Positions 1-64,000 of a DNA stretch of 64,000 bases are shown here, in pieces. The notes beneath the pieces are model-generated. The model ran no database searches. It was not told the origin of the DNA and was given only the letters and a program-made list of their open reading frames with translations. Position 1 is the first letter of the stretch. Every line of letters begins with the position of its first letter. Source of the stretch: a phage; sequence record PZ402305.1; one strand, 5' to 3'. The position numbers and the translations under genes are program-made.

Positions 1-262
1 CCAAAACCTTCTGTATGCCATTCTGACAAGCTTTTTGGCAGTATCTGTGTCATTGCCATGTGTTTGCTTAAAATCCCCGCCAAGAGATCCCTGTGCGTGT
101 TAACGAGGTGGGAAGGTTTGTTTGCATTCTCTCTAGTGTATGTTTCTGAAGTGCGATCTAAAAAAGAAAAAACATCTTGGTACAAATCTTTCATTATTAA
201 TCCTTATTTTGTGAGTAGAACTATTATTCTACCTCTTCTAACCGAAAAAAGCTTTGAGGAAA

Positions 263-293
263 ATCAAAAAAGGCGCAAAGTGCGCCTTTAAGT
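263..293 (-). terminator. Rho-independent terminator hairpin closing the minus-strand operon
   Basis: GC stem GGCGCAAAGTGCGCC flanked by A-run and T-run immediately 3' of the gene ending at 295; coordinates approximate. Confidence 0.5.
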
Positions 294-294
294 T

Positions 295-1683
295 TTATCG
301 TTTGGAGAGGAATTGTCTTCCCATGATCTTACCGTTCTTTACAGCGGTCCCATCGTGTCCATTATAATCCCAAGTTCCATCAATGTTACGCAAGAAGCTA
401 TCACGAACAGTGTAGGCTTTACCGTTCTCTACTTTACTTTCTTCAACAATGATTGCCATAACAAGCTTATTTTCAATTTCGGTAGTAACCGATTCTTTAA
501 TACCCTCTGTAACTTCACGATCATATTGGATATAAACTCGCTCCTCGGTCACTTGCACGTCTACCACATTTTTAAATGTGTATGTCTGCTGTGTAGTGTA
601 AAGGACACGAACAACACTCTTCTTACCTACTGGCGGCTTCTTACGAGGCTTACGGTAACGTGGTTTAGGGTTGTTAGTTGGAAGCCAACCAACAATATCC
701 CGATCATATCCAACATGACCCCAAGTGAAATGCGTAGCCGATCCACTATCCGTAGTTCCGTCACGAAAGAGAACTTCTACGTGACCACCACAAGGGCGGT
801 GTCCACCATTATTATAGTTGTATTTTGCCGTGCGCGGGAGAATGAAGTATTCTTTAATCGCCCACTCTTCCAGATTGTCGATATTCCAAGTGAATACTGT
901 TCCCTTAGCAACATCTGTTTGACCATTGTTGAAGCGAACCTGCACGAAATCTTCTGAAGGCATAACACCTGTGTTCGGCAGATATTCAAATGCAGTATCT
1001 TCCGCTACAAACTGTTCTTCCTCTTGCTCCTCAATACTTGGCACAGGCGCAGCTTCATCGTATTTCGCAGCAAACATATTTTTAAATTCTTGGGCCGTGA
1101 CTTCTACAAGGCCGCGATCACCAGTAGCAGCAGAGTGTGGGCGTGGTAAATCCCCAACTTCAATATGCATTGCATCTAAACCTGCTTGACGATCAAAGAA
1201 GATAACCTTGCGGAATTGTTTATCTTTATATTGTGGTAGTTCATACATACTTGGGTCGATTGTCTTTAAACGTTCAGCATCTTCTGGCTTCCAGAAGCTT
1301 TTACCTGTTGCAAATCTAAAGTCTACCAGTAGTTTAACAACATCTCCTAATGATAAACTATCTGCATCTACGAAAACGTCTTCGATTCCCAATAACCCTG
1401 ATTTCTTAAGAATCAGATCTAACATGTAACCTCCTGTGGTTTGTTCTGCGTCTGGATAACGATCAACACTGGTGCTGGTTACACCGTTTATTTCACCAGT
1501 GGAGGCATTGTAGGAAATATATGGGAAGGTCATATCGTTCATTGCAAAATCACCTGAACAGGTTGGATCATCTTCTCCCTCCCAGCCATACACCTTCACA
1601 ATACCTTCACACAATTTGTCATACACACCAGCGCGACGTGCTGCTTCAGCAACTTCCTGTTTACGGGCAAATTTATTAATCAT
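295..1683 (-). CDS. hypothetical protein (462 aa)
   Basis: Track ORF 295..1713; start moved to in-frame ATG at 1683 preceded by AGGAGG; basic PRYRKPRKKPP linker; no motif recognised. Confidence 0.65.
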   Translation of the reverse strand: MINKFARKQEVAEAARRAGVYDKLCEGIVKVYGWEGEDDPTCSGDFAMNDMTFPYISYNASTGEINGVTSTSVDRYPDAEQTTGGYMLDLILKKSGLLGIEDVFVDADSLSLGDVVKLLVDFRFATGKSFWKPEDAERLKTIDPSMYELPQYKDKQFRKVIFFDRQAGLDAMHIEVGDLPRPHSAATGDRGLVEVTAQEFKNMFAAKYDEAAPVPSIEEQEEEQFVAEDTAFEYLPNTGVMPSEDFVQVRFNNGQTDVAKGTVFTWNIDNLEEWAIKEYFILPRTAKYNYNNGGHRPCGGHVEVLFRDGTTDSGSATHFTWGHVGYDRDIVGWLPTNNPKPRYRKPRKKPPVGKKSVVRVLYTTQQTYTFKNVVDVQVTEERVYIQYDREVTEGIKESVTTEIENKLVMAIIVEESKVENGKAYTVRDSFLRNIDGTWDYNGHDGTAVKNGKIMGRQFLSKR

Positions 1684-2233
1684 GATTCCTCCTGTTAATT
1701 GCCATAGATGCACGAGGTTCGGCTATGGCTGTTGCATAAATATATGGATGACCTTGTGGGGACAATCTTGTTCCGAATGACCCTAATTCTAAACCATTCA
1801 TGTCTTCCACGTCAAGCCCTATTTCTGTTTCTACAATTCTTGTTTGGACTTTGTAGTAGGTCCAGAAGAAGTATCGCATTTCTTCGGCATACTCTTTCAC
1901 TTCACCAAAGCTGGGATAGAACTCAATCAACTCCAGTTTCAAGAAGATGTTGAAGTGAGAATCATCCAACACTTCCTCTGTGCGGTAACATGGTGTCAGG
2001 GCCATGTAGGGATGACCAGCGATAAACTCGTAGCCATCCTTTTCCATTTGCAAGAATGATTGCTCGGCACTGGCAACATAAAACTTCCCATTAGGATGCC
2101 CCAAAGGAGCATCTTCTTTGCCAGGTGGCAGTGTGAATGCCAAAATATCTGCATCCACTAAATAAGGAACATCTAACATTTCAGCAAAGCGTCCATAACT
2201 CTGGATGGCTTCGGCAATCACACCTGTGTTCAT
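1676..2233 (-). CDS. hypothetical protein (185 aa)
   Basis: Track ORF; ends 8 nt inside the next gene start; no motif recognised. Confidence 0.6.
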   Translation of the reverse strand: MNTGVIAEAIQSYGRFAEMLDVPYLVDADILAFTLPPGKEDAPLGHPNGKFYVASAEQSFLQMEKDGYEFIAGHPYMALTPCYRTEEVLDDSHFNIFLKLELIEFYPSFGEVKEYAEEMRYFFWTYYKVQTRIVETEIGLDVEDMNGLELGSFGTRLSPQGHPYIYATAIAEPRASMAINRRNHD

Positions 2234-2481
2234 GACCTTCCTCCTGTGCGAAACGCACGTTTAGTAATGTTTGACATAATGATCAAATCTTGTAAAGTCA
2301 TATCTGGGAACTGTTGTTCTAAAACTCCCTCGACAGCACCTATAATATCTGACAATTCAACAAGTTGCATTATTTTGCAATCCTGCTCAACAGCATCAAA
2401 AAGTTCTTCTACTTCCTCTTTAATCTTTTCTATGCTGCCATAAGGTTGTTTCTTAATGTCTGTTATGTGATACCCCGCCAT
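2230..2481 (-). CDS. hypothetical protein (83 aa)
   Basis: Track ORF with start/stop overlap to both neighbours. Confidence 0.55.
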   Translation of the reverse strand: MAGYHITDIKKQPYGSIEKIKEEVEELFDAVEQDCKIMQLVELSDIIGAVEGVLEQQFPDMTLQDLIIMSNITKRAFRTGGRS

Positions 2482-4074
2482 TTAACGATCCTCTCTGATT
2501 TGATTAATCTTACGAGCAAGGGCAGCTATAAGCTTATCTTCTTCGGATACAGGAGCCGTGCTCTTACCTAAACGATGCATGTCTAAAATCTCTTGAACAG
2601 TCCGGTTCCATTGCAGACATTTAATACAACGTGTATGTGCAACATACAGAAGATTTCGTTCTGATTCTTCAAGACCTACCCACTCACCCTTCTTATCATA
2701 ATTGGAAGGGAAGTCATTTGCAACAATAACCTGATCCCACTCCAAACCTTTTGATTTGTGGGCTGTAGTTAAAGTAACTTTAGCCGTTGGAGAGTTACGG
2801 TGCATACGTAAAGTATATGCAATATTATTAGCTTTACCAGAAACAACAATGTTTAAAAGTCGTTTTGCATCAGGATCTGATTCTGCACACTCTACAAATT
2901 CTTCCCAAGAAGTGTAAGGGAGAACTGTCTCATGCTTAACTTTGTCCAAATCACCTCTACGTAAAGCATTAACACTATCAACCATAGAAATGAAATCTTT
3001 GGTATCTACGTTAATAATAATCTCTTCTCCGTTAGCGATTCGGTCCATAGCTTCGAGCAACAGAGTCAAATTCTTACGGAAAATAATGGTGTAAGGTTTA
3101 CTATAATCTACCACATCAGAATGAAAACTTCCAGTGACAGTATCATAACCTTTGCCTACCAGCGGATGCTTCAGAGGTGAACGATCAGAAAGGATCGCAT
3201 TAGCAATTTCCGCAACTTTAGGACCAAAGCGAAAACAAGCTGTCAGAGGCAACTCAACCCCATATGTAGCCGTTTGCTTCATCATGTTCTGGCTTCCACG
3301 GAACTGATAAATACTCTGAAATTCATCACCCACAACAACAATACGTTTAGCCGATTTAGCATTGCGAAGGATAGACAGGAATGCAGGGTTAACATCCTGG
3401 AATTCATCTCCAAAAATAATATCGTATCCTAAGTCTTCTTTGCTCAATTCAAAGAGTTTCACATAGGTGTCATGAGTCATAATGGTTTCTGATTTAGGAT
3501 CAATACGCTCACGCCAAAGTTGCTTTGCATATTTAACAACTTCGTTAATAAGTTTTTGTTCGTTGATGTTCTTACGTTTAAGATCTGACATATGCACTTT
3601 AGGAAAATGTTTATGTCCAATATGTTCATCGTCAGAAAACTCGTATTTAGCTAGAGTTTGTTTTACCATTAACCCGATCATTGCACGAGTCAGTAGCACT
3701 TTACCATTCTTATCGATCAAGTTTTGAATCTTGAATTTCTTGGCAATCTCACTACCAGTTCCAGCTACGTTAACATATTGACCTTCTGGACGAGATAATT
3801 TGTGTCGAAGGTTTTGTGGAAGACGCTGGTAACAGATTGAATGTAGCGTTCGGCACATAACGTTAGGCGGCATTTTACGTCGAGCTTCCTCTGCCATACT
3901 TTTGTTAAATGCCAAATATAGAATACTATCATTTGTGCCATTAGCCAACATATACAGTGTTGACGTTTTACCTGATCCAGATTTAGCTTGAATTGTAACG
4001 AAACGATTTTCTTTATACCCGCTTTCAATAGCGTATTGTTCATCAGTAGGTGTAAAACTCAATTGTGTAGACAC
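2482..4074 (-). CDS. UvrD/PcrA-like superfamily 1 DNA helicase
   Basis: Walker A AKSGSGKTST; FGDEFQDV (motif II); VVVGDEFQSIYQFRGS (motif III); TAHKSKGLEWDQVIV and LLYVAHTRC (motifs V/VI). Confidence 0.75.
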   Translation of the reverse strand: MSTQLSFTPTDEQYAIESGYKENRFVTIQAKSGSGKTSTLYMLANGTNDSILYLAFNKSMAEEARRKMPPNVMCRTLHSICYQRLPQNLRHKLSRPEGQYVNVAGTGSEIAKKFKIQNLIDKNGKVLLTRAMIGLMVKQTLAKYEFSDDEHIGHKHFPKVHMSDLKRKNINEQKLINEVVKYAKQLWRERIDPKSETIMTHDTYVKLFELSKEDLGYDIIFGDEFQDVNPAFLSILRNAKSAKRIVVVGDEFQSIYQFRGSQNMMKQTATYGVELPLTACFRFGPKVAEIANAILSDRSPLKHPLVGKGYDTVTGSFHSDVVDYSKPYTIIFRKNLTLLLEAMDRIANGEEIIINVDTKDFISMVDSVNALRRGDLDKVKHETVLPYTSWEEFVECAESDPDAKRLLNIVVSGKANNIAYTLRMHRNSPTAKVTLTTAHKSKGLEWDQVIVANDFPSNYDKKGEWVGLEESERNLLYVAHTRCIKCLQWNRTVQEILDMHRLGKSTAPVSEEDKLIAALARKINQIREDR

Positions 4075-4088
4075 GTATTTCTCCTCTC

Positions 4089-4604
4089 TTAATAAAAACT
4101 CTTGACAATCCTCATCATTTCCTTAGCTCTGCTGGCGTAAGGTTCTTTTAGATTAGGTGGCAAATGTGCATTAATGTACCCCATTTGTTTTTCCCATGTC
4201 CACTTATCTTTAAATCTTGGCATGGTGTCTCCTGCTAAACTGTTTTCTTTTCGTGTTTGAATAATCCAATTACATGGAAAATGCACACCACCTTTACGGA
4301 AGGGAATATAATGTCCCAATGTGAATGCCTTATTGTTCTTTAAACGTCCAGCTAAATTAAGATTAACAATAAGACTACGAAACACGTAGTATTGATAAAG
4401 ATTGTCAACAGTATATACAGAGTAGTATGCTCTAAGTGCATTATCTCGACTAAGATTACCAACATCCAAACTACACCAGTTTAAATTACTTGGATCATAG
4501 TTGTGATTATCAATCCATTCTTCTCTTTCCTCAAATTCTGCATTAACAGCAGATTGCCCTGCTGTAGATACAAAAAGAGAATTTGCATCAAAGAACATAC
4601 TCAC
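4089..4604 (-). CDS. hypothetical protein (171 aa)
   Basis: Track ORF in co-directional operon. Confidence 0.6.
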   Translation of the reverse strand: MSMFFDANSLFVSTAGQSAVNAEFEEREEWIDNHNYDPSNLNWCSLDVGNLSRDNALRAYYSVYTVDNLYQYYVFRSLIVNLNLAGRLKNNKAFTLGHYIPFRKGGVHFPCNWIIQTRKENSLAGDTMPRFKDKWTWEKQMGYINAHLPPNLKEPYASRAKEMMRIVKSFY

Positions 4605-4612
4605 TCCCTCCT

Positions 4613-4966
4613 TTAGTTTACATCGTTTAAAGCATTACCAATCTTTAAGATAATAACATCGTTAAGAGCTTCTTCTCCATTAAGGCCAGAGAAAGCAGGA
4701 GTAACGAAAGTTACCATGTAATAATGGTCTTCTTGTAGGATTGCGATAACGCCGTCTAGTTTAACATCTCCTGTGAAACGAAAAACTTTCAACTTTTGTT
4801 CTAAAGGAAGATCTCCTTCAACATTTAAAACCATATCTCCGACACCAAACTTTTCTGCCCCGATGTAGATGTAAGCTTGGTCCTCTTTTTTATGATAATA
4901 CAGTGTTGCTTGTTTGTCTTGTAGTGTTGTGATACCAAACACATCCACATCAATAATATTTTTCAA
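4613..4966 (-). CDS. hypothetical protein (start uncertain)
   Basis: Track ORF 4613..5023 overlaps upstream gene by 60 nt; in-frame TTG at 4966 preceded by GGGAGGAG and overlapping the upstream TGA is the more plausible start. Confidence 0.5.
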   Translation of the reverse strand: MKNIIDVDVFGITTLQDKQATLYYHKKEDQAYIYIGAEKFGVGDMVLNVEGDLPLEQKLKVFRFTGDVKLDGVIAILQEDHYYMVTFVTPAFSGLNGEEALNDVIILKIGNALNDVN

Positions 4967-5331
4967 AAATTCTCCTCCCAAATCCAATAATTGTCTACAT
5001 AAGTAGGATGCCTTTTGTCCCACTCTTTTCTAGCCCAAGCTACGGCTGCTACCAATACATCTCCATGACAAGGTTGAGGTGAGCAGAAGCAAACTAAATC
5101 TTTCCCTTCTAACTCTAATAAATCTTCAAGAGTGATCTTACCACAACGAATTTGCTCCCACAACCACTCTTTATACCTTTGTATAGTTGATCCTCGTGGT
5201 TCATCATCTTTTAACTTAAAAGGGTTTGCAAACTTGGAGGCTTTTAGCCCCATGTGTGGCATTGCTCTACCAATATAAACAGCACCTTCTGGGATTGTTT
5301 TGCCTAAATGGTAAAAGTTTAATACCTTCAT
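4963..5331 (-). CDS. DUF4326-family protein
   Basis: VYIGRAMP...KASKFANPF...CFCSPQPCHGDVL matches the DUF4326 signature as recalled. Confidence 0.7.
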   Translation of the reverse strand: MKVLNFYHLGKTIPEGAVYIGRAMPHMGLKASKFANPFKLKDDEPRGSTIQRYKEWLWEQIRCGKITLEDLLELEGKDLVCFCSPQPCHGDVLVAAVAWARKEWDKRHPTYVDNYWIWEENF

Positions 5332-5332
5332 A

Positions 5333-5695
5333 TTAACCTAAACACATACGTGCGATCAGACCCTGGATGAGCTTATCTGCTTCTTCACGATCATAGTCGG
5401 TATCTTCTATACCACCATCTTCGTCACGATAAACTTTACCTTCCAGGTACCCAGCATCGATCAAACCAATAATCAAATCGAACTGCCAGCAAGAGTTACC
5501 GAAAGGGCGTTTTCCACTGAAACTATCTTCTTCTTCCCAAAGCGTAGAGAGCAGTCGTCTGAAATATTCACGTACAGTAACAGTGCCAAGATCATCGTCT
5601 TCAAAAACAACATCTAAAGCATCTGGTTCAGCTTTCTCTACAACAGGCACATAACGTTGACCATTAATAACAACATCTACGATTGTTTCTCTCAT
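5333..5695 (-). CDS. hypothetical acidic protein (120 aa)
   Basis: Track ORF, ATGA-type overlap with downstream gene. Confidence 0.6.
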   Translation of the reverse strand: MRETIVDVVINGQRYVPVVEKAEPDALDVVFEDDDLGTVTVREYFRRLLSTLWEEEDSFSGKRPFGNSCWQFDLIIGLIDAGYLEGKVYRDEDGGIEDTDYDREEADKLIQGLIARMCLG

Positions 5696-6054
5696 TTTTC
5701 CTCCTTTTTGTATTCAATGAACATATCTGCATAGTAAGCTTTACGTTCTTCAAATTTAGCAGGGTTTACCACAATGAACAACACCTTTCTGTTGTCTTGT
5801 GGTTCTTTGACTGTAATATATAAATCTTTTGTGCAATAGAAACCTGTGGCTTTGTAAGCGTCACCCCAATTATCCACTCCACGATCTATACGATCAAACT
5901 TACAGTTATACTTTTTATCATCCACCTGGTAGACAGCTTCACCACCATACCAAGTGAAGAATTGGCTACCTTCCACCCCAATCTTGAAACCATCACGGGC
6001 GGCTGTAGCATTGGTGGCAATCATCAACATCAGGACACAAAGTAGCCTTTTCAT
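5692..6054 (-). CDS. secreted/periplasmic protein with N-terminal signal peptide
   Basis: MKRLLCVLMLMIATNATAARDG: basic N-terminus, hydrophobic core, AxA-like cleavage site. Confidence 0.6.
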   Translation of the reverse strand: MKRLLCVLMLMIATNATAARDGFKIGVEGSQFFTWYGGEAVYQVDDKKYNCKFDRIDRGVDNWGDAYKATGFYCTKDLYITVKEPQDNRKVLFIVVNPAKFEERKAYYADMFIEYKKEEK

Positions 6055-6360
6055 TTAGAATTCCTCTTCAGTCTTCTGTCGGTTTTTGAAGAATACTACG
6101 TCATATACCTCTCCGTAACCATCATTTACACAGAACATAATAAAACGATCATCTTCTGCTGTTGGTGCGCGATGTTCAAGTTCAAAACTTTCAATAAAAC
6201 CGCGTGAATTTACGTAGTAGATTTCATCCTCACCAGAGAACATCCAATCCCTGTCTATCAGATGGAAAGCTAAACTCACAGGCGACAACTCATCCTTCAC
6301 AGAATCATTGTACAGCATGTGGGCTGCAACTGCCAAACTTAAAGTCGTATTGTGCCGCAT
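6055..6360 (-). CDS. hypothetical protein, tandem paralog 1
   Basis: Shares LSLAV..H..Y...VKD...P......YELE.RAP..EDD..IM..VN.G.GE...VVF with adjacent ORF. Confidence 0.6.
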   Translation of the reverse strand: MRHNTTLSLAVAAHMLYNDSVKDELSPVSLAFHLIDRDWMFSGEDEIYYVNSRGFIESFELEHRAPTAEDDRFIMFCVNDGYGEVYDVVFFKNRQKTEEEF

Positions 6361-6671
6361 TACATTTCCTCGTCGGACTTCAAGGCTTTAGAGAATACTA
6401 CATTAAACGTTTCACCGCAACCATTATTAACATAATACATGATGTAATTATCATCTTCGTCTACAGGCGCACGATACTCCAATTCATAACTATACAAATT
6501 AGAATTACTTGTGCAACCTTGTGGATACCAAAAGTAAAGTTCACCACAAGATTCTACCCACTTAAGACCGGTCCGATCTTCAAATACTAATGTAGATGGA
6601 TTTTCTGAATCTTTTACAGCTTCTTCGTAATACTGGTGCACCGTAACTGCTAATGATAATGTACTCATCAC
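6360..6671 (-). CDS. hypothetical protein, tandem paralog 2
   Basis: Paralog of 6055..6360; 1-nt stop/start overlap. Confidence 0.6.
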   Translation of the reverse strand: MMSTLSLAVTVHQYYEEAVKDSENPSTLVFEDRTGLKWVESCGELYFWYPQGCTSNSNLYSYELEYRAPVDEDDNYIMYYVNNGCGETFNVVFSKALKSDEEM

Positions 6672-6844
6672 GCCTCCAAATAGTGTTTACAAATGACAAA
6701 ACGCCATGTTTGTTTGTAATAGTCTCTTTTTTCAAGAGCCTCTTTGTAAGAGGGTATACGTTGCGACAGAAGCATCCATTCACAATCTGCACCCATTCTT
6801 CCATAAAGCGCGTAACGGATGTTACTTTGTTTATCTCCCATAAA
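6671..6844 (-). CDS. small hypothetical protein (~57 aa)
   Basis: Not in track (<60 aa); ATG preceded by AAGGAGG, fills gap, stop overlaps next start; coordinates approximate. Confidence 0.4.
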
Positions 6845-6884
6845 CGCCTCCTTAATCTTGTTTACAAGTATACCCTCTAATTAG

Positions 6885-7082
6885 TTACACTTTTTCCCAA
6901 GTACCAAAAGCACAGGAAGGGTAGATTCCAACTTGAGGGTTTCCGTTATCATCTTTGAAAGTAAAACTGTTGTTGTCTTTATCAAGAACTGTAGAATAAA
7001 TCTTACCAACAGTAACGCAGTTGGAAGCTTGACCCAGTTCAGTGAGAGTAAGACATTTCATTTTCTGTTTCTTTGTAGCCAT
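6885..7082 (-). CDS. hypothetical protein (65 aa)
   Basis: Track ORF; AAGGAG upstream of ATG. Confidence 0.55.
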   Translation of the reverse strand: MATKKQKMKCLTLTELGQASNCVTVGKIYSTVLDKDNNSFTFKDDNGNPQVGIYPSCAFGTWEKV

Positions 7083-7164
7083 TTATAAAATCTCCTTAGT
7101 AAGTGAATCTTTATTCTACACAAAGAGCTTTGCACATGTCAAGTAACTCTTTGTCAGATTAGTC

Positions 7165-7434
7165 TTAATGATTAGTGATGTTGATGACAATCTTAGTTTC
7201 AACCTTAGCCCAACAGTAATCTGCTTCATTAAAACGACTAGTCACAATGTATTCTCCTGCACGAGAACCTGTTAAGCACACTGCACCTGTATCTGTAGCT
7301 AAGTAGTAGTCCCGTTCTTGTTCACTTACTTCTGAATCGTAGTAGTAGAAAACAGACATAGGTTCAATTTCAGATAAACGGTATAACTTTGGAACAGGGG
7401 ATTTCTCGATAAACTCAACAGAAGTTTTACTCAT
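7165..7434 (-). CDS. hypothetical protein (89 aa)
   Basis: Track ORF. Confidence 0.6.
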   Translation of the reverse strand: MSKTSVEFIEKSPVPKLYRLSEIEPMSVFYYYDSEVSEQERDYYLATDTGAVCLTGSRAGEYIVTSRFNEADYCWAKVETKIVINITNH

Positions 7435-7667
7435 TTGTTTTCTCCTAGATCTAAACTAATTAAGAAGTCACGAAGGATGATCATTTGTTCTGTAGACAAT
7501 GATAATACACCTTCTCCATAAATATCACCAGACCATTCAGCAGTTAGATCTAGCGTACCAGTACCAGGAAACCAATCAATAGTGATCTGATTACCATTAG
7601 AGTCAGGTAGTATTTCACTGACTAACATAACACACTCTCCTATTATTGTTCTTGATCTTACGATCAT
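7431..7667 (-). CDS. hypothetical protein (78 aa)
   Basis: Track ORF, ATGA overlap with downstream gene. Confidence 0.6.
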   Translation of the reverse strand: MIVRSRTIIGECVMLVSEILPDSNGNQITIDWFPGTGTLDLTAEWSGDIYGEGVLSLSTEQMIILRDFLISLDLGENK

Positions 7668-7744
7668 CTACCGATAAGAACAAGTACTTAAATCTCTGTT
7701 CTTCGAACATCTAACGATAGAGATTAATCTATTACATAATCTAT

Positions 7745-7801
7745 ACTCGCTATCGCTCGACCCTTCGGGGTTAGGGTAGCATATTTTTTGAAAAAAGTCA
7801 A
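7745..7801. repeat. Conserved ~55 bp intergenic element, copy A
   Basis: ACTCGCTATCGCTCG + hairpin (ACCC-TTCG-GGGT) + TTAGGGTAGCATATTTTTTGAAAAAAGTCAA; near-identical flanks recur at 42215..42271. Confidence 0.6.
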
Positions 7802-8121
7802 CACTTATTTTTGGTAAGTAGATAAATCAATTGTTCACCTGCCTCTGGTGCATATAGTGCTTTAGTATCGAAGTCAAAGAAGTGAGTGACCCCTGTTACT
7901 TTGGATGCCTGAATAGATAATCGTGCAAGCTTAAGCAGATTATCCATTTCCGCAATCTTTGCACGAAACACTGCACGTGTAGCGTCAAAAGCTGCATGTG
8001 GCATGTATTTACGATTTAGACTACTACGTTTAAATTTACGATAATCTGCAATGATCCTGTTACGTTCTTTGTTCAAGTGCTTTACCAGTGCAGTATATAC
8101 GTGTGGTTCTTTGTTAGCCAT
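7798..8121 (-). CDS. hypothetical basic protein (107 aa)
   Basis: Track ORF 7798..8154; start moved to ATG at 8121 just past upstream stop. Confidence 0.55.
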   Translation of the reverse strand: MANKEPHVYTALVKHLNKERNRIIADYRKFKRSSLNRKYMPHAAFDATRAVFRAKIAEMDNLLKLARLSIQASKVTGVTHFFDFDTKALYAPEAGEQLIYLLTKNKC

Positions 8122-8326
8122 TGTTAATCTCCTCTTCATATGTTGGTAGTGCATGGTATGCGATCACAGGTGCCAAGTCAAAATAAAAATGACCATTGAT
8201 AACAGCTATCGTGCCATTGCGTGTTTTGTTAACTTCACAGAATCCCTTCTTGCCGTTTGCCATGATTACAAGCCACTCTCCGATAGGAACATCCTCGGTA
8301 CCAGATACTTTAATCCATCCACTCAC
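8114..8326 (-). CDS. hypothetical protein (70 aa)
   Basis: Track ORF. Confidence 0.6.
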   Translation of the reverse strand: MSGWIKVSGTEDVPIGEWLVIMANGKKGFCEVNKTRNGTIAVINGHFYFDLAPVIAYHALPTYEEEINNG

Positions 8327-8583
8327 TTTACTTCCCCTTTGTAATCGGACACTACACCAGGTCTTACTTTTGCCTTAAGATGTTTCAACTCTGCCATAGG
8401 AGTTGCCACTTGTATAAGGTTAATAATTTCAACCTCGTAGATAGTATACTCATAACCCGCATACTTCCCGATGGAATGCAGGTATTTGATAGCATGTTCA
8501 GGTGAATCTGCTTCAACATACCCCAAATCTTTTGTAGTGCGGCCTTCACAGTCGCCTTCTGTAGTTACGTGATAAAGTGTCAT
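8323..8583 (-). CDS. hypothetical protein (86 aa)
   Basis: Track ORF. Confidence 0.6.
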   Translation of the reverse strand: MTLYHVTTEGDCEGRTTKDLGYVEADSPEHAIKYLHSIGKYAGYEYTIYEVEIINLIQVATPMAELKHLKAKVRPGVVSDYKGEVK

Positions 8584-8729
8584 AAAACCTCCTCATAGTA
8601 AGGTAAAGCCTTGATCAGTTGTTCTGAAGTGCCATTTTGCACCCACGTAACACCCTTGTCAAGAGAAACATACCCTTTCTTATTGATAAATTTACGGAGA
8701 CAACCAGTGAACTTGTTTTTGTAGATCAT
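8580..8729 (-). CDS. small hypothetical protein (49 aa)
   Basis: Not in track; exactly bridges neighbours with ATGA overlaps at both ends. Confidence 0.45.
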   Translation of the reverse strand: MIYKNKFTGCLRKFINKKGYVSLDKGVTWVQNGTSEQLIKALPYYEEVL

Positions 8730-9169
8730 TTCTTCTTTCCTTTCTTTAATTTGTTGTGACCTTTACCCTTATAAAGCTTGTGATTACGAGCAGACGGGTT
8801 ATTTAGGTTCTCCAGTCGGCTAACAGGTGTATTCCAAAGGTTTCCTGCTACAAAAGATGCTGCCACAAGTTCTTCCAGGTATACAAAATCCAAAGCAGGT
8901 ATCTTTGTTTCCCTCATCTCGCGTTCTACATTAGACAACACGCCTTCTTCCTTACTGTCTTCTTTTTCAATTACAGACCAACCCTCTTCCTGCCAAGCTT
9001 CCCCTCTGAACCAAGTTTCCATGTTATAACCTTGTTCGTCGAGAATAACACCATCTCGCATCTCAAACCATTCGCCACCACAAAAATGGCGGTGCTCAAC
9101 ACGTCTACCTTCCTTCATTGCTTCTTTAGCTTCGGGCCAAGTCAGTTTGATGTTTTGGATGTTTTGCAT
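8726..9169 (-). CDS. hypothetical protein with DUF2829-like N-terminal region and lysine-rich tail
   Basis: First gene of minus operon; N-terminus W.EA..A...G..V resembles DUF2829 as recalled (weak); C-terminal KGKGHNKLKKGKKK. Confidence 0.6.
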   Translation of the reverse strand: MQNIQNIKLTWPEAKEAMKEGRRVEHRHFCGGEWFEMRDGVILDEQGYNMETWFRGEAWQEEGWSVIEKEDSKEEGVLSNVEREMRETKIPALDFVYLEELVAASFVAGNLWNTPVSRLENLNNPSARNHKLYKGKGHNKLKKGKKK

Positions 9170-9194
9170 TTGTTTTCTCCTTTTGTTTGGTAGG

Positions 9195-9230
9195 AGTTGA
9201 TCTTAACAAGATTAAAAAGTATGTCAATAC
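9195..9230 (-). promoter_or_regulatory. sigma70-like promoter for the minus-strand operon
   Basis: Reverse complement reads TTGACA-N16/17-TAAGAT upstream of AAGGAGA and ATG at 9169; approximate. Confidence 0.5.
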
Positions 9231-9283
9231 TTGATCTGAAATTATTTTCAGGTATCATGTATGAACATTAACAAGAGAGGTAG

Positions 9284-9577
9284 ATGATGAACATTACTTT
9301 AGCAACTAAGAATATTTCTGAAACAATTAACGGTTTTGGTGTGATTGTAGCCTTGCACGGTAACAATGAGAAATGGTTGGCTTCTTTTGAAGAGGATCGT
9401 CAGCACAACATCATTTTAGACGCTCCTATAAAAGTTATGCATATTGTTGGTGAAAGCAAAGTGCTCACTTCCTCCCGTTCAAAGGAACAAATTACAAACG
9501 AATTAGTAAAACTGCTTGACAATGTTCTTAACATGTTTGATAATGCACCCATCGACACAAAACGTGTCTTAATGTGA
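9284..9577 (+). CDS. hypothetical protein (97 aa)
   Basis: Track ORF, first gene of plus operon. Confidence 0.6.
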   Translation: MMNITLATKNISETINGFGVIVALHGNNEKWLASFEEDRQHNIILDAPIKVMHIVGESKVLTSSRSKEQITNELVKLLDNVLNMFDNAPIDTKRVLM

Positions 9578-9590
9578 AAGGAGAAATACA

Positions 9591-10082
9591 ATGGCTTACC
9601 CTGACTACATCGACGAACGTGCTACTGGCTTCTTCCGTAACTTCTTAGTCGGTCGTTCTCACGGAGATGATGGTTCCAGTTATAAAACAAGCTGGGATAG
9701 TCAATGTGGCGCTAAGGCTACCAAAACTTTGAAAATGCCGGGTCGTCCGTTGTGCGCGTATTGTGGTAATGAAGCCTTAGCTCTTCAACCTGGTATTGAA
9801 CATGGTGATTATACTATTAAAGGTTACACTTGTGTCTGCAAAGGTGCAATGGACGAGGCGGATTGGGTAAAAGAAAAAGCAGAGATGGAGGAACGTCATA
9901 AACGAGAAGTTTATGAAATGGAAAAACGTATGCCTGTTCCAGATTTGCAAGTTAAGAAAAATATTGTTGCGAAAATGATGGAAAAAGTCCAGAAAGCAGA
10001 GACGGAAGAAGACCTAAACCGTGCACTGGAAAACTTGCGTAATTTTAAAGAAGAAAAAGAGTTGCGCGAGATTATGTGGTAA
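9591..10082 (+). CDS. hypothetical protein (163 aa)
   Basis: Track ORF; Cys cluster then charged helical C-terminus. Confidence 0.6.
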   Translation: MAYPDYIDERATGFFRNFLVGRSHGDDGSSYKTSWDSQCGAKATKTLKMPGRPLCAYCGNEALALQPGIEHGDYTIKGYTCVCKGAMDEADWVKEKAEMEERHKREVYEMEKRMPVPDLQVKKNIVAKMMEKVQKAETEEDLNRALENLRNFKEEKELREIMW

Positions 10083-10119
10083 GGTATACTATTTCCATCA
10101 ATTAAGAGAGGAGAACCAA

Positions 10120-10407
10120 ATGTATTATTCACAAGATGAAGTAGCAAACATTAAACTGGCAGTGGGCGATCTTATTGTGTCACCTAACTACTATTGGGAT
10201 AACACAGATTTGGTTGAAGTAGTAACCTATGTTGGAGTTGAAGGTATTGTGCTCTACACACTAGGTGGAGGTGTTGTTGGGGAAATGGAACGTTATACGA
10301 CAACGAAGAAACTGGTAAGCTCTTATCACATGTTTTTACACCAAGGTTCGGAAGAGTATACAGCTTTCTTGTTGAAATTAGATGCAGATCGGGAGAAGGC
10401 ACGATGA
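10120..10407 (+). CDS. hypothetical protein (95 aa)
   Basis: Track ORF 10021..; start moved to ATG at 10120 after GAGGAGAA. Confidence 0.6.
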   Translation: MYYSQDEVANIKLAVGDLIVSPNYYWDNTDLVEVVTYVGVEGIVLYTLGGGVVGEMERYTTTKKLVSSYHMFLHQGSEEYTAFLLKLDADREKAR

Positions 10408-10760
10408 AAATTGTACACGATGAAATTCAAATAGAAGAAAGTGACCTGATGGATTTGGATGCAGCTTTGGGGAAGGTAATCTATGCAGGAATTAAAGCCT
10501 TCCGTGAGAAGGCAAACAATAGCACGTTTGTCATGATCCCCACTAAACTGATGCGTGTTTTGTATCCAAATAGAAGTGCGCCGTATACAGATGAAGAAGA
10601 GGAGACAGGTAGAAGAGAGTGGTTAAATATTTTAGAAAAGATGGAGAATGCTTTTATTGATAGTGGTAATCCAGAAATCGTGTATGCTGAAGATCAAAGG
10701 AAGGCACGATTAGAGGGCCGTCTTTTATTCGCTAGTTATTTTGATAATCTTTGGAGCTAA
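10404..10760 (+). CDS. hypothetical protein (118 aa)
   Basis: Track ORF, ATGA overlap. Confidence 0.6.
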   Translation: MKIVHDEIQIEESDLMDLDAALGKVIYAGIKAFREKANNSTFVMIPTKLMRVLYPNRSAPYTDEEEETGRREWLNILEKMENAFIDSGNPEIVYAEDQRKARLEGRLLFASYFDNLWS

Positions 10761-10762
10761 AT

Positions 10763-10939
10763 ATGTCTGAATTCTTCACAATGGCTTTCTTAGGGATCTA
10801 TCTGATTATTAGTGCTGTTGGCTTAATCATGTCTCTAATAGAGGAAATGGGAATTAAGTGGAATTGTGTATTCGGTACAGCTCTTATGCTCACTCCAGTT
10901 TGGATTTACATTTGCAAATCGGTTGAACTAATTGGTTAA
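10763..10939 (+). CDS. small membrane protein (58 aa)
   Basis: Start set to ATG after upstream stop; single hydrophobic helix. Confidence 0.5.
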   Translation: MSEFFTMAFLGIYLIISAVGLIMSLIEEMGIKWNCVFGTALMLTPVWIYICKSVELIG

Positions 10940-10949
10940 TGGAGGTAAT

Positions 10950-11288
10950 ATGTTTAGTAAAGAAATGAGAGAGGTAATCGCTACTCTGGTAGTTGATCAT
11001 GGTGTTGAAGTTGAGCGTCACGTTTGGAAAGATGAGCCTCCTTTCTTTGATTTGGCATCACGGGCTAAAAGTCACATGTATCTCCTTGAAGATGATAAGG
11101 ATTTTATTCTGCGTATGCGTTATGATCGAGAGTTTAGAATTCCTCTTGACACAGATCCTGATGATGTAGTATTGTGGTTGGCAGAGCATTTCGCATTTAA
11201 CGCTCTACATGGAAGAAGTTTTGGTAATGAACGTTGGGATACCATTTGTCGTAAACATAATATTGAACCAGAATACGGGAGTATGTAA
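10950..11288 (+). CDS. hypothetical protein (112 aa)
   Basis: GGAGG then ATG at 10950. Confidence 0.6.
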   Translation: MFSKEMREVIATLVVDHGVEVERHVWKDEPPFFDLASRAKSHMYLLEDDKDFILRMRYDREFRIPLDTDPDDVVLWLAEHFAFNALHGRSFGNERWDTICRKHNIEPEYGSM

Positions 11289-11539
11289 TGTTAAGCGTTA
11301 AGCCTAAGATGATCAGTGAAGACCAGAAAGATTTCATTTACAAGTGTGGACGAATCTGGAGAGAGTATACCAAGGGTAACGAGGTCGTGGTGGTTACTGA
11401 ACACCAGATTGAAATCTCTGATCTTTTCGGTGATTATTTGCAAGTGATCAAATTAGGCATTGACAGAGGTTTGGTGCAGGTGTTAACATTATCCCAAGTT
11501 GAAGCAGAACACTTAGACAAAATCATTGTCGAATTCTAA
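11288..11539 (+). CDS. hypothetical protein (83 aa)
   Basis: Track ORF. Confidence 0.6.
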   Translation: MLSVKPKMISEDQKDFIYKCGRIWREYTKGNEVVVVTEHQIEISDLFGDYLQVIKLGIDRGLVQVLTLSQVEAEHLDKIIVEF

Positions 11540-11552
11540 GAGGAGAAAGAAT

Positions 11553-11717
11553 ATGATCTCTTTAGAATCAATAGCTTTTAAGAAGGGGTATACCGCAGGG
11601 TTCAAGTTTGGTATGTTTAATAAAGTAAATCCATATTGTCCAAAGACACACAAAAAGGAATTCGAAGAATGGGAAGATGGATTTTCTAAAGGCTACCAGG
11701 CAAAGGGTTGGTTGTAA
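11553..11717 (+). CDS. hypothetical protein (54 aa)
   Basis: GAGGAGAAAGAAT then ATG at 11553. Confidence 0.5.
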   Translation: MISLESIAFKKGYTAGFKFGMFNKVNPYCPKTHKKEFEEWEDGFSKGYQAKGWL

Positions 11718-11726
11718 GGAGAGAAT

Positions 11727-11891
11727 ATGATTTTAAACTTCATCATCAACTTGTGTTTGACATTGGGACTACTTTGTGCAATAGTATCCCCTCTGGTTGG
11801 TGAATATTGTTCTGAACTGGCGATGTTTATAGTTCTTGGTGCGGCTATTGCTAATATGTTTGTCGCTGCGATTTGTATGTTGTGGGAATAG
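11727..11891 (+). CDS. small membrane protein (54 aa)
   Basis: Not in track; hydrophobic; fills gap; approximate. Confidence 0.4.
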   Translation: MILNFIINLCLTLGLLCAIVSPLVGEYCSELAMFIVLGAAIANMFVAAICMLWE

Positions 11892-11902
11892 GAGGGAAGT
11901 TT

Positions 11903-12259
11903 ATGAAAAAATTAATCTTAGCCACATTGCTGGCTACCGTAAGCTTCACCACTTACGCTCAAAAATTTGTAGCAGTTAAAACAGATATTGGTAAAGATGT
12001 TGTGATCACAGGCAACAAGTTTTACTATACACCTGGAAATGGTGTTCTAGAAGAGTGTAAAGATGTTGAGGCATATACAGGAAAAGAAGATAACACGGAA
12101 CGTCCTTTTTATTCGATTATAGCCACTTGCAAAAATGAAATAGTAGCTATTAAACAGTATAAAGATGCCCCTGGAGGAGAATACTTATTAGTCAAGAATA
12201 TTAAGAGTGAAAAAACTGCAAAGTTTACAGTAATTATTTTAAAAGGAGAAACGTTCTAA
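11903..12259 (+). CDS. secreted protein with signal peptide
   Basis: MKKLILATLLATVSFTTYAQ signal-peptide-like N-terminus; GGAGGGAAG upstream. Confidence 0.6.
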   Translation: MKKLILATLLATVSFTTYAQKFVAVKTDIGKDVVITGNKFYYTPGNGVLEECKDVEAYTGKEDNTERPFYSIIATCKNEIVAIKQYKDAPGGEYLLVKNIKSEKTAKFTVIILKGETF

Positions 12260-13398
12260 TGAAATACACTATTTTTGGAGATGTGGCTGTTGTAAATAAG
12301 GAATATGGTGTTGAAGCTAATAAACTTCCTGCTGGAGTTTGGGTTGTCAACTGCGATCCGCACGGTAACTACTCTTTAGTGCGTGGCGAAAGTTTCTCTC
12401 TTCCGAACACTCTTTATGGGGAAACTAAAGACCGCGCCGCACATGTTATTAAAACATTTGCTCGTCGTAGTAAAGAAGGTAAAAATACTGGGGTGTTACT
12501 GACAGGCACAAAAGGCAGTGGTAAGACGATGTTAGCTAAACTAATTAGCATGTCCCTAATGTCCACAGAAGGTTTAGGTATTCCAACCATTTTGGTTACA
12601 CAGCCTTACACAGATGCTGGCTTCTTAGAATTTATGAGTAAAATTACAGATCGTGCTGTTGTTTTATTTGACGAATTTGATAAAGTGTACGCTAAGAAAG
12701 AAGATCAGGAAGCACTGTTGACCTTGTTGGATGGAACAGGAAGTGGGAATAAACTTTACATCCTAACTAAAAATAGTGGTTATATCTCGGAATATTTTGT
12801 AAACCGTCCTAGTCGTATCTATTACAGTTTCAATTACGATAAACTGTCTAGTGAAACTATGTTAGATTACTTGGATAAGAACTTGGTAAATAAAAAACAC
12901 GTAGATAACTTCCAACGTTTATGGGATGTTAGCACAGAGTTGTCTTTCGATGTTATTCAAGGTATTGTAGAAGAATTGAATTTCTATCCAAAAATGACTT
13001 TTAAAGAATGTCTTGAAATGATGGGTATTTCTTTAGGCAACGATGCTAAATGGAATGTGGCTTCTATCGTAGCTAATGGCAAAACGCTGAAGGTGAATTG
13101 GATCAATAACTGGCACGACTTCACCCCTACTAAGTTTTTGTCGGGTGCTTGTTCCCTGAACATCTATCTACAAAGTTTGAAAGATGATGAAGTGGAAGCA
13201 ATGGAAACCAACAGTTATGTTATCCTGGATGAAGATGGTGATCCACATATTGATCTATGTGCAACGGCTGATGGTCTAACTTGTGATCTGATTGAAGGTG
13301 GTAAGATTCTGGTTATGAGCACTACACCAGGAAACACTCTGCGAGTGGTGCTGGAGCCTGTAACACAACGTTCCACTACCCTGGGTAGCGTATTCTGA
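12259..13398 (+). CDS. AAA+ family ATPase
   Basis: Walker A LLTGTKGSGKTMLAK; Walker B VVLFDEFDK. Confidence 0.7.
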   Translation: MKYTIFGDVAVVNKEYGVEANKLPAGVWVVNCDPHGNYSLVRGESFSLPNTLYGETKDRAAHVIKTFARRSKEGKNTGVLLTGTKGSGKTMLAKLISMSLMSTEGLGIPTILVTQPYTDAGFLEFMSKITDRAVVLFDEFDKVYAKKEDQEALLTLLDGTGSGNKLYILTKNSGYISEYFVNRPSRIYYSFNYDKLSSETMLDYLDKNLVNKKHVDNFQRLWDVSTELSFDVIQGIVEELNFYPKMTFKECLEMMGISLGNDAKWNVASIVANGKTLKVNWINNWHDFTPTKFLSGACSLNIYLQSLKDDEVEAMETNSYVILDEDGDPHIDLCATADGLTCDLIEGGKILVMSTTPGNTLRVVLEPVTQRSTTLGSVF

Positions 13399-13404
13399 TA
13401 CAGT

Positions 13405-13437
13405 ACAAATAGCTAAACCCGCTTCGGCGGGTTTTGT
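13405..13437 (+). terminator. Rho-independent terminator
   Basis: AAACCCGCTTCGGCGGGTTTTGTT after the ATPase gene. Confidence 0.6.
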
Positions 13438-13476
13438 TATATTGATTTCAGTTTAACAGGGAGATAATTGTTAGAT

Positions 13477-14466
13477 ATGCCAGTAAAGAAGAGTATTGAA
13501 CAATATATTGAAGAGTGTCAACCTATTGCTGCTGCTAAAGGGATTGAGATTATTGGAATTGTTGAGCCGTTTACAGGACAACACACGAAAATGATCAATC
13601 GTTGTCAGTATGCTCATGAATGGAACACTACAACATTTAAAAACTTTAAAACTGGTCGTGCTGGTTGTCCTGTCTGTGCAATTGGGAAAGGATTTGGGAA
13701 AGGAGGTAAGACAGACGATCAGCACATAAAAGATTTCATTAACACAGGAAAGTTTAAACCTGGTACCATTTTCACCAATACAGGCAAACGTAAAGGGAGT
13801 CATATTCTCTGGATGGTTGAATGTCCTGTTTGTTCTCATGATGAATACGTACAAGCAGGAGTGTGTGATGGTAAATTTTACATTGCAGGGAACGATCTTA
13901 AAAAAGGGATTATCCCTTGTCGTTGTACTAGAGTTTACCGTTATACAAAAGATCAGATCACTTACAAGGTGAGAAAAGGTTTAGAAAGTAAAGGATATAT
14001 CTGGATAGAGTGGATTAGTAAACCTTCCTCAACAGGAGAGTTTAAATATGGATGTAAGGATCACGGGGAGCAAATAGGGAATGCTGACCACTTATTACAT
14101 AAGGGGCGTGGTTGTCCGAAGTGTAAAGGGCATACACAACAACAGGCATACATCAACTATATCTACGATGAACAAAATCTTCTCTGTGCTTTGAAGTTTG
14201 GTATTGCCAATAGTAGTGATCGCCGTATCAAAGAACAAAATAGTCATAATGTGTTTACTATGAAACAGAGCCAAGTGTGGCACTTCCCTACTGTGAAGCA
14301 ATGCAAAGATGCAGAAAAGCGTTGTAAGCGTGTCCTTCACACGGAAGCAGTGAGCAAATATTCTATGCCAGATGGCTACACAGAAACAGTAGAGTTATCT
14401 TGCATGGCCTCAATACAAAACATTTATAAACTTTATGGTGGAACATTACAGGAGGAAACATGTTAG
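13477..14466 (+). CDS. Cys-rich putative multi-zinc-ribbon protein
   Basis: Repeated CPVC/CPxC/GRGCPKCKG pairs; start moved to ATG at 13477. Confidence 0.6.
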   Translation: MPVKKSIEQYIEECQPIAAAKGIEIIGIVEPFTGQHTKMINRCQYAHEWNTTTFKNFKTGRAGCPVCAIGKGFGKGGKTDDQHIKDFINTGKFKPGTIFTNTGKRKGSHILWMVECPVCSHDEYVQAGVCDGKFYIAGNDLKKGIIPCRCTRVYRYTKDQITYKVRKGLESKGYIWIEWISKPSSTGEFKYGCKDHGEQIGNADHLLHKGRGCPKCKGHTQQQAYINYIYDEQNLLCALKFGIANSSDRRIKEQNSHNVFTMKQSQVWHFPTVKQCKDAEKRCKRVLHTEAVSKYSMPDGYTETVELSCMASIQNIYKLYGGTLQEETC

Positions 14467-14825
14467 TTGACGTTCAAATTATGCGCAACGAAAGAATGGA
14501 CTTCTTTGAAGCAGTAGAGAAACATCTGATCAGATGGGACTATGAATTTGTTCCTGCTGGATGTGGACCAGTAGAGCATTTAGCGGAAGACGACGATGTA
14601 TACATGATCATTCGTCAAGTGTACCAGACAGACCAGTGTGAAGAAACTCCCGAACTAATTTTGTTTGAGTGCAAAGATCTTGCAAAATATTTTGACTATG
14701 GCGGAAAAGAGGGTCATAATCTCTCCAGATACAATAAACGCCTACTTATCTTAGACTACATGCGGAACAACAAACACAAACTAATCGACGCAGACGCAGT
14801 TTATGGCTACTGGTGGATGGATTAA
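14460..14825 (+). CDS. hypothetical protein (121 aa)
   Basis: Track ORF. Confidence 0.6.
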   Translation: MLVDVQIMRNERMDFFEAVEKHLIRWDYEFVPAGCGPVEHLAEDDDVYMIIRQVYQTDQCEETPELILFECKDLAKYFDYGGKEGHNLSRYNKRLLILDYMRNNKHKLIDADAVYGYWWMD

Positions 14826-14838
14826 CAAAGGAGAAACT

Positions 14839-15018
14839 ATGGCACGTTTAGCAGATCATGAAATCTTTAAACCTATTCTGAACCACTATGATGAACTTAA
14901 AGCAGTGTTGGATTGTTATAAAGAGGATGAAGAACGCTTGGAAGTCAATCTTAAGATAGTTCTGATGAAAGCTTTTCAAGACGGGCAAGCTAAAGTCTTA
15001 GAAGGTATGAAAAAATGA
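14839..15018 (+). CDS. hypothetical protein (59 aa)
   Basis: AAGGAGAAACT then ATG. Confidence 0.5.
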   Translation: MARLADHEIFKPILNHYDELKAVLDCYKEDEERLEVNLKIVLMKAFQDGQAKVLEGMKK

Positions 15019-15557
15019 GAATAACTGACGAATATGTATTCTTCTTTTCACATAAAGATGTTTTTAGTAATTGGTATATTGCACCCTTTACAGAAACCGA
15101 ACCAGGTTACAATCAGACATTTAATTGTGTCGAACAATACATGATGTGGCGTAAAGCTTTGCTTTTTAATGACCACAACACTGCACAGGCTATTCTGACT
15201 CATAGTTTGATACGGAAAGATGAGAAGATCCAAGCTTATTACAAACGTATGGGTAGGGCAGTGTCGGATTTTGATAACAACGTATGGGAAGAGAACCGTG
15301 AGCGTATTGTTATGCGAGGTTTATGCTTGAAATATGTACAGAATCCAGATTTGTATGCAGACTTACACCTTTACCAATACAAAACGTTTGTTGAAGCAAG
15401 CCCCTACGATAAGGTTTACGGAATTGGAATGGGGATGTATGAACCAGGGGTGCTAAACCCTGCCACCTGGAAAGGGCAGAATCTTTTAGGCAAATATCAT
15501 AACAAACTGATCGAAATACTTTTCCCAGACAAAATACCGCAAAGACGATATTTGTGA
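15015..15557 (+). CDS. NADAR-domain (DUF1768/YbiA-like) protein
   Basis: FFFSHKDVFSNWY, NCVEQYMMWRKALLFND, ASPYDKVYGIG fit the NADAR fold signature. Confidence 0.7.
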   Translation: MRITDEYVFFFSHKDVFSNWYIAPFTETEPGYNQTFNCVEQYMMWRKALLFNDHNTAQAILTHSLIRKDEKIQAYYKRMGRAVSDFDNNVWEENRERIVMRGLCLKYVQNPDLYADLHLYQYKTFVEASPYDKVYGIGMGMYEPGVLNPATWKGQNLLGKYHNKLIEILFPDKIPQRRYL

Positions 15558-15604
15558 TATTTTAACTTTTTTCATTTTTAGAACAAAGGTGTCACTTTGT
15601 AGCA

Positions 15605-15660
15605 CAGAAATAAGGCTCCTACAACACTGTAGAGAGCCTATTATTTTGTCCTATACAAAC
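15605..15660 (+). terminator. Hairpin terminator after NADAR gene
   Basis: Nested inverted repeat AGGCTC-CTACA-ACAC-TGTAG-GAGCCT followed by T-rich tract; approximate. Confidence 0.45.
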
Positions 15661-15779
15661 ACTTATCTTTTTCAGTTTGCATCATTAGGATTCGATCTAG
15701 GTGGGTTCCTGAAGGTCTGCCAATAAGATTAAAGGTTATCTCAAATTACCCCTACTTGTTATCTCAAAAATTCCTCAAA

Positions 15780-15990
15780 TTATTTAAACTTTTTAAGAAT
15801 TTACAAAAGTGAAAGTTGAAAACCAAAATTTAAAGTTTAGGAAAATTATCTTAAAATGTTAGATACAAAACAAAACTCAAAAGTCAAGGAAAATTTTAAA
15901 AATTTTGCGCGCCCACAGTATTTAAAGTTTTTTTGCTTTTACAAAAATGAAAGTACAAAAGCAAAATTTAAAGTTTACAAAAATTTATGC
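15780..15990. repeat. A-rich direct repeats (iteron-like)
   Basis: Two ~45 bp near-copies ACAAAAGTGAAAGTTGAAAACCAAAATTTAAAGTTTAGGAAAATT and ACAAAAATGAAAGTACAAAAGCAAAATTTAAAGTTTACAAAAATT plus shorter relatives. Confidence 0.55.
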
Positions 15991-16025
15991 AGATGGGAAT
16001 GAGAAGAGTTCTCATATGGAAATGC

Positions 16026-16046
16026 AAATGATAATGATTCGCATTT
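16026..16046. promoter_or_regulatory. Fur-box-like palindrome 1
   Basis: AAATGATAATGATTCGCATTT resembles Fur consensus GATAATGATAATCATTATC. Confidence 0.4.
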
Positions 16047-16083
16047 AGGTTTATAAATGAGATTGATTCTTATTCGATAAGGT

Positions 16084-16104
16084 AAATGATAATCATTCTC
16101 ATTT
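16084..16104. promoter_or_regulatory. Fur-box-like palindrome 2
   Basis: AAATGATAATCATTCTCATTT; 12 contiguous core matches to Fur consensus. Confidence 0.45.
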
Positions 16105-16362
16105 AGAGAATGACGCGCAGGGGCGGTGTTTGTCTCGCGTTCCCGTGTCCCCTCGCCATGTAATAAGAATAACAGATCCAGCCAGGAAAGCAAGCGATTA
16201 TTTCATCTTTACATTTCTTTACAAATATATAGCGCCCAGCCTACCGGCGATCAACCTTCCAACCAGTGCCCCTGGTATGTTAGCCCCGCCTTTACGCCGT
16301 GGGGTGGCGCTTCCTCTTCTGTATGTAAAACAGTATAAGCCCGATCCCTGGGCTTGTCAAGA

Positions 16363-16629
16363 TTATTTTTTGTTTTCTTGCCAGGATAGGACACCTAACC
16401 AAAAATACATATCGCCCCGCGCCCCTGGCGGGATCTTGCTTTCCCCGCCGCCACTGCAAGCCCATAGATAACCATTTGCGAACGTATCAAAATGATCTAT
16501 CTCTTCCACCTTATGATCGCCCAGGTTGAGAACGGTTTCAACCTTTAAGCCCGTTGCGCTTGCTACCTGGTGCACCGTGCCGCCTTGCCAGCCCAATGAG
16601 TGCATAAGGTGTAATGTAGTAGTTGTCAT
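16363..16629 (-). CDS. hypothetical protein (88 aa) in GC-rich island
   Basis: Only minus-strand ORF inside the plus-strand region; local GC clearly above surrounding phage DNA. Confidence 0.4.
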   Translation of the reverse strand: MTTTTLHLMHSLGWQGGTVHQVASATGLKVETVLNLGDHKVEEIDHFDTFANGYLWACSGGGESKIPPGARGDMYFWLGVLSWQENKK

Positions 16630-16736
16630 GGTATCGCCCTTTCTTTGTTGTGCGCCCTGGTTGGCGCGGTAGAAAGATGATAGCCCTTTCCTTTATATAT
16701 AGCAAGCAAAAAGAAAATAAAAAGATTGAAAAAGTG

Positions 16737-16795
16737 GTTGACGTTCGCCAGGTGGCGGCATAATATTTACCACGTAGGGCGGCAATGGTGCCGCT
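16737..16795 (+). promoter_or_regulatory. Early-type promoter + 5' hairpin module
   Basis: TTGACG-N17-TAATAT then CACGTAGGGCGGCAATGGTGCCGCTC. Confidence 0.6.
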
Positions 16796-16815
16796 CACTA
16801 TTTGGAGTTAAGATC

Positions 16816-17013
16816 ATGGCAACATTGCACATTGTGGCGAAAGCTGGACAAATCAACGTAATAGTAAACGGTTTTACTGAGTTCAGTCATCCCCAGGATG
16901 ATCATGAAACGGTTTTATCTTTCATTGATTCACTGTTAGAAATGGGAGTAATTACAGAAGATCAGCATACTGCAAAATGCAAGCGCGTTAAGCAGATTGC
17001 AGGAATAGAATAA
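16816..17013 (+). CDS. small hypothetical protein (65 aa)
   Basis: Start moved to ATG downstream of promoter/hairpin. Confidence 0.6.
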   Translation: MATLHIVAKAGQINVIVNGFTEFSHPQDDHETVLSFIDSLLEMGVITEDQHTAKCKRVKQIAGIE

Positions 17014-17018
17014 AAGTC

Positions 17019-17076
17019 TTGACAACAAGCCACAACCTGATAAGATGTATCACATAGGGGCGACAAGCGCCCCGCC
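17019..17076 (+). promoter_or_regulatory. Early-type promoter + 5' hairpin module
   Basis: TTGACA-N16-TAAGAT; hairpin GGGGCGACAAGCGCCCCGCC. Confidence 0.55.
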
Positions 17077-17097
17077 TAACAGAAGAGAGAAATCATC

Positions 17098-17370
17098 ATG
17101 GCATCATATAGCGCAACAATGATCGTAACTGGCACCACTGGTAAACCGATGAGCGGTGGCGGATCTTTCGCTAATATCAATATTGACGGGCGTTTATCCC
17201 TGGACGCAGCGATTGCCATTGCACGGGAAACATTTAAGAAAGAATGTAATTTCAACAAGCAAGATTATCTCGGTTTCGCTATTGAAAAAACCGCGCGCTT
17301 TGTTGATTATAAAAGCCCGAAAATGGTTGATACTACACTAAAAGCGCAAGATGTAGCGTTTTTGCTTTAA
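17098..17370 (+). CDS. small hypothetical protein (90 aa)
   Basis: Track ORF. Confidence 0.6.
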   Translation: MASYSATMIVTGTTGKPMSGGGSFANINIDGRLSLDAAIAIARETFKKECNFNKQDYLGFAIEKTARFVDYKSPKMVDTTLKAQDVAFLL

Positions 17371-17373
17371 GGC

Positions 17374-17429
17374 TTGACATTAACGAATAATTTGTTAATA
17401 TGTTACATAAAGCGGGAATAGTTCCCGCT
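17374..17429 (+). promoter_or_regulatory. Early-type promoter + 5' hairpin module
   Basis: TTGACA ... TAATAT; hairpin GCGGGAATAGTTCCCGC. Confidence 0.55.
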
Positions 17430-17446
17430 ATTTGTAAGGTGGTAGA

Positions 17447-17704
17447 ATGTTTTACATCAAATTAAAAGGTCACGTGATCGCGTTCAAAGATAACGCTTTT
17501 TACAGATTAGCAAAATATGCGTTAATACATCCCCACTATGTTTATATAAGGGGGCGTGACGAAATAAATATTTTTGATCAAACAACATGCGAAAACATCG
17601 AGATCCGCAAGGTTGGCGTACGTGATTATCGTACATCTTTCTACCCTTGCAAGGATTCAGCAAGTCTTTTTAAGGTATGTCAATTGTTGAAAAAAGGTGG
17701 TTAA
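17447..17704 (+). CDS. small hypothetical protein (85 aa)
   Basis: Track ORF. Confidence 0.6.
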   Translation: MFYIKLKGHVIAFKDNAFYRLAKYALIHPHYVYIRGRDEINIFDQTTCENIEIRKVGVRDYRTSFYPCKDSASLFKVCQLLKKGG

Positions 17705-17705
17705 T

Positions 17706-18263
17706 ATGGGCCGCGAATATGTGATCCAGTCTTGGGTAAAACATGAAGCAGATGATCCGCGCATCATTCCCGATCATCTTATCGATGAATCCACGGGATA
17801 TAGCGGTGAGCAAATAGGTAGCAGATTAGCACGTAGTAACGGCAACGTAAAAGCGCGTTATGTGCGCCCTGGCTGGCTGGCAAATGGTAACGCTGATTTA
17901 TCCAGTGCGGAAGATGCGAGCGACGGCGCGAAAGATAATCCTTTGTACAAAGTTGATCCGGCTTTTCGTGTCCTGGATGAATACCCCAGCAAGATAGCGG
18001 CGCTCGATCAGGCCCTGGAAAGTAAGCGCATCACCTGGACCGCTTACAACATGGCAAAAAACGTACTTGATGGTAAATTGATTCAAGCTGAAAGAAAATT
18101 AGCCAAAATTGCAGCCATAGCCCAGGAGGAAGACGAGGAGACAACGGAAGAGGAAGAGTACGAAGAGATCCCGCCGTTGTTGTGCGTTGATGCTTTTCCT
18201 GATTATCAGCCGACAGAGGAAGAAAAAAGGATCGCACTAGAAAACTTTGAAAATAGTCTTTGA
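17706..18263 (+). CDS. hypothetical protein with acidic C-terminus (185 aa)
   Basis: Start moved to ATG after AAAGGTGG; C-terminal EEDEETTEEEEYEE. Confidence 0.6.
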   Translation: MGREYVIQSWVKHEADDPRIIPDHLIDESTGYSGEQIGSRLARSNGNVKARYVRPGWLANGNADLSSAEDASDGAKDNPLYKVDPAFRVLDEYPSKIAALDQALESKRITWTAYNMAKNVLDGKLIQAERKLAKIAAIAQEEDEETTEEEEYEEIPPLLCVDAFPDYQPTEEEKRIALENFENSL

Positions 18264-18316
18264 CATATCGCCGCCACTGGCATAATATTTACCACGTAGG
18301 GCGGCAATGGTGCCGC
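18260..18316 (+). promoter_or_regulatory. Early-type promoter + 5' hairpin module
   Basis: TTGACA overlapping upstream stop; CATAAT; CACGTAGGGCGGCAATGGTGCCGC. Confidence 0.55.
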
Positions 18317-18345
18317 TCATAGTGAAATTATGCAAGAGGCTTACA

Positions 18346-18441
18346 ATGATTAATAAAGAAAATAGCTTGACGGTTGGAACGATTAACGCTATCATTTTCG
18401 CCGTTCCATTTTGGGTTGTATTAGCGGCTATTATTTTCTAA
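18346..18441 (+). CDS. small membrane peptide (31 aa)
   Basis: Not in track; only ORF behind this promoter; hydrophobic; approximate. Confidence 0.35.
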   Translation: MINKENSLTVGTINAIIFAVPFWVVLAAIIF

Positions 18442-18451
18442 AAAAATATTC

Positions 18452-18511
18452 TTGACAACGTTTTTTAATCTGATAAGATGTATCACATAGGGCGGCGGAA
18501 TACTTCCCCGC
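18452..18511 (+). promoter_or_regulatory. Early-type promoter + 5' hairpin module
   Basis: TTGACA ... TAAGAT; hairpin GGCGGCGGAATACTTCCCCGCC. Confidence 0.55.
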
Positions 18512-18533
18512 CAAAACAAAAAAGGGTAACACA

Positions 18534-18896
18534 ATGAGCAAGCAAATCAATACTATCATGTTTAATCTGGTATCTTTCCGCGATGATATGAAAAATTTAC
18601 CACGTGAAACGGTTGATATTCATGTTTCAGCTTATCGCGCCCTTATTGATATGTTACCGCTAAAACGTGATCAACATGCCGCTAATATGATGCTTAATGC
18701 TATGCTTAAAAAGATGATTCAAACGGATCTTACTCTGGCGTATGAGTATCAAGGGCGCTTATATGCTACTTACAACAAAGCGGTACCTGGTCTGGGAAGT
18801 ACCGAAGAGTTGCACGGCTTAAACCTGGATCAAAACACTTGGGATAGTATGCGCCGCGTTATGGTATGGGCCGAAAGCGGTAAAATTTACGAATAA
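18534..18896 (+). CDS. small hypothetical protein (120 aa)
   Basis: Track ORF. Confidence 0.6.
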   Translation: MSKQINTIMFNLVSFRDDMKNLPRETVDIHVSAYRALIDMLPLKRDQHAANMMLNAMLKKMIQTDLTLAYEYQGRLYATYNKAVPGLGSTEELHGLNLDQNTWDSMRRVMVWAESGKIYE

Positions 18897-18902
18897 AAAC
18901 GG

Positions 18903-18958
18903 TTGACACTGTTTAAAATTCTGGTATAGTTTATCACGTAGGGCGGCAATGGTGCCGC
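18903..18958 (+). promoter_or_regulatory. Early-type promoter + 5' hairpin module
   Basis: TTGACA ... TATAGT; CACGTAGGGCGGCAATGGTGCCGCC. Confidence 0.55.
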
Positions 18959-18979
18959 CAATAATAAAAGGTTAACATC

Positions 18980-19159
18980 ATGGCTATCATTGCAAAAACT
19001 GAGATTATAGGTTTAGATTCGATCCTCCTGGCTTATGAGGAAACTTTAAAAATGTATGTAGTGACCTATGGTGATTATGTGCGTGAATACGAATACATTG
19101 ATCTTGCTTTCGAATGTTACATTCGCCAGGTCAATAAAGCCTATAACGATTATCGTTAA
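18980..19159 (+). CDS. small hypothetical protein (59 aa)
   Basis: Not in track; sole ORF behind promoter; approximate. Confidence 0.45.
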   Translation: MAIIAKTEIIGLDSILLAYEETLKMYVVTYGDYVREYEYIDLAFECYIRQVNKAYNDYR

Positions 19160-19178
19160 AAGTTTTAGTCTTATACTA

Positions 19179-19236
19179 TTGACAATGAGTGATAGTATAA
19201 GCATAATAACTTTTATCGGGAATACTTCCCACTAAC
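19179..19236 (+). promoter_or_regulatory. Early-type promoter + 5' hairpin module
   Basis: TTGACA-N17-CATAAT; hairpin GGGAATACTTCCC. Confidence 0.5.
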
Positions 19237-19256
19237 CAAAAAGAGAGAGTGACACC

Positions 19257-19622
19257 ATGGCTATTAATATCAATGTTTCCGTTTATGCTACCCTGGCTGA
19301 CACGGCTAAAATTGAATTATCCAGCATTGAGGCGGTGCATATTAGCGCCCGTCGCTGGTTTCAACAGTCCTACGGTAACACATATTTTTCTTTAATAGTT
19401 GACGTTGAGATCGGCGGTAAACTGATCGAGGTGGTTAACGTTCCGTTTCAATATGGCTATGGTGATCATTTTGATACCGTCGCCCTGGAAGAATTTAGCA
19501 AGGTTATCAACCTTGAGGGCAAGGAATTTTCACGCGGCGCGTATCTTTCCCGTTTTTGCCGTGACAATGGGATCACTGTATACAGTCATGCAAGCGATGT
19601 AAAACGTAAAAAAGATTTATAA
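19257..19622 (+). CDS. small hypothetical protein (121 aa)
   Basis: Track ORF. Confidence 0.6.
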   Translation: MAININVSVYATLADTAKIELSSIEAVHISARRWFQQSYGNTYFSLIVDVEIGGKLIEVVNVPFQYGYGDHFDTVALEEFSKVINLEGKEFSRGAYLSRFCRDNGITVYSHASDVKRKKDL

Positions 19623-19627
19623 AAGTA

Positions 19628-19690
19628 TTGACAGCACGAATAAAAAGAGTAAACTGTATTACATAGAGAGCGGGAACACTTCCCGCCTCA
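19628..19690 (+). promoter_or_regulatory. Early-type promoter + 5' hairpin module
   Basis: TTGACA-N16-TAAACT; hairpin GCGGGAACACTTCCCGCC. Confidence 0.55.
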
Positions 19691-19710
19691 CTGAAAAAGA
19701 GAGAAAAATC

Positions 19711-19950
19711 ATGGCTAAATCTAAAATGTACAACGGTCACAAAAACAAAACTCATTGGAATGTAAGCCTTTGGATTAATAACGATGAATCATTATATCGG
19801 TTGGCGAAAGAATTTATCGCCGCTAATACTAATCGTAATGATGCTGCGCGGGATATGATGCTTTTTCTGGAACAAACTGGACAAGATAAAACGCCAGACG
19901 GTTTCAAATATAGCACTACTGCGATCCGCGCCGCGATGGTTGGAATGTAA
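19711..19950 (+). CDS. small hypothetical protein (79 aa)
   Basis: Track ORF. Confidence 0.6.
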   Translation: MAKSKMYNGHKNKTHWNVSLWINNDESLYRLAKEFIAANTNRNDAARDMMLFLEQTGQDKTPDGFKYSTTAIRAAMVGM

Positions 19951-19959
19951 TAAAAACAG

Positions 19960-20017
19960 TTGACAACGTTTAAAATTAGTGTAAGATGTATCACATAGGG
20001 CGGGAAGTGGTTTCCCG
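19960..20017 (+). promoter_or_regulatory. Early-type promoter + 5' hairpin module
   Basis: TTGACA ... TAAGAT; hairpin GGGCGGGAAGTGGTTTCCCGCC. Confidence 0.55.
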
Positions 20018-20041
20018 CCAACAACAGAGAGATTAAAGATT

Positions 20042-20269
20042 ATGGCTATCAATATTGTTCGCGTATCCGGCACCGTTGGCACTTCCCAGGTTATTGCAGT
20101 TGTAACAAACAAAAAGATTAATGATGTATGTGAGATCTTGAATAAGTGGGCTATTGCTAATTTTGGGGAATATGCAAGCGTCGAGTACATCGAATCCTAC
20201 CAGGTGCCAACCATCAGCCTAACCGATCTCAACGTTGATCGCCTGTTATGCCTGGATGAATTAATCTGA
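20042..20269 (+). CDS. small hypothetical protein (75 aa)
   Basis: Track ORF. Confidence 0.6.
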   Translation: MAINIVRVSGTVGTSQVIAVVTNKKINDVCEILNKWAIANFGEYASVEYIESYQVPTISLTDLNVDRLLCLDELI

Positions 20270-20278
20270 AAAAGATTG

Positions 20279-20335
20279 TTGACACGGGAAAGAAAAAGAG
20301 TAAACTATATTACGTAGGGCGGCAATGGTGCCGCT
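20279..20335 (+). promoter_or_regulatory. Early-type promoter + 5' hairpin module
   Basis: TTGACA-N16-TAAACT; ACGTAGGGCGGCAATGGTGCCGC. Confidence 0.55.
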
Positions 20336-20359
20336 CACAACAGAAGAGAGATTATCACG

Positions 20360-20572
20360 ATGGCTAATATCCGCACACTGTTAAAAAATGCAAAACAAGT
20401 TTTATTTTCTGATCACAATCATTTTAATAAAGATATTACAGGCGTGAAGAATATCAAAGATGTAAAAAGTGTTATGGGTATATATTGCAATGTTAAACGT
20501 GTTGGAACGTTCGGTGACAAGGTATTGTATCAATCAGGTGATTACAATTTTACTTTGACGATTATTTCATAA
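20360..20572 (+). CDS. small hypothetical protein (70 aa)
   Basis: Track ORF. Confidence 0.6.
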   Translation: MANIRTLLKNAKQVLFSDHNHFNKDITGVKNIKDVKSVMGIYCNVKRVGTFGDKVLYQSGDYNFTLTIIS

Positions 20573-20577
20573 AACGC

Positions 20578-20639
20578 TTGCAATACTGCAAAAATAAAGT
20601 AAACTGTATTACATCAAGGCGGGGAATGGTCCACCGCCT
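20578..20639 (+). promoter_or_regulatory. Early-type promoter + 5' hairpin module
   Basis: TTGCAA ... TAAACT; hairpin GGCGGGGAATGGTCCACCGCC. Confidence 0.5.
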
Positions 20640-20662
20640 AACAAAGAGAAGAGGAAAACATC

Positions 20663-20830
20663 ATGATTACTTTTACTACCCGTGAAGCCGCTCGCAACGT
20701 TGCACGTAAAGTTAACGCCGCCAACCTGGGTGCTACGCTTAAAGCCCCTGTAAAAGATGAATCAGGCAAATGGATCTTCCCTGGTCTGCGTCATGCTGAC
20801 AAGTTAGGTACTTTAAGCCTTAAAAAATAA
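20663..20830 (+). CDS. small hypothetical protein (55 aa)
   Basis: Not in track; approximate. Confidence 0.45.
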   Translation: MITFTTREAARNVARKVNAANLGATLKAPVKDESGKWIFPGLRHADKLGTLSLKK

Positions 20831-20833
20831 TCG

Positions 20834-20880
20834 TTGACTTTTCGTTATAGCGCCTTATAATGGGCGCTATAGAGAAGAGA
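20834..20880 (+). promoter_or_regulatory. Promoter with -10 embedded in a palindrome
   Basis: TTGACT-N16-TATAAT inside inverted repeat ATAGCGCC/GGCGCTAT. Confidence 0.5.
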
Positions 20881-20908
20881 AACCAATCACCAGAAAGAGA
20901 GAAAGAAA

Positions 20909-21127
20909 ATGGCAATCCGTAAAATTAAAGTTGTTTGCATTGAATCAACTGGTGGCGCGTTTGTAGTTGGTCAGAAGTATAATGCGGTTTTAATGGGCGT
21001 GGATTGGAAGGTTAAAGGTCTTGACGGTTACGAATACGGCACTACTCGCGGCTTGCGTGGTCGAATCGGATACGTGAGCTTTGACAACAAAGAAAAATTT
21101 GTTTTCGATACTGTTATGAGTAAATAG
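20909..21127 (+). CDS. small hypothetical protein (72 aa)
   Basis: Track ORF. Confidence 0.6.
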   Translation: MAIRKIKVVCIESTGGAFVVGQKYNAVLMGVDWKVKGLDGYEYGTTRGLRGRIGYVSFDNKEKFVFDTVMSK

Positions 21128-21200
21128 CACGAATTGCTAAAAACTAATCTGCGAATTGCTGTAATATCAACTAATCGAAACACATAAAGAGAAAAACATC

Positions 21201-21422
21201 ATGATCACTTTCGCTATTGTCACCGTTGTCGCTGGTCAAGTTTACGTAAATGAGACATTTACTACAGAAGACAAAGCAGCAGGAGATATAACCGCCGTTT
21301 ACAACGAGTGCAAGGCAGTAGAAAGGATGTTAGCGCCTTGTATGCTAATGAGTGAACGCCAGGACGGGATAACAGTGTTTAGCAACATTGAAACAGGGTA
21401 CCAAATGGTAGTAACAAAATAA
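21201..21422 (+). CDS. small hypothetical protein (73 aa)
   Basis: Track ORF. Confidence 0.6.
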   Translation: MITFAIVTVVAGQVYVNETFTTEDKAAGDITAVYNECKAVERMLAPCMLMSERQDGITVFSNIETGYQMVVTK

Positions 21423-21426
21423 AACT

Positions 21427-21485
21427 TGACACAGATTTAATTTTCAGTAAACTGTTACACATAGGGCGGGAATAGTTCCCGCTAA
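21427..21485 (+). promoter_or_regulatory. Early-type promoter + 5' hairpin module
   Basis: TTGACA ... TAAACT; hairpin GCGGGAATAGTTCCCGC. Confidence 0.55.
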
Positions 21486-21500
21486 AAAGAGAGAAAGACC

Positions 21501-21854
21501 ATGAAAGCACAAAATGCAATTAAAGAGTACATCCTTGCCGCTATCGATTTTAATGATTATGGTATTACAACCGAAAAAGAGAAGATCGCGGAATTGATGC
21601 GCCGTTTTAATTCCGAGTACTGGTACCCTGATAATCAATCACGTTTTAATTATAGTATTGTTAAAGCACTTGCATCATGGTTACAAGGTTTGCCATCAGA
21701 CATTAATATCGCTTTCGAATATTGGGAAATTGATCGTTTGTTAACATCCTGGGGATACATTAAAGAGAATAGCAGCGATGATAAAATCCAACGAGAAAGG
21801 GAAAATTATTGGCTTTATATTGCAGGCGTGATCCTTGCTTGCTCTTATGAATGA
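21501..21854 (+). CDS. small hypothetical protein (117 aa)
   Basis: Track ORF. Confidence 0.6.
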   Translation: MKAQNAIKEYILAAIDFNDYGITTEKEKIAELMRRFNSEYWYPDNQSRFNYSIVKALASWLQGLPSDINIAFEYWEIDRLLTSWGYIKENSSDDKIQRERENYWLYIAGVILACSYE

Positions 21855-21860
21855 TAAACC

Positions 21861-21918
21861 TTGACAATTTTACAAAACAGCTTAAATTAATAATATAGCG
21901 GCAATGGTGCCGCTCATA
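21861..21918 (+). promoter_or_regulatory. Early-type promoter + 5' hairpin module
   Basis: TTGACA ... TAATAT; hairpin GCGGCAATGGTGCCGC. Confidence 0.55.
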
Positions 21919-21933
21919 TAAAGAGGAAACAAA

Positions 21934-22080
21934 ATGAATACATCTAATCGCGCAGAAAAAATTCAATCTCCCAAGATCCGCAAGGCCTGGAACGAGGAAG
22001 TGATCCGCAAAGGCGACAAGCGTAATAAAACAAAGCGCGGGAAGAGTGACAAATATAATTGGATGGATTTAGAGGATTAA
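21934..22080 (+). CDS. small basic protein (48 aa)
   Basis: Not in track; Lys/Arg-rich; followed by terminator; approximate. Confidence 0.45.
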   Translation: MNTSNRAEKIQSPKIRKAWNEEVIRKGDKRNKTKRGKSDKYNWMDLED

Positions 22081-22084
22081 CATA

Positions 22085-22115
22085 ACAAGGGCGCACCAAG
22101 CGCCCTTTCTTTTTA
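22085..22115 (+). terminator. Rho-independent terminator
   Basis: AAGGGCGCACCAAGCGCCCTTTCTTTTT; same hairpin recurs at 27172. Confidence 0.6.
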
Positions 22116-22135
22116 CATGTAGAGGATAAACAAAA

Positions 22136-22321
22136 ATGACTTTAAACGAGCTTAAAACAGCCTACAACGCAACGTTAAAAATAGCCGTGCGTTACCGTGA
22201 CGAATACGGTTTTATTGCGCAGGGCGTGATCCTGGGCTTTTCTGACGATGGTTTGATTTATGTTGATGCACATCACAACAAGGTTAAACCGGAAAACGTT
22301 ATCAGTATAAAATATCTTTAA
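22136..22321 (+). CDS. small hypothetical protein (61 aa)
   Basis: Track ORF. Confidence 0.55.
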   Translation: MTLNELKTAYNATLKIAVRYRDEYGFIAQGVILGFSDDGLIYVDAHHNKVKPENVISIKYL

Positions 22322-22327
22322 AAGTGG

Positions 22328-22390
22328 TTGACACCATAACCGGACCTGTTAAACTGTATTACATCAGGCGGGGGAATAGTTCCCCACCAT
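22328..22390 (+). promoter_or_regulatory. Early-type promoter + 5' hairpin module
   Basis: TTGACA ... TAAACT; hairpin GGCGGGGGAATAGTTCCCCACC. Confidence 0.55.
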
Positions 22391-22407
22391 ACAAAAAGGT
22401 AAATATT

Positions 22408-22614
22408 ATGATCACCGCAAAACAAGAAAAAATCATTATCGACGTTGCAGCCGTTGCCGCTATTGCTATTATTGGATCTTATTATGATACCCGTTTCCCG
22501 TCGGCTATGCATGAGGTCGCCGCCGTTGCATCAGTTGGCGTACTGTTTTACGTTGGTAAACGCTATTTATCACCAATGATTAACAAGCTGACACCGTGGA
22601 AAAATAAAGGTTGA
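22408..22614 (+). CDS. small membrane protein (68 aa)
   Basis: Start moved to ATG after promoter; two hydrophobic segments. Confidence 0.55.
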   Translation: MITAKQEKIIIDVAAVAAIAIIGSYYDTRFPSAMHEVAAVASVGVLFYVGKRYLSPMINKLTPWKNKG

Positions 22615-22685
22615 TCCTGTTTTATATTGTGTTATAGTTATCGTGTAGGGCGGCAATGGTGCCGCGCCCCTTTGAGGATGCAATC

Positions 22686-22970
22686 ATGAGTAAAGCTAAC
22701 ACCGTGCTAATGTTTTCCCTGATTAATGATCCCGCTTACTTGTCCAACATGACGCAGGAGGGTAACACATTAACGGCAACATTCACCAATAAGCTTGACC
22801 GAGTGATCATCATCTCACTGAAAACAGTTAGTAAAGGCTTTTACTCGTTAGCTTATCATTGGATCACTGATACCGATGAGACAAGCCAGGACTATAGCGC
22901 CCCTTTCCCTGAATCAATGGCACGGGAGATCATCGCCGCCGTTGTAAATGATGGTTTGTTTACTGCATAA
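22686..22970 (+). CDS. small hypothetical protein (94 aa)
   Basis: Start moved to ATG after GAGG; hairpin GGGCGGCAATGGTGCCGC in leader. Confidence 0.55.
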   Translation: MSKANTVLMFSLINDPAYLSNMTQEGNTLTATFTNKLDRVIIISLKTVSKGFYSLAYHWITDTDETSQDYSAPFPESMAREIIAAVVNDGLFTA

Positions 22971-22985
22971 AAATTTAGAAAAGGC

Positions 22986-23045
22986 TTGCAATAATTTTGA
23001 GATAGTGTATATTTAATTCATAGGGCGGCGGGAATAGTTCCCAAA
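22986..23045 (+). promoter_or_regulatory. Early-type promoter + 5' hairpin module
   Basis: TTGCAA ... TATATT; hairpin GGGAATAGTTCCC. Confidence 0.5.
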
Positions 23046-23065
23046 GCAAACGAGAGGATTACACG

Positions 23066-23185
23066 ATGAGCAAGTACACAGTAGAATACACGGTAGAGAA
23101 TCCGGCAGTATCCGAAGGTAAAAAGATGACATTTGCCATCAGTATAATCGCTTTCGTTGTCACTATCTTATCAATCATCTTATAA
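23066..23185 (+). CDS. small membrane peptide (39 aa)
   Basis: Not in track; hydrophobic C-terminal half; approximate. Confidence 0.4.
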   Translation: MSKYTVEYTVENPAVSEGKKMTFAISIIAFVVTILSIIL

Positions 23186-23195
23186 GGTGCACACC

Positions 23196-23357
23196 ATGAA
23201 AATAACAGACATTATCAAAGAGATCGCCCTTGCCGCTGGCGTTGAAGTCGAGGAAGTGATCGCGCTCAATCTTACAGAAAACGATCTGCGCAACTATGAA
23301 GCGGAAAGCGTGAAAGCAAGCGGCGCGGTCCTGGTATATGATCCGGCTAACAAGTAA
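23196..23357 (+). CDS. small hypothetical protein (53 aa)
   Basis: In-frame ATG within track ORF 23157..23357. Confidence 0.5.
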   Translation: MKITDIIKEIALAAGVEVEEVIALNLTENDLRNYEAESVKASGAVLVYDPANK

Positions 23358-23366
23358 GGGGATAAC

Positions 23367-23477
23367 ATGAATCCGAAAGATATGCAAGCATGGAAAGGGT
23401 ACGACGATCTAAGCGCCTTGCGCAATAAGTCAAGCCGTAACCTTAGACGGTTGGAAGCAAAGAAAAAGAAAAAATAG
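23367..23477 (+). CDS. small basic peptide (36 aa)
   Basis: Not in track; AAGGGGA upstream; C-terminal KKKKK; approximate. Confidence 0.35.
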   Translation: MNPKDMQAWKGYDDLSALRNKSSRNLRRLEAKKKKK

Positions 23478-23478
23478 T

Positions 23479-23535
23479 TTGACAAGTCCGCGTAGTCTGA
23501 TAATATGTATCTTGTAGGGCGGCAATGGTGCCGCT
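23479..23535 (+). promoter_or_regulatory. Early-type promoter + 5' hairpin module
   Basis: TTGACA-N17-TAATAT; TTGTAGGGCGGCAATGGTGCCGC. Confidence 0.55.
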
Positions 23536-23555
23536 CACAAGAAGAGAGAAAAATC

Positions 23556-23840
23556 ATGAAAATTACAAAAAGCCTAACTAATTATGCAGCACGTCGCGGA
23601 TTATGTTTAACCGTTGAAAACTTAGGGAAAGAAGACTTTTTGTGTTTTTGGGAGCTTGAAAATGATTGCGAGTGGATGTTTTCTTATTCTATCTGCGAAG
23701 ATCAAAACGGTTGTTTGTTAACCTGGCGCGGTAATATCTATTTACCGGAAGAAATCAAAGAGGAACTACCAGGCACGATCATGACTGAGAAACAGCTTAA
23801 GGAAGTGATCAATTTTGTAGGGCAAAACATTAAAAAATAA
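23556..23840 (+). CDS. small hypothetical protein (94 aa)
   Basis: Start moved to ATG after promoter/hairpin. Confidence 0.6.
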   Translation: MKITKSLTNYAARRGLCLTVENLGKEDFLCFWELENDCEWMFSYSICEDQNGCLLTWRGNIYLPEEIKEELPGTIMTEKQLKEVINFVGQNIKK

Positions 23841-23841
23841 T

Positions 23842-23905
23842 TTGACAGTAGGCAAACAACGTAGTAAAGTTTATTACATAGAGCGGCGGAATGGTCCACC
23901 GCTCA
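23842..23905 (+). promoter_or_regulatory. Early-type promoter + 5' hairpin module
   Basis: TTGACA ... TAAAGT; hairpin GCGGCGGAATGGTCCACCGCTC. Confidence 0.55.
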
Positions 23906-23925
23906 CAACAGAAGAGAAACAAATC

Positions 23926-24096
23926 ATGATCCCGACTATGTTTTATGTATCGCGCAAAGGTCACAATATTTTTTGGTCTGAAGATTTAAATGAAGCTATG
24001 ACGTTTGCCCGTAATCGTGTTGCTATCGGTGGCGTTAACATCACCGTAACCGATGAAAATGGCATTGAATACTATAACGGCGACGATGAAGAATAA
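23926..24096 (+). CDS. small hypothetical protein (56 aa)
   Basis: Start moved to ATG after promoter/hairpin. Confidence 0.55.
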   Translation: MIPTMFYVSRKGHNIFWSEDLNEAMTFARNRVAIGGVNITVTDENGIEYYNGDDEE

Positions 24097-24174
24097 TTAA
24101 TGAGGCGGGGGGAGTATTCCCCGCCGTCAATATGGCGGGGCAATAAGGCAACGCCCATTAATGAGGGTAAAATC

Positions 24175-24279
24175 ATGTTAGAGAAAATTTTCACGGTTGC
24201 AGTGGTTGGCCTGGCGTTATCGGTTGGAGTGGTTGCAACTATGGCTAACATGATCCTATCTTCCCACGGTATCGGTTAA
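24175..24279 (+). CDS. small membrane peptide (34 aa)
   Basis: Not in track; preceded by two GC hairpins; approximate. Confidence 0.35.
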   Translation: MLEKIFTVAVVGLALSVGVVATMANMILSSHGIG

Positions 24280-24289
24280 GGTGAAACAA

Positions 24290-24505
24290 ATGATCACGAA
24301 CAAAACAGGCAAAACGGAATTTTTACGCGGCTTACAAGTTGGTAAGCCTGAGATCTGGCATTGCACGAAGTCCGCGCATAATGAAATGAAAGATTTCACC
24401 GCTACTTTACAACGTGTTAAAATATCTATTACACAGAAAAAAGCCTTGTTAGTAGTAGAAAACGAGATCCCACAAACTATTATTATTGTCGAGCGTACAG
24501 CATGA
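24290..24505 (+). CDS. small hypothetical protein (71 aa)
   Basis: AGGTGA then ATG at 24290. Confidence 0.55.
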   Translation: MITNKTGKTEFLRGLQVGKPEIWHCTKSAHNEMKDFTATLQRVKISITQKKALLVVENEIPQTIIIVERTA

Positions 24506-24888
24506 AAACAGAAATCATTATTGAAATCATCAACGGCTATAAAGAAGCTTTTATTTTTGCTGAATCAGCAAGGGATCATGAAGGTAATTTTATTGATAAC
24601 TTAGACGATTATGATTTTTCTCCTAGCGCGGACGAACGGATCGCCCAGGATGTAACAGCCTTTATTAATGCTAATCTTGCCGCTATCTCTGAGGCAATGA
24701 GCGACGGCGCAACAGCCAACCAGATCGGGAATGATTTACATTTTACCCGTAACAGTCACGGCGTAGGCTTTTGGGATCGCCCTGAAATATACACCACTAA
24801 CACGGCGAACCGCCTAACCAATGCAGCTAAGTTTATGCCGAACGTGTCGGCTTACATTGGTGAAGATAATTTGATTTATATTGAATAA
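24502..24888 (+). CDS. small hypothetical protein (128 aa)
   Basis: Track ORF, ATGA overlap. Confidence 0.6.
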   Translation: MKTEIIIEIINGYKEAFIFAESARDHEGNFIDNLDDYDFSPSADERIAQDVTAFINANLAAISEAMSDGATANQIGNDLHFTRNSHGVGFWDRPEIYTTNTANRLTNAAKFMPNVSAYIGEDNLIYIE

Positions 24889-24894
24889 AAAGTA

Positions 24895-24950
24895 TTGACA
24901 CAGATCGCCAGTGTGCTAATATTTACCACGTAGGGCGGCAATGGTGCCGC
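24895..24950 (+). promoter_or_regulatory. Early-type promoter + 5' hairpin module
   Basis: TTGACA ... TAATAT; CACGTAGGGCGGCAATGGTGCCGC. Confidence 0.55.
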
Positions 24951-24971
24951 TCCCCGAAAAAGGTAAACATT

Positions 24972-25163
24972 ATGGAAACCATCTCCTACCTGGAATCGAA
25001 TAACATGTTTTTTGCGCCCGTTGATGAAATCATCGAAGCATTAAACAACGAGGAAGGGATCAAAGGTTTATCTTATAGCCAACTTTTAGGAATGGTTGCA
25101 GCAAATGAAGAGCTTGCTTACTATGTTGAAAATTTTGATGAAGCTGTAATCTTTACAAAATAA
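24972..25163 (+). CDS. small hypothetical protein (63 aa)
   Basis: Track ORF. Confidence 0.6.
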   Translation: METISYLESNNMFFAPVDEIIEALNNEEGIKGLSYSQLLGMVAANEELAYYVENFDEAVIFTK

Positions 25164-25166
25164 TCC

Positions 25167-25225
25167 TTGATCTAATCTCTTAGATAACTTATATTTAATG
25201 CGTAGGGCGGCAATGGTGCCGCCGA
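25167..25225 (+). promoter_or_regulatory. Early-type promoter + 5' hairpin module
   Basis: TTGATC ... TATATT; GCGTAGGGCGGCAATGGTGCCGCC. Confidence 0.5.
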
Positions 25226-25241
25226 TAATGAGGAAAGTAAA

Positions 25242-25541
25242 ATGGAAACTATCGCTATTGTTACCGTAGAAAAACTGGTTGTTGGTGATGTATTCGCGTT
25301 AATGGTGCCTAACAGCAGCAAACTGGGCGCTTATGAAGTAATGGATCATAAAAATGAATCATTTGGCGACGGTTGCACAATGGCGGTAAAATCTTTAAAG
25401 GATGGAATCATCCGCCAGGCTAACTGGCACAAAGGGAATCAAGTCGGTTTAATATCAGCTAATTTCTTGCCAGAAGAGCAAACGTTAGACCAACTATCAG
25501 GCGGTAAGACGTTAGCCGAGCTACTGGAAACAGCGATCTAA
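25242..25541 (+). CDS. small hypothetical protein (99 aa)
   Basis: Track ORF. Confidence 0.6.
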   Translation: METIAIVTVEKLVVGDVFALMVPNSSKLGAYEVMDHKNESFGDGCTMAVKSLKDGIIRQANWHKGNQVGLISANFLPEEQTLDQLSGGKTLAELLETAI

Positions 25542-25585
25542 TCAACAAAGGGGCGGCAACGCCCCACATCAGAAAGGAAAAGATT

Positions 25586-25822
25586 ATGAGTATTGCAACA
25601 GTATTAAACGCCGTTAAAACCGCTGAATCATCCGGCTTGCATGTTGAGCTTATAGATCAACCAGGTGGCGATCTCCTTGTCCAGGTTTACCCGCCGAAAG
25701 TAGGGGATGATCATTATTGGTGCTATTCTGATACGTTCGAACAAGTAGACACGAAAGCGATCACGGCTTTTATTTTAAAAGCTATTGAAGAAAATAACTT
25801 TCATTATAACATCAATCAATAA
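25586..25822 (+). CDS. small hypothetical protein (78 aa)
   Basis: Track ORF; leader hairpin GGGGCGGCAACGCCCCAC. Confidence 0.6.
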   Translation: MSIATVLNAVKTAESSGLHVELIDQPGGDLLVQVYPPKVGDDHYWCYSDTFEQVDTKAITAFILKAIEENNFHYNINQ

Positions 25823-25879
25823 ACTTTAAGCAGGGGGCGGTAACGCCCTATTAAACGCAATAGGAAGAGGATAGAAAGC

Positions 25880-26170
25880 ATGAAAAAGATGATCGCAGTA
25901 GTTGCCCTGGTTGTTGGTATTAACGCGCCTGTAATGGCTAATGATTTGCCTGAATCCATCGCGTTAACCGATATCAACGCGGTAAACCGGATCGGCGTTA
26001 ATTATCGCCTATGCCTTGCCGCTAAAACTTTCCAGGACGGCACGACAGAATACCACGGATTCGAGGGTGTCCGGTGCGGTGAGCTTGCACGCGACCTTAA
26101 GGAAGATCCAGACCTTGAGGCCATACCGATGACCGTAAACGGTAAAGCTTACGTAAACCGCCAACAATGA
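25880..26170 (+). CDS. small secreted protein with signal peptide (96 aa)
   Basis: MKKMIAVVALVVGINAPVMAND; leader hairpin GGGGGCGGTAACGCCC. Confidence 0.6.
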   Translation: MKKMIAVVALVVGINAPVMANDLPESIALTDINAVNRIGVNYRLCLAAKTFQDGTTEYHGFEGVRCGELARDLKEDPDLEAIPMTVNGKAYVNRQQ

Positions 26171-26181
26171 GAAAGGTAATC

Positions 26182-26409
26182 ATGACAATGGGGATCATAG
26201 TAGCAACGCTGGCGCTGATCCCCTTCCTGGTTGAATATGTGCTGATTAGTGTTGTCCTGGTAGTCAGTGACTTATTGGAAACGGTTGGCACCTGGGAGCA
26301 GGGGAAGATAATCACCGGACGACCCCGCTATATATTGATAGCTAACATCTATCAAACAACAAAACATCAAAGAGATAAACTATCAAATCTTTACAATCCT
26401 ACCTATTGA
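26182..26409 (+). CDS. small membrane protein (75 aa)
   Basis: Start moved to ATG after AAAGG; hydrophobic N-terminal half. Confidence 0.55.
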   Translation: MTMGIIVATLALIPFLVEYVLISVVLVVSDLLETVGTWEQGKIITGRPRYILIANIYQTTKHQRDKLSNLYNPTY

Positions 26410-26465
26410 CACCGGATCACGCTTACATTATCATTTATCACGTAGGGCGGGAATGTTTCCCGCCT
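26406..26465 (+). promoter_or_regulatory. Early-type promoter + 5' hairpin module
   Basis: TTGACA ... CATTAT; CACGTAGGGCGGGAATGTTTCCCGCC. Confidence 0.55.
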
Positions 26466-26482
26466 GATTTAGGAGTCATATC

Positions 26483-26716
26483 ATGATCGAACAAATTAAA
26501 AGCACTAAACCAAATGTTAACGGTAATGTTTCTCACTTTATCGGGGATAATGAAAGAGGTACACCGTACGCCGCCGTAACCGTTCAACCGAACGGGGATT
26601 ATTGGTTTACCGTGTACGGATCTTACTCTTTTGGACGTTCGGCACATGATAAGATCTTGCAAGTGGTTAAGCCTACTGGGAAGAATATCACAGCAGAAAA
26701 ATTTTATAAAAAATAA
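26483..26716 (+). CDS. small hypothetical protein (77 aa)
   Basis: Track ORF. Confidence 0.6.
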   Translation: MIEQIKSTKPNVNGNVSHFIGDNERGTPYAAVTVQPNGDYWFTVYGSYSFGRSAHDKILQVVKPTGKNITAEKFYKK

Positions 26717-26717
26717 C

Positions 26718-26775
26718 TTGCTTTATAGCTCCTGTTAACTTATAGTTATTGCGTAGGGCGAGCAATACAGCAAGC
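26718..26775 (+). promoter_or_regulatory. Early-type promoter + 5' hairpin module
   Basis: TTGCTT ... TATAGT; GCGTAGGGCGAGCAATACAGCAAGCCC. Confidence 0.5.
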
Positions 26776-26794
26776 CCACAAAGAGGAAAAGAAG

Positions 26795-27163
26795 ATGAGC
26801 AAATCAGCAATTAAAGCACTTGAAAAAGCACAAGAAGTGATCGCAACGTCAACCACTGGCGCAAAGGTTAATCTCGTTGGTTATCTGACAGATGAAACTA
26901 TCCGTAAAAATTGGCGTAATGCTGATTTACTGGCTTGCTTATTGATTAATAGTGTCGCTAATGCTTTCCAGTGTGAAACAGCCGAGAGCCTGGAGGAAAA
27001 CTTGTTTGATAATATGGATCAAGCCATTGAAACCTATATACAATCAAACATGGATAGCTGGAACAGTAAAACATGGCCCGACAATTTACGCGATACAACT
27101 GATCAACTGATCCGCCTTGCCTTGATGGTTGAACGCGATAACGTTCACAACCGCACAAAGTAA
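26795..27163 (+). CDS. small hypothetical protein (122 aa), last gene of array
   Basis: Track ORF followed by terminator. Confidence 0.6.
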   Translation: MSKSAIKALEKAQEVIATSTTGAKVNLVGYLTDETIRKNWRNADLLACLLINSVANAFQCETAESLEENLFDNMDQAIETYIQSNMDSWNSKTWPDNLRDTTDQLIRLALMVERDNVHNRTK

Positions 27164-27171
27164 GATTATAC

Positions 27172-27200
27172 AAGGGGCGCACCAAGCGCCCTTTCTTTTT
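27172..27200 (+). terminator. Rho-independent terminator ending the small-gene array
   Basis: GGGGCGCACCAAGCGCCCTTTCTTTTTG; same hairpin as at 22086. Confidence 0.6.
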
Positions 27201-28273
27201 GCCCGAATAATGTTGATAGATTCCGCCTATGGAAAACCGACACAGAACAAAACTGAATAAATAGCGGTATCGAGCTAATCAACCATTAAACGAATAACCA
27301 TACCTCCCAGGGTAACAGGCTGTTAGAGAGCCATTTAGAGCGGTTAAAATCGATCAACAACCAACAAAAAACCATCAAAAACACCCTTTTACCTCCTTTC
27401 TAGTGCAATGATAACCATTATCATCTATCCATGTTTATCTATGCAATATAAGTGCATAACTATAATGTTGATAATAGTTCGCAACAACTAACTAACCAAC
27501 AACCTAAAACAATAAGCAAACTAATCATAATCAAAGGAATAATAGCAAGATGATTGATAACGACAAACAATCAAACCATGATGAATACTAAGCAAGATAA
27601 CGATAACACGACAAAACAACCAACTAACGAACAATAACAAACGAAACCATTAAAATAATAACTATTAGCAAAATAGTGCCTGAATGAAATCATTACAAAA
27701 CGAATCATTCACAGGATCATCATTAGCACGCTATGCCGGACACATAGCGAGCTAATAATAAGCCAACTACACCCCAACAATCATAACCATCGGTGATGGT
27801 TATTTCTTGTTACTGCGTAGCTTGCAATAATTGCAAGCGTAATACGCTTACACTTATTGCGCTGGCTTATTATTAGCATTATATGTAATTACCAAGATCA
27901 TAACATTAGCGCAATAACAATAATCATTGTGGTAATTACAAGATGAAATAATCGCTATCGCTCAAAGATCATTAGCAAGATGAATAATTGCACGTAGCAA
28001 CATGAGCGAATAGCGACAGGTTGCATAGTGTGCACATAGATGTACACGTAGTGTATAAACATACAGGAAAATAAAGGCTAATCTTTTGGGGGCGAATACT
28101 ATCGCGTAGCGATATGTTGAGCACTAAGAGAAGAGATAAACCTTAATCATGGGGGCGTAAATATCCGCAGGATTGCCAACGGCGATCCGGTAGGATGTTG
28201 AGCATCTTCTCTTAAACGTAAATAAAATCAGAAAATTCTTGATTTATTTTAGTTTTTATGTTAATAAACGTTT

Positions 28274-28301
28274 AAATAATAATCATTCTCATATGAATAA
28301 T
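28274..28301. promoter_or_regulatory. Fur-box-like palindrome 3
   Basis: AATAATAATCATTCTCATATGAATAAT shares ATAATCATTCTCAT core with 16084 site. Confidence 0.4.
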
Positions 28302-28450
28302 AGTCTGCTTGTCATGAGCGGGATCAGTTGACAATGTTCCGTCATATGATGAAGTTGCCAAACCATTGATAAATAAGTGTTTGTGTGATTTATAATCAAG
28401 TGGCCCACCTTGTCGCTATGTTGGCATGAGCCTTGCATAAGTCATTGAAT

Positions 28451-28480
28451 ACGAATGATAATTATTCTCATTCGCATGAT
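28451..28480. promoter_or_regulatory. Fur-box-like palindrome 4
   Basis: ACGAATGATAATTATTCTCATTCGCATGAT, near-perfect inverted repeat. Confidence 0.4.
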
Positions 28481-28813
28481 ATTTGAGAATTGTCGCTGCG
28501 TGGACCTGACGGCCCGAAAATTCGCGTTAAGCACTTCTTACGTATGCGCCATGATTTTTGCCATATGATATTGATTCTATTAGATATTCTTGCCATGATT
28601 GCCATGAAACAGGGTGTCCCGAAATAATCTCTCCCCGTAGATATTTTGGGTTACTTTTTATACAAGAGTGGGGTGTCAAAAATAATCGGTATATATGGGA
28701 TAATTGATAGGAATCCCCTATGATAATTCGATTGTAATTCCCTGAGATTGATCGTATGATGTTGGTGATTGATGATTGCCATGAAAGATGGCTAACAATG
28801 AGAGGAGATTATC

Positions 28814-29158
28814 ATGCAAGAGAGTAAAAATGTTCCGTTGAGTAGTTTACGTCTAATGAAGTTTTACAAAGCTTGGCTTGCTGGTGAGGTAGAAGGTCAC
28901 ACAACGAGTGGTTTGTGCATATGTTTGATTAAGTATGTAGAGGGAACATATCCTGATGAACTGTTACCTCGTCTACAACAGGAGATGAAATCACAGTTTA
29001 TTGGTGCAGGACTGGATTACAATTTCCCGTTTAATGAAGGTGGTTATGAGGAATACACCTTCGAACATAAAAAACATATTTGCCATAAAAACAAACATCG
29101 TATACAATGGGTGCTAGATAGAATTCAAGATTACGAAGGAGAGAAAAATGACAAATAG
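28814..29158 (+). CDS. Paralog family member 1 (FYxxWL / GLC / PFN / WVKDR family)
   Basis: FYKAWLAG, TSGLCICL, GLDYNFPFNE, RIQWVLDRI; GAGGAG RBS. Confidence 0.65.
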   Translation: MQESKNVPLSSLRLMKFYKAWLAGEVEGHTTSGLCICLIKYVEGTYPDELLPRLQQEMKSQFIGAGLDYNFPFNEGGYEEYTFEHKKHICHKNKHRIQWVLDRIQDYEGEKNDK

Positions 29159-29516
29159 TATTCCGTTGAGCAGTGCAACATTGCTTCGCTTCTATAAAGC
29201 ATGGATTGCCAACTATCCTGCAATGAATCGCACAACGAGTGGCTTATGTGGTTGTCTGGTAGATTATGTAAATGATTTTGTTGGTGAGACAACCAGAGAA
29301 GAAGATAGAAGATGGCGGGATAGTTTGTTGGACCGTTTGAAATATGAAATGAGGAAACAATTTACATGTGCAGGGCTGGACTACAATCTTCCGTTCAATA
29401 CAGATTGCATGGATTACCTTTCAGAGTGTATAAACTTGGCGTGTCATACCAACACGTTACGTCTTCAATGGGTGAAAGACAGAATTGAAGATGCAAATAA
29501 TGCTTGCATTGAATAA
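29148..29516 (+). CDS. Paralog family member 2
   Basis: FYKAWIAN, TSGLCGCL, GLDYNLPFN, RLQWVKDRI. Confidence 0.65.
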   Translation: MTNSIPLSSATLLRFYKAWIANYPAMNRTTSGLCGCLVDYVNDFVGETTREEDRRWRDSLLDRLKYEMRKQFTCAGLDYNLPFNTDCMDYLSECINLACHTNTLRLQWVKDRIEDANNACIE

Positions 29517-29566
29517 AGATGTTTGTATAATGGATGACATAACAGATAGCCAATGAGGAGATTGAA

Positions 29567-29776
29567 ATGTCAAATATGAAAACTGTATCCTTGTATTTAG
29601 CTAACACGGATCGTGTGCACACCCTTGCTAATGCAAGTCGTGTACTCGTGCAGTTCCGAAACTTTGCACCGTCCGTTGTGACAGGCAGTGAAACGTGTGT
29701 TATCGATTTCATTAACGAATACTTCCGAGGGAATCCGGTTGGTCGTTATTTCATTAAGGGTCTGAAGGATGCATAA
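29567..29776 (+). CDS. hypothetical protein (69 aa)
   Basis: Track ORF. Confidence 0.6.
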   Translation: MSNMKTVSLYLANTDRVHTLANASRVLVQFRNFAPSVVTGSETCVIDFINEYFRGNPVGRYFIKGLKDA

Positions 29777-29777
29777 T

Positions 29778-29999
29778 ATGAAACGCATGAAAATTCGTAT
29801 TGAGAATGATGGTGGTTATAAAGGATTGGCACATGCAAAATTTCCACTTGTGCTGGAAGCTACGGTGGAATACAGTGGGCTTGCTCATGTGCGATTCTCG
29901 AAGATGATGGAAGTGCAGGAATGGTTTTGGGACGAGATAGATGCACGAGAAGGGGAAGATTATGTTTTCTTTCCTCACGAATATGAAATTGTTTATTAA
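29778..29999 (+). CDS. hypothetical protein (73 aa), paralog of 33374..33595
   Basis: Shares MKIR / EWF / EG.DYVFF motifs with 33374..33595. Confidence 0.55.
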   Translation: MKRMKIRIENDGGYKGLAHAKFPLVLEATVEYSGLAHVRFSKMMEVQEWFWDEIDAREGEDYVFFPHEYEIVY

Positions 30000-30011
30000 A
30001 GGTTGTGTGCA

Positions 30012-30251
30012 ATGATCACACCACAACAGAATGAAGCAGCAATGGATCTTCTTGACAGTTTGTATTTCGATAATTGGTACTCTGAATGTGAATGGATGAA
30101 TATGCAAACTCTGAAAGAGAAGACAAAAGCGTTGATTACAGTAGATCAATTTCTTACAGAGACGGAAAGAATGAATTATGATATGGCATCTCGCGCACGA
30201 CGCGTTTCCATTTTCAATAAAATGTTAGCATTATGGGGAGGTAGAAAATGA
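30012..30251 (+). CDS. hypothetical protein (79 aa)
   Basis: Start set to first ATG. Confidence 0.55.
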   Translation: MITPQQNEAAMDLLDSLYFDNWYSECEWMNMQTLKEKTKALITVDQFLTETERMNYDMASRARRVSIFNKMLALWGGRK

Positions 30252-30709
30252 GACAACCATCTATACTGGAAGCGCATGTGCAATGTGTTGTAGATTATGT
30301 CAAAGAACACTCAAGTTTGTTGAATGTAACCTGTGCAGTGCAAAACGATGTAGGTATTGTCTGTGTGCAACATATCTTATCTGAAACTCGTTATGAAGTA
30401 TTTCGTGCCACGTTGTTTGGATGTGATCGAGTGCATGTAAACTTCCTGGACTCCAATTATCGTTATGCTTTAGAAAATATTGATGATTATCTTCCTTGCT
30501 CTCCGACAGGATATGTAATGGTAACAGCAAACGAAGTAACACCGAGCAACAGTGAACAGGAAGCTTTGTTACGGAAGAAAATACGCCAACTGCAAGTGTT
30601 GAATGAACTGAAAGAAGAGATTGAAAAAGAACTAAAAGAAGATTTTGGTATGCTTCCAAAAGACGCTTTGAAATGGTATGATGAGTTAGGAGGAGAGAAC
30701 AATGTTTAA
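30248..30709 (+). CDS. hypothetical protein (153 aa)
   Basis: Track ORF, ATGA overlap. Confidence 0.6.
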   Translation: MRQPSILEAHVQCVVDYVKEHSSLLNVTCAVQNDVGIVCVQHILSETRYEVFRATLFGCDRVHVNFLDSNYRYALENIDDYLPCSPTGYVMVTANEVTPSNSEQEALLRKKIRQLQVLNELKEEIEKELKEDFGMLPKDALKWYDELGGENNV

Positions 30710-31160
30710 AGAAGGTCATGTCTACCGTTTCCAGGATGAGGATTATATGCGATTATATTCTACCTTTGATAACAGTATTGCTGCTATCATTGGAGAGAAT
30801 TTTTTCGAGGTGTTGAGCACTGATGCAAATGGTAATATCTTGTCAATGGTTGTGATAGGTATGAGAGATGGTATTATCACTGCTAGTGATGGGGATCGTT
30901 ACATAATCAATTCTGCTCATATAGATTATTTTGTTGACGGTGGTATTCGTGGTGGTCGTGGAAAACCACAAGAAGAACCTGTTGATACAACAAAAGAAGA
31001 GTGGTATGTTGTAATGACTGATGACACCTGTATTTCTGGATTTGAAAGTTATGAAGAAGCTTTGAAAGAGGCAGCAGAGCATAAAATGTCTAATCCTACA
31101 GAAGAGGTTGAAGTTTATAAACGTTTGGTTGTTGCTACCATCGGCGTATCTTTTGTTTAA
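30702..31160 (+). CDS. hypothetical protein (152 aa)
   Basis: Track ORF. Confidence 0.6.
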   Translation: MFKEGHVYRFQDEDYMRLYSTFDNSIAAIIGENFFEVLSTDANGNILSMVVIGMRDGIITASDGDRYIINSAHIDYFVDGGIRGGRGKPQEEPVDTTKEEWYVVMTDDTCISGFESYEEALKEAAEHKMSNPTEEVEVYKRLVVATIGVSFV

Positions 31161-31173
31161 AAAGGGGAATGTT

Positions 31174-31611
31174 ATGTTTAAAGTTAATGCTGTTTATTGT
31201 TTCAAAAGTAAAGCTGCCTGTGAAGCTTTCTCTATGATCTCTGATGAAAATTTCAAAATGGCAGCTTTGATTGAAGGGTCTTGTTTCCGCGTCGAGGATG
31301 TTAGTGAATCAGGGTCTGTTTGCTCATTGACTTTATTGGACAGCGGGGATATTATTGAAGCTGGACAGTATCCGTTCAGGAGTTGGGAGATATTGTTAGC
31401 TCGCGGAGAGCGTAACTTTTTTATGTGCGTGTCTGCGGGGGAAGTTGTGAAAGAAACTAAGGATGTTTCTGTTTACAATTCTGAATTTATAAGTTATAGT
31501 GAGTATCAACATCTGGAAGGCATTGTTGGTCACTTGTTATCTCTGATTGACATTGAATGTGACCTGCCTGAATCATTGAAAGAAGAGTTGAAAGCATTAG
31601 ATCTGCTGTAA
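31174..31611 (+). CDS. hypothetical protein (145 aa)
   Basis: Start moved to ATG after AAGGGGAA. Confidence 0.6.
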   Translation: MFKVNAVYCFKSKAACEAFSMISDENFKMAALIEGSCFRVEDVSESGSVCSLTLLDSGDIIEAGQYPFRSWEILLARGERNFFMCVSAGEVVKETKDVSVYNSEFISYSEYQHLEGIVGHLLSLIDIECDLPESLKEELKALDLL

Positions 31612-31638
31612 TGTTTCGCACAACGAAAGGAGAATAAG

Positions 31639-31938
31639 ATGAATCTGACCGAACAGTTACGCCGTATTGCAAAAGAAGCTTCCTTCAACTTCCCTGTTGA
31701 AGAAGTGATCGAGACATGTTTTGCTGAAGCACGAGCGGGAAACTCTTCAAGAAATTTCACGCCATCTGATTTTGGTCTGAATAATTCTCCCACCCACCCA
31801 GAGCAGATCTACAATCAGGTGAAGTGGATGGATGAAGCAGTAGCAATTCTTCGTGAGCGTGGGCTTATTGTTTATAAAGAAATGGATCTGAACGGGGCAT
31901 ACGAGTGGATCACTATTGATTGGTCCGAGGTGAAATGA
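31639..31938 (+). CDS. hypothetical protein (99 aa)
   Basis: Track ORF. Confidence 0.6.
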   Translation: MNLTEQLRRIAKEASFNFPVEEVIETCFAEARAGNSSRNFTPSDFGLNNSPTHPEQIYNQVKWMDEAVAILRERGLIVYKEMDLNGAYEWITIDWSEVK

Positions 31939-32171
31939 TGAAAGGTAACAAGATGAAAGTTAATCAAGTGCCGAGCGCATACACTTTGTGGCTTGCGCGA
32001 GCGTTACACCAGACGATCAAAGACCCTAAGAAGCCAATGAAGAGTGGGAAGAAGTTTATGTCTAAGGGCAAAACAACCTTTGGCTTCACTCGTATGTCTA
32101 TCAAGATGAAAAGGCTGGGGTACAAGCCAAACTACGCTCGTTACCCTTCTGAATACAACTGGTTTGACTAA
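31935..32171 (+). CDS. hypothetical basic protein (78 aa)
   Basis: ATGA overlap; GAGGTGA upstream; Lys-rich. Confidence 0.55.
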   Translation: MMKGNKMKVNQVPSAYTLWLARALHQTIKDPKKPMKSGKKFMSKGKTTFGFTRMSIKMKRLGYKPNYARYPSEYNWFD

Positions 32172-32186
32172 AGAGGAGAACAAAAC

Positions 32187-32471
32187 ATGAAAACATCTAT
32201 TCGCGTAAAACATGATCCAAACAGCAGTTACCCATACGCGGATGTTGAACGTCACGAAGGAGACTATTACACCATAAAACGTAAAGTCCCAACTGATACA
32301 GGGTTTAACTTTGATGTTATTGCGCTGGATGATCAAGGTGTTGATAATCTGGTGAATGCATTACTCGCATTGAAGGAAGTACGATATGAAAATCAGACTA
32401 AAGGTAAAGTGGCTTTCGATTCTTGTGATCGTTTAGCCGAAGAGATTGCCGAATGGCGCGACACTCACTAA
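32187..32471 (+). CDS. hypothetical protein (94 aa)
   Basis: Track ORF. Confidence 0.6.
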   Translation: MKTSIRVKHDPNSSYPYADVERHEGDYYTIKRKVPTDTGFNFDVIALDDQGVDNLVNALLALKEVRYENQTKGKVAFDSCDRLAEEIAEWRDTH

Positions 32472-32486
32472 AACAGGAGAAAGACT

Positions 32487-32663
32487 ATGGCTACTTTTCA
32501 ACAATTGAAAGATGTTTCACGTTTAGTAAGAAAAATCCGAGAAGCAGACGCTGCTGTGCGGAATGCACTAACGCCAGCAGAGCGTGAAGATCTTGAAGAG
32601 GAGGTGAAAACAGCCGAGAATGCTTTTGCTGTGTATCTTTCAACCCTGTACACAGGAGGTTAA
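32487..32663 (+). CDS. small hypothetical protein (58 aa)
   Basis: Not in track; ACAGGAGA upstream; stop abuts next ATG. Confidence 0.45.
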   Translation: MATFQQLKDVSRLVRKIREADAAVRNALTPAEREDLEEEVKTAENAFAVYLSTLYTGG

Positions 32664-32978
32664 ATGTCAGAAGAACTTAAAGAATTTTATCAAGCATATC
32701 ATAACTGGCTGTTAGCTGGTGCTCCAGATAATAATCCTTTCTGGCATGATAAAGGATTATGTAGTTGCCTCTACCTTTGGACTGGAGGTTATGATGATCT
32801 AAATTATGAAATGCAAATGCAATTCCGTGAGGCAGGATTGTCTGAAGAATACCCGTTTGATGACGGAGACTGGTTTAAATATGATTTTGCACAAAGAAAC
32901 GGGCTATTGCATTTGAATGCTGCCCGTATAAAATGGGTAAAAGACCATGCTACACAGGAGGATGTGCAATGCCAATAG
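32664..32978 (+). CDS. Paralog family member 3
   Basis: FYQAYHNWLLAGAP, KGLCSCL, AGLSEEYPFD, RIKWVKDH. Confidence 0.65.
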   Translation: MSEELKEFYQAYHNWLLAGAPDNNPFWHDKGLCSCLYLWTGGYDDLNYEMQMQFREAGLSEEYPFDDGDWFKYDFAQRNGLLHLNAARIKWVKDHATQEDVQCQ

Positions 32979-33169
32979 TGTTTAGTTTCTTAGTAATTGT
33001 TATGGTTGTTCTTTTCGCGGCATGGCTTTGGGATTTTGACCCAGGAGCAGCGCAGCAAAGAGCTACAGACTGGAAAGAACAATGTATTGTGCTCAAACAT
33101 GAACGAAATGCGGAGAAATTTCTTGACCTGGAGTGTGATCGCCTTGTAAGATACAAGCAAGATAAATAA
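32969..33169 (+). CDS. small membrane protein (66 aa)
   Basis: Start moved to ATG after AGGAGG; N-terminal hydrophobic helix. Confidence 0.55.
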   Translation: MPIVFSFLVIVMVVLFAAWLWDFDPGAAQQRATDWKEQCIVLKHERNAEKFLDLECDRLVRYKQDK

Positions 33170-33183
33170 CCTTGAGGTGCAAA

Positions 33184-33372
33184 ATGGTAATTGAGATTAA
33201 ACTTGAATATGCTGGGGCTGTTGCTCTGATCGCACAAACGCTTGGAGCAAAGATTGAAGAAGTGTATATCAATGCCTGGAGCGTAGAGATTGATGTTCCT
33301 ATGGACAACATTGCTAATCGCTTGCTGGTGGCAGAGTGTGAACGCACCAACATAATCTACAAAGGAGCATAA
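33184..33372 (+). CDS. hypothetical protein (62 aa)
   Basis: GAGGTG then ATG. Confidence 0.55.
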   Translation: MVIEIKLEYAGAVALIAQTLGAKIEEVYINAWSVEIDVPMDNIANRLLVAECERTNIIYKGA

Positions 33373-33373
33373 T

Positions 33374-33595
33374 ATGAAAATTAGAGTTTGTGATGTATTG
33401 GGTTATGTTGGTTTTGAGAATGTTCAGATTCCTTTTGTTGTTGAAGCACATCTTGTTAGCGATGACATGACAACATTCTTTGTTACGATAGAAGAAATGT
33501 CCAAAGTTGAGGGATGGGAGTGGTTTGAAGAAGATGTTTGGGAAGGTTGTGATTACGTATTTTTCTCTGATGAAGTGAATATTCTTGCGGAGTAG
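33374..33595 (+). CDS. hypothetical protein (73 aa), paralog of 29778..29999
   Basis: Shared motifs with 29778..29999. Confidence 0.55.
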   Translation: MKIRVCDVLGYVGFENVQIPFVVEAHLVSDDMTTFFVTIEEMSKVEGWEWFEEDVWEGCDYVFFSDEVNILAE

Positions 33596-33597
33596 GT

Positions 33598-33804
33598 ATG
33601 TCTTGTTTTACAAAAGCAGTGTCCATATGTAAGAAACAGTATGAAAGCGATTACGGAATATTTAATATTCCAGCAGATCATACGGAGTATTGTTCATGTG
33701 GTGGCAGAATGAAGAAAACAGTGATTTATGCGGATAGTGGAGACGAACTTGTTCCGGTTATGGTTTGCAAAGCTTGTCATTCTGTTAAAACATTAAAAGC
33801 GTAA
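33598..33804 (+). CDS. zinc-ribbon protein (68 aa)
   Basis: CSCGGRMKK ... CKACH. Confidence 0.55.
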   Translation: MSCFTKAVSICKKQYESDYGIFNIPADHTEYCSCGGRMKKTVIYADSGDELVPVMVCKACHSVKTLKA

Positions 33805-33885
33805 GGAGTCGGGACACCCGACGATTGGAGCTAAAAATTTTGCGTACAACCCTTTCCGCCCAACAGGGGCGCGTCGGGTAAATAA
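33805..33885 (+). terminator. Tandem GC hairpins after operon
   Basis: GAGTCGGGACACCCGAC and GCCCAACAGGGGCGCGTCGGG; approximate. Confidence 0.4.
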
Positions 33886-33899
33886 AGAGGAGAGTTTAT

Positions 33900-34298
33900 A
33901 TGAAAAAGATCATCGTAGGTTTATTGTTACTCATTGCATCACTTGGAACAGCAAATGCGTCTCAAGTTTATGAGTGTGTGTCAGATGTGGTTGTTAAAAA
34001 TCTGAAAGGTGAAGTTATTTCTGGTCCTAAGAAAATGGCTTCTGTTGTCATTAATAAAGATAACTCCTTTATCCTTAAAAATTCAGGTGGTGCTTTGATG
34101 AGTGGCATTCTGCAACACACGGGAGAAAAAAGTAAAGATGGTAGTGCTATGTACGGTTCACAACAGTTTATTGGCACTACTGAAGTTGTGATGATGCGCA
34201 CAGAGTATCGAGACACTTTGGCTTGGTTTGCATTTCTAAAAAATGATAAAACAATAACGAATGTTCTTACTCTAGAAGCTGATTGTACGCAACGGTAA
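33900..34298 (+). CDS. secreted protein with signal peptide (132 aa)
   Basis: MKKIIVGLLLLIASLGTANASQ. Confidence 0.6.
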   Translation: MKKIIVGLLLLIASLGTANASQVYECVSDVVVKNLKGEVISGPKKMASVVINKDNSFILKNSGGALMSGILQHTGEKSKDGSAMYGSQQFIGTTEVVMMRTEYRDTLAWFAFLKNDKTITNVLTLEADCTQR

Positions 34299-34308
34299 GG
34301 GGGATATT

Positions 34309-34557
34309 ATGCTGAATGTTTTTACTGCTGATCGTGTAGGAACACCGATTACCGAAGAAGAACGTGCAGAGATTACAAAAGAGTTGGAAGATCTTTACCG
34401 TGTTTTCTCTGATGAAGAAAGCATTAAAAAAGATGCTGAAAAGATGACAGATCTGTTGGGTTTTACTTGGTCCCCAGAATGGACCGCTGTTGCTCTTAGT
34501 GCAGATATTTGGGGGTATGAAGAAACCCTACGCACTGGGGTAGTGGCAGCTTGGTAA
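34309..34557 (+). CDS. hypothetical protein (82 aa)
   Basis: Track ORF. Confidence 0.6.
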   Translation: MLNVFTADRVGTPITEEERAEITKELEDLYRVFSDEESIKKDAEKMTDLLGFTWSPEWTAVALSADIWGYEETLRTGVVAAW

Positions 34558-34629
34558 TATGATAGAGACTATCATTTTCATTGTTCTGGCTATTATTTTG
34601 GGTTTCTTAATATATGAATAGAGGTATTT

Positions 34630-35085
34630 ATGACTAAAATGAGACATTACGCTGTAAACTGCAACGATGCTTGGCGTTTGTGTCCTGATGATCCGACAGA
34701 AGGCACATTTGTAAGATATGAGGATTATAAAGAGTTATCGGATGCTGTAATCGCATTGTTAACTGATATCCGTTCACGTTATCCAGGACAAGATTTCACT
34801 TGCCCTCACATCAAACTTCTTGCTTGCTTGGTAGAAGGTGAGAAAGAAGTGGAAGATGGCTTCAAGCGTGTAGAGTATCAAGGTGAAACTTTAGATGTTC
34901 CTGAATTTGTTAATTATATTGCAACAGATTCAAGTGGCGAGCGTTATGGTTACACTCATAAACCGGAGATTCCAGATTTCGCTTATGCGTGGCGTATTCC
35001 TTATGAAGTTTTTAATGTTGCAGATTGCTGGTATTTAGGAGAAGGAAACAACCTTAATTGGCGTGATTCCTTGGTTCAGGTTTAA
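34630..35085 (+). CDS. hypothetical protein (151 aa)
   Basis: Track ORF. Confidence 0.6.
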   Translation: MTKMRHYAVNCNDAWRLCPDDPTEGTFVRYEDYKELSDAVIALLTDIRSRYPGQDFTCPHIKLLACLVEGEKEVEDGFKRVEYQGETLDVPEFVNYIATDSSGERYGYTHKPEIPDFAYAWRIPYEVFNVADCWYLGEGNNLNWRDSLVQV

Positions 35086-35089
35086 CAAT

Positions 35090-35353
35090 ATGAAAGAGAC
35101 ATTGCCAGCAGCATACCGTTTGAATGATGAACGTATTTGGGAGTGGACCGACGTTTCTTGTTTTTACCCTGAAATAGTTCAATATTGGCGAGCAAAAGGG
35201 TGTGTTGTAGTTATCAACCCATGTGGACCAGTGGATGAAGATTGCTTGTATCTCGATGGAAAGTGGCACAGTTATTGTCGCTGGCCTTTTGAGTGGATGT
35301 GTAAAGAAGATCTCCCAGAGGGTTGGGAGTATCCAAAAGCAAATAGGAGATAA
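35090..35353 (+). CDS. hypothetical protein (87 aa)
   Basis: Start moved to ATG after upstream stop. Confidence 0.55.
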   Translation: MKETLPAAYRLNDERIWEWTDVSCFYPEIVQYWRAKGCVVVINPCGPVDEDCLYLDGKWHSYCRWPFEWMCKEDLPEGWEYPKANRR

Positions 35354-35354
35354 T

Positions 35355-35717
35355 ATGTCTAAAGATTTTGTTGAAATGTTTGTCAAAGATGAAGAAACTG
35401 GTTTAGGCACAGGTTTCATTTGTGAAGAAACCTTTAAGCGTGAACAAGAAAAAGCTATTCTTATGCGAAACTATGATCACGCATTAGAACAATGGAAAAA
35501 TGCAGAACAAAAATGCAAAAACCTTTATGCAGAAAATAGAAAACTACAAGATCAAATGGAGTTGTTAGCTATCAGTTTACGATCTCTCATTTTGGCTGTA
35601 GAAGATGGTTTTAAAAATCCAGATGGTTTTCCTGTGAGCGATATTGAACATGATTTGTATCTTGCTCGTGGTGCTTACTTCTATGTTAAACAGAAGTCTG
35701 TAGAAGGAGAGAAGTGA
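35355..35717 (+). CDS. hypothetical coiled-coil protein (120 aa)
   Basis: Start moved to ATG after upstream stop; track ORF 35223.. overlaps upstream gene. Confidence 0.55.
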   Translation: MSKDFVEMFVKDEETGLGTGFICEETFKREQEKAILMRNYDHALEQWKNAEQKCKNLYAENRKLQDQMELLAISLRSLILAVEDGFKNPDGFPVSDIEHDLYLARGAYFYVKQKSVEGEK

Positions 35718-35914
35718 TGGAAGAAAAACTGGAACGTATTATCGAGTTAGCTATGTCTATTGGCTACGACGATTGTTTTCTCCAAACTATTGGAGAAACA
35801 GAGAACGATTACGACTCTTGGGTGAAAGAGTTGGAAGAACTTAAAACTTCCTTGATTGCTGACTTTGCTGAAGCAGAGGATAAAGCAGATCGTTACAACT
35901 ATCTGTGTCGATAA
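35714..35914 (+). CDS. hypothetical acidic protein (66 aa)
   Basis: Track ORF. Confidence 0.6.
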   Translation: MMEEKLERIIELAMSIGYDDCFLQTIGETENDYDSWVKELEELKTSLIADFAEAEDKADRYNYLCR

Positions 35915-35917
35915 GCC

Positions 35918-35950
35918 TTGACATTTATTTTATGTATGGTATACATACAT
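35918..35950 (+). promoter_or_regulatory. sigma70-like promoter
   Basis: TTGACA-N17-ATACAT; approximate. Confidence 0.4.
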
Positions 35951-35976
35951 TATCAACGTGAGCAAGGTGGTGTAAT

Positions 35977-36249
35977 ATGAATAAAGATCGGTTTCTTTCT
36001 TTAGTCGCGGAAGCTCCTTTTGATGTTCTTGGAGTGAGATTATGGAAAGACAGAAACTATGGGTTAGATGTTCAAACATACTCTCTTTGGTTGGTTGGGG
36101 AGCACAGCTTAGATGAAAGCTTGTGCATGGGTAGGGATTCTCGTTCCCTCTGTTTAAAGTTCAGAAGCTTAGAACGCGCAAACAAAGAGCAAGAAAAACT
36201 AACGAGGTGGCTAAATGAAAACAAGCGCAAGGTTGATGGAGTTTTATAA
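35977..36249 (+). CDS. hypothetical protein (90 aa)
   Basis: Track ORF. Confidence 0.6.
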   Translation: MNKDRFLSLVAEAPFDVLGVRLWKDRNYGLDVQTYSLWLVGEHSLDESLCMGRDSRSLCLKFRSLERANKEQEKLTRWLNENKRKVDGVL

Positions 36250-36541
36250 AATTTATCTAGCATGGATTGATGTTGGTGCTCCTGATGGTAAACCTTTTCG
36301 GCGGGATTGCGGTTTGTGTGCCAACTTATTCGACTATGTGCACAGAGGCAATTACAACCCCATTATAACAACCTTATCAGATGAAATGCACGCGCAGTTC
36401 CACTATAAAGGGTTGAGTCAAGAACTCCCTTTCAATGAGAACTATGATGCATATGTTTTAGAGTCAGATGCAGATGCCTGTCACCTGAACGTGGACAGGA
36501 TTAATTGGGTGAAAGATCGTATTGCAGAGGAGAATGAATAG
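36215..36541 (+). CDS. Paralog family member 4
   Basis: FYKIYLAWIDVGAP, CGLCANL, KGLSQELPFNE, RINWVKDRI; GAGGTGG RBS; start may instead be ATG at 36236. Confidence 0.6.
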   Translation: MKTSARLMEFYKIYLAWIDVGAPDGKPFRRDCGLCANLFDYVHRGNYNPIITTLSDEMHAQFHYKGLSQELPFNENYDAYVLESDADACHLNVDRINWVKDRIAEENE

Positions 36542-36768
36542 TGGCTGCTTATAATTGGTATGAACTTGAAGCTGTTTGTCAGTTTTATGACTCAATAGTT
36601 CTGCGTGATCCAATCTGTCAAGAATTGAGTCGCCGTGCAAGTGCATTGGCAATCCGTGTTAAAATAAACGGTTGGAACGCAGATTTGGAAAAAGAGTTGG
36701 AATTTCTCTTAGAAAACACGCGGGTCTTCCGCAAAGTGTTCCCTGAATGGTTTGAGATGGAAGAATGA
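36541..36768 (+). CDS. hypothetical protein (75 aa)
   Basis: Track ORF. Confidence 0.6.
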   Translation: MAAYNWYELEAVCQFYDSIVLRDPICQELSRRASALAIRVKINGWNADLEKELEFLLENTRVFRKVFPEWFEMEE

Positions 36769-36986
36769 TCATGTGGATTGTGCGTCTTAAGTATGATGGC
36801 CCTAATCCTTGGGTGAGAACAGTTTGCGGATGTGATACTAAAGAGTCAGCAGATAAAGCTGGAAGAATGATAAGTGCCTTTTATAATAGTAAACCTCTTT
36901 GTTTAGAAATGTCTGGTGTGGTTTGTATGAGCATGTTCGAATACTACTCTTATGAGATCAAAGAACACCAAGGGGAATGGAAATAA
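36765..36986 (+). CDS. hypothetical protein (73 aa)
   Basis: Track ORF. Confidence 0.6.
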   Translation: MIMWIVRLKYDGPNPWVRTVCGCDTKESADKAGRMISAFYNSKPLCLEMSGVVCMSMFEYYSYEIKEHQGEWK

Positions 36987-36990
36987 ATAG

Positions 36991-37020
36991 TTGACAGAAG
37001 GATCTGTCTTTGTCATAATC
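36991..37020 (+). promoter_or_regulatory. sigma70-like promoter
   Basis: TTGACA-N17-CATAAT. Confidence 0.5.
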
Positions 37021-37048
37021 ATCTCATCGAAACAAAGAGGAGAAAATC

Positions 37049-37462
37049 ATGAAAAAGTTTATTTGCACCCGTTCCACTAACAGTGATATCCTTGTAGGTA
37101 AGGTTATCAAAGGAGAACTCTTCCATGCAAACGGTAAGAAATATATTTTGCTGAAAGATTCTTTCAACGGGGAATATCCGCGCTGCACTTTCTTCAATTA
37201 CAACACTCCATTTGCTTTAGAAGGAGATGCTTGGGACTGGGCTGAACTCAATCCTTGTTGTGAGGAAGAAGAATCTATGTTCTTGGGTTTAAACGTTTAC
37301 CGTGTAGATTACACCATGTGCGGAGCGGAACATTCTGTTCGCGTAGAAGCCGAATCCAAACTACAAGCACCTTTCAAGGCGGGATTGACTTTGGGTCATT
37401 GTTTGGCAAACATTGAAGATGTTGTGATCCAAAGGGTTGTTTTAGAGAAAGAGGCTATTTGA
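37049..37462 (+). CDS. hypothetical protein (137 aa)
   Basis: Track ORF. Confidence 0.6.
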   Translation: MKKFICTRSTNSDILVGKVIKGELFHANGKKYILLKDSFNGEYPRCTFFNYNTPFALEGDAWDWAELNPCCEEEESMFLGLNVYRVDYTMCGAEHSVRVEAESKLQAPFKAGLTLGHCLANIEDVVIQRVVLEKEAI

Positions 37463-37514
37463 GAGAAGACGGCACAATATTTAAATATAAAGATTAACCA
37501 CAAAGGAGATAGAT

Positions 37515-37814
37515 ATGCAAGTTGAAGACCTGATCAAAATTTTGAATGAAGCCAAAGAGAAAGGTGCTATCAAAGACTGGAAACGTGAAACAAGTGAAGA
37601 TCTATCTCACTGTTGCCGAGAATTTTACATCGAAGGTATTGCTGACGATCATTATATTATCGAATGGTATATCAACTTAATGACTCTTAAGCACGGTTCG
37701 TTTGAGGTTTGGTTTGATGACATTGATGTAAATGGTTTTCATCCTGGCTATAAAATCGCTATGCAGTTATCTTATCGTAGAGAAGTTGTAGCACATTTAG
37801 GTTTACATAACTAA
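37515..37814 (+). CDS. hypothetical protein (99 aa)
   Basis: Track ORF. Confidence 0.6.
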   Translation: MQVEDLIKILNEAKEKGAIKDWKRETSEDLSHCCREFYIEGIADDHYIIEWYINLMTLKHGSFEVWFDDIDVNGFHPGYKIAMQLSYRREVVAHLGLHN

Positions 37815-37824
37815 GGAGAAAAGA

Positions 37825-38148
37825 ATGCAAGCAGTTGTTAACGAAGCTATTATGAACTTATCCTTCTTGTTAGCTGGTTTAGGAGGTGTTCTCATAGGTT
37901 TGGCTCTTATCTGGTGTATTCGTCGATTAATCGGGTACCGACAAAAAGGTGTTTCATGTTTTGTATCTTACAATTTTACAACTGCTTACAGCAATGAAGT
38001 TGGATCTGGCAATGCTCAAGCATTTTTACCAACATATCCTCCTACGGTGGAAGATATTCGAAACTTGGAAGTAGAACTTATGGGACTAAGTGATAACTAT
38101 ACATCTCTAGTTATTCAAAATATTTTTCGACTAAAACAGGAGGCGTGA
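37825..38148 (+). CDS. membrane protein (107 aa)
   Basis: Hydrophobic N-terminal helix. Confidence 0.6.
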   Translation: MQAVVNEAIMNLSFLLAGLGGVLIGLALIWCIRRLIGYRQKGVSCFVSYNFTTAYSNEVGSGNAQAFLPTYPPTVEDIRNLEVELMGLSDNYTSLVIQNIFRLKQEA

Positions 38149-38361
38149 ATGAAGGTACATTACCCTCATCCATTTGATCCTAAAAACAAAGCCGTAATTC
38201 TTCGTCAGTGGCAACGGGTTTGTCGTACTAAATGTCCAATCAATAGCCCACACAATGTAGACAAGGACTATCTTGGGACATTTGTTGAATACACTTACAT
38301 AGACAAAAACAAGCGTAAACAACATGTCGAGGAATACTGCTTAAGAGTAGAATGGCTGTAA
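38149..38361 (+). CDS. hypothetical protein (70 aa)
   Basis: Track ORF. Confidence 0.6.
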   Translation: MKVHYPHPFDPKNKAVILRQWQRVCRTKCPINSPHNVDKDYLGTFVEYTYIDKNKRKQHVEEYCLRVEWL

Positions 38362-38374
38362 ATAATAAATACCT

Positions 38375-38405
38375 TGACAAGTGTTTATTCGTTTTGTAAA
38401 GTGAG
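38375..38405 (+). promoter_or_regulatory. sigma70-like promoter of recombinase gene
   Basis: TTGACA-N17-TAAAGT; approximate. Confidence 0.45.
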
Positions 38406-38431
38406 AATACAGCAATGGTTTAGGAGTGGTT

Positions 38432-39103
38432 ATGAAAAAGTTTGTTGTTTACAGTCGTCTTTCTAAACAGAAAAAAGGTGAGGCACAATATGGTATGGAG
38501 AGCCAAGAGAATGATATCCGTTACTTCTTAGACTCTGTGCCTGATGCGGAAGTTATTGGTCAATTTTCTGAATACTATTCGGGTAAGGGCGATTGGAAGC
38601 AACGTAAGGAACTGGTTAAAGCGGTTGAAATGTGTAAAGCTACCGGAGCAACTTTATTGGTAGCTAAAGTTGACCGCTTGGGTCGTAATAACGCCTCCGT
38701 AGCAACTCTTCTAGAAATGATTGATGTTAAGATAGCCATCATGCCAGACGCAGATAAAATGGTTATACAGCTTCTGTCTGTTCTGGCTGAACAAGAAGTT
38801 AGAGGTATTGCTGATCGTATTAAAAAGGGTCTTGCTGTAGCAAAAAGCAAAGGTGTTTTATTAGGCAGTGCCAATCCTAAAACTGCCGCTGCACGTAGAA
38901 AAGGAAAAATGGAATACAACTCTGTTAAAGCAGACGCTTTTGCAGAGACATTCCGTGAACGCTTGGAGATCCTTAGAGATTTAAATACACCTTACAAAAC
39001 TATTGCTGAAAAATTCAATAGTAAGAAAATAGCAACAGCACGTGGTGGTAAATGGGATGCTAAAACTGTTTCTCGTTTGTGTGCCAGACTGAACATTAAA
39101 TAG
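38432..39103 (+). CDS. Serine recombinase (resolvase/invertase family)
   Basis: VYSRLSK, TLLVAKVDRLGRNNASVATLLEMI, LLSVLAEQEVRGIADRIKKGLAVAKSKG align with Hin/Gin catalytic domain; C-terminal GGKWDAKTVSRL; start ATG after AGGAG. Confidence 0.75.
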   Translation: MKKFVVYSRLSKQKKGEAQYGMESQENDIRYFLDSVPDAEVIGQFSEYYSGKGDWKQRKELVKAVEMCKATGATLLVAKVDRLGRNNASVATLLEMIDVKIAIMPDADKMVIQLLSVLAEQEVRGIADRIKKGLAVAKSKGVLLGSANPKTAAARRKGKMEYNSVKADAFAETFRERLEILRDLNTPYKTIAEKFNSKKIATARGGKWDAKTVSRLCARLNIK

Positions 39104-39111
39104 GAGAGGAT

Positions 39112-39534
39112 ATGAAACAAGAAAATGAACCTGTAGATCACTTAATCATGCTGTCAGCCCTTTTTGCCGGATGGGACGTATTTTTTGAAAATTTGTTCAA
39201 TTCTGCTACAGATGGTTCCGATTTTATGCGCCAGTTTAAACGACGAACTGTTGAGGACTATGCTTTCTATTCAGGTCGGATTGAAAAAGGTTACGAAGAT
39301 ACAAATACAACACTCACCATTAAAGTTTTAGATGTGATGTTTAGTGTTATAGATGCTATCGACGAAAGTCTTCCGATCCTAGATAATTGTAATACGAAAG
39401 TCTATGTTTACAAAATAGCTCGTGCTTATGTGTCTGCAAACAGTTGTCTTCTTTCCACCCAGATTGCCGTGAACAATCTTGCCAACTTGTTTGATGAAGG
39501 AGAAACTTTTTATGACAATCGATTTGAAGTGTAA
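39112..39534 (+). CDS. hypothetical protein (140 aa)
   Basis: Track ORF. Confidence 0.6.
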   Translation: MKQENEPVDHLIMLSALFAGWDVFFENLFNSATDGSDFMRQFKRRTVEDYAFYSGRIEKGYEDTNTTLTIKVLDVMFSVIDAIDESLPILDNCNTKVYVYKIARAYVSANSCLLSTQIAVNNLANLFDEGETFYDNRFEV

Positions 39535-39877
39535 GAGGATTCTTTTAGATTTCTATAATAATTGGTTAGAACACCTCCGGCTCTTTCCAAGAGAAAGTGG
39601 TTACGCTGATGTTGGCTTATGCCGAGGTCTACGTATGTATATAAGTGATGAATTTCGGGCCGAGCATTCTTTAGCATATTCTGTTTATGGTATGCAATTA
39701 GCCAGTTTTGAAAACGCTGGCTTAGATACAACTTTCCCATTTAACACAGCAAAATCTTTTGAGCAAGAGTGTAAGGAAAAACGTTGCATGTTTAATGAAA
39801 AACGTGTACAGTGGGTTAAGGATCGAGTTAAACAACTGGAACAAGAGTTGGATTTCTTCTATGATGAGGCAGAATAA
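39512..39877 (+). CDS. Paralog family member 5
   Basis: FYNNWLEH, VGLCRGL, AGLDTTFPFN, RVQWVKDRV; GAAGGAGAAA RBS. Confidence 0.6.
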   Translation: MTIDLKCKRILLDFYNNWLEHLRLFPRESGYADVGLCRGLRMYISDEFRAEHSLAYSVYGMQLASFENAGLDTTFPFNTAKSFEQECKEKRCMFNEKRVQWVKDRVKQLEQELDFFYDEAE

Positions 39878-40149
39878 TGGATAGACAAACCTTAAAAACA
39901 ATGGCAGATGCCACTAATTCCCCGTACTTTGAAAAAGTAAGTAAATTGGTAGCTCAAGCCGCAGAGGAAGGATATTATAACATAAACATCCACAACCCAA
40001 GTCTTATACTAGAAATGCCAAGTGATAAGAAGATACAAGAGAGTATCTGTGAAGGTATTGTTAGTTACTGGCGCGAGCGTGGGTGTGGTGCAAACATGGC
40101 TTTAGACAGTGCAAACATTGTAAGATATATAAATATTTCTTGGGGGTGA
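39877..40149 (+). CDS. hypothetical protein (90 aa)
   Basis: Track ORF. Confidence 0.6.
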   Translation: MDRQTLKTMADATNSPYFEKVSKLVAQAAEEGYYNINIHNPSLILEMPSDKKIQESICEGIVSYWRERGCGANMALDSANIVRYINISWG

Positions 40150-40153
40150 TTTT

Positions 40154-40765
40154 ATGATTCAATGCACTCATATCCAAATTACTTGGAGAGATGAACTTTA
40201 CCATTTGGGACAATTTACTGTAGGGGAAACATACCCTGTCATTAAACATAATCCTAACATCGCAAACTTTGATAGGATGGTTCTTGTTGAGGACGATCTG
40301 GGTCAAACTTATTCTTTAGATCTAAAATATCCGTTTTCTTACGGCTACGATTGGATCGTTACTTTTGAAGACGTGGAGGAAAATAAAACAATGAACGAAA
40401 AAAATTCTTGGTATTATCGTTGTGAACTGCCGCCAGTAGGTGAAAAGGTTATCTTTGTTCCTGATTTGGAAAGATATTCTTGGGACAGTTCTTATTCTGT
40501 TCCTAAAGAAGGCACCGAAGTTGAAGTTATTGCACATCGCACGACTTCGCATGGTAACGATGTAGCAGTTGTTTTCTGGGATGATGAAGGCGCTGCTTGT
40601 GCAGGTGGCTTTGTTGCAGGTAACTTTGAACCCCTGCCAGATCCTTTGAAGGAGGCAATTTTAGGCGTAGCTTCTTTTGGACTCTCTTACACGTCTGCAC
40701 AGGAGATCGTAGAAGGTATTTTAAACGGTACTGTTCCAAACGAAATTTTCAAACAGATTAAATAA
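40154..40765 (+). CDS. hypothetical protein (203 aa)
   Basis: Track ORF. Confidence 0.6.
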   Translation: MIQCTHIQITWRDELYHLGQFTVGETYPVIKHNPNIANFDRMVLVEDDLGQTYSLDLKYPFSYGYDWIVTFEDVEENKTMNEKNSWYYRCELPPVGEKVIFVPDLERYSWDSSYSVPKEGTEVEVIAHRTTSHGNDVAVVFWDDEGAACAGGFVAGNFEPLPDPLKEAILGVASFGLSYTSAQEIVEGILNGTVPNEIFKQIK

Positions 40766-40800
40766 CAGTTGCACCCCGTTCTGCGGGGTGTTATTGTATA
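40766..40800 (+). terminator. Rho-independent terminator
   Basis: GCACCCCGTTCTGCGGGGTGTTATTG. Confidence 0.5.
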
Positions 40801-40816
40801 TGTAAAGGAGGCGCTA

Positions 40817-41155
40817 ATGTATTACACTGAAGACTACATATTGTATAACTTTTTTAAAGGTTGGTTGAAATGGGCGGAACAAGCTCCTGTCGGAGATTGT
40901 GTTTTTCCTTGGGATTCTCGTCAAGGCTTGTGTCGTTGTTTGGAAGATTGGCTTATAACCACAAACTACAATTCAGAAACTAAGAAATCTACATCAAACA
41001 GATTAAAAATGTTGTTTGAAGAAGATGGTTTAGATCCAATTTATCCTTTCGGTGAGGAAAGTTTCCACAATGGTCTTTTCCTTGGCACTCAACATTATGA
41101 TAAAGATCGTGTAGATTGGGTAAAAGAAAAGGTAGCACAGTATGAATGGGGTTAA
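40817..41155 (+). CDS. Paralog family member 6
   Basis: FFKGWLKWAEQAP, QGLCRCL, DGLDPIYPFGE, RVDWVKEKV; AAAGGAGG RBS. Confidence 0.6.
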   Translation: MYYTEDYILYNFFKGWLKWAEQAPVGDCVFPWDSRQGLCRCLEDWLITTNYNSETKKSTSNRLKMLFEEDGLDPIYPFGEESFHNGLFLGTQHYDKDRVDWVKEKVAQYEWG

Positions 41156-41345
41156 GAATTATCACCGCTGGTTAGAAAGCTATCTTAAGAAATGTGAACT
41201 TGGTGTTCCAGGTTATACTTACGACACGGATGAGATTCTTGACGAAATGGAAGTTTGGTTTAAAGAGCCTCGTGAACTATTGGAAAACATTCTAATGGCT
41301 TGGGATGGTACGGCACAAAGCATTGAAGGAGGTAGAAATGAGTAA
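41142..41345 (+). CDS. hypothetical protein (67 aa)
   Basis: Track ORF. Confidence 0.6.
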   Translation: MNGVKNYHRWLESYLKKCELGVPGYTYDTDEILDEMEVWFKEPRELLENILMAWDGTAQSIEGGRNE

Positions 41346-41472
41346 GAAATTGTTTAATATTCGTGAGAACCGTGATGGATCGTTCTCTGTAGTCAATGAG
41401 TTTAACGTTTCGGTTGGGACTTTTATTACTAAACGTCAAGCAGAACAAGTAAGAGATACTTTAAACAAGTAA
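41338..41472 (+). CDS. small hypothetical protein (44 aa)
   Basis: Not in track; GGAGGTAGAA upstream; overlaps previous stop. Confidence 0.4.
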   Translation: MSKKLFNIRENRDGSFSVVNEFNVSVGTFITKRQAEQVRDTLNK

Positions 41473-41489
41473 ATTTTTAAGGGGGACTT

Positions 41490-41909
41490 ATGTTAGGTAA
41501 GATCAAAGCTTTTTTCAAACGTATTGTTGAAGGAAGTCCAACAGAAGGTGCATTAGGAAGATCTCTAACAGGAGAACCACTTGCCATAATTTCTATCAGT
41601 CGGCATGGGGGATATTCCATTCGACAAACACCTTTAGGTATAAAAGGTAGTATGCTTTCTTGGACAATATCTCAAGTTGGTGATAACAGACTTGCAGCTA
41701 TAGCATTGCTTCGTGGGGAGTATGACTATTGTTTATCAGCATCTTGTAAAAAGCACCTTATAGAGCACATTAAAGACAGAGTAGAAAGAGAAGGCGGATA
41801 CTTTTTCGAAACTAAGAGAAACGAACAAGGAACTCTTGACTTCACTAAGGTTTACTGGGACAATCATACTCGTCAAACTGTTGAACAACTTCTGGAGGAA
41901 AGATGTTAA
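41490..41909 (+). CDS. hypothetical protein (139 aa)
   Basis: Track ORF. Confidence 0.6.
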   Translation: MLGKIKAFFKRIVEGSPTEGALGRSLTGEPLAIISISRHGGYSIRQTPLGIKGSMLSWTISQVGDNRLAAIALLRGEYDYCLSASCKKHLIEHIKDRVEREGGYFFETKRNEQGTLDFTKVYWDNHTRQTVEQLLEERC

Positions 41910-42112
41910 AAGCTTTTGCTGTATACTCTACTGTAGGATTCTTTTATTGGATTATAGTTGTTGTTGGATGTTGGTTGGGTTCTTCTGTTGTGATGGGAGA
42001 ATGGTTAACATACAATGTATTTGAATGGGATGTAGTTTGTAGATCATTACTTGTTATATGGACTGCTATTGTTTGTTGGATAACTGTTAGTCTAACATTA
42101 GATCTATATTGA
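41903..42112 (+). CDS. small membrane protein (69 aa)
   Basis: Two hydrophobic helices. Confidence 0.6.
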   Translation: MLKAFAVYSTVGFFYWIIVVVGCWLGSSVVMGEWLTYNVFEWDVVCRSLLVIWTAIVCWITVSLTLDLY

Positions 42113-42214
42113 TTAATAGATGGTAGATAGATGATCATAGTTTATCTACCTTCACTTACGTTTCATACCTCACTATCGTGAGTAACATGAAACATTATTA
42201 TATAGAAATCTACT

Positions 42215-42271
42215 ACTCGCTATCGCTCGTAAACATATGTTTAGGGTACCATATTTTTTTGAAAAAGTCAA
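42215..42271. repeat. Conserved ~55 bp intergenic element, copy B
   Basis: ACTCGCTATCGCTCG + hairpin (TAAACA-TA-TGTTTA) + TAGGGTACCATATTTTTTTGAAAAAGTCAA; same orientation as copy A. Confidence 0.6.
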
Positions 42272-42404
42272 TGCTGACTCACCTATCAATTATCTGTTTA
42301 AGATAAGTCTTACCTATCAATCTAACTCTTAACTAGTATTGTACCTATAGTAAGACTATTCCTATAGTTATTAACCATCTTCTTCTGTAGAATGTAATTA
42401 GATC

Positions 42405-42435
42405 CTTGACAAACTCACAAAGCTTGTGTTACATT
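42405..42435 (+). promoter_or_regulatory. sigma70-like promoter
   Basis: TTGACA-N17-TTACAT upstream of AGGAGG and ATG at 42473. Confidence 0.45.
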
Positions 42436-42472
42436 GTGTCTCACAGGTGAATAATACCGAACAGGAGGAAGA

Positions 42473-42688
42473 ATGAGTTCCAATTTTCTATACAAAGCAA
42501 AAGATTCACGAGATGGAGAGAACCATTGGTGGTTGATCACAGTAGATGGTGTTATCATCCTACCGTGGGACGGAGAGACGAAAGTTCAAATACTAGAGAA
42601 AGTAAAAGGTGTTAGTTTTAATGTTAGTCATGACATAACAACTTTCAAAGCTTTTGCTATGAATCCTAGTCTTGTTGCTGAATGGTAA
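42473..42688 (+). CDS. hypothetical protein (71 aa)
   Basis: Track ORF. Confidence 0.6.
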   Translation: MSSNFLYKAKDSRDGENHWWLITVDGVIILPWDGETKVQILEKVKGVSFNVSHDITTFKAFAMNPSLVAEW

Positions 42689-42701
42689 TCCAGGAGAAAA
42701 T

Positions 42702-42920
42702 ATGACTAAAATGTATGCAGCCGTTGATAAGCTGGATGGGTCTGATTCTGTTTTTATTTTGAATAAAATGGGTGTCTTAGTTTATGCCCGAACTTCTCAA
42801 AACATAGAGCACCAAGTGGAAGCAGCGCAAATTTTAGAGCAAATAACCCCTCCATACCTATATTCAAATGTTGAGCGTTTTAACGATGCACTTGGTCTGA
42901 CATTAATAGCGGAGTGGTAA
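42702..42920 (+). CDS. hypothetical protein (72 aa)
   Basis: Start moved to ATG after AGGAGAAAAT. Confidence 0.55.
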   Translation: MTKMYAAVDKLDGSDSVFILNKMGVLVYARTSQNIEHQVEAAQILEQITPPYLYSNVERFNDALGLTLIAEW

Positions 42921-42922
42921 TA

Positions 42923-43120
42923 ATGGCGAAAATGTTAGCAATTGATGATGTTGTAACAATTACTACGTCCATACCTTGTCCTCCTATGCCTTGCCCCTAT
43001 TGTGGTGGTGCAGGGTATGTTATGGCGGATGTAGGTCAAATCTACGAGTGTAATCCGTGCAAAACCACGGGCTATATCCAAACAGAGTCAGAGGAGAAAT
43101 ACTATGAGCCAAAACGCTAA
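42923..43120 (+). CDS. Cys-rich zinc-finger-like protein (65 aa)
   Basis: CPPMPCPYCGGAGY ... CNPCKTTGY (CxxCxGxG-like). Confidence 0.55.
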   Translation: MAKMLAIDDVVTITTSIPCPPMPCPYCGGAGYVMADVGQIYECNPCKTTGYIQTESEEKYYEPKR

Positions 43121-43553
43121 AGAAAGAGAAGTAATCACGGTAATCCGTCAGATGGAAGGTGCAGAAAACAATGCATTTGTTACTAAGATTCTTCTTAATA
43201 TTTTTGAAGATGTTGTTTTAAACAATCCTGGTCATAAAGATTATCAGTATGATGTTATGATGGGTGCTTTGCTTGAGATTAACAAAAACACTTTTGCTGA
43301 ATATGAGCAACACATGCTTTTACCAGAGGAAGATCAGGATTATTTGTTATCTGGTGCTTTAAGTGCACAAGAAAATTTCTACCACGTTCTTAATATGGCT
43401 TATGCAGATGAACTTGCTGTCTCCCTTGAAGAGCGGATTCAAATGGTTCGTGACGTAATGAATGAACAAATCCAAGAAGTTGAAGATCTGGTAGCAGAGC
43501 CTTTAGCAGAAATTCGTGCAGCTATTGAAAAACAAAAAGGAACTCAATCATGA
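43104..43553 (+). CDS. hypothetical protein (149 aa)
   Basis: Track ORF. Confidence 0.6.
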   Translation: MSQNAKEREVITVIRQMEGAENNAFVTKILLNIFEDVVLNNPGHKDYQYDVMMGALLEINKNTFAEYEQHMLLPEEDQDYLLSGALSAQENFYHVLNMAYADELAVSLEERIQMVRDVMNEQIQEVEDLVAEPLAEIRAAIEKQKGTQS

Positions 43554-43717
43554 TGCAAGTAGGTGATGTGGTTTGTCTTAAAGGTGCAAACAAACAAATG
43601 ACAGTAATAGAAAGTTATGGTGAATCTTGTAAAGTAACTTGGTTTGATGAAAACGGGGAGTTGCAACACGCTATATTCGATCAAAAAGCTTTGAGGAAGG
43701 TTGAAGAAAAAGAATGA
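43550..43717 (+). CDS. DUF2158-like small protein (55 aa)
   Basis: Not in track; VGDVVCLKGANKQMTV...CKVTWFDENGEL fits DUF2158 pattern as recalled; ATGA overlaps both ends. Confidence 0.5.
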   Translation: MMQVGDVVCLKGANKQMTVIESYGESCKVTWFDENGELQHAIFDQKALRKVEEKE

Positions 43718-43977
43718 GCCATCCGTCAATATTTTTCTGTTTTGTAGATCTTGAAAACGAGTCTTTAATCGTTGATAGTGAGGGTTACTTCACTTATTGG
43801 GAATCCGAGCACGAAACTATAAGTGTAGTGAAAGAAATTATGCAAACCAATCCAAACCTACCAGCGCATAAGTACGGTATTGCAAAAGTGTTTGTTACTA
43901 AAACAGAGTACACAAAAGAGCGAAGCACTTTGTACCATAATATTGAAGTGATTCACTATTTCAAAGATGTTATTTAG
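43714..43977 (+). CDS. hypothetical protein (87 aa)
   Basis: Track ORF. Confidence 0.6.
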   Translation: MSHPSIFFCFVDLENESLIVDSEGYFTYWESEHETISVVKEIMQTNPNLPAHKYGIAKVFVTKTEYTKERSTLYHNIEVIHYFKDVI

Positions 43978-43985
43978 GAGGTTAT

Positions 43986-44594
43986 ATGGAAGAGAAGATT
44001 TGGGATGGTAAAGATCCTTTAGAAGTTGGACACGTAGCGCGTGTCAAAAAATCTACTACAGGTCCTGGTTTTTCTGGTTTGTATCATATACCAGAAGAAG
44101 GTCAGCACGTTACAATTTTGGCTCGTGACAAACAAAACGGAGCAACGCCTGTGTGGATTGTTCGTTGGTATGACAAAGATCTTAACATTTGCTTGTCACC
44201 TATTATGGCTCATTTGCTGGAAGCCCCTTGCTCTGAAGAAGCTCTAATTTTTGTTTCGGCTTTTCAGAAAGCCACAGGTTTAACATTAGATGCAAAAGAT
44301 GTGCAAAAAGCATTTGACATTATTCAGGAAGACAACGATACTACATCTAACGACGAACTGGTTGAAGTTACAATCTTATCTTCAGCAGATATCCGAGAGA
44401 TTGATAATTGTGATTTTCCAATCACATTTAAAATGTCGCAGAAAGACATGCAGTCATCTGGAAGTTGTTTTGGTATACCTCGTTGGTTTTTTGATTCTAT
44501 CGAAAATTCTACTACAGAGGGATCAGACTATGATCAAGATGACATGCTTTGGTTCTTAAAAAACCGAGAGATTGTTCTCTCACCACTTAAATAA
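43986..44594 (+). CDS. hypothetical protein (202 aa)
   Basis: Track ORF. Confidence 0.6.
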   Translation: MEEKIWDGKDPLEVGHVARVKKSTTGPGFSGLYHIPEEGQHVTILARDKQNGATPVWIVRWYDKDLNICLSPIMAHLLEAPCSEEALIFVSAFQKATGLTLDAKDVQKAFDIIQEDNDTTSNDELVEVTILSSADIREIDNCDFPITFKMSQKDMQSSGSCFGIPRWFFDSIENSTTEGSDYDQDDMLWFLKNREIVLSPLK

Positions 44595-44603
44595 GGAGAA
44601 ATA

Positions 44604-44705
44604 ATGGTTTCATTTATCGTAGGTGTAGTTGTAGGCTATCTTATTAACAAATATCAAGACGTTATCACGGCAAAAGTAAAAGACATTTTAGACTCATCTA
44701 AATAA
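44604..44705 (+). CDS. small membrane peptide (33 aa)
   Basis: Not in track; AAGGAGAAATA upstream; followed by hairpin. Confidence 0.4.
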   Translation: MVSFIVGVVVGYLINKYQDVITAKVKDILDSSK

Positions 44706-44707
44706 TC

Positions 44708-44745
44708 TATCAAAGCTGCATCTTCAATAGGTGCAGCCTTTTAAA
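44708..44745 (+). terminator. Hairpin terminator
   Basis: GCTGCATCTTCAATAGGTGCAGCCTTTT. Confidence 0.45.
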
Positions 44746-44757
44746 AGGAGATATGGC

Positions 44758-44931
44758 ATGACTAAACGCACTGATTTTAAATGTATGCATTGTGGGAAAT
44801 CTTTTGGGGATCATCAAGCTCGCACATTCAACTGTCCACGTAAAGGTCGCGGAAATTTTAAAGGTTTTAATCCCGCACATGTTTATTCTCCAGATTACGA
44901 TAAGCCAGAAGAAGAAAAATTTGTTATTTAA
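44758..44931 (+). CDS. small zinc-ribbon protein (57 aa)
   Basis: CMHCGK ... NCPRKG; start moved to ATG at 44758. Confidence 0.5.
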   Translation: MTKRTDFKCMHCGKSFGDHQARTFNCPRKGRGNFKGFNPAHVYSPDYDKPEEEKFVI

Positions 44932-44943
44932 TAAGGAGGTCAT

Positions 44944-53735: not shown

Positions 53736-54326
53736 TCAAATTATTAACGAAACCGCATGACTAAATCTTGGTTCAGATATAACCTCTGCTACAGTCACAT
53801 ATGTATCGTGCAGCCAAAAAGATTCTACTCTACAAACACAAATACCGTTGATAATGAAATCTACACAGGCTTTATTATTTTCGCACACTTGTTGACTATA
53901 AACAACCCCTAAAGAGTCATAAAGTGATCTCACTGTTGCTACCATTTCATCTGTTTCGTCTTCCTGTGAAACAAAGAAAACGAATACAGACAAGTTATTA
54001 GCGAAAGTATTGCTATTCTCTACTTCAACCGACTTACAAGGTAAAAAGGAGTAATATTTACCGTTAGGTATCAATTTCGCCTCAACCTGGTTAAGTATGC
54101 TTTGAGATGGTTTTGTTACATAAAAAAGATTTTCTGTTGGGTTTTCAACATTGCTCCTTACTATGCAACGAGTGGGGTTCGAAGGATCAAAAACATGATC
54201 GAAATCGACACACACAGGTAAGTTAACAACTTTAAACTTTTTGCTAAGAATGCTTACTGCTGTAAAAATCAAACCAGCATTTATTTTGCCAGTGAAAGTT
54301 GAACGCATAACTACTCCTCGGATCAT
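53736..54326 (-). CDS. hypothetical protein (196 aa)
   Basis: Track ORF. Confidence 0.6.
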   Translation of the reverse strand: MIRGVVMRSTFTGKINAGLIFTAVSILSKKFKVVNLPVCVDFDHVFDPSNPTRCIVRSNVENPTENLFYVTKPSQSILNQVEAKLIPNGKYYSFLPCKSVEVENSNTFANNLSVFVFFVSQEDETDEMVATVRSLYDSLGVVYSQQVCENNKACVDFIINGICVCRVESFWLHDTYVTVAEVISEPRFSHAVSLII

Positions 54327-54517
54327 TCTACCAAAGAGAATTCCGCCTCTTCCAGGTAGATTACAGACCTTGTTGCATGATATTTAACGCTCCAGAAATT
54401 ACCTTCGCGCCGTAAAAGTATCTCATTCACATCAAGATTGCTTAGAAAAACCATATAACTTAAAGCTTGTTGACGCGTTGAGAATTGTTTCTCTAAAAGT
54501 TCTTCTCCGCTCTGCAT
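54323..54517 (-). CDS. hypothetical protein (64 aa)
   Basis: Track ORF. Confidence 0.55.
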   Translation of the reverse strand: MQSGEELLEKQFSTRQQALSYMVFLSNLDVNEILLRREGNFWSVKYHATRSVIYLEEAEFSLVE

Positions 54518-54562
54518 AATCCCTCCTTAAAATACTCCCTCCGAAAAGGGAGTATAAGTATA

Positions 54563-54766
54563 TCACGTAGTTGTTATGTTGTCTTCTTGGATTCTAGAAT
54601 CCACTTCTGCAAACATATCTTCTGCACTGTAATTATTTCCAGTCCAGCGTGATAAAAGGATAGCACCAATCTCTTTTGCATGAGATTCGGACTCCGCATA
54701 AACGTTAGTCCCAGTGTCACCTTTTTTCTTTTCATGTGCATAAATGCAGTAATAATTGTAAGCCAT
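54563..54766 (-). CDS. hypothetical protein (67 aa)
   Basis: Track ORF. Confidence 0.55.
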   Translation of the reverse strand: MAYNYYCIYAHEKKKGDTGTNVYAESESHAKEIGAILLSRWTGNNYSAEDMFAEVDSRIQEDNITTT

Positions 54767-55002
54767 TAATCTTCCCAGTCATTGCCCTCGGTAGAGTGAA
54801 CTAAAGCTCGCACGATACCACCGTAATCTACTGCCTGATTTGCAGCATGTTCGGCATAAACTTCAATGGCTTTTTTGAAGAAAAGAGCAGTAGCTGCTTC
54901 AATATTATCCATTTCGCCATCTACGTCAGTAGAAAGTGAAAGGTTGAGGCTTTCATCTACTTCATCAAAATCAATAGCCACTGTCATAATTAGTTTACCC
55001 AT
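54766..55002 (-). CDS. hypothetical acidic protein (78 aa)
   Basis: Track ORF. Confidence 0.55.
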   Translation of the reverse strand: MGKLIMTVAIDFDEVDESLNLSLSTDVDGEMDNIEAATALFFKKAIEVYAEHAANQAVDYGGIVRALVHSTEGNDWED

Positions 55003-55014
55003 AGTTCACACTCC

Positions 55015-55524
55015 TTAAACAAAATAAAATGGTTGAGAGAGGCCCAAACGATTCTTTGGGTCGTATACATACCAAGCGTATGCTGTCTTATCTGTTCCAC
55101 CTGCAACAAACGAAGGCCGTTCTGAAAGGACTATAAGGTTTGTTGGTGGATTCTTTTGATGGAACTCTCGTCGTTTCTTTGACTCCAAGAAGCCCAACCG
55201 AAGAAGATAAATACAAACATCCGCCTCTTTTAAGCTCTTTTCCAAGAACTCCATTGCTAACTTAAATGGAGGATTTGTGATTATAATGTCGGGACGATTT
55301 TCCCATTCATGACTAAAATAATCTTTACCTTCTTCAAGTTCGCAATATTCTGAACCTTCAGGAAAATGGCGATAAATCGCTTCAGCTTCACCTCTGCAAG
55401 GTTCTGCAAAAACCCAACCTTCTTCCTTTAGATTTTTGAAATCTATAACACTAAACAAACTATTGATTGCTTTTTGCGGTGTTGGATAATAATCGCTCGT
55501 TGGGCGATCATAATCTAATGCCAT
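55015..55524 (-). CDS. Putative amino-methyltransferase-like protein (NPPF motif)
   Basis: IIITNPPFKLA matches N6-adenine/N4-cytosine methyltransferase motif IV; only 169 aa, assignment tentative. Confidence 0.45.
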   Translation of the reverse strand: MALDYDRPTSDYYPTPQKAINSLFSVIDFKNLKEEGWVFAEPCRGEAEAIYRHFPEGSEYCELEEGKDYFSHEWENRPDIIITNPPFKLAMEFLEKSLKEADVCIYLLRLGFLESKKRREFHQKNPPTNLIVLSERPSFVAGGTDKTAYAWYVYDPKNRLGLSQPFYFV

Positions 55525-55942
55525 CTAAAATCTCCTCTTTTGTAATATTATCCAACTCTTTAAAGGATGAAATCTCGTTTAATAATCCTATTTGATCAGC
55601 TTCTAGAGGATAAGTGTTTTTATCTGTTTTTCTAGACAGAATATCTTCAACAAACTTATCAATAGCCAAAGAAGAATCATAAAATTTTAAAAGTTGGTAA
55701 TCCATAGGAGATATTTTGTCATCTCTTAGAAATATTTCTAACATGTTTTCAGGAGTATCGTGGTTTAGTTTATGTTCACCAAAAATATTAACTTCGTAAA
55801 CATCTTTGCCAAACCAACGTTTCTTCTTTTCAACAGTATAGGTTTTTGCCACCAGACCATCTAAACAGTTTCTTGCCCTCTTACATGTTTGACGGTAAGA
55901 GTGGATAGCGCCTTCAACAAACTTAGCAGGAACTTGTAACAT
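55508..55942 (-). CDS. hypothetical protein (144 aa)
   Basis: Track ORF. Confidence 0.6.
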   Translation of the reverse strand: MLQVPAKFVEGAIHSYRQTCKRARNCLDGLVAKTYTVEKKKRWFGKDVYEVNIFGEHKLNHDTPENMLEIFLRDDKISPMDYQLLKFYDSSLAIDKFVEDILSRKTDKNTYPLEADQIGLLNEISSFKELDNITKEEILDGIRL

Positions 55943-55959
55943 TATTAATCTCCTATGTT

Positions 55960-55986
55960 TAAGAAATGCCCCCGAAGGGGCAGTTT
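55960..55986 (-). terminator. Hairpin terminator
   Basis: Reverse complement GCCCCTTCGGGGGCATTTCTT. Confidence 0.45.
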
Positions 55987-55987
55987 G

Positions 55988-56680
55988 TTAAATAGCGGTT
56001 CCTTCGAAATCCGCCACATTTACGAGATTAATATTTTCAGATTTAGAAGTCAAGTTGTTTTCTGCAACAGATTTTTCTTCAGTATCCGCCTCGTTACCTG
56101 CCACGTTACGAGGTTCTTCTTCACCGTAGGGATTACCGAATTTCAAAAGATTGATCAATTCTTCTTTGGAGAAGTTTTCTAAATCATCGTCTGTTAATTC
56201 AATAATCTCGTCTTGTTCTTCAATAAATGTTTCACCACCAGAAAAAGCATCTCGCTTTTTAGCTACTTCCATAGCCTGTTCTGGTGTTGCCCCTGCATCA
56301 AGAGCAGCTAAAGCAAAGTCTGACCCACTCCCTACTGCATAATATTCTTCATCAATCGGATATGCACGTGTTGGGTTGTTACCCTCGTGCAGGAAAATAC
56401 GTCCGTCTGGATGAACAACAAGTGCAATAAACTCTTCATCTTCTTTGTCTGGATCAGAGTGAATCATCAAACCAGGGACAGCATCACGTGCTGCTTCGCA
56501 CTGTAGATTTTGTTCAAACCATTGAAAGAAAGAAAGCACGGAGGTCAGACGACCAGCACCACCTACAAGGTAATCTCCAATTTTTCGGACCTTTTTGAAA
56601 TTAATAGAATCTACACGTCCACCAAAAGTTACCTTACCGTCACTCAAAATCTTATTTTTGGTTGCAATAATTGTCGTCAC
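55988..56680 (-). CDS. HslV-like Ntn-hydrolase peptidase with acidic C-terminal extension
   Basis: N-terminal MTTIIATK (Thr nucleophile at +2 as in HslV MTTIVSV), GGR, YAVGSGSDFALAA (HslV GSGG box). Confidence 0.7.
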   Translation of the reverse strand: MTTIIATKNKILSDGKVTFGGRVDSINFKKVRKIGDYLVGGAGRLTSVLSFFQWFEQNLQCEAARDAVPGLMIHSDPDKEDEEFIALVVHPDGRIFLHEGNNPTRAYPIDEEYYAVGSGSDFALAALDAGATPEQAMEVAKKRDAFSGGETFIEEQDEIIELTDDDLENFSKEELINLLKFGNPYGEEEPRNVAGNEADTEEKSVAENNLTSKSENINLVNVADFEGTAI

Positions 56681-57183
56681 TATTCTTCCTCCTCTGTTAA
56701 TGTTTTAAGAACCGCTTTCCCGCCATTCACATATTTGCAGATGTATTCTATCGCACGTAGTGTCTCTTTGTCAACAAAAATTTGATCAGACGTTGCGAGC
56801 GGGTTATTAAGAAGATCACTGCAATCACGAACAAGCAGTGCTTTCTTATTAAACAAATTACTTAAGAACAGTAACTTCGCCTCTTCTTCTGTTATGTGCA
56901 GAAGGCTAGGATCGGAGCCAGCTATTCCTATTATACAATCAAACAAGCTTTCTTTACTATCAGAAAGTTCTTGAAAATGGTTTAAAAGCCAATCTTCTCC
57001 TAGACACCAACATTTAAACATTTCCAGCTTATCTCGGAGGGTCATATTCTCTAAAGTAAGAGCAATCTCTTTTTCAATATGGTTTACACAAATTTGACGA
57101 AATTCGTTAGGTTTTACGAGTCCCGTTTGATAGCACTCATCTATACCGCTTCTTCCGATAGCTATTGTTGCTACACCCATCAA
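56680..57183 (-). CDS. hypothetical protein (167 aa)
   Basis: Track ORF. Confidence 0.6.
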   Translation of the reverse strand: MMGVATIAIGRSGIDECYQTGLVKPNEFRQICVNHIEKEIALTLENMTLRDKLEMFKCWCLGEDWLLNHFQELSDSKESLFDCIIGIAGSDPSLLHITEEEAKLLFLSNLFNKKALLVRDCSDLLNNPLATSDQIFVDKETLRAIEYICKYVNGGKAVLKTLTEEEE

Positions 57184-57215
57184 TCCTCCTTATAAATGGC
57201 TTCCCTGCCATGTTA

Positions 57216-57974
57216 TTAAATAAACACTTCAGTAATCAGTTTAGACAAACGTCCACGTTTATTATCGTCCGTTGTCAGTTCAACGTATCCAATAAAATCT
57301 ACAATTGGCTCACGAACACCTTCTTCATTTTCTGGATATAAAAGTTCCAAAATTTGATGCAGACCATTGCTACGTTTTTTAATTGCATATGTCTGGCGAA
57401 CATCGCCTAATACAATAACATGCGTATTAATACCTGCACGTTCAATAAGAAGTTTAAGTGTTTCTGTTGACATAAGTTGTGCTTCGTCAATAATGACGAT
57501 TGTATTATCCAGGGTGGCCCCCAACAAATAGTTAGGAATATTCAATTCGATCTTACCTGATCCAATATCGTTTTCCAATTTGTTGGCTGTCATGAATTGC
57601 TGGAAAATACGTTTTGTAGATTCATAGTGTGCTGCTAGTTTATCTGTTTTATCTCCAGACAAGAAACCAATCTGGTCATCTCCGACTTCAGTAGGGTTCT
57701 TGATAAAAAGTAGTTTACGGAAGTCTCCTGAACGAAGCATCTGCAAAGCTTTCCATAAAGCAACAGAGGTTTTACCAGTCCCTGCCGGAGCATTTACAAC
57801 AGTCAGATCATTCCAAATCATGCTTTGAACAATCTTATTTTGGTCCCCTTCAGGCATAAATTCATCTAAACGGTAATCGTCATTACCTACCGCTTTTGCT
57901 GCATAACGGCTTTCAATCTTTGCTGAATTAGCCAGTTTCTGCCGTTGTGTTTTAGCTGCGGTTTTATTTCCCAT
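57216..57974 (-). CDS. phoH: PhoH-like ATPase
   Basis: Walker A NAPAGTGKTSVA, Walker B IVIIDEAQ; start moved to ATG after AAGGAG, downstream of hairpin. Confidence 0.8.
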   Translation of the reverse strand: MGNKTAAKTQRQKLANSAKIESRYAAKAVGNDDYRLDEFMPEGDQNKIVQSMIWNDLTVVNAPAGTGKTSVALWKALQMLRSGDFRKLLFIKNPTEVGDDQIGFLSGDKTDKLAAHYESTKRIFQQFMTANKLENDIGSGKIELNIPNYLLGATLDNTIVIIDEAQLMSTETLKLLIERAGINTHVIVLGDVRQTYAIKKRSNGLHQILELLYPENEEGVREPIVDFIGYVELTTDDNKRGRLSKLITEVFI

Positions 57975-57984
57975 AGTAGCACTC

Positions 57985-58010
57985 CTTTTAGAAGGGGCCG
58001 AAGCCCCTTT
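57985..58010. other. GC hairpin between lysozyme and phoH
   Basis: GAAGGGGCCGAAGCCCCTT; U-tract only on plus-strand side. Confidence 0.4.
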
Positions 58011-58011
58011 A

Positions 58012-58512
58012 TTAGTTGTAAGCATCTAAAGTTCCAGAAGTCAGAACTTTAATTACTCGTTCAGCACGGTTTGGCGTCTGGCTATACCATCGGCTTTTAC
58101 GCATGTTTTTACCTGCTTGAGTATAATATGCATTGCTGATTAAAGTCAAGCTATTTTGAAACCCTTCAGCACCTTTTAATCCCAACTGGAAAACCATGTT
58201 GATTATTCCCAATTTACGAGTATCACTAACCTTATCATAGATTGGTGATAAGATAGCACTGTTTTTTATGTCTCTCTTCACTTTTGCAACATCGTCAGCA
58301 AAGATTTGACGGGCTTCTTTTTCTGTGATAACTCCATTAGTCTTACGACCAAGAAGATTATCTAAGATTTGAATAGCCTTTGCTTTATCTTTTATTTTAG
58401 TCAGAAGGTGTCCTATGCCGACTGTCCAATAACCAAGATGGTCTTGATAAACAGTAAGCTTCAGTCCTTCATCGACTCGTAGCATATCGAACTCATCTAC
58501 TACTTTAGCCAT
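58012..58512 (-). CDS. e: T4-type lysozyme (endolysin)
   Basis: MLRVDEGLKLTVYQDHLGYWTVGIGHLLTK and SRWYSQTPNRAERVIKVLTSGTLDAY align with T4 lysozyme incl. catalytic Glu/Asp/Thr. Confidence 0.9.
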   Translation of the reverse strand: MAKVVDEFDMLRVDEGLKLTVYQDHLGYWTVGIGHLLTKIKDKAKAIQILDNLLGRKTNGVITEKEARQIFADDVAKVKRDIKNSAILSPIYDKVSDTRKLGIINMVFQLGLKGAEGFQNSLTLISNAYYTQAGKNMRKSRWYSQTPNRAERVIKVLTSGTLDAYN

Positions 58513-58519
58513 TTACTTC

Positions 58520-58669
58520 CTATTCGTCGTCTCCTACTCCGTGATCCAACTCGTTAAACAACAGATGTTCTGGAGAAGTTTCACGTTTTGGTTTCGTTTT
58601 CTTTATGTTGGACTTCAGCTCATTTGCCAAAGCACGAGAAAAGATCTTACGTTTCTGTTTACTTTTCAT
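58520..58669 (-). CDS. small basic protein (49 aa)
   Basis: Not in track; fills gap between glutaredoxin and lysozyme; approximate. Confidence 0.35.
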   Translation of the reverse strand: MKSKQKRKIFSRALANELKSNIKKTKPKRETSPEHLLFNELDHGVGDDE

Positions 58670-58674
58670 AATTG

Positions 58675-58935
58675 TTACTCCGCAATTTGAGCCATGAGAT
58701 CACGCAGTTCGGTAAAACCGCCTACGTATGTTACCTCCCCGTTCACTTCGGACAGAATTTGTGGAAATGTGCGTGGAGGAACTCCGGTAAGATCAACAAC
58801 TGTTTTAGTCATTGATTCTAAATCATAGTCTTGATCAAGACTTAAATATTCAAACTGTTTATTGCGCATGGTTAATAGTTGTTTTGACATTTCACAAAAT
58901 TGACAGTTAGGTTTACCAAAAATTACAAATTCCAT
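58675..58935 (-). CDS. Glutaredoxin/thioredoxin-like protein (NrdC-like)
   Basis: N-terminal FGKPNCQFCEMSK (CxxC active site), C-terminal GGFTELRDL; near nrdB. Confidence 0.7.
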   Translation of the reverse strand: MEFVIFGKPNCQFCEMSKQLLTMRNKQFEYLSLDQDYDLESMTKTVVDLTGVPPRTFPQILSEVNGEVTYVGGFTELRDLMAQIAE

Positions 58936-59777
58936 TACCTCTCCTTATTAAGTAATACTGCTAAAGACTGTTCAATACCTTTATTTAAATCTGATTTTGT
59001 AAGATAGTGACTGGTTACTAGTTGTGACTTCACCGGACGTGCTGCTGGAGCATTATAGGTTGAAGCTGATACCGCCGATATCTTAACAGGTTCTGGCATC
59101 TGTGTCAAGATCTTTTCCGCAAACTCCGCCCAAGAAATAAGATGGCTTCCTGCAAAATGGTAAGTCTTAACAGACCTTGACCAACCTGTTTTTAATACTT
59201 CAAAAATAGCTTCTGCTAAATCTGGAGCATATGTTGGACAAGAGAACTGATCAGCAACAATAATAAAATCACGTTGTCCATCATTATAGCGAGACAACAT
59301 GGTTTTTAGAAAGTTATTTCCAAATTCGCTATATACCGAGGCTGTTCGAATAATATATGCATTTGGGTTAACTCCTCGCACCATTTTTTCACCAAGTTCT
59401 TTCGTATACCCATAATTGTTTATTGGGTTAGGTGTAGTATCTTCAAAAATAGGATGAGAATAATTAAAAATATAGTCTGTAGAAATATGCACAAAATCAA
59501 TTTTAAGTTTGCTGCACACTGCCGCAATATTTGCAGGTCCATACGCATTAACAGCCAAAGCAGTAGCAAAATCATGTTCTGCTTTATCTACAGCCGTATA
59601 AGCGGCGCAATTAATAACACCATCTACATAATCTTCAATAATAGCGTTTCGCACAGCTTCAAAATTTGTAATATCTACACGTTCTTTAGGATAAATTAAA
59701 GATACATTTGAAGGAGCCACTTTACGTAAAGCTTGTCCCAGTTGTCCATTACCGCCCAATACCAGATATGTTAGCAT
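58935..59777 (-). CDS. rmlD: dTDP-4-dehydrorhamnose reductase
   Basis: N-terminal LVLGGNGQLG Rossmann motif; last gene of rml cluster. Confidence 0.8.
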   Translation of the reverse strand: MLTYLVLGGNGQLGQALRKVAPSNVSLIYPKERVDITNFEAVRNAIIEDYVDGVINCAAYTAVDKAEHDFATALAVNAYGPANIAAVCSKLKIDFVHISTDYIFNYSHPIFEDTTPNPINNYGYTKELGEKMVRGVNPNAYIIRTASVYSEFGNNFLKTMLSRYNDGQRDFIIVADQFSCPTYAPDLAEAIFEVLKTGWSRSVKTYHFAGSHLISWAEFAEKILTQMPEPVKISAVSASTYNAPAARPVKSQLVTSHYLTKSDLNKGIEQSLAVLLNKER

Positions 59778-60337
59778 ACACCCTCGCTACGTAACTGTTG
59801 AAAAGATTTAGCCATTGCATCTTTTGTTGATAGAATAGGTTTAAAACCTTCGTCAAAAATCATATCGAAGCCCCAATCGATCCCTATATCAGGATCATCC
59901 CAACGTAAACTTTGTTCACTAGAAGGGTCGTATGGAGTTGTGCATTTGTATTCAAAGATAGCATCCATACTCAAAACTATAAAACCATGAGCCAAACCAG
60001 GCGGAAGCCAAAACTGCGTATGGTGTCGTGCACGAAGAACAACACCGTCCCAAGCACCGTAAGTTGGACTATCTTTACGTAAATCTACAGCGAAATCCAA
60101 TACTTCCCCACTTACACAACGAACTAGCTTACCTTGCGGGTTATTTGTTTGAAAGTGCATTCCTCGCAAAACACCGAAGTTTGATTTAGACATGTTATCT
60201 TGAACGAAAGTTTGTCTACCAATAATATCTTCGTATTTTTGTTCATTATATGTTTCTAGAAAGAAACCACGATCATCTTTATAAACGTCTGGTTTGATAA
60301 TTACCGCACCTTCAATTTTTGTTTTTTCTACTTTCAT
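59771..60337 (-). CDS. rmlC: dTDP-4-dehydrorhamnose 3,5-epimerase
   Basis: RGMHFQ and cupin-type motifs; start moved to ATG overlapping rmlA stop. Confidence 0.8.
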
Positions 60338-61212
60338 TTTCTCTCCGCTAATTTGAGTAGGTATTGCCCGTACTCTGTTTTCTTCAGTGAGTTTCCATGA
60401 TACACCAAAGTCTCTAAAGAAATCCACCCTTTTTTGAAAGCAATTTCTTCCAGGCACGCAATCTTCAATCCTTGACAGTTCTCAATAGTCTGCACGAATT
60501 GACCAGCTTCCATCAGACTGGCGTGTGTTCCTGTGTCAAGCCAAGTAAATCCTCGTCCGAGAACTTCCACTTGTAACTTCCTGTCTTCTAGGTAGCTGCG
60601 ATTGATATCAGTGATCTCCAGTTCTCCACGCGCGGAAGGGGTTACTTCTAATGCACGTTGAATAACAGAGTTATCATAGAAATACAAACCTGTGACAGCA
60701 TAATCTGATTTAGGATTTTCAGGTTTCTCTTCAATAGAAATAGCTTGACGATTACTCCCAAATTCAACCACACCGAATCGTTCAGGATCTTTCACCAAAT
60801 ACCCGAAAATACAAGCTCCGCCCCAAACATCTACCATCTCACTGGCGTTAATCAGTAGTTTACCAAAGCTTTGTCCGAAGAATAGGTTGTCACCTAAAAT
60901 AAGAGCAACAGAGTCTTCTCCGATAAAATCTTTACCTATGATGAAAGCTTCCGCAAGACCTCGTGGCTCGGATTGGATTGCGTAAGTGAGTTTTATCCCA
61001 AACATAGATCCATCTCCGAGAAGATACTCAAAGTCTTCCTGATCGCCTGGTGTGGTGATTATTAAAATATCCTTAATGTCAGCCAACATCAATACCGATA
61101 AAGGGTAGTAGATCATGGGTTTGTCATACACAGGGAGTAATTGCTTGCTCACACTGCGTGTTACTGGATGAAGGCGGGTTCCACTTCCTCCCGCCAAAAT
61201 AATACCTTTCAT
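60334..61212 (-). CDS. rmlA: Glucose-1-phosphate thymidylyltransferase
   Basis: [18 protein letters not shown] ... [16 protein letters not shown]. Confidence 0.85.
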
Positions 61213-61220
61213 AACCCTCC

Positions 61221-62213
61221 TTAAATTTTCTCACTCCACCATTGAGGGTTGTTTAAGTACCATTCAATCGTTGAGTAGAGATCTTGTTCAAATGTAGAGT
61301 TTGCACTCCAACCCAGTTCAGACTCTATTTTAGAAGGATTGATTTCATAACGCAAGTCATGTCCTTTACGATCTTCAACAAAAGTTATCAAGTTGGAAGA
61401 AGGGTAGGTTCCTGCCTCTGGATGTACAGCATCCATGTAGTCACAAACCATATAGATGATCTCCATATTGGTTTTGGGATTACGTGTTCCAACATTATAC
61501 GTTTGACCTGGTTCTCCACCTGTTGCCACTTGAAGAATAGCTCGCGCATGATCCTCAACAAAAAGCCAGTCTCGCACCTGATCGCCTTTACCATACACCG
61601 GAATCTCTTTATTCGTCAAGATACTTGTGATGATTTTTGGGATCAGCTTTTCTGGATGTTGATAAGGCCCAAAGTTATTGGAGCAGTTGGTTATCACAAC
61701 AGGCAAATCGTAGGTACGGTGCCAAGCTTTCACAAGATGGTCAGATGCTGCCTTAGACGCGCTGTACGGGCTTGAAGGGGCATAAGCTGTCTCTTCAGTA
61801 AAGGGAACGCCAGAGTCTGCCATATCGCCGTACACTTCGTCTGTGGAGACGTGTACGAACATCTTCAGTTTATTTTTTGGGAGGAGCCTTGCAGCTTCCA
61901 ATAAATTGTATGTACCAATAATATTGGAGTCGATGAAAACTCGTGGATTCTTGATAGAATTATCCACATGACTTTCTGCCGCTAAGTGAATGATGAAGTC
62001 AGGATTGCACTCTACTACTAAACTTTTGACCTGGGTTTCGTTTGCCAAATCTGTTATGCTTAGTTTAACGTGAGTGATATCGCCTACATTCTCAATGTCT
62101 GCTGCATAGCCCATCTTATCAACGACAAAAACTTCGTTATTGGGATCTTGACAAAGAGAGCGCACCACGGCACTCCCAATAAAACCAAGACCACCTGTTA
62201 CCAGATAGCGCAT
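61221..62213 (-). CDS. rmlB: dTDP-glucose 4,6-dehydratase
   Basis: [35 protein letters not shown] short-chain dehydratase motifs. Confidence 0.85.
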
Positions 62214-62222
62214 CAGTTCTCC

Positions 62223-62549
62223 TTACCAAACATGTTGAGAAATAATAGTTTCCGTTTTAATGTTATATTTTTCAAGTAGCTTTGCATAGGCTTCTTTTGC
62301 ATTCTCATTCAATTGCTCAAGATCTACAGCTATGCTTCCTTCTCCGCCTTCTAAATCAAGGCCATATATGCAATAAGACTCATCCGCATCGTAGAAAGGA
62401 GAGATGCGGCTTAAGTCAAGACCTTCTTGTAAGAACCAGTTAAAATCTCCGTCAAATTCTTCTTCAATTCTAGGATCTTCTCCTACAGCCTCTTCCCACT
62501 TATTAAAAGGTGCACCCTGTAACATACGCCATTCGATATCAATACCCAT
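62223..62549 (-). CDS. hypothetical acidic protein (108 aa)
   Basis: Track ORF. Confidence 0.6.
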   Translation of the reverse strand: MGIDIEWRMLQGAPFNKWEEAVGEDPRIEEEFDGDFNWFLQEGLDLSRISPFYDADESYCIYGLDLEGGEGSIAVDLEQLNENAKEAYAKLLEKYNIKTETIISQHVW

Positions 62550-62703
62550 TTTTCATCTCCTCCTCTTCTTGAGCAGCTTTAATAATTGCTTCATAAATAT
62601 CGTAAGCAATGCCTCCACAACATCTAGCTTCGAAAGCTATTGCTTCTGCAATGTGATCTGTTAATTCTCGTGGAATGCGAACATACTCTTTTTCACTCTC
62701 CAT
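62539..62703 (-). CDS. small hypothetical protein (54 aa)
   Basis: Not in track; overlaps both neighbours by 11 nt; approximate. Confidence 0.4.
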   Translation of the reverse strand: MESEKEYVRIPRELTDHIAEAIAFEARCCGGIAYDIYEAIIKAAQEEEEMKNGY

Positions 62704-62845
62704 CTTCTACCTCCAACCCTTCTTTTTCAAAGATTACTACTCGTCCTTCACCATGACAATTCAGGCAAGGAAATGTTACCATAATTTCCACTTCCATCTG
62801 TCCAGTCCCACCGCACACAGGACAAAAAATAAGTTTTTCAGCCAT
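62693..62845 (-). CDS. small zinc-ribbon protein (50 aa)
   Basis: Not in track; CPVCGG ... CLNCHG; TAATG overlap with upstream gene. Confidence 0.4.
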   Translation of the reverse strand: MAEKLIFCPVCGGTGQMEVEIMVTFPCLNCHGEGRVVIFEKEGLEVEDGE

Positions 62846-63054
62846 TATTCCTCCTTAATTATTTCAAACTTGGCAACACCATTTACAATAATATGACCAC
62901 AAGACATAACTCCTAGCCAAGGATCGCCGTTTTTCTTCGGGCGTTTACCGAATACATCACAAAAACCATTCTTCATTTCGGAGGCTTCATAAGAAGCCTC
63001 TTTGTCAAAAACGTCTTTGAATGTGTCGATTATACCAACACATCTCAAAATCAT
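62845..63054 (-). CDS. hypothetical protein (69 aa)
   Basis: Track ORF. Confidence 0.55.
   Translation of the reverse strand: MILRCVGIIDTFKDVFDKEASYEASEMKNGFCDVFGKRPKKNGDPWLGVMSCGHIIVNGVAKFEIIKEE

Positions 63055-64000: not shown

Follow-up and report, generated by a model that had tools for sequence, protein, structure and literature searches.

A complete dTDP-L-rhamnose pathway in a Phapecoctavirus genome and its possible role in virion-protein glycosylation

Organization of the rml cluster

The DNA analyzed here, a 64,000-nucleotide stretch of phage sequence (PZ402305.1; "the window"), comes from a Phapecoctavirus that is 99.7% identical to SKA64 and shows 99.3% nucleotide identity to Escherichia phage phAPEC8. 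Positions 58935-62213 are exactly filled by four minus-strand open reading frames (ORFs): rmlB (61221-62213; 330 aa), for the 4,6-dehydratase; rmlA (60334-61212; 292 aa), for glucose-1-phosphate thymidylyltransferase; rmlC (59771-60337; 188 aa), for dTDP-4-dehydrorhamnose 3,5-epimerase; and rmlD (58935-59777; 280 aa), for dTDP-4-dehydrorhamnose reductase. A longer GTG ORF for rmlC, reaching 60457, proved to be an artefact of ORF listing. The neighbors are those named in an earlier sequence-only reading of this DNA: a glutaredoxin gene (58675-58935, minus strand; PF00462, E = 2e-9), whose product probably serves ribonucleotide reductase; a 50-aa CxxCxGxG zinc-finger ORF (62693-62845); and nrdB, which starts at 63054 and is interrupted by the end of the window. 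Directly upstream of rmlB lies a 108-aa ORF with no assigned function (62223-62549, minus strand).

The cluster is polycistronic and its genes are translationally coupled; no internal terminator was found within the rml operon. The ATGA overlap previously described for the cluster is present at a single junction, where it forms the rmlA stop and rmlC start (60334-60337). At the other junctions we find instead an 8-nucleotide (nt) spacing between rmlB and rmlA, a 7-nt overlap between rmlC and rmlD (ATGCTAA), and a 1-nt overlap between the rmlD stop and the glutaredoxin ATG (TAATG). The location of the rml genes within a nucleotide-metabolism operon suggests early or middle expression.

The cluster is not new: many phage records already annotate it. 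The full rml pathway was described by Olsen et al. (2020), who called its position among DNA-metabolism genes "peculiar" and proposed DNA glycosylation (PMC7552041). RmlA and RmlB also appear among the auxiliary metabolic genes that Mathieu et al. (2020) reported for virulent coliphages. The same locus, with the gene order and neighbors seen in the window, is annotated in phAPEC8 (2012), phi92, and other Stephanstirmvirinae. In phi92, the shared flanks include the step from rmlD to glutaredoxin; its Rml proteins are 54-72% identical to those described here and its flanking core gene products 56-92%, with the 108-aa ORF at 92%. Since the position between nrdAB and the glutaredoxin gene and the gene order are common to Phapecoctavirus and Justusliebigvirus, the module is probably older than the split between these genera. 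Our additions are the division of the cluster into a core (rmlCD) and an accessory half (rmlBA), statistics on the host complement, and a link to a portable glycosyltransferase module.

Identity and integrity of the Rml enzymes

We assigned enzyme identity by the curated equivalog cutoffs of NCBIfam, and Pfam agrees for the rml proteins. RmlB scores 430 bits against TIGR01181 (cutoff, 365), RmlA scores 464 bits against TIGR01207 (cutoff, 361), and RmlC scores 225 bits against TIGR01221 (cutoff, 156). RmlD passes marginally, with 238 bits against TIGR01214 (cutoff, 224), and matches PF04321 with an E value of 2e-73. Because RmlD clears its cutoff only narrowly and stereochemistry at C4 is unreadable from sequence, its product may be the C4 epimer, 6-deoxy-L-talose.

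The loss of catalytic residues, raised earlier as a possible objection, did not materialize on alignment to solved enzymes: the catalytic motifs are kept in all four proteins. The best solved relative of RmlB is Salmonella RmlB (1G1A, 371 bits), with which the GxxGxxG motif, the Thr-Asp-Glu (TDE) triad, and YxxxK (as YSASK) align. RmlA is closest to 4HO0 (420 bits), followed by Escherichia coli RffH (1MC3, 398 bits); GGSGTRL, SKQLLP, LGDN, EEKP, and WLDTGT all align with 4HO0, and the alignment shows many substitutions. In RmlC, the segments RGMHFQ, GKLVRC, EYKCT, and TKDA match the catalytic His, Lys, Tyr, and Asp positions of its best solved relative, Salmonella RmlC (1DZR). RmlD keeps GxxGxxG, STDY, and YxxxK (as YGYTK), and the solved structures nearest to it belong to Firmicutes (3SC6, 154 bits; 1VL0, 152 bits), with the Salmonella enzyme scoring lower (1KBZ, 105 bits). 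Judged by the many substitutions of RmlA relative to 4HO0 and by the Firmicutes affinity of RmlD, the phage Rml proteins are not recent captures from a host. The equivalog cutoffs and the retained catalytic residues thus bear out the claim that this virulent phage encodes all of rmlB-A-C-D, and the intact module should convert glucose-1-phosphate and dTTP to dTDP-L-rhamnose.

A conserved rmlCD core and an accessory rmlBA half

The two halves of the cluster differ in their distribution. All 71 matching records, from Phapecoctavirus and Wecvirus, contain the rmlC-rmlD pair, whereas at least 80% of the rml cluster is kept in 46 of the 71, and rmlB-rmlA is absent from about one-third of the Phapecoctavirus records. 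By tblastn, rmlC was found in every Stephanstirmvirinae lineage matched, down to 60% protein identity, namely, Phapecoctavirus, Wecvirus, Justusliebigvirus, and the Klebsiella phages FKP3 and phi1_175008. ESCO37-type variants have lost rmlA and rmlB together at a clean junction. In ESCO37, a viable isolate (PMC10269720), the 108-aa ORF abuts rmlC directly and so marks the upstream edge of the presence/absence polymorphism, and a ribosome-binding-site repeat, GGAGA, occurs at both polymorphism junctions. In a Wecvirus-like contig, identity to the window is 93% for RmlB and 97% for RmlA but only 66% for RmlC and 65% for RmlD. As judged from these data, rmlB-rmlA is the accessory half of the module and has been exchanged recently among lineages.

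The nucleotide differences among close relatives are mostly silent. Relative to phAPEC8, rmlB has 11 synonymous and 3 nonsynonymous codon differences and rmlA has 6 and 0, respectively; relative to ESCO37, rmlC has 15 synonymous differences and 1 nonsynonymous difference. By these counts, the rml genes are under purifying selection.

The host complement offers a context for this pattern. The rffG and rffH genes belong to the enterobacterial common antigen (ECA) pathway, and an E. coli host that carries them thus makes dTDP-4-keto-6-deoxyglucose. We detected rffG-rffH in 5,306 of 5,426 complete E. coli genomes (98%) and rfbC in 2,199 of the 5,426 (about 41%). We infer that a core rmlCD with an accessory rmlBA fits what the host lacks, and the end product seems to be what matters. 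With rffGH nearly universal and rfbC detectable in about 40% of genomes, the phage would therefore secure dTDP-L-rhamnose in any host.

A glycosyltransferase cluster outside the window

It had been stated that no glycosyltransferase is visible in the window. We likewise found no relatives of the phage's annotated glycosyltransferases there, but the statement is misleading because the genome carries four such genes elsewhere. The recommended search of the flanking genome recovered them as a tandem array, phAPEC8 gp071-gp074, about 14 kb beyond window position 1. This cluster is full length in 71 of 71 records, and both the record count and the organism breakdown equal those of the rml matches. 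Among all phage records, mycobacteriophages aside, gp072 and RmlC likewise have nearly equal organism breakdowns, and the two modules occur together on two IMG/VR contigs. The co-occurrence within Stephanstirmvirinae amounts to essentially one evolutionary event, which counts against reading it as a link.

Structural models predict a GT-A fold for gp072, with an invariant FIFDDD motif, and a GT-B, GT4-like fold for gp073; neither modelled fold reveals the donor sugar. The product of gp071 is labelled a glycosyltransferase by PHROGs only, and Pfam, PDB, and profile-profile comparison gave no support for that label. The Stephanstirmvirinae cluster has the endolysin gene on one side and the primase/helicase genes on the other, among replication genes and away from structural ones. 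This position, like that of rml in the nucleotide-metabolism operon, counts against a virion protein as the target.

The first three genes, gp071, gp072, and gp073, form a module that recurs in unrelated phages. In five HK97-like contigs it lies downstream of the terminase, portal, and capsid/protease genes; in one of these, checked with Pfam (L044), it sits exactly between the genes for the major capsid protein and the head-tail connector. In Pseudomonas prophages the module immediately precedes the terminase gene, and one Serratia prophage and one metagenomic lambdoid phage have it between the lysis cassette and terminase. Two lineages (L009 and L022) carry inside the module a gene whose product is 29-32% identical to RmlB; the one in L009, a divergent dTDP-glucose 4,6-dehydratase, has retained TDE and YxxxK. 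Most module-bearing phages have no rml gene within 10 kb.

Possible fates of the sugar

The reading that we prefer, to which we give a probability of roughly 45%, is that dTDP-L-rhamnose made in any host feeds phage glycosyltransferases that act on a virion protein and not on DNA. The rml module would secure the donor whatever the host. The gp071-gp074 cluster would then use it, and this is the least certain step. The most likely acceptor would be a capsid, decoration, or tail protein, by analogy with virion glycosylation in mycobacteriophages, because the related module sits in head-morphogenesis or late operons of other phages. The sequence-only reading had offered virion proteins as one destination of the sugar, and the context of the module in other phages lends support to that part of it. 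A more specific and more tentative proposal is that the virions of phAPEC8, phi92, and related therapy-candidate coliphages within the Stephanstirmvirinae may carry rhamnose glycans built by the gp071-like/GT-A/GT-B module, with the donor supplied via rmlCD with or without rmlBA. The module also occurs within the head-gene operons of Pseudomonas, Serratia, and metagenomic phages unrelated to these. If true, no virion-glycosylation system would have been described before this one for phages of Gram-negative hosts, and it would come equipped with its own nucleotide-sugar pathway.

Alternatively, the enzymes could remodel a host envelope glycan (lipopolysaccharide [LPS] core, O-antigen, ECA, or a receptor glycan) and so block superinfection or reduce adsorption to debris. 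Polysaccharide assembly typically involves enzymes of the GT4 and GT-A types, and distant bacterial relatives of gp073 (25-30% identity) have rml-like genes nearby. In addition, ECA-type glycans and the LPS outer core are reported receptors of phi92-like phages (PMC8594841), and the cyanophage counterparts have been read as cell-surface modification genes (PMC12801897). We nevertheless regard this scenario as unlikely. The phAPEC8 annotation lists no membrane component of the Wzx, Wzy, or GtrABC type, and none of gp071-gp074 has a clear transmembrane segment (19-residue Kyte-Doolittle maximum, ≤1.65). Where temperate phages carry the module, it belongs to late or structural operons that stay silent in lysogens, which excludes a role in lysogenic conversion there, and a late envelope change would bring little obvious benefit in a cell that is soon to lyse.

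DNA glycosylation, which Olsen et al. (2020) hypothesized and which was also the leading idea of the sequence-only reading, drawn from the position beside deoxynucleotide genes, would place rhamnose from dTDP-rhamnose on a (hydroxymethylated) phage base, as in T4, and protect it from host nucleases. The genomic setting is compatible with it: rml shares an operon with nrdAB, thyX, and the glutaredoxin gene, the glycosyltransferase cluster adjoins primase/helicase and DNA polymerase genes, and on one 184-kb phage contig a GT-A/GT-B pair adjoins topoisomerase genes. Moreover, gp072 has subthreshold matches to the TET-associated glycosyltransferase family (TAGT; PF20691, 19.5 bits against a cutoff of 27.5, over 37 residues) and, weakly, to the PHROG for beta-glucosyl-HMC-alpha-glucosyltransferase.

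Yet phi92-like phages that share these rml and glycosyltransferase genes have been described as "exceptionally susceptible" to restriction-modification systems of types I, II, and III, unlike T-even phages (PMC8594841). The phAPEC8 genome also strongly avoids palindromes, a signature of restriction-exposed DNA: of the hexamers expected at least 4 times, 15 of 61 six-base palindromes are absent, compared with 8 of 3,962 nonpalindromic hexamers, and PstI and BamHI sites number 0 each, against 29 and 24 expected. EcoRI has 29 sites in the genome and EcoRV 52. The window behaves in the same way (10 of 48 palindromes and 6 of 3,708 nonpalindromes absent). The sole thymidylate-synthase homolog is of the ThyX type (PF02511) and not of the ThyA/hydroxymethylase family; the phAPEC8 record, from which the ThyX gene was the one scanned directly, has no annotated hydroxymethylase or TET/JBP enzyme. 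Neither T4 alpha- nor beta-glucosyltransferase appears among the top 50 Foldseek matches of the gp072 and gp073 models, and a place between capsid and connector genes, which the module occupies in HK97-like phages, is not one where DNA-modification genes lie. Given restriction-sensitive relatives, palindrome avoidance, and no hydroxymethylase found, DNA glycosylation is disfavored, and we consider it improbable.

RmlA is feedback-inhibited by dTDP-rhamnose, and the module might accordingly act without any glycosyl transfer. RmlC and RmlD would divert dTDP-4-keto-6-deoxyglucose from ECA, while dTDP-rhamnose would inhibit host glucose-1-phosphate thymidylyltransferases, shutting down synthesis of envelope glycans or sparing thymidine nucleotides for phage DNA replication. 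In this regard, rml is cotranscribed with dNTP-synthesis genes, and, on the gene map of the K-12 wec locus, the invariant rmlCD half corresponds exactly to the branch in competition with WecE for the precursor of ECA. Perturbing RmlA is also reported to alter dNTP pools and surface glycans (PMC8870461, PMC12773781). However, in the state common to both genera the phage RmlA and RmlB would use up dTTP and increase flux, little thymidine would be saved because dTDP is recycled once the sugar has been transferred, and the four-gene glycosyltransferase cluster is left without a role; we rate this explanation as no more probable than modification of DNA. Finally, rmlB-rmlA is dispensable for viability and many isolates are grown on K-12, which has its own rfbBDAC, but it is hardly credible that the genes are neutral, functionless leftovers of host metabolism, given rmlC in all Stephanstirmvirinae lineages matched, a gene order conserved where examined, mostly synonymous differences, intact catalytic residues, translational coupling, and proteins that do not look like recent host captures.

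Comparison with known systems

The phage cluster shares its four enzyme families and their catalytic residues with the bacterial rfb/rml operons of E. coli and Salmonella (rmlBDAC). It differs from them in its order (B-A-C-D rather than B-D-A-C), in its location inside a nucleotide-metabolism operon with no adjacent rhamnosyltransferase, flippase, or polymerase gene, and in proteins that have clearly diverged from the solved bacterial enzymes, RmlD being nearest to Firmicutes. In viral contigs RmlC is common, with 306 confirmed matches, and it is also found in the cyanophages S-B05 and S-B43. Among the best 80 of the 306 RmlC loci, 52 have an RmlB+RmlC pair, and complete four-gene sets occur only in Stephanstirmvirinae-like contigs and at one other locus.

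T4, likewise a virulent myovirus with sugar-transfer genes among its DNA-metabolism genes, glucosylates DNA by means of dCMP hydroxymethylase and alpha- and beta-glucosyltransferases. The phage studied here departs from that system in the hydroxymethylase, of which none was found, in its glycosyltransferase folds, in the restriction sensitivity of its relatives, and in its avoidance of palindromes.

Virion-protein glycosylation would bring it closer to mycobacteriophages such as Che8 (gp108-110), Corndog, and Myrna, which also encode soluble glycosyltransferases. According to two papers that describe the work of Freeman et al. (2023), the mycobacteriophage enzymes act on capsid and tail-tube proteins (PMC12363180, PMC11256854). 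The homology is remote: gp072 aligns with the N-terminal GT-A domain of Che8 gp108 at 23% identity over 147 aa (E = 8e-4), and no match to Che8 gp109 or gp110 was found. A tblastn search with gp072 retrieved 356 Mycobacterium-phage records at about 26% identity, and outside Stephanstirmvirinae the matching phage records are nearly all mycobacteriophages. The present phage differs in making its own sugar nucleotide and in infecting a Gram-negative host, and the glycans on its virions are a prediction.

A virus-encoded nucleotide-rhamnose pathway that, with glycosyltransferases, decorates the particle is found in Mimivirus, where UDP-L-rhamnose supplies the glycosylated virion fibrils. There the intermediates are UDP rather than dTDP linked, the enzymes are others, and the host is eukaryotic. 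The phage RmlB also has a distant match to 6VLO, entered in the PDB table as a putative dTDP-D-glucose 4,6-dehydratase, which we take to be a Mimivirus protein.

Four intact rml genes in a Phapecoctavirus

The stretch at 58935-62213 is wholly occupied by four minus-strand genes, each scoring above the NCBIfam equivalog cut-off for one enzyme of the dTDP-L-rhamnose pathway. Namely, these are rmlB (61221-62213; 430 on TIGR01181, cut-off 365), rmlA (60334-61212; 464 on TIGR01207, cut-off 361), rmlC (59771-60337; 225 on TIGR01221, cut-off 156), and rmlD (58935-59777), which passes narrowly (238 on TIGR01214, cut-off 224). Pfam is concordant with all four assignments. The sequence-only reading had described a complete rmlB-A-C-D pathway and had named the loss of catalytic residues as something that would speak against it; the pathway is confirmed, and no such residue is lost. 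In alignments to solved enzymes, RmlB keeps GxxGxxG, TDE, and YxxxK (Salmonella 1G1A), RmlA keeps GGSGTRL and the conserved Lys and Asp positions (4HO0), RmlC keeps residues matching the catalytic His, Lys, Tyr, and Asp (1DZR), and RmlD keeps STDY and YxxxK (3SC6 and 1VL0). The observation of the cluster is correct and far beyond chance, and the functions predicted for the four genes by homology are almost certainly right, with a caveat for the C4 stereochemistry, which is set by RmlD.

The rml region is 99.7% identical to that of Escherichia phage SKA64 and 99.3% identical to that of phAPEC8, and the window is collinear with phAPEC8 127086-147737, followed by 1-42190. This identity and collinearity make the phage a Phapecoctavirus (Stephanstirmvirinae), a virulent myovirus. 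The arbitrary ends of the phAPEC8 record fall inside the window (phAPEC8 147737 corresponds to 22088); gaps or low identity (87%) to phAPEC8 are seen in the early-gene region, at about 18400-22100 and at 36800-37500, and 37502-64000 forms one block of 99% identity. Records matching 58600-62600 carry the names of Campylobacter, Pseudomonas, Acinetobacter, Klebsiella, Shigella, and “Dompiswa” phages; among the matches listed, identities extend from 86.6% (Pseudomonas PsgM04F) up to about 98%, with Campylobacter phage B15 at 98.5% and Acinetobacter phage ABPW7 at 98.2%. At least some of these host labels look doubtful.

The cluster itself is not new: phAPEC8 was sequenced 14 years ago, and identical rml names are annotated in many matching GenBank and RefSeq records. 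The lead interpretation of the sequence-only reading, glycosylation of DNA, is likewise already in the literature, since Olsen et al. (2020) found it “peculiar” that rml genes lie in the DNA-metabolism region and suggested that hydroxymethylated nucleotides are rhamnosylated (PMC7552041). Mathieu et al. (2020) counted RmlA and RmlB among the auxiliary metabolic genes of virulent coliphages, and Maffei et al. (2021) described phi92-like phages as having a “putative dTDP glycosylation machinery.” We found no experimental test in the literature searched.

The four genes had also been read as having an ATGA overlap, which holds at rmlA/rmlC and not elsewhere: rmlB and rmlA are separated by 8 nt, the rmlC-rmlD junction is a 7-nt overlap, and rmlD shares 1 nt with the glutaredoxin gene. 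The neighbors are as previously given (glutaredoxin, a zinc-finger ORF, and nrdB). A scan for sigma-70 promoters and terminators gave nothing convincing inside the cluster; its matches there were dismissed because all lie in coding sequence and occur near shuffle expectation. The nearest good minus-strand terminator past the cluster is at 55982-55967.

Downstream on the same strand lie genes for a T4-like lysozyme (55988-56680), a PhoH-like ATPase (57216-58025), and an HslV-like peptidase (58012-58512), and no terminator-like site was found between the cluster and these genes. Their presence beside nucleotide and sugar genes is an unusual combination, and the lysozyme is distinct from the endolysin gp067, which is located elsewhere in the genome. 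Among the small ORFs of the nrdB-rmlB interval, one of 50 aa (62693-62845, minus strand) has a DnaJ-type zinc finger, with the CxxCxGxG motif occurring twice; in the corresponding run of small ORFs of phi92, a Justusliebigvirus, gp070 is annotated as a putative DnaJ chaperone.

Core and accessory halves of the cluster

The order in phi92 (nrdA, nrdB, small ORFs, rmlB-A-C-D, glutaredoxin, lysozyme, PhoH) is that of the window, and its Rml proteins are 54-72% identical to ours, values in the range of the flanking core genes (56-92%). By tblastn, RmlC is about 99% identical within Phapecoctavirus, about 65% in Wecvirus, 62% in Justusliebigvirus, and about 60% in the Klebsiella phages FKP3 and phi1_175008. 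The shared order, the core-like range of identity, and the spread of RmlC across lineages suggest that the rml module is probably older than the split of these Stephanstirmvirinae genera. Most nucleotide differences are synonymous: synonymous and nonsynonymous differences from phAPEC8 number 11:3 in rmlB and 6:0 in rmlA, and rmlC differs from that of ESCO37, a Phapecoctavirus variant without rmlB-rmlA, by 15 synonymous changes and 1 nonsynonymous change.

The two halves of the cluster are not equally conserved. Megablast with the cluster alone as query retrieved 71 phage records (GenBank/RefSeq duplicates included); rmlD and rmlC are present in all 71, and at least 80% of the cluster is covered in 46. 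Among the remaining 25, phiWec181 falls below 80% solely because its record ends split the cluster, and all 19 others among the matches listed align to query positions 1-1412 (1-1419 in one case), which correspond to rmlD and rmlC. Natural two-gene variants (ESCO37, nepoznato) and four-gene variants (the window, phAPEC8) exist. In ESCO37, a 108-aa upstream ORF directly abuts rmlC, and the breakpoints lie in a repeated ribosome-binding motif, GGAGA, so that rmlC retains a ribosome-binding site. ESCO37 is viable as isolated, and rmlA and rmlB were regained by a recombinant that it formed with ESCO5 in the laboratory (PMC10269720). In a Wecvirus-like IMG/VR contig (L094, 4125-7397), RmlB and RmlA match their window counterparts at 93% and 97% identity, in contrast to 66% and 65% for the adjacent RmlC and RmlD. 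By these sequence comparisons the cluster is mosaic (60334-62213 versus 58935-60337), with rmlBA recombining between lineages apart from rmlCD.

This pattern can be set against the gene complement of the host. Of 5426 complete E. coli genomes, 5306 carry full-length copies of rffG and rffH, the paralogues of rmlB and rmlA in the ECA pathway, and rfbC is detectable in 2199, the latter a lower bound given that highly divergent alleles could escape detection. dTDP-4-keto-6-deoxyglucose would therefore be available in nearly every host, but most hosts would not complete the pathway; a phage needing the end product must then keep rmlC and rmlD and may lose rmlA and rmlB. That the core rmlCD and accessory rmlBA mirror these host frequencies argues that dTDP-L-rhamnose itself is the purpose of the module.

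A glycosyltransferase cluster outside the window

As the sequence-only reading had remarked, no glycosyltransferase is visible in the window, where we found no relative of the phage's glycosyltransferases; the search of the flanking genome that it recommended was productive. phAPEC8 has four tandem genes annotated as glycosyltransferases, gp071-gp074 (109618-112765; L003 9618-12765), between the endolysin and primase/helicase genes and about 14 kb ahead of the window start. For the gp072 protein (227 aa), the fold is GT-A (AlphaFold pLDDT, 88) and a FIFDDD motif is invariant; its Foldseek matches are generic GT-A proteins (STIV A197, vaccinia H3, TarP, LH3, and beta4GalT7). The paralogues gp073 and gp074 have a GT-B, GT4-like fold (model pLDDT, 92), for which the matches are generic GT4 enzymes (sucrose-phosphate synthase [SPS], BshA, MshA, PglA, TarM, and SdgB). 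No known rhamnosyltransferase stands out among the Foldseek matches of either modeled enzyme, and the BFVD viral library returned only unnamed or generic glycosyltransferases. The gp071 protein (187 aa) has a conserved D-x-D motif and takes its glycosyltransferase label from PHROGs alone; none of 19 family members has a Pfam match, the family profile gave nothing significant against PDB sequences, and hhalign to the gp072 family returned a probability of 0.4%.

All 71 records carry gp071-gp074 at full length, a set equal to the rml matches in number and organism breakdown, and gp072 and RmlC have near-identical organism breakdowns across phage records, mycobacteriophages aside. At least two IMG/VR contigs carry both rml and glycosyltransferase modules (best 80 of 306 RmlC loci, with 10-kb flanks). 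Since all of these genomes come from one clade, the co-occurrence counts as a single event.

A portable module in late operons

The gp073 family comprises 285 proteins and 553 confirmed IMG/VR stretches. Most loci with a gp073 relative of at least 36% identity have gp072-like and gp071-like genes, or one of the two, directly alongside in variable order, a recurrent adjacency that points to a portable three-gene module. It is carried by many unrelated viral contigs and prophages, often within head-gene operons. In five HK97-like contigs (L033, L038, L042, L044, and L046), terminase, portal, and capsid/protease genes precede it; in L044, Pfam identifies the terminase large subunit, portal, S78 prohead protease, and major capsid protein, then GT-A, GT-B, and gp071-like genes, followed by a gp6-like connector, a gp10-like protein, a tail completion protein, and the tail tube. 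In Pseudomonas prophages (P. silvicola, App30, and dw_358), terminase genes are immediately downstream of the module, and in a Serratia prophage and a metagenomic lambdoid phage it sits between the lysis cassette and terminase, in the latter downstream of antiterminator Q. These capsid-, terminase-, and lysis-side positions are late and silent in lysogens, which is far more in keeping with a role in modifying the particle than with one in lysogenic conversion or in modifying DNA.

In two unrelated lineages (L009, 8354-9376; L022, about 7949-9013), the module contains a gene whose product shares 29-32% identity with RmlB. On TIGR01181 the L009 copy reaches 180 bits, under the cut-off of 365, and it keeps TDE and YxxxK; it is a divergent dTDP-glucose 4,6-dehydratase. 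These genes are a second tie between the module and 6-deoxyhexose nucleotide metabolism.

The composition of the module varies. In three IMG/VR relatives of Stephanstirmvirinae (L015, L016, and L017), a gp071-like gene is followed directly by a gp073-like gene and gp072 is missing, so the GT-A enzyme is not universally retained. In Burkholderia dolosa (L007, 3025-8440), where no phage genes are close by, a gp073-family glycosyltransferase (411 aa) occurs on its own; upstream of it are an 853-aa invasin/intimin-like protein and an unknown protein of 571 aa. Together with two Trinickia loci (L179 and L180), it may represent an adhesin-glycosylation system.

Possible uses of dTDP-rhamnose

The best-supported explanation is that the rml genes would supply a donor to the phage's own glycosyltransferase module, which would in turn decorate virion proteins with that sugar; we give the whole chain a probability of about 0.45. 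Two links of this chain are inferred: dTDP-rhamnose as the donor used by the glycosyltransferases, and virion protein as the acceptor. An unlikely alternative is remodeling of host envelope glycans: enzymes of the GT4 and GT-A types are characteristic of polysaccharide assembly, and these phages use glycan receptors, but the annotation contains no membrane partner (Wzx, Wzy, or Gtr), the gp071-gp074 proteins are without transmembrane segments, and the late-operon context of the module in temperate phages also weighs against it.

Four lines of evidence speak against blanket glycosylation of DNA, the lead idea of the earlier reading, which we now regard as a highly unlikely use of dTDP-rhamnose. 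First, phi92-like phages, which share these rml and glycosyltransferase genes, are unlike T-even phages in being “exceptionally susceptible” to restriction-modification systems (PMC8594841). Second, restriction-type palindromes are very strongly avoided, and such avoidance evolves in DNA that is visible to restriction enzymes. In phAPEC8, 15 of 61 six-base palindromes expected at least four times each are absent, versus 8 of 3962 nonpalindromic hexamers (PstI, 0 observed versus 29 expected; BamHI, 0 versus 24; NcoI, 0 versus 17), and the counts of GTAC, GGCC, and CCGG are 0.35-0.46 of those expected. The window behaves similarly, with 10 of 48 palindromes (expected at least four times) absent versus 6 of 3708 nonpalindromic hexamers (GGATCC, 0 versus 11; CTGCAG, 0 versus 10; CGATCG, 0 versus 10); EcoRI, EcoRV, and GATC sites show no avoidance, and phAPEC8 has 29 sites for EcoRI and 52 for EcoRV. 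Third, the sole thymidylate-synthase homologue is ThyX-like, and the phAPEC8 annotation contains no hydroxymethylase or TET/JBP enzyme. Fourth, neither modeled glycosyltransferase resembles the T4 DNA glucosyltransferases by Foldseek, and the match of gp072 to TAGT is subthreshold. This match and a subthreshold one to phrog_842 cover only the nucleotide-binding and DxD stretch, and neither was counted in favor of DNA glycosylation. A modification of the DNA that is sparse or confined to particular sites, as distinct from blanket glycosylation, is possible.

A metabolic role, in which ECA precursor is diverted or host thymidylyltransferases are feedback-inhibited by accumulated dTDP-rhamnose, would suit the nucleotide-metabolism neighborhood of the cluster but is very improbable, as it gives the four annotated glycosyltransferase genes no explanation and is hard to reconcile with an ancestral state, shared between the genera, in which the phage already has RmlA and RmlB of its own.

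Comparison with glycosylated virions

Phapecoctavirus and Justusliebigvirus phages have very broad host ranges, and their use in therapy and biocontrol has been suggested repeatedly. Glycosylation of their particles, if it occurs, would influence how antibodies recognize them, how they are cleared, and how stable they are, as reported for mycobacteriophages, and would show virion glycosylation to be a portable, widespread phage trait. The precedent is virion glycosylation in mycobacteriophages (Freeman 2023, as cited in PMC12363180 and PMC11256854), and nearly all phage records matching gp072 outside Stephanstirmvirinae are mycobacteriophages. The likeness is remote, gp072 sharing 23% identity with the N-terminal GT-A domain of Che8 gp108.
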